This document shows positions 1 to 32,043 of a stretch of 32,043 bases of DNA, one piece after another. Position 1 is the stretch's first letter; each line of letters opens with the position of its first letter. The position numbers and the translations under genes are program-made. Origin of the DNA: Armatimonadota bacterium (GTDB taxonomy: Bacteria > Armatimonadota > UBA5829 > DTJY01); NCBI GenBank assembly GCA_033808695.1, contig JAPXND010000001.1, forward strand, positions 20,855 through 52,897, given 5' to 3'. The notes beneath the pieces are model-generated. The model was not told where the DNA came from and ran no database searches. It was given only the letters and a program-made list of their open reading frames with translations.

Positions 1-2338
1 TGAATTCAACTATTGTTGCTCCAGACCCTCCCTGCTTAGCATCCGCTAAATGGTAGGAATCTACAGCATGATGAGTTGAAAGAAATTCCCATACTGCGTT
101 TTTAAGTGTTCCTGTGCCTTTTCCATGGATAATTCTTGCTGATGTTAATCCTGCAAGGAATGCATCATCGAGATATTTATCCAAAGTGATAAGAGCCGGT
201 TCTACACGCTGTGCAATTAGTTTTATTTCTGTTGGAATGTTTGTTGTTTTTATTGGCGGAATATATACTTTTTTCTCAACTGCTGCTTTATTCTCAGATT
301 TTTTTAAAGGTTTCAATGTTGAGAATGGAACGTTTATCTTAATAGATCCAACCATTACCTGAGCTTCATCATCGTTATGGTCATTCAGCAGAACTCCATC
401 AAGATTGTAAGTTGTGAGGCGAACGTTGTCTCCAGCTTTGGGTATATATTCGTTATCTTCATCTATTTCAGTAACAGGCATCATTTCATCTATTTCTTCT
501 TCTATTTCTGCTACCTGTTCTTTAAAAATCTGTTTTGCTTCATGAACTGTTTTTTGTTCTTCTTTGTGGCTTTTTATTTCATCTAGAACTATATCAAGCT
601 CTGCTACTTTGTCTCGAATCTTTTTATTGAATTCTTCAGCCATTTGGGTTTTGATTTCGCGCTTTATGGCTTCAACTTCATATAACCGTTCTTCATATCT
701 GTTTCGGAGTATTTCGGCATCTTTAGATGCTCTTGCTGCCAATATTTCCTTCTCAGCTGCAGAGCGATGGCTTGCCTCAATTTTCCGTATGATATCATCT
801 GATGAAGATTGATTGTTTACCATCGCACGGGCTGATTCCACTATTTCATCCGGAAGTCCAAGCCTTGATGCAATTGCAAATGCATTGCTGCTGCCCGGAA
901 TACCAATCATCAGTCTATAGGTAGGCTGCAGGGTTTGGATATCAAACTCAACACTTGCATTTTCAACTCCATCCCGCAGGTATGCAAACTCTTTAAGCTC
1001 ACCATAATGAGTTGTACCTATTGTCATGGCGCCTGTATTCAACAGGGCATCAATGATTGCTTTTGCAAGTGCGGCCCCTTCATCTGGATCTGTTCCGGCG
1101 CCAAGCTCATCAAGAAGAACTAATGAATTTTTGTCGGCATTTTTGATTATATGTATGATATTTTTCAGATGCGCTGAGAATGTGCTTAACGACTGCTGAA
1201 TACTTTGCTCATCACCTATATCTGCAAACACACTGTTATAAATTGGTATTTTAGTACCGCTGTCCGCTGACACATGCAATCCGCTGTGCGCCATCAGAGT
1301 AAGCAATCCAACTGTTTTAAGGGTAACGGTTTTGCCCCCGGTGTTTGGACCGGTTATGAGAAGAGTATTATACCCTCCGCCTAAACGCACGCTTATTGGA
1401 ACAACTTCACCTTTTAATAATGGATGCCTTGCGTTAAGAAGATCCAGCTTCTCGCTGCCCATAATCGGCTCTTCTGCATTGATATCGCAGCTTAGTTTTG
1501 CTTTGGCGCTAATGAAATCCAATCTGCCGAGAGCTGCTGCTGTAATCTGCATATCCTGGGCGCTTGCTTTTACCAAATTAGTAAGTCTGCGGAGGATTTT
1601 TTCTATTTCTTGTTTTTCGCCGGATACAAGCTCTTTCAGCTCATTTCCCATATCAACTACTGATGCAGGTTCTATAAACACAGTTGCCCCGCTTGCACTG
1701 CTGTCATGAACTATACCGTGAAACTGGGGACGGAATTCTGCTTTTACCGGGATGCAGTATCTGTCTCCACGCTGAGTGATAACAGAATCCTGAATCATAG
1801 TGCGATAGTCAGCGGAGTTGACTATGCTGTGAAGTTTATCCATTATTCTTATATGAAGAGTTTTGAGCCTGCTGCGTATTCTTGCCAGCTCGGGGCTTGC
1901 GGAGTCTTTTATTTCACCATTGAGCCCTACTGTTTGAGCTATTCCCTCTTCTATTTTTTGAAATACAGTGATGTTGGCAGCAATCTCTGTAAGCTTTGGG
2001 AGTTGTTCGGTTCGCTTAAAGACGAATCCTTTTAGAACGCGTGCTGCAATGACTGTATCTAATATTTCTTGTAATTCAGAAGGCTGAAGAAGTGATTCCA
2101 GCGTTGCTTTGCTGATATATTCACGTATATCATGGATTCCGCCAAGAGGAAAAGAGCCTTCTTCAGTAATGATTATTTTGGCTTCAGTGGTTTCCTTCTG
2201 CCATTCATTTATTGAAAGCGGATCGGAAACCGGCAACAGACGCTGAGCCTCATCATCACCCAGAGCGCAGGCTGTGCGTTCTCTAAGCATAGAGACTATT
2301 TCATAGAATTCTAGAACACTAATAGAATGAGCATCCAT
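1..2338 (-). CDS. mutS2: Endonuclease MutS2 (MutS-family ATPase with C-terminal Smr domain); the C-terminal few residues lie beyond the window start
   Basis: The reverse-strand frame is open from an ATG at 2338 to position 1. The translation begins MDAHSISVLEFYEIV, contains the Walker A motif GPNTGGKT and LLDELGAGTDP, and ends in the Smr segment IIHGKGTGTLKNAVWEFL...GGSGATIVEF. The ~779 aa length fits MutS2. Confidence 0.9.
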   Translation of the reverse strand, partial: MDAHSISVLEFYEIVSMLRERTACALGDDEAQRLLPVSDPLSINEWQKETTEAKIIITEEGSFPLGGIHDIREYISKATLESLLQPSELQEILDTVIAARVLKGFVFKRTEQLPKLTEIAANITVFQKIEEGIAQTVGLNGEIKDSASPELARIRSRLKTLHIRIMDKLHSIVNSADYRTMIQDSVITQRGDRYCIPVKAEFRPQFHGIVHDSSASGATVFIEPASVVDMGNELKELVSGEKQEIEKILRRLTNLVKASAQDMQITAAALGRLDFISAKAKLSCDINAEEPIMGSEKLDLLNARHPLLKGEVVPISVRLGGGYNTLLITGPNTGGKTVTLKTVGLLTLMAHSGLHVSADSGTKIPIYNSVFADIGDEQSIQQSLSTFSAHLKNIIHIIKNADKNSLVLLDELGAGTDPDEGAALAKAIIDALLNTGAMTIGTTHYGELKEFAYLRDGVENASVEFDIQTLQPTYRLMIGIPGSSNAFAIASRLGLPDEIVESARAMVNNQSSSDDIIRKIEASHRSAAEKEILAARASKDAEILRNRYEERLYEVEAIKREIKTQMAEEFNKKIRDKVAELDIVLDEIKSHKEEQKTVHEAKQIFKEQVAEIEEEIDEMMPVTEIDEDNEYIPKAGDNVRLTTYNLDGVLLNDHNDDEAQVMVGSIKINVPFSTLKPLKKSENKAAVEKKVYIPPIKTTNIPTEIKLIAQRVEPALITLDKYLDDAFLAGLTSARIIHGKGTGTLKNAVWEFLSTHHAVDSYHLADAKQGGSGATIVEF

Positions 2339-2407
2339 AATGATTAAATTATATCAGAATTAGATGCTCACTAACAAGTTAATTGCTGATTGTTACATAT
2401 ATCAGAT

Positions 2408-3661
2408 TCATTCCTTACTTACATAGGATGGATCTGCTTTAGTTACCTTCAATCCACTCCAGAACTTATCAAATCTGCCAGGATAGTCTAAGTATATGGC
2501 AAGGGCAGCAAGCAGATATAAAGCGCTGAAGAAAACATGCATTTCTTCTGGCTGCACTCCAATGAATTCTTGGTTTGGAAGGTATGTAACAAGCACTGGT
2601 GATAGAAGCTGACCAATAAACAGCAGGAATAACAACATCGCCTGCCCTATAGTAAGTTTGAGATTAACAAGTATAAATACAGCTAAAAGCGATTGAGCTG
2701 CGGTGAGAAGTATTTCATTCATTTGAACATGATCTAAGGGTATTGGTGGATAAAATGATCCACTTGATATAGCGAAAACACCGGGTATCATTCCAACAAG
2801 GAGGGTCCATTGATTGAGTTTGGCAGAGAGCAAACTTCCCAATGCAAGTCCTGCTCTGCCGCTTAGTGCAAACATAACTGCAACTACAAATTCCGGCATT
2901 TCTGATGCCAAGGGAGCAAGCCACTGTACCAGGAAAAATTCGTTTATATTAAACATTTTACCGGTACCGATAAGTCCTTCACAGAAAGGTTCAGCACTAG
3001 CTAATATGGCTCCGGCAGAAAAGAAAAACATTAGTGTGGTTGCAGCTCTGCGCTGTTTAATGGGCAATTGAATAATAGCATGTGCCGGACCTTCTACATC
3101 TGCTTCTTCGCAATCTCTTTTTGCGGCTAGCTTTATATACCACACATAAATTCCAAGCAGAACTACTCCATCATACCATTGAAGCGAGCCTTTGAATACA
3201 ATAAAGAATGCATATACAGTTGCAAAGGCAAGGAATATAATTTCAGTTCGTCTTTCTTCTTCAAGTTTAACACTTTTTCTTGTTTTGATGTATGCAATAA
3301 CTGCAATTAAAACCCATGCAACGCCAATTATCAGTCTGTTTGCGCCGGTCATATTTGCAATGGCATAATGAGCATATCCTTGTTCGGGATACTTTCCTGC
3401 CTGCCAAGTGAAATACATATCTACTGCATATTCAGGCAATACAGCAATAAATGCAACAATGGCTAATGCAAGAGCCTGAGGCAGATCGGCTTGGGCAGCA
3501 TCACATGCCCAAAGCAATATGAACGATGCCGCCATTACAGCTATTCCCGCAACTAATGCAACTATTAGCGGCGATAAATGGTGATGAAGTCCAGCTAAAC
3601 GAATATAGATACTTGGCAATGCCAACAATGCCGTAAAAAAAATAGGAAAAAACTTTCTCAT
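2408..3661 (-). CDS. Polytopic membrane protein, CaCA (Na+/Ca2+ exchanger, YrbG-like) family candidate
   Basis: The 417-aa ORF has about 10 or more hydrophobic segments. Two segments resemble the alpha-repeats of cation/Ca2+ exchangers (AFIAVLPEYAV and SAGAILASAEPFCEGL), but the assignment is family-level only. Confidence 0.45.
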   Translation of the reverse strand: MRKFFPIFFTALLALPSIYIRLAGLHHHLSPLIVALVAGIAVMAASFILLWACDAAQADLPQALALAIVAFIAVLPEYAVDMYFTWQAGKYPEQGYAHYAIANMTGANRLIIGVAWVLIAVIAYIKTRKSVKLEEERRTEIIFLAFATVYAFFIVFKGSLQWYDGVVLLGIYVWYIKLAAKRDCEEADVEGPAHAIIQLPIKQRRAATTLMFFFSAGAILASAEPFCEGLIGTGKMFNINEFFLVQWLAPLASEMPEFVVAVMFALSGRAGLALGSLLSAKLNQWTLLVGMIPGVFAISSGSFYPPIPLDHVQMNEILLTAAQSLLAVFILVNLKLTIGQAMLLFLLFIGQLLSPVLVTYLPNQEFIGVQPEEMHVFFSALYLLAALAIYLDYPGRFDKFWSGLKVTKADPSYVSKE

Positions 3662-3727
3662 AACTCCTCTATATGATTAATTTCAGATGTTGATTATGGA
3701 TTCTATCAGATATCTGATATAGGTGTT

Positions 3728-4999
3728 TTATAAAATGTCGCTGAGCATATCCAGAGTTTCAGCAACAGCTTCTTCAAACGCTTTGATAACAACATCAATC
3801 TCTTCTTTGGTTATAATCAAAGGCGGTTCAAACCTTATAACTTTGGGATTGTTTAGTGTATATGCAGCAATTATATGTCTGCGTGCAAGCCCGGCTATTA
3901 CAAGTTCTCCGATATCGGAATCTGTAAATTCCACGCCTATCATCAATCCTATACCGCGCACCTCAGCAAGAGCTTTGGGATATTTCCCCATAATGCTGCG
4001 GAATCTGCTGATAAAGTATTCACCTAATTCTGCTGCTTTTTGCGGGAGGTTTTCTCTTATGGTTACATTTATTGCCGCAATAGCAGCGCTGCATGCAAGC
4101 TGATTTCCACCGAACGTGGATGTGTGCATGGTAGGATTGTCTCTGAACAGTGCATCCCAAACTTCCGGAGTTCCAACAAAAGCTCCGATGGGCATTACTC
4201 CTCCACCAAGAGCCTTAGCAATAGTCATAATGTCCGGTTCAACATTCCACTTCTCACATGCGAACATTTTGCCTGTTCTGCCCATACCGGTCTGCACTTC
4301 ATCTACTATCAGCAGCACATTATGCTTGGTACAAATCTCTCTGACCTTTGGCAAATAATCATCGGATGGAACTTTTATTCCTCCCTCACCCTGTATAGGT
4401 TCTACAATTACTGCAGCCGTATCATCATTTATGGCTGCTTCAATGGCTTGTACATCATTAAACGGAACATGGATAAATCCGGGAATGAGCGGTTGAAACG
4501 CCTCTTTGTAGAGATCTCGACCGGTGGCGCTTAAGGAACCCATGCTTTTGCCGTGAAATCCTCCAACTGTGGAGATGAATTGTGATTTTTGAGTATAGAT
4601 TCGAGCTGCTTTTAGTGCACCTTCTACTGCTTCGGCGCCGCTGTTGCAGACAAAACTGTATTTCAATCTGCCCGGTGTGATGTTTGCAATCATTTCACAA
4701 AGGTCAGCAAGCTGCTTGTTGAAGAAAATTTTGGATGACAATGGCATATTGTCTAGCTGCTTATGGACAGCAGCAACAACCTCCGGATGTTTATGTCCAA
4801 GGCTGAATACCCCATATCCGCCAAGGCAGTCTATATATTTGTTGCCGGAGCTATCAATAACATTGGTTCCGGATGATTCCATCTCAACTTCACCAAACCC
4901 GGCAAACTTCATTAGATTAGCCAGACTGGGATTAACATATTCAGTATATTTGTCTATAGTTTCATTAATTATTTGTTCTGTATCATCATAATCAGCCAT
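3728..4999 (-). CDS. Class-III pyridoxal-phosphate aminotransferase, putrescine aminotransferase (YgjG/PatA)-like
   Basis: The protein aligns closely along its length to E. coli YgjG as recalled, sharing KYIDCLGGYGVFSLGHKHP, KYSFVCNSGAEAVEGALK, VIVEPIQGEGG, DEVQTGMGRTGKMFACE and TIAKALGGGVMPIGA (PLP-lysine region). The start is probably the ATG at 4999 (MADYDD), preceded by GAGGTG; the ORF track extends it to 5011. Confidence 0.8.
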   Translation of the reverse strand: MADYDDTEQIINETIDKYTEYVNPSLANLMKFAGFGEVEMESSGTNVIDSSGNKYIDCLGGYGVFSLGHKHPEVVAAVHKQLDNMPLSSKIFFNKQLADLCEMIANITPGRLKYSFVCNSGAEAVEGALKAARIYTQKSQFISTVGGFHGKSMGSLSATGRDLYKEAFQPLIPGFIHVPFNDVQAIEAAINDDTAAVIVEPIQGEGGIKVPSDDYLPKVREICTKHNVLLIVDEVQTGMGRTGKMFACEKWNVEPDIMTIAKALGGGVMPIGAFVGTPEVWDALFRDNPTMHTSTFGGNQLACSAAIAAINVTIRENLPQKAAELGEYFISRFRSIMGKYPKALAEVRGIGLMIGVEFTDSDIGELVIAGLARRHIIAAYTLNNPKVIRFEPPLIITKEEIDVVIKAFEEAVAETLDMLSDIL

Positions 5000-5081
5000 G
5001 CAGCACCTCATCTGGTATTTTTAGTATATAATAAGTATTATACAATTCAATCTGAATCATTCGCAAATTTTGTTTAGCCTA

Positions 5082-5110
5082 TTGACGATTTTAAATAAAA
5101 TCAGTATCCT
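5082..5110 (+). promoter_or_regulatory. Candidate sigma70-type promoter for the GH94 gene (TTGACG - 17 nt - TATCCT)
   Basis: The hexamers are read directly from the sequence, about 30 nt upstream of the GAGGG Shine-Dalgarno and the ATG at 5140. Confidence 0.3.
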
Positions 5111-5139
5111 TTTTATGAACATACATGAGGGTAAATATA

Positions 5140-7536
5140 ATGAGTTTAGATAAGTATGGACATTTTTCAGAAGATGGCAAAGAATTTATTATAATAAGAC
5201 CGGATACTCCAGCGCCGTGGGTTAATTACATATCTAATACACGATATACCGGGCTTGTTACAAATACCGGGGGCGGATACAGTTATTATATATGCCCCAA
5301 AGATTCACGAATAACACGGCTTAGGTATAATGGTCTTCCATGGGATAGACCAGGAAGATATGTTTATCTGCGTGATGCTTATGATGGTGAATATTGGTCG
5401 CTAAGCTGGCAGCCTGTAGCAAAACCGCCTGATTTTTATGAGTGCCGGCATGGAATGGGATATACATCTATTGAACAGGAATACAAACAAATAAGAAGCA
5501 AAATCTTGTATTTCGTTCCTGTTGATGATGACCTTGAGATTTGGCATATATCGCTGAAGAATACATCAAATATTGAGCGGAGACTAAGCATATACAGCTA
5601 TGTGGAGCTGTGTTTAGGACATGCTCTTGTAGATTTGATTAATCAGCCGAATGATCAGCATTTCAATGTGGTAACCTTTGATAAGGACAACGAAGCTCTA
5701 TACGCAACTAAGAATTATTGGGTTAATTATACCGGCGCCACAGTAAAGCAGCCAAACCAAGCATGGAATAAGTATGTGTTTTTTGCTTCTTCACTTGGCA
5801 CAACAGGGTTTGACGGAAAGAAGGATTCATTTATAGGAAATTGGAGATCTGAAAGTAATCCGATATCTGTGGAGAATGATTATTGCAGCAATACCGAAAT
5901 TACTGCCGGCGATGCATGTGCCGCTCTTCGCAACGAGATAATGCTGAAGCCTAAAGAGCAGATAGAATTCTGTATATTAATGGGACTTTCTGACCGCGAC
6001 CGGTACATGGAACAATCTGCTGAGCTGATAAAAAAGTATCGGCAGCTGCCAAATGTAAATACTGCATTCCATGATCTTAAATCATACTGGAACTCTTATC
6101 TATCCAGTGTAGAAGTAGAAACACCTGATTCGAATATGAATCTTATTCTTAATATCTGGGGAAAACGCCAAGCATGGGTTACATTTCACATGCATAGAAC
6201 CGCAGGATATTACCATGGCGGATTGCTGTTTGGAACGGGAATACGTGACCAATCTCAGGATTTGATGGGACCGCTCCTCAGTGAGCCGGATGCAGTGGCA
6301 GAGAGGATATGTGAGGTGCTGGCACATCAGTTTGCAGATGGAAGCACTTTGCATAACTTCTTCCGGCTGACTGGACATGGTGAGAAAACAGGTCATTCTG
6401 ACACACCATTGTGGCTTCCACTGGCTGTGATATCATATATTAAAGAGACAGGTGATTTCGATTTTCTTAACAGGATTGTGAAATTTCATGATGAAGGTGA
6501 AGCATCAGTTCTAGATCATATACTGCGGGCGATAGATTATCCGCTTAGTAATTTGACAGACAACCATCTGCCCAAATTTGGACCCGGAGACTGGAATGAC
6601 ACTCTGGATTATGTAGGACGCAATGGCATTGGCGAGAGTGTTTGGGTAGCTGAGTTTCTCTGCTACATACTGCGTGAGACATCGGAACTGTTGAAGAAGA
6701 TTGGGAATATAGAGAGAGCAGAGCTGTATACAGCTGAATATCACAAAATAGCCGATGCACTTAACAACAGCTGCTGGGATGGTAAATGGTATATAAGAGG
6801 AACGCGTGATGATGGCGGGATAATCGGATCGGACAGCAATGAAGAAGGGAAAATCTTCATGAATGCTGAATCCTGGGCAGTAATCAGCGGGATTGCTCCT
6901 AATGAACGCGCTCATATGGCAATGAATTCCGCTTATGAGATGCTGAACACTGAAAGAGGCCCTAAGATACTAACTCCTGCCTATACAAAAGTAGATGGCG
7001 GAATAGGACTTGCAACCAGATGTGTGCCAGGGAAAAAAGAGAATGGTGCAATATTCAATCATGTAGCAGCGTGGGCGATATTAGGTGAGTGTCTGCTTGG
7101 AAATGGAAACATTGCTTACGAGTATTTTTGCAAAACCATGCCAATGAATCAGGCGCACGATCCGGATGTATACAAGATGGAGCCGTATGTTTACTCTGAG
7201 TATGTAACAAGCAATGATCATCCTGCATTTGGAGAAGCAAGTCATTCTTGGCTGACAGGTTCCGGCGTATGGATGCTGAGAGATGGTATTGACTACATTT
7301 TAGGTGTTCGCCCCACATATGAGGGCTTGCTTGTTGATCCATCTATTCCATCAGATTGGGATGGGTATAAGATTACGAGGAAGTTTAGGGGAATTAAGTA
7401 TGAAATCACAGTAAAAAACCCAAATCATTTGGAGCATGGCAATTTGAGAATAATAGTTGATGGGAATATTCATGAAAGCAATATTCTTCCCATTTTTAAA
7501 GAGGGAATTCATACTGTAGATGTAACTATAATATAA
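5140..7536 (+). CDS. GH94-family glycoside phosphorylase (cellobiose/chitobiose phosphorylase-like)
   Basis: About 800 aa. The N-terminal sequence (GHFSEDGKEFIIIRPDTPAPWVNYISN) and the GPGDWNDTLDYVG catalytic-Asp region are typical of GH94 phosphorylases. The start is the ATG at 5140 behind GAGGG; the ORF track begins 15 nt earlier. Confidence 0.75.
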   Translation: MSLDKYGHFSEDGKEFIIIRPDTPAPWVNYISNTRYTGLVTNTGGGYSYYICPKDSRITRLRYNGLPWDRPGRYVYLRDAYDGEYWSLSWQPVAKPPDFYECRHGMGYTSIEQEYKQIRSKILYFVPVDDDLEIWHISLKNTSNIERRLSIYSYVELCLGHALVDLINQPNDQHFNVVTFDKDNEALYATKNYWVNYTGATVKQPNQAWNKYVFFASSLGTTGFDGKKDSFIGNWRSESNPISVENDYCSNTEITAGDACAALRNEIMLKPKEQIEFCILMGLSDRDRYMEQSAELIKKYRQLPNVNTAFHDLKSYWNSYLSSVEVETPDSNMNLILNIWGKRQAWVTFHMHRTAGYYHGGLLFGTGIRDQSQDLMGPLLSEPDAVAERICEVLAHQFADGSTLHNFFRLTGHGEKTGHSDTPLWLPLAVISYIKETGDFDFLNRIVKFHDEGEASVLDHILRAIDYPLSNLTDNHLPKFGPGDWNDTLDYVGRNGIGESVWVAEFLCYILRETSELLKKIGNIERAELYTAEYHKIADALNNSCWDGKWYIRGTRDDGGIIGSDSNEEGKIFMNAESWAVISGIAPNERAHMAMNSAYEMLNTERGPKILTPAYTKVDGGIGLATRCVPGKKENGAIFNHVAAWAILGECLLGNGNIAYEYFCKTMPMNQAHDPDVYKMEPYVYSEYVTSNDHPAFGEASHSWLTGSGVWMLRDGIDYILGVRPTYEGLLVDPSIPSDWDGYKITRKFRGIKYEITVKNPNHLEHGNLRIIVDGNIHESNILPIFKEGIHTVDVTII

Positions 7537-7565
7537 TACAATAAGCTAGATAGGAGAATAAAAAA

Positions 7566-7763
7566 ATGGCAAGTTGTGGTAATTTGGCTGATAACCTTAA
7601 GCATTGTAACTGCAGTTCTACAGGATGCAGCAGAAGAGGAAAATGCTGCGAGTGCCTGCATTACCATCTATCCAATAATGAGCTGCCTGCATGCGCATTT
7701 CCAGATGATGTAGAAAAGACCTGGGACAGATCATTTAAAAAATTTATAGAAATTCATAAATAA
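7566..7763 (+). CDS. Small Cys-rich protein of 65 aa with 8 Cys (CGNxxxxxxHCNCxxxGCxxxGKCCEC...PAC), a putative metal-binding protein
   Basis: The ORF sits 29 nt after the GH94 stop, with AGGAGA upstream. The ordered Cys pattern looks like a conserved small metal-binding module. No functional assignment is possible from sequence alone. Confidence 0.5.
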   Translation: MASCGNLADNLKHCNCSSTGCSRRGKCCECLHYHLSNNELPACAFPDDVEKTWDRSFKKFIEIHK

Positions 7764-7837
7764 ATATGCAACTTTTTGATAACTTTTGAATCATAATATA
7801 TGAAGCAGGATGATATTCTATTGAGTTGGAGATAAAA

Positions 7838-8581
7838 ATGTTAGCAAATGATCTATTTCAATGGTGGAATTTGATATTTTTGCTGCCTTTATTCTTTTCA
7901 ATATTATGGATGTTATCTATTATAATGAGCGGTTTGCACATTGGGCAAGATATTGATCATGACATTGGTCATGATATCGGACATGATGTGCATGCATCAG
8001 GTGGAGCTTCCGGGCATACAGGAGATTCGGGAGATGCACATTCGGGCTCTGATGGGCACGACCATGGAGACCATGTGGATGGAACTGTCAACAATCACTC
8101 ATTAATGGAAAACATAGCATGGATATTGGGAATAAATGAAGTGCCTATAACAATGCTGCTTGGGGTTTTTTCACTAAGCTGGGGAGTGATAGGACTTCTT
8201 TGCAATCAAATCTTCTCATCGAAGCAATATCATGCAAGTAATCCGATGCAATATCCTGCAGTGTATGTTTGGACATCAATAATCATTGCCTTTGCAGTAA
8301 GTTTTGCTATAACAAGAACTATGGCAGCCTTAATAGCAAAATATATGCCTACCTATGAAACATATGCCGTTTCACGATATGAACTATCAGGAAGCATGGG
8401 AAATGTTATTCATACAGTGAGCAAAAACACAGGCACTGTGGATGTAAAAGATAAATTTGGCAACATACACAGAGTTCAAGCTAAAACTGATGATGAAAAT
8501 AGTCAAATACCTCCTTTATCTGCAGTGATGGTTATTGATTATGATGAATCAGACAATCGTTTTTTGGTACGGAAAATATAA
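7838..8581 (+). CDS. NfeD/YqiJ-like membrane protein (the usual partner of SPFH/flotillin), with a His/Asp-rich loop
   Basis: The protein has N-terminal transmembrane helices and a C-terminal soluble beta-rich segment, and lies immediately upstream of a flotillin gene, which is the classic yqiJ-yqiK arrangement. It carries an unusual insert, DIDHDIGHDIGHDVH...GHTGDSGDAHSGSDGHDHGDH. The start is probably the ATG at 7838 (GGAG plus 6 nt); the track uses a TTG at 7826. Confidence 0.6.
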   Translation: MLANDLFQWWNLIFLLPLFFSILWMLSIIMSGLHIGQDIDHDIGHDIGHDVHASGGASGHTGDSGDAHSGSDGHDHGDHVDGTVNNHSLMENIAWILGINEVPITMLLGVFSLSWGVIGLLCNQIFSSKQYHASNPMQYPAVYVWTSIIIAFAVSFAITRTMAALIAKYMPTYETYAVSRYELSGSMGNVIHTVSKNTGTVDVKDKFGNIHRVQAKTDDENSQIPPLSAVMVIDYDESDNRFLVRKI

Positions 8582-8599
8582 CATCAAAAGGAGTTATCA

Positions 8600-10468
8600 A
8601 TGGGTTTAATATTTTTAATGATCGTTATTGGTTTTGGTATGGTAGCAGCACCATGGTTTCTAGCAATTGACGGCATTGCCAAATTGATTTGGGCGGGCGC
8701 TGGAATTGTATTATTAGCCCTTGGATTTATATTCTGGGCATACTCTACACTATTCCAAAAAGCATCAGCAGAAGAAGCCATTGTAAGAACAGGCCGTGGC
8801 GGAAGCAGAGTAATAATCGATGGCGGAGTAATGGTATGGCCTTTTCTGCATAGAATAACAAGAGTATCGTTAAAGGTTATCAAATTAACTAGTGTAAGAG
8901 AAGGACCGGATGCTTTAATCACCAAGGACTATTTGCGGGCTGATGTTCATTCTGAGTTTTATATGAGAGTTGGAGCAACACCAGAGCAGGTTCTGAACGC
9001 TGCACGATCATTCGGTGATGAATCAGGGCGAGAAGATGCGATTGATACCAAGGTAGGAGACAAGCTGATTTCTGCACTAAGATCCGTTGCAGCAAAACAT
9101 GATCTTGCAGAGCTTCACAGCGACAGAGAGAGTTTTGCAAGCACTGTTCAGGATGTTGTCTCTAAGGAGATAGAACCCAACGGTCTTATACTTGAAACAG
9201 TTACAATATCCAGACTTGATCAAACTGACCCGTCACACTTAAATGATAACAATGTATTTGATGCTCAAGGCAAAAGAAAGATTACAGAAATTACAACAGC
9301 AGCGGCAGTTGCACGAAATATTTTGGATAGATCTGCTGAGCAGGCAATAACAGAGAAGGATGTTTTAACAAAAAAGAATGTTTTAACAATGCAGCAAGAC
9401 CAAGCATTTGCAGAAGCTGACCAAAAAATGCAAGTGAGTAAAGTGCAGGCAGAAAAACAGCGTGAAGCCGATGTATATCGCATTGAGCAGGAACGTCAAA
9501 CCGAGCAGGCGCAAATTCAGGCAGAGCAGTCTGTACGTCAGACAGATATAGCCAAAGAACAAGCAATTCAGACCACCGAGGTAGAGAAAATAAGGGCTGT
9601 TGAAGTCGCAACAAGAGATCAACAGATAGCAATAGCACAAAAGGAAGCTGAAAGAGCTGCCGCTGAAAAATTGAGATTTGAATCTGAAGCTGCACGCGAA
9701 ACTGCAAACCAGGCTGTAAAAACAGTTGAAGTTGTTGCAGGTGCCGAACGAGAAGCAAAACAGAAACTGATTGGCGCTGAGAATGAGGCAATGCAGTCAT
9801 TGGTAAGAAAGCAGAGAGAGGCAGACTCAATTGCATATCAAAAACAAAAAGAGGCTGAAGGCGAACTTCTTGCAGCCGAGAACAGTGCAAAAGCTACTTT
9901 GACTTTAGCAGAAGCTGAATCAGAAGCTAAAACCAAGCTGGCAGAGGGTGAACGGTCAATACAGGTTGTTCCGGTTTTGGTTGCTGCTGAACAGGTGGAA
10001 GTTGCAAGAAAGCAGATGGAAGTCGATAAGGCTATAGCAGAATTTAAACAGCAATTTGAGAAATCGTCTATTGAATTTGAGTTGAGTAAGCTTGAAGTAA
10101 ATGCCAAAAAGGAAGTGCAGATTGCACTTGCAAATGCAATAGGAAACTTTACGCAAAAAGGCAACTATACTGTTTACGGAACACCTGATACAATGGCTGA
10201 TATGCTTGAGAAACTGAGCAAAGGGCTTGGAGTTGGAGCATTTCTGGACGGTGTAGGCAAGAGTATGTTCGGAGCGACAGATGACGGACATGACAGAAAA
10301 CCGAGCGACACTGTGGATGATCTTGCAGACATGCTGGGCGCTGTTGTAAAAAAGGTAACAGGGAAGAATATAAACATCTCTGATGACATGGCACAGCAGA
10401 TTGCTTCATTGCTGAAATCATATGTTCCGATGGAGGAAGATGACAGCAGCAATACCGAAGAAGCTTAG
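8600..10468 (+). CDS. Flotillin-like SPFH/band-7 protein (YqiK-like)
   Basis: The 622-aa protein has an N-terminal membrane anchor, an SPFH core (RVIIDGGVMVWPFLHRITRVSLKVIKL...ALITKDYLRADV) and a long Ala/Glu/Gln-rich coiled-coil, which is typical flotillin architecture. Confidence 0.85.
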   Translation: MGLIFLMIVIGFGMVAAPWFLAIDGIAKLIWAGAGIVLLALGFIFWAYSTLFQKASAEEAIVRTGRGGSRVIIDGGVMVWPFLHRITRVSLKVIKLTSVREGPDALITKDYLRADVHSEFYMRVGATPEQVLNAARSFGDESGREDAIDTKVGDKLISALRSVAAKHDLAELHSDRESFASTVQDVVSKEIEPNGLILETVTISRLDQTDPSHLNDNNVFDAQGKRKITEITTAAAVARNILDRSAEQAITEKDVLTKKNVLTMQQDQAFAEADQKMQVSKVQAEKQREADVYRIEQERQTEQAQIQAEQSVRQTDIAKEQAIQTTEVEKIRAVEVATRDQQIAIAQKEAERAAAEKLRFESEAARETANQAVKTVEVVAGAEREAKQKLIGAENEAMQSLVRKQREADSIAYQKQKEAEGELLAAENSAKATLTLAEAESEAKTKLAEGERSIQVVPVLVAAEQVEVARKQMEVDKAIAEFKQQFEKSSIEFELSKLEVNAKKEVQIALANAIGNFTQKGNYTVYGTPDTMADMLEKLSKGLGVGAFLDGVGKSMFGATDDGHDRKPSDTVDDLADMLGAVVKKVTGKNINISDDMAQQIASLLKSYVPMEEDDSSNTEEA

Positions 10469-10494
10469 TGCAAAAAAATAATCTGTAATATTTA

Positions 10495-10522
10495 GAGGAG
10501 ACGCTTTAATATGCGCCTCCTC
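10495..10522 (+). terminator. Imperfect hairpin downstream of the flotillin gene (GAGGAGaCGC-N8-GCGcCTCCTC), a weak terminator or attenuator candidate
   Basis: The inverted repeat is read directly. It has one mismatch and is not followed by a clear T-run. Confidence 0.25.
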
Positions 10523-10550
10523 ATACAGTTAAAATGAGGGTAAATTATAA

Positions 10551-10877
10551 ATGGAACCATTTGTTAGCTTTATACCGTTTGATGAAGTATTTTCCGATAT
10601 CATAGTTGTTTGCTGCTCTGATGGAAGGGTGCTTATGCAAACGGTTGATTTTCTTAACAGCAGGAATATTAATGCAGATATATATGCTGTTCCCGGCGGT
10701 CCGCTGATTTTCGCTAAGATGGTTGAAACATTCCAGGATTCATCAATCGCAAAAAAGAGGTTAGACTTTCTTGTAGATCAGCATAAAACGTCAAGAATCA
10801 TACTTATAGGGCATGGAAGCGATGATGAAGCAGGACAATGCGGAATGGCAATATTTACAGCCGGCAGAAAGATCTAA
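10551..10877 (+). CDS. Small protein with a beta-carbonic-anhydrase-like metal motif (CCSDGR ... GHGSDDEAGQCG); possibly frameshifted, with a continuation in the +1 frame (10813..10998)
   Basis: A GAGGG Shine-Dalgarno precedes the ATG. The CxDxR motif matches the beta-CA Zn site, but the His-to-Cys spacing is atypical. The 108-aa ORF overlaps a +1-frame 61-aa ORF by 65 nt with no intervening intergenic space. Confidence 0.35.
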   Translation: MEPFVSFIPFDEVFSDIIVVCCSDGRVLMQTVDFLNSRNINADIYAVPGGPLIFAKMVETFQDSSIAKKRLDFLVDQHKTSRIILIGHGSDDEAGQCGMAIFTAGRKI

Positions 10878-11032
10878 AAAACAGAGGGAACTATTATCGG
10901 CAGTAAAGCAAAAAATCGCTGATATCACATCATTGCCCACTGAAGCATATTACGCAAACACAATAGATGACATGATACAGTTTGAAGAGATAGAGTAGTT
11001 GTATCATGTCATACAGCTATGATTTCTTAAGC

Positions 11033-12412
11033 TTATGCTTTTTTTACTTTGGGGCCTTCAGGAGTATCCTCAATAAGATATCCTGCTGAGATGATTTCAT
11101 CACGGATGCGATCAGCAGCAGCAAAATCTCTTGACTTGCGGGCAGTTTGTCTTTCCTCAAGCAATGCAAGGATCTCTAATGGAATATCGGCTGCCTTGTC
11201 AGAGACATGGTCAGCCAGCTTTAATCCAAGAACACGATCCATATCCAGCATAGCTTCGTATACTTCTTTGCCGCCGGCGCCGTGGATGTTAACATCCTTT
11301 ATCAGCCCAAAAACAGCTGCAAGGGCAACAGGTGTATTGAGGTCATCATCCATTGCATCCCTAAATGCCTCAACTGCATGCTTAACAGCGTCATCCATTC
11401 CTGACGGATTGTGGATATCGAGACGGCTCATGAAATCGTATAAGCCCTCGATAGCTGATTTAGCAGCATCCATTGCCTGCCATGTGAAATTGAGTTTAGT
11501 TCTATAATGGGCTCCAAGGACAAAGTATCTGAATACCATCGGATCGTATCCTTTGGCAACTATATCTCTTAGTGTGTAGAAATTGCCAAGTGATTTGCTC
11601 ATTTTGCGTCCATCTACCTGAAGGTGTTCGGAGTGCATCCAGTAGTGAACAAACTTCTTTCCGGTAAAACTTTCTGATTGGGCAATTTCATTTTCATGAT
11701 GCGGGAATATATTATCTACACCGCCGGTGTGGATATCAAAAGTATCTCCAAGATATTTCCTGCTCATGGATGAGCATTCTATATGCCATCCGGGTCTGCC
11801 TTTGCCAAGCTCGGTTTCCCAGTGCACATCTCCATCATTTGCATCCCAAGCTTTCCAGAGAGCAAAATCAGAAACCTGTGCTTTTTCATATTCATCCGAT
11901 TTTATGCGATTTCCAGCTTTCAGTTCATCTATACGAAAATGTGAGAGTCTTCCGTATCCGGCAAATTTGTCTATATTGAAATAAATTGAACCATCATCAA
12001 CTTTATAAGCTATTCCCTTGTCAAGAAGAGATTTTATTATCTCCACCATCTCATTTATATGCTGTGTTGCACGAGGATAAAAGTCAGCCGGCTTTACATT
12101 CAGCAAGTCCCTATCATCATAGAAGGCTTGAATGTATTTCGCAGTGTAGTCATCAAGTTTGACTTTATTGGATATAGCTCCCTGTATCGTTTTGTCATCA
12201 ACATCAGTTATATTCATAACTTGTGTTACCTTATATCCACTATATTCAAGATGACGACGGAGAATATCCTCAAAAATATATGTACGCCAGTTGCCTATAT
12301 GAGCGTAATCATACACAGTGGGACCGCATGTATATAATCCGACTGTGTTGCCTTCAAAAGGAACAAACGCATTTTTCTCTCGAGATAATGTGTTGTAGAA
12401 TTTGATTGCCAT
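11033..12412 (-). CDS. cysS: Cysteine--tRNA ligase
   Basis: The 459-aa protein carries the HIGN motif (YDYAHIGNWRTY), the KMSKS motif (RKMSKSLGN) and the conserved class-I CysRS N-terminus (CGPTVYD). Confidence 0.95.
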   Translation of the reverse strand: MAIKFYNTLSREKNAFVPFEGNTVGLYTCGPTVYDYAHIGNWRTYIFEDILRRHLEYSGYKVTQVMNITDVDDKTIQGAISNKVKLDDYTAKYIQAFYDDRDLLNVKPADFYPRATQHINEMVEIIKSLLDKGIAYKVDDGSIYFNIDKFAGYGRLSHFRIDELKAGNRIKSDEYEKAQVSDFALWKAWDANDGDVHWETELGKGRPGWHIECSSMSRKYLGDTFDIHTGGVDNIFPHHENEIAQSESFTGKKFVHYWMHSEHLQVDGRKMSKSLGNFYTLRDIVAKGYDPMVFRYFVLGAHYRTKLNFTWQAMDAAKSAIEGLYDFMSRLDIHNPSGMDDAVKHAVEAFRDAMDDDLNTPVALAAVFGLIKDVNIHGAGGKEVYEAMLDMDRVLGLKLADHVSDKAADIPLEILALLEERQTARKSRDFAAADRIRDEIISAGYLIEDTPEGPKVKKA

Positions 12413-12451
12413 ATATTCCTCACAAATTTTGATTTTGATACACTTTGATTT

Positions 12452-13297
12452 CTATTTACTGTTTTTTAAAATTGTATTATCTATTAGCCGTGTTTTACCA
12501 ATTTTGACCGCAAGAGCCAGTAATGCTGTATCTTTAACCTCTATTATACCATTAAGTGACTTGTCATCTACAATACTAACATAGTCTATATTTGCTAATG
12601 GCTCAGCAAGAATGAAATTTTCTACCTTTGATTTCAAATCTTCAGCAGAATTGTATCCCTGATTCAATTGTTGTTGTGCATATTCAAGTGATTTGCTTAA
12701 TACCAAAGCTGCTTTTCTCTCTTCAGCATTTAGGTAGGTATTGCGAGATGACATTGCAAGCCCATCCGGTTCACGATATGTAGGCATTGGAACGATTTCT
12801 GTTGGGATATTTAAATCTTTAACCATTTGTTGAACTACTCGCAGCTGCTGGTAGTCCTTCATACCGAAGTAAGCATGTGATGGCTGCACAATGTTGAACA
12901 GTTTTGTTAAAACAGTTGCAACACCACGAAAATGCCCCAGTCTGGATGCACCGCACAATGAATCTGTAATGTTCAGCACATCTATATAAGTGCAGTAATC
13001 ATTTGGATACATCTCTGATGCATCTGGGGTGAATATTATATCTACGCCTGTATCCTCTGCCATTTTAGCATCTCTATCTATATCTCTTGGGTATGATTTA
13101 AGATCCTCTTTGGGCCCAAACTGGATAGGATTGACGAATAAACTAACTACTACAATATCATTATCTATGCGCGCTTGTTTCATAAGTGACAGATGTCCAT
13201 CATGGAAATAACCCATAGTGGGCACTAATCCTATGGAGGCATTGGTTTTGTTGCTTATATATGAACGCATTTCGTTAATTGATGTTATTATTTTCAT
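12452..13297 (-). CDS. panC: Pantoate--beta-alanine ligase
   Basis: The 281-aa protein has characteristic PanC motifs (VPTMGYFHDGHLSLM; FGPKEDLKSYPRD; MSSRN). Confidence 0.95.
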   Translation of the reverse strand: MKIITSINEMRSYISNKTNASIGLVPTMGYFHDGHLSLMKQARIDNDIVVVSLFVNPIQFGPKEDLKSYPRDIDRDAKMAEDTGVDIIFTPDASEMYPNDYCTYIDVLNITDSLCGASRLGHFRGVATVLTKLFNIVQPSHAYFGMKDYQQLRVVQQMVKDLNIPTEIVPMPTYREPDGLAMSSRNTYLNAEERKAALVLSKSLEYAQQQLNQGYNSAEDLKSKVENFILAEPLANIDYVSIVDDKSLNGIIEVKDTALLALAVKIGKTRLIDNTILKNSK

Positions 13298-13306
13298 TGC
13301 ATACTC

Positions 13307-14110
13307 TTAAAAACTGTTCTCATCTGCTGGAAATATACCCTGTGAAACATCGGATTTAAACTGTTTGAAGGCATCTGTAATTTCATCAGCAATGTTTTTG
13401 TATCTTTTGGCATGTTTTGGCTTGAAATCACTTAACAGACCAAGTATGTCGTGCGATACCTGCACCTGACCATCGCAATGGATGCCTGCACCAATTCCGA
13501 GTGTTGGAACATCCACGGCCTCTGTAATTCTTTTTGCCAGCTCTGCCGGTATAAGCTCTAACACTATGGAGAAAACGCCTGCATCTTCCAATGCCTTTGC
13601 ATCGGCAATCATCTTTTTGGCATCGGCTTCACTTCTTCCCTGAATCCGGTTTCCACCCAGCTTGAAGTACGACTGGGGTGTAAATCCTATATGTCCCATT
13701 ACCGGAATACCTGCATCTACTATCTTTTTGATTGTAGGCGCTATCTCCTGTCCGCCTTCAAGCTTTACAGAATGAGCATTCCCTTCCTGCATAAGTCTTC
13801 CGGCATTTATCAAGGCAAGATCTGAATTCACCTGATATGTCATGAACGGCATATCTGCAAGAATAAGGGCATATTCTATGCCTCTTGCAACTGCTTTGGT
13901 GTGATGTATAACATCATCCAAAGTTACCTGTAATGTGGTATTGTAACCTAAAACAACCTGACCGAGTGAATCACCTATAAGCACAATATCAATCTCAGCT
14001 GCATCAAGGCATTTAGCAGTTGTATAATCATAGGCGGTAATAAGCGTGATTTTCTCTTCAGCCTGCTTTTTATCAAATAACCGCTTAACTGTCATTCGTT
14101 TCCTATCCAT
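13307..14110 (-). CDS. panB: 3-methyl-2-oxobutanoate hydroxymethyltransferase
   Basis: The 267-aa protein has the PanB signature (ITAYDYTTAKCLDAAEIDIVLIGDSLG) and lies next to panC. Confidence 0.95.
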   Translation of the reverse strand: MDRKRMTVKRLFDKKQAEEKITLITAYDYTTAKCLDAAEIDIVLIGDSLGQVVLGYNTTLQVTLDDVIHHTKAVARGIEYALILADMPFMTYQVNSDLALINAGRLMQEGNAHSVKLEGGQEIAPTIKKIVDAGIPVMGHIGFTPQSYFKLGGNRIQGRSEADAKKMIADAKALEDAGVFSIVLELIPAELAKRITEAVDVPTLGIGAGIHCDGQVQVSHDILGLLSDFKPKHAKRYKNIADEITDAFKQFKSDVSQGIFPADENSF

Positions 14111-14126
14111 TTATTCCTCCTAATAT

Positions 14127-15275
14127 CTACCAAGTTGGACGGAACACATCACCAAGCATCCATCCGCATAGCGCACCCGGGAAAATAACATTTCCGCCAT
14201 ATGCTATGACCTGTAAAGAGCTTGGGGTATACGCAATTTCACAAATGATGCTGCATACAAAAACTGTTGTAAATACAGTAAAGACAGATTTAGATATGCT
14301 GTCCTGCGTAAGCCCTACTACAATGTAAATAATAGCTGCAAGGTAAAAGCTAAATATATTGAATATTAGTAGAAGCAATCCTATCGGATAGCTTGATGGA
14401 ATTCTACCCGGAGTTTTTACTCCCTGAAAGAAAAGCTCTTCATCCATTGGATTGATCTTATTAATCAGACTCAGTATTATACCTGCAAGCGCTCCTATTA
14501 TAAACATTGATACTATTAAGTTTACACTCCAAGTGCTTATAAAGGCAAAATCAGTTTTTAACCAAGGTATAGGTTCACCCGGAAAGTAAGCAAGTCTAAG
14601 TATCATACCAAGAATTAATGCAGCAAACATGAAAACAATGACTTGCTTAGAGATTGACAGCTTTTCGGTGTATCCATACTGCTCAGACATTTGGTGTCTT
14701 GCTACTCTGTCCAGCTTGCTTTGAACATCATGGTTAGTTGGATCCAGCTGCAGAGCAACTGTATACATTGAGATTGCCTGCTCGTTAAATCCTTGTATTC
14801 TATATATGTCGCCAAGAATAATGTAGGCTCTGACATTATTGGCATTCAATTTTATTGCAGCATTGCAGGCAGATATAGCCTGTTTGAATTTATGACTGAT
14901 AAATGCCAGTTCCGCTTCTTTTACTTTAGCTCTTGCCCCTTCTATATCATAAATCTTTTTTGATGTTTGTGTATATGTTTTTTGCTGGGACGATGTCTGC
15001 TGGCATTCTTTTTTCTTTCTATAAGCCGATTGAACCTGTGACTGATAGTTTAGAAACTCTCTGTCTAGTGATGCATCATATATCATCCGTTTGTCGGGAT
15101 CACTTAAGGTTCTATATGCATTGCTTATTTCTATAAACTGTTTGCTTGATGCTTCCTTATCTGCTTGAACATCAGGATGGTATATTCTTGCAAGTTGTCT
15201 ATAGCGTTTTTTTATTTGATCAGCAGTTGCCAATCTGGAAAGACCAAGTATCTGGTAATAATTCTTCTCAGACAT
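14127..15275 (-). CDS. J-domain (DnaJ-like) protein with a TPR region and a C-terminal polytopic membrane domain
   Basis: The N-terminal J-domain has the HPD motif (YYQILGL...YRQLARIYHPDV...AYRTLSDPDKR). A TPR-like segment follows (AIKLNANNVRAYIILGDIYRIQGFNEQAISMYTVALQLDP), and then at least four hydrophobic helices. Confidence 0.8.
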   Translation of the reverse strand: MSEKNYYQILGLSRLATADQIKKRYRQLARIYHPDVQADKEASSKQFIEISNAYRTLSDPDKRMIYDASLDREFLNYQSQVQSAYRKKKECQQTSSQQKTYTQTSKKIYDIEGARAKVKEAELAFISHKFKQAISACNAAIKLNANNVRAYIILGDIYRIQGFNEQAISMYTVALQLDPTNHDVQSKLDRVARHQMSEQYGYTEKLSISKQVIVFMFAALILGMILRLAYFPGEPIPWLKTDFAFISTWSVNLIVSMFIIGALAGIILSLINKINPMDEELFFQGVKTPGRIPSSYPIGLLLLIFNIFSFYLAAIIYIVVGLTQDSISKSVFTVFTTVFVCSIICEIAYTPSSLQVIAYGGNVIFPGALCGWMLGDVFRPTW

Positions 15276-15280
15276 TCATA

Positions 15281-16453
15281 CTATTCCGTTGTTAATATTT
15301 TATTATACATCCCACTGTATGTTGATATTACAAAAAATCCAATATAAATAGCAATTATAAGAAATAAGATTATAGGCAATACTATTATGAGTTTATTTAT
15401 TGCTACATTGGCTTCAGATTCGGTATAATCCGCCATTTTTTCCAAAGTTTGATCTATATTGCCGGTTCTCATACCAACATTCATCATATCAATGGCTGTG
15501 GAAGGAAAGACTTCTGTTTTCGCAAAAGATTCGGGGATAGATTTGCCTTCCTTCAATAATGGAACAGCGCTGTTGATTTTATTCTCATAGTATTTATTGC
15601 CAGTAGTGCTGACCGCATAACCAACTGCCATTATAGGAGATATCCCTGCTGCGTATAGTATCGCAAATGAGCGATAGAATCTGGACAAAGCAATGGATTT
15701 AAGAATTTTGCCATAATACGGTATATAAAGCTGGATAAAATCAAAAACATAACTATAAGATTTAAACTGCATTAAAAATTTGTGAATTATCCAAATAACC
15801 AGAATAAAGATAAAGAGCAGCATTAACCCAGAAAGATTTCTTATAAAATCACCAAATCCCTTTAATATGAGAGTGGGTATTTGCGGAATTAGAATAGCGC
15901 CTGCAACAAGAATTTTTGGATATAGGGTTGCCATTTTAATACGCTGCTTGGTTCTGCGTTCTGATTCAGCATTTTCAGCAATTCTTTCAAGCATTTCATC
16001 AAGGTTTCCAGAGATTTCCCCTGCTCTAATCAGATGTAAATGCATAGGCTTAAACACCCATGGATACTTTGTCAGAGTATCACTAAATGTGCTTCCGCTC
16101 ATGATTTCATTTGCTGATTGAGTAGATATATGCTTTAGGGTTGAATTGCTTCCAAAATTTGCCAACGACTGTAATGACTGCAAAACTGTCATACCCGACT
16201 TTATCATGACAGCAAATTGACGATAATAAGCAGCAATTTCATCAATGCTTACACCATAAAACAATGGTTTGGATATAGAGTTAAGGAAACCTGATATAGG
16301 ATTTTCCTGATGGACTTGTTCAGCGATGGGTTGTATATCTATAACAAATAAACCTTTGAGCCGCAAATCGGATACTGCACTGCTTATATCATCAGATTCT
16401 ATGCTGCCTGTAACTATATTTCCGGACTTATCTTTGGCTTTATATGAAAACAT
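15281..16453 (-). CDS. Type II secretion / type IV pilus platform protein (GspF/PilC family)
   Basis: The 390-aa protein has the typical N-terminus (FSYKAKDKSGNIVTGSIESDDISSAVSDLRLKGLFVIDI) and two T2SSF-type repeats with three transmembrane segments. No cognate ATPase or pilin gene is visible in the window. Confidence 0.8.
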   Translation of the reverse strand: MFSYKAKDKSGNIVTGSIESDDISSAVSDLRLKGLFVIDIQPIAEQVHQENPISGFLNSISKPLFYGVSIDEIAAYYRQFAVMIKSGMTVLQSLQSLANFGSNSTLKHISTQSANEIMSGSTFSDTLTKYPWVFKPMHLHLIRAGEISGNLDEMLERIAENAESERRTKQRIKMATLYPKILVAGAILIPQIPTLILKGFGDFIRNLSGLMLLFIFILVIWIIHKFLMQFKSYSYVFDFIQLYIPYYGKILKSIALSRFYRSFAILYAAGISPIMAVGYAVSTTGNKYYENKINSAVPLLKEGKSIPESFAKTEVFPSTAIDMMNVGMRTGNIDQTLEKMADYTESEANVAINKLIIVLPIILFLIIAIYIGFFVISTYSGMYNKILTTE

Positions 16454-16499
16454 AACAGACCTCTCAATGGTTGATATACTCTGTTAGACAATCAATAAG

Positions 16500-16979
16500 T
16501 CAAATTGTTTTATTTATTCTGCAATTCTTTTGCAGAATATTTGATATTTCTATAACCGACTTATTATTTATAATAAGCTTGGGCTCTATTTCTGCTAACG
16601 GAACCATTACAAATGCACGTTCTGTCATTAATGGATGAGGTATTTTGAGATTATTGGTATCAATATTAAGATTATCATACAGTAGGATATCAATATCAAT
16701 AATCCTTGGCCCCCATCTTTCTGCTCTTACTCTCCCCATAAGCTTCTCTATATCAAGCAAATATTCCAGGAGCGTGTGCGGATTGATGTTTGTTTCGATT
16801 TTTACAGCACAGTTCATGAAATCCGGCTGATCAGTTTTGCCTATAGGATTTGTATTATAAAGAGATGATATTTTGATGACTTTTACACCATCCATGGTAT
16901 TGATCTGGTCAATAGCATTCATGATGTTAGCTTTTCGATCGCCTATATTTGATCCAAGGCTGAGATAAACGCTTGCCAA
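16500..16979 (-). CDS. folK: 2-amino-4-hydroxy-6-hydroxymethyldihydropteridine pyrophosphokinase (HPPK)
   Basis: The protein begins VYLSLGSNIGD and contains RWGPRIIDIDILLY and PHPLMTERAFVMVPLAEI. A TTG start at 16979 after GGGAG gives a 159-aa protein; the non-conserved ATG extension to 17057 was rejected. Confidence 0.9.
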   Translation of the reverse strand: MASVYLSLGSNIGDRKANIMNAIDQINTMDGVKVIKISSLYNTNPIGKTDQPDFMNCAVKIETNINPHTLLEYLLDIEKLMGRVRAERWGPRIIDIDILLYDNLNIDTNNLKIPHPLMTERAFVMVPLAEIEPKLIINNKSVIEISNILQKNCRINKTI

Positions 16980-17129
16980 TGATCTCCCTCTATAATACAA
17001 TAAACATAATTTGCAATAAAAATGCGTATATATAGCTGCTAATGGAGAATTTAACAAATAATTATAACGAATTTATCACATAATTGTCTATGAATTGTAA
17101 ATTTTGCAAGTGTAGATAATGAGGAAAAC

Positions 17130-19022
17130 ATGAAGAATATCATCATAGGAACTGCCGGGCATGTTGACCATGGCAAAACAACTTTGATTAAGATGCTTAC
17201 GGGAATAAATACAGACAGGCTGCAGGAAGAGCAAGAGCGCGGCATGACAATTGATATAGGTTTTGCATATCTTACGCTTCCAAATGGACAGAAGGTAAGC
17301 ATAATAGATGTACCTGGCCATGAACGGTTCATCAAGAACATGCTTGCCGGCGCCGGAGGTGTGGACGCTGCACTTTTAGTGATTGCTGCAGATGAATCAG
17401 TTATGCCTCAGACTATTGAGCATATGGAGATTCTTAGCCTGCTTGAGATTAAGCGTGGAGTAATTGCTTTAACTAAAGCTGATATGGTTGATGAAGAATG
17501 GTTAGCATTAGCAAAACAAGATGTGCGTAAAGCAATGAGTAAAACCTTTTTGGCGGATGCACCTATAATCTCTGTTTCCGGAACAACAGGTATGGGATGC
17601 CAGGAACTGCTTTATGCCTTACAGGATATGGTATCGGAAATTGAGCAAAGGGAATCGTTTGGAGATTTTCGTCTGCCAATAGATAGAGTATTCACGCTTA
17701 CAGGATTTGGCACAGTTGTAACAGGCACCCTTGCCTCCGGTACCATGACAACCGGTGATGCTGTGGATATTATGCCAAAGGGTTTGAAATCACGGATAAG
17801 GCAATTACAGGTGCATGGAAAGAAAGTTGAATCTGTACAAGCCGGCGCACGAGCAGCAGTTAATCTTGCAGGGCTTGAAGTTGATGATCTTTCACGTGGT
17901 GATGTATGTGCATCGCCAGGTTCACTGCAGCCATCACAATTATTTGATCTCAAACTCAATCTGCTTCCAAATGCATCAAAGCCATTGCGAAACAGAACCA
18001 GAATTCGCTTTTATGTTGGCACATCTGAGCTGTTGGGCAGAATAGTTTTGCTTGATAGAGATAAACTATCGCCGGGTGATACATGTTATGCTCAATTTGT
18101 GTCGGAGACAATGGCAGTATGTGCAAAGAAAGATCGGTTTGTTATACGCTCCTATTCACCAATGACTACTATAGGCGGCGGAGTGGTAATAGATTCCAAT
18201 CCTAAAAAGCATAAGAAGCTTAATGATGAGCTGCTTGCAAGCTTGGATGCTGCAGATAGAGGAACTCCCAAAGAATTGATGGAAGAAAAAATAAAATCCT
18301 CTGTATTTGCAGCTGCACAATCTTTGATTAAGGATAATGTTGATATAGATGACGCCCGCCAAATCATTGAATCTCTTATAGACGAAGGAAGGGTCATCAA
18401 GCTTGGTGATGATTATGTTGTCCATATCTCTGTATACACAGGCTGCAAAGCAAGAATTATGGATTTCGTGAGTAAATTCCATGAGAAAAACCCGCTTAAA
18501 GCGGGCATTCCACCTGAACAGATACGTTCATCGGTAATGAAACAGCTTGATAACAGGCAATTCAATCTTATACTCAATCAATTGCTGCAAAACGATGATA
18601 TAAGGTCTTTTGGAAATCTTGTAAGTGAGAAAGAATTCAGTCCGATATTTACATCGAAACAGAAACAATTTGCAGATGATTTGACAAAGACTTTGATGGA
18701 ATCAGGAATTAATGTGCCATCGATATCAGATATTATCGGCAAAACAGAAATTCCGCCAAATGAGGCAAAAGAAATAGTAGAGCTATTATCTGTTAGAAAT
18801 GAAATTACAAAGATTAATGATGATATATACCTTCACAGCAGAGTTGTAGAAAGGTTAAAGACTGTGATTTTAAATCACCTTGAATCAAATGAAAGCATAA
18901 CTGTAAGCCAATTTCGGGATATTACAAATTCCAGCAGGAAGTATGCACTTCCCATACTGGAATATTTCGATTCTATTCGCTTTACTCGAAGGGTTGGTGA
19001 CAAACGAAAACTGATAATTTAA
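17130..19022 (+). CDS. selB: Selenocysteine-specific translation elongation factor
   Basis: The 630-aa protein has a GTPase domain (GHVDHGKTTL, DVPGHERF, TKAD) followed by the long winged-helix C-terminal extension characteristic of bacterial SelB. A GAGG Shine-Dalgarno precedes the start. Confidence 0.9.
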   Translation: MKNIIIGTAGHVDHGKTTLIKMLTGINTDRLQEEQERGMTIDIGFAYLTLPNGQKVSIIDVPGHERFIKNMLAGAGGVDAALLVIAADESVMPQTIEHMEILSLLEIKRGVIALTKADMVDEEWLALAKQDVRKAMSKTFLADAPIISVSGTTGMGCQELLYALQDMVSEIEQRESFGDFRLPIDRVFTLTGFGTVVTGTLASGTMTTGDAVDIMPKGLKSRIRQLQVHGKKVESVQAGARAAVNLAGLEVDDLSRGDVCASPGSLQPSQLFDLKLNLLPNASKPLRNRTRIRFYVGTSELLGRIVLLDRDKLSPGDTCYAQFVSETMAVCAKKDRFVIRSYSPMTTIGGGVVIDSNPKKHKKLNDELLASLDAADRGTPKELMEEKIKSSVFAAAQSLIKDNVDIDDARQIIESLIDEGRVIKLGDDYVVHISVYTGCKARIMDFVSKFHEKNPLKAGIPPEQIRSSVMKQLDNRQFNLILNQLLQNDDIRSFGNLVSEKEFSPIFTSKQKQFADDLTKTLMESGINVPSISDIIGKTEIPPNEAKEIVELLSVRNEITKINDDIYLHSRVVERLKTVILNHLESNESITVSQFRDITNSSRKYALPILEYFDSIRFTRRVGDKRKLII

Positions 19023-19102
19023 TGATCTTTTTATTCAACATCAAGCATTACTTATGTTATACTATATATAGCATGTAATTTTTATTTACAGGAGGATAAT
19101 AA

Positions 19103-20527
19103 ATGCCCGCAGCACCAAGTCCTAATTTTAGGATCAAGATTAGAGTTAAATATAAAAACACACCGGAAATGTTTTTATCAATAGTAGAAGCAATAACAAA
19201 AACTGGCGGAAGCATAGAATCTACAAATGTTGTTAGTATTGAACTTAATGATATAATTCGTGACATTATCATAGACAATTCATCTTATGAAAATGCACAT
19301 TCGGCAGCAGAATCGGTAAAAAGTCTCTCTGGAATTGAAGTTATAGATGTATGCGACAGTATTTTTGAAATGCACACAGGAGGAAAGATAGAGATTAAGT
19401 GCAAATCTCCACTTATTTCAAGAGATGACCTTTCTATGGCATACACTCCGGGAGTAGCAAGAGTGTCTAAGGCGCTTGCTGAAAATCCATCTCTGGGGCA
19501 TACCTATACAATCCGCCGCAACATGATAGCTGTTGTTTCCGACGGCAGCGCTGTTCTTGGATTGGGAAATATTGGCCCGCTTGGAGCAATGCCCGTAATG
19601 GAAGGCAAAGCGATGCTGTTTAAGGAGTTTGGAGGAGTTGATGCATTTCCGATCTGCCTTGATACGCAGGATTCGGATGAGATAGTTTCTATTGTGAAAG
19701 CATTGTCTCCAGTATTCGGCGGAATAAATCTGGAGGATATATCTGCTCCAAGGTGTTTTGACATTGAAGAAAGATTGATTAAAGAGCTTGATATTCCAGT
19801 ATTCCATGATGATCAGCATGGCACGGCAGCAGTTGTTCTTGCAGCATTGATAAATGCATCTAAGATTGTTGGGAAAAAAATTGAAGAAATGACAGCCGTA
19901 GTCAGTGGAGCTGGTGCAGCAGGTATTGCATGCACAAAAGCGCTTATGGCAATGGGCATAGCAGATATTATAGTCTGTGACACCAAAGGTTCTATTTACG
20001 ATGGACGTAAAGAAGGGATGAATTCCGCAAAAGAATATCTTGCCAAAAAAACCAACAAGAATGTTAAAGTCGGTTCATTGAAAGACTGCCTGACTGGTGC
20101 AGATTTGCTTCTCGGCGTTTCCGGTCCCGGATTGTTGAATGGCGAAGACTTAAAGGTTATGGCTGAAGACGCAATTGTATTCGCTTTATCCAACCCTATA
20201 CCAGAGGTAATGCCGGAGGAAGCCATGCCATACATAAAAGTCATGGCAACAGGACGATCGGATTATCCTAACCAGATAAACAATGTTCTTTGCTTCCCGG
20301 GATTATTCCGAGGGTTATTAGATTCCGGAGCTGTAAAAGTAACTGGAGAAATGGTAGTGGCAGCTGGCAAAGCAATAGCTGCTCAGGTGGCTCCCAACGA
20401 GCTGTCGGTTGATTATATCATTCCAAGTGTTTTCAATAAGAAGGTAGCGCCTGCAGTTGCAGAAGCCGTCAGCAACACAGCAATAGATTCGGGACTTATA
20501 AGGGAATATGTGCAGAAAGAGTTCTGA
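19103..20527 (+). CDS. NAD(P)-dependent malic enzyme (oxaloacetate-decarboxylating) with an N-terminal ACT-like domain
   Basis: AGGAGG is upstream. The protein has a malic-enzyme N-terminal domain and a Rossmann domain (VVSGAGAAGIA) typical of short-form malic enzymes, preceded by a regulatory-domain-like segment of about 75 aa. Confidence 0.9.
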   Translation: MPAAPSPNFRIKIRVKYKNTPEMFLSIVEAITKTGGSIESTNVVSIELNDIIRDIIIDNSSYENAHSAAESVKSLSGIEVIDVCDSIFEMHTGGKIEIKCKSPLISRDDLSMAYTPGVARVSKALAENPSLGHTYTIRRNMIAVVSDGSAVLGLGNIGPLGAMPVMEGKAMLFKEFGGVDAFPICLDTQDSDEIVSIVKALSPVFGGINLEDISAPRCFDIEERLIKELDIPVFHDDQHGTAAVVLAALINASKIVGKKIEEMTAVVSGAGAAGIACTKALMAMGIADIIVCDTKGSIYDGRKEGMNSAKEYLAKKTNKNVKVGSLKDCLTGADLLLGVSGPGLLNGEDLKVMAEDAIVFALSNPIPEVMPEEAMPYIKVMATGRSDYPNQINNVLCFPGLFRGLLDSGAVKVTGEMVVAAGKAIAAQVAPNELSVDYIIPSVFNKKVAPAVAEAVSNTAIDSGLIREYVQKEF

Positions 20528-21676
20528 TTAATAATAGAACAGTTCAACTTCTTTCTCCATAGAACGGAGTTGAACTGTCAAATCTTCTACTACTGTTCTG
20601 CGGAGGAACAATGAATCGGGAAGACCGGTGTTTTGATGCGCGGGATTTCTTGCAGTGCCTACCATGAAAGTAATTCCATCAGCATTAATCAAATGCTCCA
20701 GAAGTGCAGTTGCTGCATTTCTTGTTTGTTCCGGGATGCCATTTTTCAAATATTCAGCTGCTCTGCTCAATGTCAGAATACCTTCCGTTACTAAATCGAC
20801 TCCTTTTAAATAGGCAATGGGAGGCAGATCAGAATCCAGATATGATTCATCCATCTCCAAATCCTGTTTTAGGTAATCTGCTACCAAATGTGATGTTGTT
20901 CCGCCGCATACTATTTTTGAATTTTCGTGCAACATGAAATCTCTCAACATTATTGGAACAATACTCCGCTCACTTGGAGGTCCTGTAAGTACCGTAACAA
21001 GCTTAGCTTTACGATACTTTACACAAAGAACGGTGCCGTCATCGCCAGGACTGTTCTTCCAGTATTCAAGCGCCTGGTCAGCTATTTTAGCAGCAAGCAG
21101 CTTGCAATCACCATGCGTGGATGGGGCATTAGCAGTAACAAATTCAAATATACCCTCTTCCTGCCAGCCCATCGCAAGTCCTGCACCAACACCTGCATAA
21201 ACAATTCCATCAGAATACATTACAATGGAATCTCCAGCTTGCATTCTGAAATACGATTCACGGATAGTTTTGCCTACTACATCAAGTTCATTGCTGGGTA
21301 TAACTTCCGGTTTTCTTCCATCTCTGAGCATTATAAAACTTGGAGAATCGTATTCGGCAATAGCAACCTGACCGGTATCATAAATACGTGCAATGGAAAA
21401 TGTGGAATAAGCAATATTGCGCCATTTGCAAACAGGGAGAGTAGCAATAAGTGATTCAGCTATTTCATGAAGAGAGAGATCACCCTGAAAAAGTCCGCCT
21501 GTGATTTCAACTGTAAGAGTAGCAAGCACATTAGCTTTCACACCGCTGCCTAATCCGTCTGACACAACAATGATGGTAGAATCGGGTGTGCGAACTACTT
21601 TGTATGCATCGCCGCATATATCTTCGCCCTTTTTATAAAACTGGCGAGTTGAAACATCCACAGCATATTTCTTCAT
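20528..21676 (-). CDS. SpoIIE/PP2C-family serine phosphatase with a ~170-aa C-terminal domain of unknown function
   Basis: The N-terminal ~200 aa has PP2C hallmarks (GDAYKV...IIVVSDGLGSGVKANV...MYSDGIV). Its start codon overlaps the stop of the upstream sensory hydrogenase gene (TAATG). Confidence 0.75.
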   Translation of the reverse strand: MKKYAVDVSTRQFYKKGEDICGDAYKVVRTPDSTIIVVSDGLGSGVKANVLATLTVEITGGLFQGDLSLHEIAESLIATLPVCKWRNIAYSTFSIARIYDTGQVAIAEYDSPSFIMLRDGRKPEVIPSNELDVVGKTIRESYFRMQAGDSIVMYSDGIVYAGVGAGLAMGWQEEGIFEFVTANAPSTHGDCKLLAAKIADQALEYWKNSPGDDGTVLCVKYRKAKLVTVLTGPPSERSIVPIMLRDFMLHENSKIVCGGTTSHLVADYLKQDLEMDESYLDSDLPPIAYLKGVDLVTEGILTLSRAAEYLKNGIPEQTRNAATALLEHLINADGITFMVGTARNPAHQNTGLPDSLFLRRTVVEDLTVQLRSMEKEVELFYY

Positions 21677-23403
21677 TAAGAAACATCCTCTGATTCTTTT
21701 ATTAAAGAAGCTAATTTATGCAAAAGTATTCTGGTTTCGCTTGTTGTTTCTCCAAGTATACCGGCAATCTCCTGCGCCATCCTCATCTGCTTTTCTATAA
21801 CCTGTTGTGCATTTTCCAGTGTTTCATCTCTAATCTGATCAAACCTGCTCAATCCTTCGGTAGATCTATTTACGTTAGACAAGATTCCAACAACAAGTTC
21901 TTCATCTTCCAACCTATACACATTAAGGCTGCCGCTTACATGATAATTTGGATAAGAAACAGTTTTGTTAGTTACTCTATCAATGGCTCTTGCCATAACT
22001 TTCTCAAAATCTTCAGGATCCATTAATGTTGAAAGCGGTTTGCGGATTATGCCCGGTGTGCATGAAAATATTGCTGCAAAAGAGGGATTGAATTCCACAA
22101 TTCTCATTGAGGAATCAACAATTACTATGGCATTAGGACTTGCATCAATAATCTGCAAGGCTTTCCGCTCTGCAACTTTACGCATCCATGGTATACACAT
22201 ATCGGCTTCTGCCATACCAGTAAGCACTGCTATTGCTTTATCTCTGCATGAACTATAGCCGCATGCACCGCAATTCAACTCATCTTCCGGGGAGAACTTA
22301 CCCGTTTTTGCCATTGTTTCTCTTATTAACTGCTCGCTGAACTCCTGCATATGTATTTCGTGCGGGCTGAATTCACGACGCAGGTTTACATGTTCCATGG
22401 CAGATAGAATTTGTAGTTCTGTAGATTTCTTTTGAGTGCGCTTTTCATGCTGAATGATACGGTTTCTGCGATAAAACACATCTCTGCCATCACCAAAACA
22501 TGGTCCGTTTATGCATCCTGAGGGACATAAGAGAGCTTCAAACAGTTGGATTGTGCTGCCACTTTTTAAGTTGTCTAACATCTCATATACTTCTTCACTG
22601 CCGGATACAACAGCAAAATCCTGCCTTAGCAGGTCTGGGTGCATTGAAGCAGCTTTTGCAAGTCCACCTTCTAATGGAAAAAGTCTTGCTTGAGAAGCCG
22701 GTATATCATCCATGTCAATAGCTCTAAGCTGATCTTTCTTTATATTTTCTTCTTCTATCCATATACGAAGCTCTTCAAAAGTTAGAACTGCATCTACAAT
22801 ACCCTGCAATTCAGGTTCTTCAGCTTCACCCTTTTTTGCAGCACAAGGACCGATGAAAATAACTTTAGAATTTTCCCCGTAAACATTTTTAAGATAACGA
22901 GCATGAGCAATCATTGGTGAGACTATTGGAGTTATTTTATCTACTGCCCAGGGGTTATACTTAACAATGAGATTTGTTATTGCCGGGCAAGCCGATGTAA
23001 CATGAGAGTGCGGTTCTTCATCCAAAAGTCTGGCAGTATCTCTTGCAACCATTTCCGCGCCAACAGCTGTTTCGGTTACCATTGTAAAACCAAGCTTTTT
23101 GAGGAGAGATGCAAACAGACCGCCGCCATAATCTGGGAATGCTGATACATAAGAAGGAGCAACAGAGGCTATAATCTGCCCAGCGTTTTTAATAATATCT
23201 TTAACAGATGTAAGATCGGATCTTACTTGCTTTGCTTGCTGAGGGCACTCTCTAACACAAGTTCCGCATACAATACATCTGCTGGAGTCAACCTGAGCTT
23301 GTCCATCAGAAAGCCTGATGGCTTTTACCGGACATACTCTAACGCATCTGTAACAGTCTCTGCATCTGGCTTTATTTGTTGTTATTATCCCCTGGTTCGG
23401 CAT
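21676..23403 (-). CDS. hydS: Sensory [FeFe]-hydrogenase homologue (HydS/HfsB-like): two 4Fe-4S domains, an H-cluster domain, an extra Cys cluster and a C-terminal PAS domain
   Basis: The N-terminus has CRDCYRCVRVCP and CIVCGTCVRECP ferredoxin motifs. The H-domain shows variant motifs TSACPAI (L1), GPCAAKKGE (L2) and CPSGCINGPC (L3). It is followed by CGACGYSSC and a PAS-like segment (IIDASPNAIVIVDSSMRIVEFNPSFAAIF). The start is probably M3 at 23403, behind GGTGG. Confidence 0.8.
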   Translation of the reverse strand: MPNQGIITTNKARCRDCYRCVRVCPVKAIRLSDGQAQVDSSRCIVCGTCVRECPQQAKQVRSDLTSVKDIIKNAGQIIASVAPSYVSAFPDYGGGLFASLLKKLGFTMVTETAVGAEMVARDTARLLDEEPHSHVTSACPAITNLIVKYNPWAVDKITPIVSPMIAHARYLKNVYGENSKVIFIGPCAAKKGEAEEPELQGIVDAVLTFEELRIWIEEENIKKDQLRAIDMDDIPASQARLFPLEGGLAKAASMHPDLLRQDFAVVSGSEEVYEMLDNLKSGSTIQLFEALLCPSGCINGPCFGDGRDVFYRRNRIIQHEKRTQKKSTELQILSAMEHVNLRREFSPHEIHMQEFSEQLIRETMAKTGKFSPEDELNCGACGYSSCRDKAIAVLTGMAEADMCIPWMRKVAERKALQIIDASPNAIVIVDSSMRIVEFNPSFAAIFSCTPGIIRKPLSTLMDPEDFEKVMARAIDRVTNKTVSYPNYHVSGSLNVYRLEDEELVVGILSNVNRSTEGLSRFDQIRDETLENAQQVIEKQMRMAQEIAGILGETTSETRILLHKLASLIKESEDVS

Positions 23404-23653
23404 AATCATCCACCCTTGGTAAAATCTGAGTATTGAAAAACTCTTCGGCCTTATCCGGAGTTACTCCACCATAAACCTTACCATGGATAACAACATTGGG
23501 CGCCTGGATGCAATTATCAAGACAAAGGTCTGCCACAAGACTAACAGATCCCACAAGGCTGTTTTCTTCAATGAGAGCTCTGAAGATCTTTAATGTTTTT
23601 GCTCCACCTCTTATATGGCATGAGCTGTCGAGGCAGACCTTTATCTCTAACAT
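23372..23653 (-). CDS. Standalone thioredoxin-like [2Fe-2S] ferredoxin (NuoE-fold), HfsA-like
   Basis: The 93-aa protein has CLDSSC...CLDNC and the tail GKVYGGVTPDKAEEFF, which is paralogous to the HydA C-terminal domain (IYGEVTPDKVDQFF) and to HydC. It overlaps the hydS start by about 30 nt. Confidence 0.7.
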   Translation of the reverse strand: MLEIKVCLDSSCHIRGGAKTLKIFRALIEENSLVGSVSLVADLCLDNCIQAPNVVIHGKVYGGVTPDKAEEFFNTQILPRVDDYAEPGDNNNK

Positions 23654-23656
23654 CTG

Positions 23657-25693
23657 TTATGACCCAACTTTCTCCACTTCGGGAGTTTTCTGAGCTGCCG
23701 GTAATATGGTTTCGTTGAAGAATTGATCAACTTTGTCTGGAGTCACTTCACCGTAGATTGTGTCTCCAACCATAACATTAGGACTCTTTTTGCATTTTTC
23801 AAAGCAGAATGTCGCTTTGAAATCAAGTTTATCAGAAACGCCGGCCTTTCTTGCCATCTCAGCAAGCTTAGTTAGTGTATCATAAGAGCCTCTAAGATAG
23901 CAATTAGTTCCTACGCAAACAGACACAGGAGTTTTTTCTATTGTTGGTTTTACTTCAGATAGTTGAACTTTTTCACCAGCAATACGTTTTCTTGGTTTGT
24001 AGCTTGTATGAAGCAACTTATGAGCTATAGGACTGTTTGGTTCCTGCAGGAACGTTGAATAGATTTCCTTAACATATGGATTGTCAGCCGCATTGTGAAG
24101 GGTTTGAATTGCATCACAATCATACATTATATCTTTTCTTTGCAGCCTTACATCCATATCGTTTGGCAATGGCTGTCCGCCACCGCCAACACATCCACCT
24201 CTGCAAGCCATTATCTCAACCAGGTCATAATCGGCTTCACCCGACTTGATTCGCTCCATTACTTCACGAGCATTTGCAAGTCCGCTTACAATTGCAAACT
24301 TCAAGGTTTTACCATCTAGTTCTACAGAAGCTTCTTTAATTCCTTCTAAACCTCTAACATCATGAAATTCAACAAATTTGTCACTCTTGGTAGAGGCTGC
24401 AACAGCCATTCTCAGCGCTGCTTCTGCAACTCCTCCGCTTGCACCAAAGATAATGCCTGCACCGGTTTTAAACCCAAATGGAAGATCCATTGAATCTGGT
24501 GGAAGCTCTGAAAGCTTAAGTCCCGCCTGATCGATCATTTTGATTAGTTCCTGACTTGTAAGAACTACATCTACGTCAGGGTTGCCATCAACCTGGAATT
24601 CCGGTCTTTGGGCTTCAAATTTCTTTGCTGTACATGGCATTATCGATACTAGGAACATATCTTCTCTTTTGATTCCCATTTTTTCTGTAAGATATTTTTT
24701 CACTAGTGAGCCAAACATCTGCTGAGGGCTTTTACAGGTTGACAGGTTCTGAAGATAATCTGGATAGAACTGTTCTGCATACTTTACCCATGCCGGGCAG
24801 CAGCTTGTAAACTGCGGAAGTTTCTTGTCTTCTGCAACACGTCCAAGGAATTCTGTTGCTTCTTCAACTGTTGTGAGATCGGCTGTAAAGCTTGTGTCAA
24901 ACACTTTATCGAATCCCATTCTTCTGAGGGCGGTAACAACTTTACCCATAGCATGTTCGCCGCCAGCGATTCCATATTGAACTGCAATTGCAGATCTTAC
25001 AGCTGGTGCAATTTGAACAACAACTGTTTTCTTTTCATCAAGAATTGCATTCCATACATCATCAATGGCGCTTTTTACTGTAAGTGCACCTGTTGGACAA
25101 ACTGTTGCACACTGTCCACAGAAAACGCATTCAACTTCTTTGAGTTCTTTTTTGAATGCAGGTGTAACTTGAACATCACTGCCGCGACCGGCAAAATCCA
25201 GAACACCGATTCCCTGTATTTCTTTGCACATACGAACACAGTCGCCGCATAGTATGCATTTGTTGGGGTCTCTTACCAGTGACTGATTGCTTGTTTCTAT
25301 TGGAAGGACCTCGTGTGTTTCATCAAACCTTACAGTTTTAATTCCAAGTTTTTCGGCCAATTCCTGGAGCCTGCAATTCATATTTTTTTCGCATGTCTGG
25401 CATTTACCATGGTGATTTGCAAGCAGCAATTCCAGAGCCATTTTACGAATACGCATTGTTGCATGTGTATTTGTACTAACAACCATGCCGTCTTCCGGCG
25501 GAGTTGAGCATGCAGCCTGAAGGCCTCTGCCCTCTATTTCTACTATACACATTCTGCAGGCGCCGTATACAGATAATTCTGAATTGTAGCAGAATGTAGG
25601 AAGATCAACTCCTGAAGCTCGTATAACTTCCAAGAGATTTTTTTTATCATTTATGGGAGTTTTTACTCCATCTATAGTTACATAACCACTCAT
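23657..25693 (-). CDS. hydA: [FeFe]-hydrogenase catalytic subunit of an NADH-dependent / electron-bifurcating type enzyme
   Basis: The 678-aa protein has a 2Fe-2S domain, then two 4Fe-4S domains, then the H-cluster motifs FTSCCPAWV (L1), MPCTAKKFE (L2) and EIMACRGGCVGGGGQP (L3). A thioredoxin-like [2Fe-2S] domain is fused at the C-terminus. Confidence 0.9.
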   Translation of the reverse strand: MSGYVTIDGVKTPINDKKNLLEVIRASGVDLPTFCYNSELSVYGACRMCIVEIEGRGLQAACSTPPEDGMVVSTNTHATMRIRKMALELLLANHHGKCQTCEKNMNCRLQELAEKLGIKTVRFDETHEVLPIETSNQSLVRDPNKCILCGDCVRMCKEIQGIGVLDFAGRGSDVQVTPAFKKELKEVECVFCGQCATVCPTGALTVKSAIDDVWNAILDEKKTVVVQIAPAVRSAIAVQYGIAGGEHAMGKVVTALRRMGFDKVFDTSFTADLTTVEEATEFLGRVAEDKKLPQFTSCCPAWVKYAEQFYPDYLQNLSTCKSPQQMFGSLVKKYLTEKMGIKREDMFLVSIMPCTAKKFEAQRPEFQVDGNPDVDVVLTSQELIKMIDQAGLKLSELPPDSMDLPFGFKTGAGIIFGASGGVAEAALRMAVAASTKSDKFVEFHDVRGLEGIKEASVELDGKTLKFAIVSGLANAREVMERIKSGEADYDLVEIMACRGGCVGGGGQPLPNDMDVRLQRKDIMYDCDAIQTLHNAADNPYVKEIYSTFLQEPNSPIAHKLLHTSYKPRKRIAGEKVQLSEVKPTIEKTPVSVCVGTNCYLRGSYDTLTKLAEMARKAGVSDKLDFKATFCFEKCKKSPNVMVGDTIYGEVTPDKVDQFFNETILPAAQKTPEVEKVGS

Positions 25694-25705
25694 ATTTAAT
25701 GCTCC

Positions 25706-27598
25706 TTATCTTTCAACGGCATCGAATTTGCATGCATCGTAGCAGGCGCCGCATTTTATGCATACTGCCTGGTCTATTACATGCGGCTGCTTTTTCTCAC
25801 CGGTGATTGCATCAACCGGACATTTGCGAGCACAAAGACCGCATCCTATACATTTTTCTGCATTTATTGAATAACTTCGCAATGCCTCACACTGACCTGC
25901 AGGGCATTTTTTATCAACAACGTGTGATATATATTCGTCTTTAAAGTGTTTAAGGGTAGATAGAACAGGATTCGGAGCAGTTTTGCCTAATCCGCAGAGT
26001 GATCCATCTCTTACAGCCAATGCTACTTCTTCTAAAAGATCCAGATCTTCAAGCTTTGCCTGTCCTGCAACTATTTTTTCAAGTATCTGCAGCATACGTT
26101 TTGTGCCTTCTCTGCATAACACGCATTTCCCACAAGATTCTTTTTGTGTAAATTGTGCAAAGAATCTGGCAACCTCTACCATACAGGTGTCTTCGTCCAT
26201 TACAACAAGTCCGCCGCTGCCAACCATTGCTCCAGCATTTTTCAATGAGTCATAATCAAGTGGCAGATCAAGATGTTCAGATGTGAGACATGCACCAGAG
26301 GGACCGCCTATTTGCACTGCTTTAAACGGTTTTCCTGTTAGAATACCTCCGCCTATTTTGAATACAACATCACCAAGTGTTGTACCCATTGGCACTTCTA
26401 TAAGCCCGGTATTTTTTATATCGCCAGTAAGCGCAAAGACCTTTGTTCCTGGAGATTTTTCAACGCCAAAGCTTCTGAACCATTCTGCCCCATTTAGTAT
26501 AATTTTGGGGATATTTGCAAATGTTTCTACATTGTTTACAACAGTGGGTTTTTCCCAAAGTCCTGCCTGAGCAGGGAACGGCGGTTTAGGGCGAGGCATA
26601 CCTCTCCTACCTTCGATAGAGTTTATAAGAGCTGTCTCTTCACCACAAACAAATGCACCTGCACCTTCTTTGATGTGTATATCAAACGAGAATGCACCGC
26701 CTAATATTTTGCTGCCAAGCAGGTTTGCTTCTTCGGCTTGTGCAATAGCAACTCTAAGTCTTTCAATTGCAAGCGGATACTCTGCTCTTACATAGATATA
26801 TCCTTCATCTGCACCGATTGCATAACCGGCTATAACCATGCCTTCCAACAGTGCGTGAGGATTACCTTCCATAATGCTTTCATCCATAAATGCACCAGGG
26901 TCGCCTTCATCAGCATTGCAAACAACATACTTCTTAGCATTTTGAACCTTTTGCGTTAGTTCCCATTTTCTTCCTGTAGGAAATCCGCCGCCGCCACGAC
27001 CTCTTAAGCCAGATTCTTTGACTTCTGCAACAACAGCTTCCGGCGTAAGACCGAAAATTGCTTCTGCAAGAGCTCTGTATCCATCTTGAGAGATATATTC
27101 ACGAATATCTGACGGTTCTATTATCCCTGAGTCTGCCAGAACAATATTAACCTGATCTACATAAAATGGAATTTCATCTTTCTTTTCAAATGTTTTTCCA
27201 GTAACTGCATCTTTATATAGGAGTCTGTCAACTATACTTCCATTGATTATAGTTTGATCAACTATTTCGGCTGCATCTTCGGGGGCAACATGAACATACA
27301 TGATATCTGCCGGGAGTATTCTTACAATTGGACCTACCTGGCAGAAACCGGGGCATCCACTGTATCCAAGTTTTACATTGGATTCATTCTTATTATCAAG
27401 AAAATCTACCAACAAAGGTATATCCTTTTTTTCCATTTCTGATTTAAGCGCTGCATATATTTCCGGAGCGCCATTAGCCATGCATCCGGTTCCTCCGCAT
27501 ACAAGCACTCTTGTGCATCCTTTATTAATGGCAGACACCATCTTGTCTTTGAGGCTGACTAGTTCCTGCGGTGATTTTATTGCTGTCATTGTTTTCAT
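25706..27598 (-). CDS. hydB: NuoF-like flavoprotein subunit of bifurcating hydrogenase (NAD(H)/FMN-binding, Fe-S)
   Basis: The protein has an N-terminal thioredoxin-like 2Fe-2S domain, the FMN/NADH-binding core GGGGFPTGRKWE, a 4Fe-4S motif CGKCVLCREG and two C-terminal ferredoxin motifs (CIGCGLCARKCP; CIKCGACYDACK). Confidence 0.9.
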   Translation of the reverse strand: MKTMTAIKSPQELVSLKDKMVSAINKGCTRVLVCGGTGCMANGAPEIYAALKSEMEKKDIPLLVDFLDNKNESNVKLGYSGCPGFCQVGPIVRILPADIMYVHVAPEDAAEIVDQTIINGSIVDRLLYKDAVTGKTFEKKDEIPFYVDQVNIVLADSGIIEPSDIREYISQDGYRALAEAIFGLTPEAVVAEVKESGLRGRGGGGFPTGRKWELTQKVQNAKKYVVCNADEGDPGAFMDESIMEGNPHALLEGMVIAGYAIGADEGYIYVRAEYPLAIERLRVAIAQAEEANLLGSKILGGAFSFDIHIKEGAGAFVCGEETALINSIEGRRGMPRPKPPFPAQAGLWEKPTVVNNVETFANIPKIILNGAEWFRSFGVEKSPGTKVFALTGDIKNTGLIEVPMGTTLGDVVFKIGGGILTGKPFKAVQIGGPSGACLTSEHLDLPLDYDSLKNAGAMVGSGGLVVMDEDTCMVEVARFFAQFTQKESCGKCVLCREGTKRMLQILEKIVAGQAKLEDLDLLEEVALAVRDGSLCGLGKTAPNPVLSTLKHFKDEYISHVVDKKCPAGQCEALRSYSINAEKCIGCGLCARKCPVDAITGEKKQPHVIDQAVCIKCGACYDACKFDAVER

Positions 27599-28119
27599 TC
27601 TGTGCTCTCCTTCTCTGCAGCTTCTAGTGCATCAAATGCAGCATCAACCTTGTCAGCAGTCATTTGTCCGTAAACTTTACCGTCTACAACAATTGCCGGA
27701 GCTAGTGCACAAGCGCCGATACAGCTTACAACTTCAAATGTATAACGCATATCCGGAGTGGTTTTTTCATCGGGTTTTAATCCAAGTCTTTTTCTGATTG
27801 CGGCTATAACACCTTGATTTTTTCTTACATGACATGCAGTACCATCACAGGCTCTTACCAAGTATTTTCCTTTTGGCTCTAATGAGAACTGTGCGTAGAA
27901 AGTTGCTACGCCATAAACTGTTGCGGGTGGCAGATCTAATGCCGTTGCAACAAAGGTTAATATTTCCTCAGGCAAATATCTATATTCTGCTTGTACCTTT
28001 TGAAGTATAGGAATAAGCGAGCTTTCTGTGGCTCCATATTCTTGTATAATAGATTGAATTCGATCAAATTGTCGTCGGGCTTTGGAGCCAGCTTCTGATT
28101 GCGCTGCTACCTGAACCAA
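27595..28119 (-). CDS. hydC: NuoE-like [2Fe-2S] subunit of bifurcating hydrogenase
   Basis: A TTG start at 28119 lies 7 nt after a perfect AGGAGG and gives a ~174-aa protein. It contains CDGTACHVRKN...CIGACALAP and IVVDGKVYGQMTADKVDAAF. Its stop overlaps the hydB start (ATGA). Confidence 0.85.
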   Translation of the reverse strand: MVQVAAQSEAGSKARRQFDRIQSIIQEYGATESSLIPILQKVQAEYRYLPEEILTFVATALDLPPATVYGVATFYAQFSLEPKGKYLVRACDGTACHVRKNQGVIAAIRKRLGLKPDEKTTPDMRYTFEVVSCIGACALAPAIVVDGKVYGQMTADKVDAAFDALEAAEKESTE

Positions 28120-28148
28120 TTTAGGACCTCCTAATATATTTCTGAAAA

Positions 28149-28781
28149 TTATTTCTCTGATTTTACGCGGAATGATAGAGCAATTAAACCCCAAACAAGT
28201 GATTGGTTTTCTACAATTACATCATCAGGCACGTTTAATTTAGTTGGTGTAAAGTTCCAAATGGATTTTATTCCAGCTGAAACGAGCAGGTCTGTCATTT
28301 CCTGTGCAACATCTGCAGGCACAGTTAGAACTGCCATTTCTATTTTTGATGCTTTAAGCACACCAAATAATTCCGTAGTGTTTCTTACTTTTACACCATT
28401 AATTGTAGTTGATATTACGGCAGGATCGTTATCAAAAATCGCTGATAATTTGTATCCCGATTTTTCCCAGATTCCACTCCCCGCCAGCGCTCTGCCAAGA
28501 TTGCCGCAGCCGATAATGCAGGCATTTTTCTGATTATCAAGATCAAATAGATCTCTGAGCATTCTTATTAGATGAACTATTTCGTATCCAACTTTTGGAC
28601 GTCCATCGCTGCCCATGCCAAATAGATCTTGTCTAACCTTAACAGAGGTTATACCTGTTGCTTCACCAATTTCTGAACTTGTAACGGTTTCCTTGCCTTC
28701 TTTTTGAAATGCTTCAAGCACTTCAAGATACAGCTCCAAACGTACTATGGAGGCTCTTGAAAATCTTTTTAATTTTAGCAT
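28149..28781 (-). CDS. rex: Redox-sensing transcriptional repressor Rex
   Basis: The 210-aa protein has a winged-helix N-terminus (VRLELYLEVLEAFQKEGKETVTSSEIGEATGITSVKVRQDL) and a Rossmann NADH-binding domain (CIIGCGNLGRALAG). GGAG precedes the start. Confidence 0.9.
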   Translation of the reverse strand: MLKLKRFSRASIVRLELYLEVLEAFQKEGKETVTSSEIGEATGITSVKVRQDLFGMGSDGRPKVGYEIVHLIRMLRDLFDLDNQKNACIIGCGNLGRALAGSGIWEKSGYKLSAIFDNDPAVISTTINGVKVRNTTELFGVLKASKIEMAVLTVPADVAQEMTDLLVSAGIKSIWNFTPTKLNVPDDVIVENQSLVWGLIALSFRVKSEK

Positions 28782-28803
28782 AAATATTCTCCATTTATAT
28801 TTG

Positions 28804-28821
28804 TTGTTAATCTTTTAACAA
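28804..28821. promoter_or_regulatory. Rex operator: perfect palindrome TTGTTAA-TCTT-TTAACAA
   Basis: The 18-bp site matches the clostridial-type Rex box TTGTTAA-N4-TTAACAA. It lies between the predicted -10 of the rex-hydCBA promoter and the rex Shine-Dalgarno. Confidence 0.65.
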
Positions 28822-28824
28822 TTT

Positions 28825-28853
28825 ATTTTACTCTTATTGGAAACATATGTCAA
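28825..28853 (-). promoter_or_regulatory. sigma70-type promoter of the rex-hydCBA operon (TTGACA - 17 nt - TAAAAT on the minus strand)
   Basis: The reverse complement of 28822..28870 reads ...TTGACAtatgtttccaataagagTAAAAT..., with the Rex box immediately downstream. Confidence 0.5.
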
Positions 28854-28981
28854 CATATTTTTCTCTTTATTTTATACTACCAAAATATTATAACATAGAG
28901 ACAATAAAATATGAAGGATTAATGGCCAATATTAGTATAATATAATATATTAATAACATAATTTCATCAGGAGAATTTATT

Positions 28982-30130
28982 GTGAATAAATGCTTTCAAA
29001 CAACATTGTTTTTACTGATTGCTTCTATTACAGCTTCATCTTGGGCGATGGACAATGATTCAAAAAACAACAGCAAAATAGAACCTGTTAAAAATTTGGC
29101 ATCGATTATTAATAAATCAATTATGAGAGGTAATAAGGATATCTATTTGCCCGCCGGAACCTACATTGCAGGACCAAAAACAATTGAGATTCACGATAAT
29201 GTGTGTCTGCACGGCGATGGCAATGCAACTGTTATAAGACTTGCAAAGGATACAGGAATTGCATTGAGTTTAGGCAGCGGTTCATCTGTAAGCAAAGTAT
29301 TTATCGACGGCAGTAATGGCAAAGCAGGCAGCGTAGGTGATGGAATAATTGCATTTAAGCAAAATCTAAGTAATATTTTGATAGATTCTGTATCGTTTAA
29401 GGATAGTAAAAGAGCATGTATTGTTACAGATAATACAGATGATATTACAATACAGAATTGCAGGTTTGATAATATTGTTTTGGCAATATCTATTCAATTT
29501 TCCAATAATGTGCGAATATTAAACAATACTGTTAACAACGCAACGCTGCATGGCATTCAGTTCTGGGGAAACTGGAACTGGGAGAGAAAAGACTGCCGAA
29601 ACATACTAATATCCGGGAATATTGTTAAGAATGGCGGAGGAGGCGCTATATGGGGAGCTGGAGCTTCCAATGTTATTGTAACAGGAAATAGTGTAGATGG
29701 TGCAGCGGATGTGGGAATTGATCTTGAATGGTGCGATGATTCAGTAATAAGCGCCAATACTGTAAGCAATTTTGAAAATGGAGGGATTAGTTTGTTTTTT
29801 TCCTGCAATGGTGTGAGCATTACAGGAAATACCATAAAAAACAATAGACCAATAAAAGAATCCATCAACGGATGGTGGGCAAGAGCGGGAATTTGGCTTA
29901 CATATCCAGATAAGAAAACATTTTTAAAGGATGATGGACATAGGAATGTATCTATTACAGGCAACACCATAATCTGCAGTGAAGGTGAATATAGAGCTAT
30001 GTGGATTGGATCAGAATCTGAAAATATAACAATCGGCAATAACAATATCAGCAGCGGTGAAATATGGCAGGGCGGAGGCGATGCAAATCCAATGATAAAA
30101 ATTTCTGATAATACGGTAATAAATAATTGA
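28982..30130 (+). CDS. Secreted right-handed parallel beta-helix repeat protein (pectin-lyase-fold), GTG start
   Basis: The signal peptide is MNKCFQTTLFLLIASITASSWA. It is followed by repeated G-x-N-x-I / NN-x-I beta-helix rungs (ITIQNCRFDN, VRILNNTVNN, ILISGNIVKNG, VIVTGNSVDG, VSITGNTIKNN, VSITGNTIIC). The gene is visibly more AT-rich than its neighbours. Confidence 0.65.
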   Translation: MNKCFQTTLFLLIASITASSWAMDNDSKNNSKIEPVKNLASIINKSIMRGNKDIYLPAGTYIAGPKTIEIHDNVCLHGDGNATVIRLAKDTGIALSLGSGSSVSKVFIDGSNGKAGSVGDGIIAFKQNLSNILIDSVSFKDSKRACIVTDNTDDITIQNCRFDNIVLAISIQFSNNVRILNNTVNNATLHGIQFWGNWNWERKDCRNILISGNIVKNGGGGAIWGAGASNVIVTGNSVDGAADVGIDLEWCDDSVISANTVSNFENGGISLFFSCNGVSITGNTIKNNRPIKESINGWWARAGIWLTYPDKKTFLKDDGHRNVSITGNTIICSEGEYRAMWIGSESENITIGNNNISSGEIWQGGGDANPMIKISDNTVINN

Positions 30131-30347
30131 TTTAAGAATGGTTTATCGAACGTTTAAGCAGGCAATGAATCTGCTTGCTAACGCTGAAAATAATCAAGAT
30201 TACTCTATATAAATATTGTAAACTTTTGAATAATATGCTTTATTAATTTATAATATGGGTAATATATTAACAAATTGACTTTTATTAAATCATTTTGAAT
30301 GTTTTAAGCATTTGCTTAAATCTAAAATGTTTGTTTAGGAAGGAAAT

Positions 30348-31451
30348 ATGATTTACAGACAATTAGGCAAAACAGGATTAAATGTATCACAGCTGGGATT
30401 TGGGGCAATGCGGCTCCCCATGATTGGCGAAGGTGAAAATGCTTCAATAAACAGAGAATTAGCTGTTCCTATGATCCATAAGGCATTTGAATCCGGAGTG
30501 AACTATATAGATACTGCCGTTTTTTACTGTAATGGTGACAGCCAGCGTGTTGTAGGTGAGGCGCTGAAAGGATGGAGAGACAAGATAATTGTATCAACAA
30601 AAAACCATTATTTTGACGAAGATGAGAAGGAATGGTGGACGTATCTTGAACAGAGCCTGGAACGGCTTCAGGTTGAGTATATAGACATATACAACCATCA
30701 TGGACTCAACTGGAACAGTTATGTGAATAATGTTAAACCAAGGGTAAGTAAATGGATGCACAAAGCCAAAGAGCAGGGGCTGATAAAGCATATATGCGGA
30801 TCATTCCATGACAACAACGAGGCTCTGGTCAATATTATAAACGATGGGTATCTGGAAACAATAACCCTTCAATACAATATGCTGGATAGACAGCTTGAAG
30901 AAGGAATTGCGCTAGCACATGAAAAAGGCATCGGCATTATTGTAATGGGTCCGGTGGCTGGCGGTAGACTCGGGGCAACTAGTGACGTATTAACACAATT
31001 GATACCAGCAGTTAAGAAAGTTCCGGAACTTGCTTTAAGATTTGTTCTATCTAATCCAAATGTTACAATTGCTCTTTCAGGTATGAGCACAATGCAACAA
31101 GTAGAGGAAAACGTTGCTACAGCAGCTGATCCCGTAAGCTTGACCGAAGAAGACCAGCAGGCAATTAATGAGCATCTTGTAAGATTGAGAAATATGGCTG
31201 ATTTGTATTGCTCCGGATGCGGATATTGTATGCCATGCGCAAATGATGTAAACATTCCACATATTTTTGCTACATACAATACTGCAAGGGTGTATGGATT
31301 ATGGGAGTCTGCAAGAAATGCATATGCAAAGATTGGCGATGCAAAATCGGCTAAGGCATGCATCCAATGTGGACAGTGCGAAGAAAAATGCCCTCAAAAC
31401 ATCAAAATTATGGAGGAACTGGAAAAGGCGCATGAGGCGCTTTCCAGCTGA
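30348..31451 (+). CDS. Aldo/keto reductase-family oxidoreductase with a C-terminal Cys-rich 4Fe-4S ferredoxin-like domain
   Basis: The AKR fold occupies the N-terminal ~290 aa (GKTGLNVSQLGFGAMRL...YIDTAVFY). The C-terminus carries CSGCGYCMPCANDV and CIQCGQCEEKCPQN. The AGGAAGG Shine-Dalgarno is upstream. Confidence 0.8.
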   Translation: MIYRQLGKTGLNVSQLGFGAMRLPMIGEGENASINRELAVPMIHKAFESGVNYIDTAVFYCNGDSQRVVGEALKGWRDKIIVSTKNHYFDEDEKEWWTYLEQSLERLQVEYIDIYNHHGLNWNSYVNNVKPRVSKWMHKAKEQGLIKHICGSFHDNNEALVNIINDGYLETITLQYNMLDRQLEEGIALAHEKGIGIIVMGPVAGGRLGATSDVLTQLIPAVKKVPELALRFVLSNPNVTIALSGMSTMQQVEENVATAADPVSLTEEDQQAINEHLVRLRNMADLYCSGCGYCMPCANDVNIPHIFATYNTARVYGLWESARNAYAKIGDAKSAKACIQCGQCEEKCPQNIKIMEELEKAHEALSS

Positions 31452-31457
31452 TAAAGT

Positions 31458-31494
31458 AGGCGCTCGTTAATAAGCGAGCGCCTTTCTATTTTTG
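31458..31494. terminator. Bidirectional intrinsic terminator between convergent genes: AGGCGCTCG-loop-CGAGCGCCT followed by TTCTATTTTT
   Basis: A 9-bp GC-rich perfect stem with an 8-nt loop has a U-tract on the plus strand and an A-rich 5' flank that gives a U-tract for the minus-strand transcript. Confidence 0.7.
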
Positions 31495-32043
31495 AAATAT
31501 CAAGCGTCCAAAATACTGAGGAACATGGAAATCGGCAGGTGTGCGAAATGTTGGCTGCCAGCTGCTGAATTCCGGAAATGGTGTAAGATCGATACGAAAG
31601 AAATTAATCCGCCAAACATCACCATCTTCAGGTAAAGGATTAGCTTTATCACTTATAGATGAGAACGGTATCCCCCACTTTACTATCCAGCGAACATCGT
31701 TCATATCTCGCTTGTTTATGCTGCCATCTATGCTGATGTAGTGCATCCATCCTTCGCAATCCCATGCACGATCTACCTTCATGTTCTCTCTGTTTCCGGT
31801 AGGATTATACACGAATGCATCAAATTTTGCGCCAAGCGGATTCATTTCCAGCTCATAATAATTAGCAAGATCACCAGACGGGTTGATGAATGCTTCTACA
31901 ACCTCCTCATCGTAGAGCGGGTCATCATGTTTATACATAGTACCCCAAATATCGGGATCTATACAATTGAAATAGATATAGAGATATTGGGCATCCCAAC
32001 AGGATTTAACAATCGTTTGCCTAGATGGAACACCTGTACCATC
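31486..32043 (-). CDS. Partial CDS (C-terminal ~185 aa in window; N-terminus beyond the right edge); CBM9-like / carbohydrate-binding-domain-like protein candidate
   Basis: The minus-strand frame stays open past the ATG at 31938 to the window end (...DGTGVPSRQTIVKSCWDAQYLYIYFNCIDPDIWGTMYKHDD...). The W-D-x-x-YLY-x-x-F-x-x-x-D pattern resembles family-9 carbohydrate-binding modules. This is a low-confidence call. Confidence 0.35.
   Translation of the reverse strand, partial: DGTGVPSRQTIVKSCWDAQYLYIYFNCIDPDIWGTMYKHDDPLYDEEVVEAFINPSGDLANYYELEMNPLGAKFDAFVYNPTGNRENMKVDRAWDCEGWMHYISIDGSINKRDMNDVRWIVKWGIPFSSISDKANPLPEDGDVWRINFFRIDLTPFPEFSSWQPTFRTPADFHVPQYFGRLIFQK

Follow-up and report, generated by a model that had tools for sequence, protein, structure and literature searches.

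The stretch of DNA that was analysed (the window) comprises 32,043 nt from an uncultured Armatimonadota bacterium (GCA_033808695.1, JAPXND010000001.1, positions 20,855-52,897, forward strand). On its minus strand, running from 28781 to 20528, lie rex, hydC, hydB, hydA, a gene for a 93-aa [2Fe-2S] protein, hydS and a gene for a PP2C phosphatase. The original prediction had proposed these seven open reading frames; all were found where it placed them, and Pfam and NCBIfam assignments agreed with the identities it had given. The features are as follows.

28825..28853, minus strand: predicted sigma-70-type promoter upstream of rex, TTGACA-17 nt-TAAAAT (11/12)
28804..28821, palindromic: predicted Rex operator, perfect 18-bp palindrome TTGTTAA-N4-TTAACAA
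28149..28781, minus strand: rex, redox-sensing (NADH/NAD+) transcriptional repressor, 210 aa (Put_DNA-bind_N and CoA_binding)
27595..28119, minus strand: hydC, NuoE-like [2Fe-2S] subunit, 174 aa (2Fe-2S_thioredx, E=2e-49)
25706..27598, minus strand: hydB, flavin/NADH-binding subunit, 630 aa (Complex1_51K and NADH_4Fe-4S, Pfam)
23657..25693, minus strand: hydA, catalytic [FeFe]-hydrogenase subunit, 678 aa (Fe_hyd_lg_C, E=3e-98; Fe_hyd_SSU)
23372..23653, minus strand: stand-alone thioredoxin-like [2Fe-2S] protein, HfsA-like, 93 aa (2Fe-2S_thioredx, E=6e-9)
21676..23409, minus strand: hydS, PAS-bearing sensory-type [FeFe]-hydrogenase, 577 aa (Pfam)
20528..21676, minus strand: HfsC-type PP2C (SpoIIE/RsbU-like) Ser/Thr phosphatase, 382 aa (SpoIIE, E=6.5e-15)
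20531..21007, minus strand: C-terminal domain of the phosphatase, residues 224-382, Rossmann-like alpha/beta, family-specific

Gene junctions, promoter and Rex operator

Read from the sequence in operon order, the junctions consist of a 29-nt gap without overlap between rex and hydC, an ATGA overlap between hydC and hydB (-4 nt), spacers of 12 nt between hydB and hydA and of 3 nt between hydA and the small [2Fe-2S] gene, an overlap of the latter with hydS and a TAATG overlap between hydS and the PP2C gene (-1 nt). The overlap in front of hydS measures 32 nt (-32) if hydS starts at 23403, which yields a protein of 575 aa, or 38 nt (-38) with the start at 23409. The three overlapping junctions claimed beforehand (ATGA, 'about 30 nt' and TAATG) are real, the second of them being that of the [2Fe-2S] gene with hydS. 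The start of hydC was read as a TTG codon at 28119 with AGGAGG 7 nt upstream, and the resulting 174-aa product is also called by gene callers on identical contigs.

The promoter upstream of rex is the best match on both strands of the 11-kb region 19000-30000. The end coordinate 28853 given earlier for the locus is the first base of its -35 hexamer. The Rex palindrome lies 3 nt 3' of the -10 hexamer, covers the predicted transcription start and is the sole match without mismatch in the window when searched with the consensus from PMC6391272; its half-site is TTGTTAA, whereas the general consensus is TTGTGAA (PMC6391272). Phylogenetic footprinting of four Armatimonadota loci (the window, L081, L001 and L002) revealed conservation of the -35 TTGAC, the -10 hexamer and the Rex site, and these promoter and Rex elements are the only conserved sequences 5' of rex, the remaining flank being divergent. 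Rex sites with at most one mismatch were also located upstream of rex, the [2Fe-2S] gene or a hydA2-like gene at L002, L016, L023, L049 and L078. In total, 12 such boxes were detected in 1.2 Mb, the majority of them at relevant promoters and including sites 5' of the cassette in phyla other than Armatimonadota.

The Rex protein matches NCBIfam NF003994 ('redox-sensing transcriptional repressor Rex') at 204 bits (cutoff 130), and its co-occurrence with an 18-bp palindromic promoter operator would assign the operon to a Rex regulon. Rex is known to repress [FeFe]-hydrogenase genes and to regulate its own gene (PMC6391272). The Rex control proposed for this operon is likewise predicted here from the perfect palindrome that overlaps the predicted start and from its conserved footprint. 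The arrangement resembles the Rex-repressed, autoregulated hydrogenase genes of Caldicellulosiruptor and Clostridia, in which the 18-bp palindrome is found at hydrogenase and rex promoters (PMC6391272); unlike in these organisms, the hydrogenase operon in the window begins with rex.

Co-transcription of all seven genes, as originally suggested, is indicated by the single strong promoter 5' of rex, by the lack of minus-strand promoter matches of at least 10/12 and of convincing terminators inside the unit, and by conserved gene order. Three further genomes of Armatimonadota (L001, L002 and L081) have the identical seven-gene order, and the tight spacing is conserved in all four. In L081, a strong bidirectional terminator is placed only 3' of the PP2C gene. 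The operon in the window is without a terminator of its own, and a convergent malic-enzyme gene directly abuts the PP2C gene (spacer 0 nt).

The hydrogenase subunits and the sensor cassette

All three hydrogenase subunits display the features of group A3 electron-bifurcating HydABC, which suggests a putative enzyme of the bifurcating type. HydA combines a NuoG-like N-terminus with canonical H-cluster motifs (TSCCP, MPCTAKK and MACRGGC) and a fused C-terminal 2Fe-2S_thioredx domain of the T. maritima type; it matches NCBIfam NF040763 with 771 bits (cutoff 765), and among PDB entries T. maritima HydA (7p5h_A) matches it best, over residues 6-656. HydB carries an N-terminal 2Fe-2S domain and two C-terminal Fer4 domains (2x[4Fe-4S]) and is matched over its full length by 8a6t_B (E=2e-242) and 7p5h_B (E=1e-231), both structures of bifurcating HydB. 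HydA, HydB and HydC all match the bifurcating HydABC of T. maritima (7p5h) and PDB 8a6t over their full length, beyond which the operon in the window additionally contains rex and the sensor cassette.

HydS is composed of two [4Fe-4S] ferredoxin domains (2x Fer4), an H-domain (residues 79-303; Fe_hyd_lg_C, E=5e-48), a Cys cluster (380-405), a PAS domain (419-494) and C-terminal helices. The Cys cluster was matched by PF04060 (FeS, residues 378-407, E=3e-10) and forms a Cx2Cx4Cx16C motif (Cys380, 383, 388 and 405) upstream of the PAS domain, for which PAS_8 scored 27.1 bits at residues 419-471 (cutoff 21.8). Cys141, 189, 295 and 299 align with the H-cluster ligand cysteines of HydA1 in 8a6t (C300, C355, C499 and C503 in CpI numbering), and all 63 orthologues keep these four ligands. 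In the second sphere (CpI numbering), the proton-relay residue C299 is replaced by Ala (TSACP), M353 by Gly (GPC) and M497 by Leu (LLCPSGC). Gly353 is present in 62/63 members of the PP2C-linked HydS family and the Cys299 equivalent is retained in 49/63, so that a missing proton relay does not characterize the family as a whole.

H-cluster ligands, an altered second sphere and a four-Cys motif followed by PAS are features of group C / M2f HydS. Domains and active-site motifs therefore agree with the earlier assignment of this protein as a PAS-bearing sensory-type [FeFe]-hydrogenase, which also passed the check with HMM searches. A close described counterpart in these respects is TmHydS from Thermotoga maritima (group C / M2f), with the same two [4Fe-4S] clusters, H-domain, C-terminal [4Fe-4S] cluster and PAS domain, the same loss of the Cys299 proton relay and the same Met353 to Gly exchange (PMC8163306, PMC10055695). 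The two proteins differ in the host phylum and at the Met497 position, where the Leu of the window HydS is reported for group D TamHydS and Ser for TmHydS. The enzymology of HydS proteins is slow and sensor-like (PMC8924675, PMC8163306), and the literature still grades the sensor role of the PAS-bearing enzymes as 'putative'. For the protein in the window, as for the whole family, a function as H2 sensor is suggested.

The 93-aa protein contains four cysteines (Cys7, 12, 44 and 48) whose columns are invariant in 43/43 aligned sequences. The phosphatase possesses the PP2C fold with invariant metal-site Asp residues, and its Rossmann-like C-terminal domain is marked by the invariant motifs GGT(T/S), DLVTEG and NPAHQN; this domain has no Pfam model and is not STAS-like. 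RsbU/SpoIIE phosphatases (5ucg, 3pu9; PMC5468089) differ in that their regulatory domain is N-terminal and that they belong to partner-switching modules with a STAS substrate and an anti-sigma kinase nearby. The original prediction had stated that no such genes accompany the phosphatase, and this holds: Pfam searches of all large ORFs yielded no STAS, HATPase_c/anti-sigma or kinase gene in the window, and tblastn with 20 orthologues of a cassette-associated kinase did not retrieve a kinase there (best E=0.33).

Distribution of the cassette and related systems

The [2Fe-2S]-HydS-PP2C trio is an hfsABC-type cassette. The PP2C family was found in at least 597 species genomes, and among 80 species loci the order [2Fe-2S], HydS, PP2C is nearly universal. 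The co-occurrence of hydS with the phosphatase gene, which had been put forward for verification, is borne out across these loci, the HydS stop overlapping the PP2C start in 66/79. The small [2Fe-2S] gene is located directly 5' of hydS in approximately 65 of the 80 loci, more than 40 of which have no hydABC nearby. The cassette adjoins hydCBA in 13/80 loci and lies near rex in 19/80; in most other genomes it is an independent unit, sometimes upstream of hydCBA. The proposed joining of the sensor cassette to hydABC and Rex is thus real at this locus but not special to it, since Bacillota and other phyla show the same arrangement. As hundreds of anaerobe genomes contain this cassette, the operon is not novel in kind, and both the HydS-PP2C pairing (PMC6776011, PMC5707799, PMC8163306) and a model of H2-dependent regulation by HydS and the phosphatase (PMC6776011, PMC5707799) have already been described.

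Among the closest known relatives are hfsABCD from Thermoanaerobacterium saccharolyticum and the Ruminococcus albus hydS cluster, in which the genes for a small Fe-S protein, HydS/HfsB and PP2C/HfsC are tightly linked and for which, as for the window, H2-dependent regulation of fermentation and hydrogenases is the proposed role (PMC5707799, PMC11837493, PMC6776011). In these clusters, too, rex is often nearby. The window contains the adjacent, coupled trio, appended 3' of rex-hydCBA unlike in these clusters, but lacks the approximately 475-aa ferredoxin-type hydrogenase (HfsD/HydA2) that follows the cassette in them; HydA2-like genes are situated 3' of the cassette at about 43 of the other loci. 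Also missing is the 249-aa RIO/APH-like kinase that, together with adhE, precedes the cassette at R. albus-type loci. A further parallel is the H2-sensing system HoxBC-HoxJ-HoxA of Ralstonia eutropha (cited in PMC5707799), which follows the same logic: a PAS-type element links a low-activity hydrogenase to a phospho-signalling enzyme, and this enzyme governs the expression of hydrogenase. HoxBC, however, is of the unrelated [NiFe] class, and the output consists of a histidine kinase and a response regulator instead of a PP2C phosphatase.

In Planctomycetota, Anaerolineales and Spirulina, cassettes without an H-domain were detected in which a stand-alone PAS protein of 169-188 aa takes the place of HydS. 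These cassettes adjoin HydC/HydB-like genes and a NuoG-like protein that is also devoid of an H-domain.

These observations bear on how anaerobes sense H2 and return the signal to fermentation. The locus in the window adds no new principle; it extends the range of the cassette to Armatimonadota in a compact form of seven genes behind a single promoter with rex in first position. The conserved unit is the trio, with translational coupling of HydS to PP2C in almost all cases.

Proposed working and alternative readings

The locus is probably a Rex-autoregulated operon in which a bifurcating-type HydABC is followed by an hfsABC-type sensor cassette. At a low NADH/NAD+ ratio, Rex would occupy the palindrome over the transcription start and shut the single promoter; rising NADH would release Rex and permit transcription of the seven genes, rex among them, and HydABC would then discharge NADH and reduced ferredoxin as H2. 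Without the proton-relay Cys and with a complete H-cluster site, HydS is expected to bind and oxidize H2 only slowly. Its Fe-S chain, for which the 93-aa [2Fe-2S] protein would serve as redox partner, and its PAS domain could both relay the H2 signal; together with the C-terminal helices, the PAS domain may tune the translationally coupled PP2C, probably in a complex of HydS, PP2C and the [2Fe-2S] protein. The phosphatase would dephosphorylate a Ser/Thr phosphoprotein encoded elsewhere, and hydrogenase or fermentation output would be adjusted as H2 accumulates. We infer from this arrangement an H2-dependent phosphatase with its target outside the operon, and a two-layer control circuit that responds to Rex/NADH and to H2.

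Sensors are frequently expressed constitutively, and a division into a Rex-controlled rex-hydCBA unit and a [2Fe-2S]-hydS-PP2C unit with its own constitutive promoter in the 3' end of hydA would mean that the sensor is already there before the enzyme is induced. The independence of the cassette in most other genomes, including its position 5' of hydCBA in some, and weak 9/12 promoter-like matches on the minus strand within hydA fit such a division. It is considered unlikely given that hydA and the [2Fe-2S] gene are merely 3 nt apart, that stronger internal promoters (at least 10/12, minus strand) and internal terminators are lacking, that four Armatimonadota genomes keep both order and tight spacing, and that the sole strong terminator in L081 follows the PP2C gene. 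The same 3-nt spacer could be taken to attach the 93-aa protein to the enzyme as HydD, the fourth subunit of a HydABCD complex, with HydS as an additional catalytic or electron-transfer component and not a sensor. The small protein and the C-terminal [2Fe-2S] domain of the window HydA share 38% identity, some loci (such as L071) encode a shorter HydA followed by a separate small [2Fe-2S] gene, and deletion of hfs in T. saccharolyticum also lowered H2 production (PMC8924675). Yet HydA in the window already contains this domain in fused form, the small gene shares 32-38 nt with hydS and accompanies it at the many loci without hydABC described above, and HydS lacks the proton-relay Cys, all of which render this assignment quite improbable.

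Most doubtful is a reading in which the module responds to cellular redox (the ferredoxin/NADH pool) and not to H2, the core being the [2Fe-2S] protein, PAS and PP2C, with a dispensable or vestigial H-domain. Cassettes with a stand-alone PAS protein agree with it, but in the window HydS nothing is missing from the four H-cluster Cys ligands, Lys358 or the accessory clusters, all of which are invariant across 63 orthologues; this speaks for selection on a functional H2-binding site. A broader and rather speculative reading, for which we see little likelihood, would treat [2Fe-2S], PAS and HfsC-type PP2C as a portable redox-signalling device with an interchangeable input, which is the H-domain here and is lacking in Planctomycetota, Anaerolineales and Spirulina; in kinase-less operons it might act directly on the co-encoded HydABC or on Rex, the Rossmann-like domain serving as a ligand or partner site that provides a second input. 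The unannotated, family-specific Rossmann-like domain and the cassettes without an H-domain are usable facts for reconstitution work, for which Thermoanaerobacterium and Ruminococcus offer tractable hosts.

Gene content of the predicted operon

Gene identities were assigned with Pfam and NCBIfam and the junctions were taken straight from the sequence. Seven consecutive minus-strand ORFs spanning 28781 to 20528 were identified, and for every gene the HMM results agree with the order and identity given in the original prediction. This includes the 577-aa protein proposed to combine an [FeFe]-hydrogenase H-domain with a PAS domain, both of which were found.

Genes of the operon (minus strand, 28781 to 20528), with the junction to the following gene
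rex, 210 aa, (-): Put_DNA-bind_N and CoA_binding; NF003994, 204 bits (cutoff 130); 29-nt gap
hydC, 174 aa, (-): 2Fe-2S_thioredx, E=2e-49; ATGA overlap
hydB, 630 aa, (-): Complex1_51K, NADH_4Fe-4S, N-terminal 2Fe-2S domain, C-terminal 2x Fer4; 12 nt
hydA, 678 aa, (-): Fe_hyd_lg_C (E=3e-98), Fe_hyd_SSU, NuoG-like N-terminus, C-terminal 2Fe-2S_thioredx domain; 3 nt
small [2Fe-2S] protein, 93 aa, (-): thioredoxin-like [2Fe-2S]; overlap of 32 or 38 nt
hydS, 577 aa, (-): two Fer4 motifs, Fe_hyd_lg_C (E=5e-48), FeS (PF04060), PAS; TAATG overlap
PP2C, 382 aa, (-): SpoIIE-family PP2C

The sole correction to the earlier reading concerns the hydC start, which is most likely TTG 28119, as a strong ribosome binding site (AGGAGG) lies upstream and 174-aa proteins are called elsewhere. 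A 199-aa hydC ORF from the mechanical ORF list, which starts at a TTG inside rex and overlaps that gene, was dropped in favor of this start. Where other contigs encode identical proteins, gene callers predict a HydC of 174 aa and a HydS of 575 aa. One metagenomic contig with an identical PP2C (L082) has hydS called at just 468 aa (8595-10001), and its AKR and pantoate-ligase genes are also split; these are probably assembly frameshift errors and not biology.

Residues 6-656 of HydA align with Thermotoga maritima HydA (7p5h_A), a match that takes in the C-terminal [2Fe-2S] domain, and the canonical motifs TSCCP, MPCTAKK and MACRGGC are present. HydB matches the bifurcating HydB structures 8a6t_B (E=2e-242) and 7p5h_B (E=1e-231) over its full length. 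HydABC thus has the architecture of the group A3 bifurcating hydrogenases, and bifurcating activity is predicted from sequence.

Predicted promoter, Rex operator and transcription unit

The top sigma-70-like match in 11 kb, searched on both strands, is TTGACA-17-TAAAAT at 28853..28825 (11/12). The clostridial-type Rex palindrome, TTGTTAA-N4-TTAACAA, has a single perfect match in the window, at 28804-28821, three bases downstream of this promoter. The predicted site lies across the point where transcription should start, an arrangement that fits a repressor. When the sequences upstream of rex were aligned between the window and three other Armatimonadota genomes (L081, L001 and L002), only the Rex box and the two promoter hexamers (-35 and -10) proved conserved against an otherwise divergent background. 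Across 80 related loci (1.2 Mb), 12 Rex-type sites with at most one mismatch were detected, about half of them directly upstream of rex, the small 2Fe2S gene or a hydA2-like gene heading the cassette of small [2Fe-2S] gene, hydS and PP2C. Experiments in Caldicellulosiruptor have demonstrated that Rex represses [FeFe]-hydrogenase genes and is subject to autoregulation (PMC6391272). A further Rex-like site, TGGGTAATATATTAACAA (30256-30273), has two mismatches. The gene that it precedes by about 75 nt (30348..31451, plus strand) encodes an aldo/keto reductase that carries 2x[4Fe-4S] at its C-terminus, and may be a second member of the Rex regulon.

Inside the operon, neither a minus-strand promoter match of at least 10/12 nor a convincing terminator was found. 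In L081, a 79%-identical relative, the sole strong terminator is a bidirectional hairpin with a 17-bp stem directly after the PP2C gene. Together, these observations support well, rather than demonstrate, the predicted co-transcription of all seven genes. The L081 terminator (11154-11192) lies within a 67-nt spacer between PP2C and a convergent malic-enzyme gene. In the window, the stops of these two genes abut at 20525-20530 with a spacer of 0 nt and there is therefore no terminator between them; in this organism, transcription of the operon may continue in antisense direction into the malic-enzyme gene.

HydS and the distribution of the cassette

HydS contains two CxxCxxCxxxC motifs in its N-terminal part. 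In the H-domain, the ligand cysteines 141, 189, 295 and 299 (HydS numbering) align with the four of HydA1, and the second sphere is altered (CpI numbering): TSACP replaces the proton-relay Cys299 by Ala, GPC replaces Met353 by Gly and LLCPSGC replaces Met497 by Leu. Further along come Cx2Cx4Cx16C (residues 380-405), the PAS domain (419-494) and C-terminal helices. TmHydS has been described with the same PAS-bearing M2f (group C) architecture (PMC8163306, PMC13104023). Residues were counted in 63 PP2C-linked orthologues from the 80 loci. The ligand cysteines are invariant and Gly occupies the Met353 position in 62 of the 63 proteins, making it a near-universal hallmark of PP2C-linked HydS. The Cys299 equivalent is kept in 49/63 (SSCCH or TSCCP) and replaced by Ala in eight and Ser in five. 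At position 497, Ser predominates (40 proteins), followed by Asn (12) and Leu (eight). The window HydS is a minority Ala/Leu variant, and loss of the proton relay is no hallmark of the PP2C-linked family as a whole.

Genomes were scanned with a PP2C alignment as query, using one genome per species, so that co-occurrence is counted from the PP2C side. The 382-aa PP2C family was detected in at least 597 genomes from Armatimonadota, Bacillota, Planctomycetota, Chloroflexota, Atribacterota and one cyanobacterium. Almost all of the best 80 loci share the order small-2Fe2S, HydS, PP2C, most exceptions being truncated by a contig end, and the HydS stop overlaps the PP2C start by 1-11 nt in 66/79. A HydA2/HfsD-like hydrogenase of about 475 aa follows the cassette in approximately 43 of the 80 loci (hfsABCD or Ruminococcus albus type). 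The genes hydC-hydB-hydA adjoin it in 13/80, rex is found within 10 kb in 19/80, and rex and hydCBA occur together in 8/80. The seven-gene order of the window recurs identically in L001, L002 and L081, all Armatimonadota. The 93-aa protein, whose four cysteines are invariant, is more plausibly an HfsA-like partner of HydS than a HydD subunit, because it accompanies HydS irrespective of the presence of hydABC and HydA has its own fused [2Fe-2S] domain.

Cassettes without an H-domain were observed in L021 (9164-16473), L004, L009, L010, L025, L069 and L053, with hosts among Planctomycetota/Pirellulales and Anaerolineales, Spirulina subsalsa and a Ruminiclostridium. In Planctomycetota and Anaerolineales they start with the small 2Fe2S gene, a stand-alone PAS protein of 169-188 aa and an HfsC-type PP2C, followed by HydC-like and HydB-like proteins and a NuoG-N-like Fe-S protein of 260-300 aa that lacks an H-domain. 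A prismane/HCP gene comes after the cassette in L021. The H-domain-less cassettes suggest that 2Fe2S, PAS and PP2C form the core device, with the hydrogenase domain as one exchangeable input.

Phosphatase partners and the proposed two-signal model

The C-terminal 159 residues of PP2C (20531-21007, minus strand) are confidently modeled as a Rossmann-like domain for which there is no Pfam model. A whole-library search with this domain yielded 795 representative clusters. Among the top 150 listed, the full-length matches (approximately 380-400 aa) all have the PP2C architecture with the domain at about 225-390; shorter matches may be fragments or stand-alone copies. The motifs GGT(T/S), located in a beta-alpha loop, DLVTEG and NPAHQN are invariant and hint at binding of a ligand or partner.

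In R. albus-type loci (L049 3679-12611 and about 19 similar ones), the cassette is preceded by rex, adhE (900 aa) and a 249-aa RIO/APH-like kinase gene, after which one or two small 2Fe2S genes, hydS, PP2C and hydA2 follow. Duplication of the small 2Fe2S gene is common (about 14 loci). In contrast, tblastn detected no homologue of this kinase in the window (best E=0.33). Pfam searches of window ORFs of at least 100 aa, taken as genes, likewise found no kinase, STAS, anti-sigma or sigma-factor genes. The earlier statement that the phosphatase substrate is not encoded locally is correct.

At the transcriptional layer, NADH would be signaled through Rex; at a second, post-translational layer, H2 would be signaled via HydS, the [2Fe-2S] protein and PAS to PP2C. 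This proposed two-signal mechanism is the standard model of the family, transferred to the window locus by analogy. The pairing of HydS with a serine phosphatase has been described, with proposed H2-dependent control of hydrogenases and ethanol formation (PMC6776011, PMC5707799, PMC11837493), and sensory-type hydrogenase genes were already noted in operons with group A enzymes (PMC8163306). As the pairing, its proposed role and shared operons are in the literature, the locus fits a known kind of system and a specialist would find it unsurprising. The host phylum is absent from the HydS papers examined, and the gene order is a particular one. No paper identifying the target of a HydS-linked phosphatase was found in the literature searched, and for this question the locus is no more testable than cultured model organisms. 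Of perhaps greater use than the locus are three side observations: the Rossmann-like domain private to the phosphatase, its near-universal translational coupling to HydS, and the cassettes that lack an H-domain.

SelB (selenocysteine-specific elongation factor) is encoded at 17130-19022 (plus strand), two genes away from the operon; neither tRNA-Sec nor any other tRNA was detected in the window, nor was any Rfam family. The first 2.4 kb seemingly contain no long ORFs because an open frame there (2-2353, minus strand; at least 784 aa) runs off the window start and hence is absent from the ORF list.
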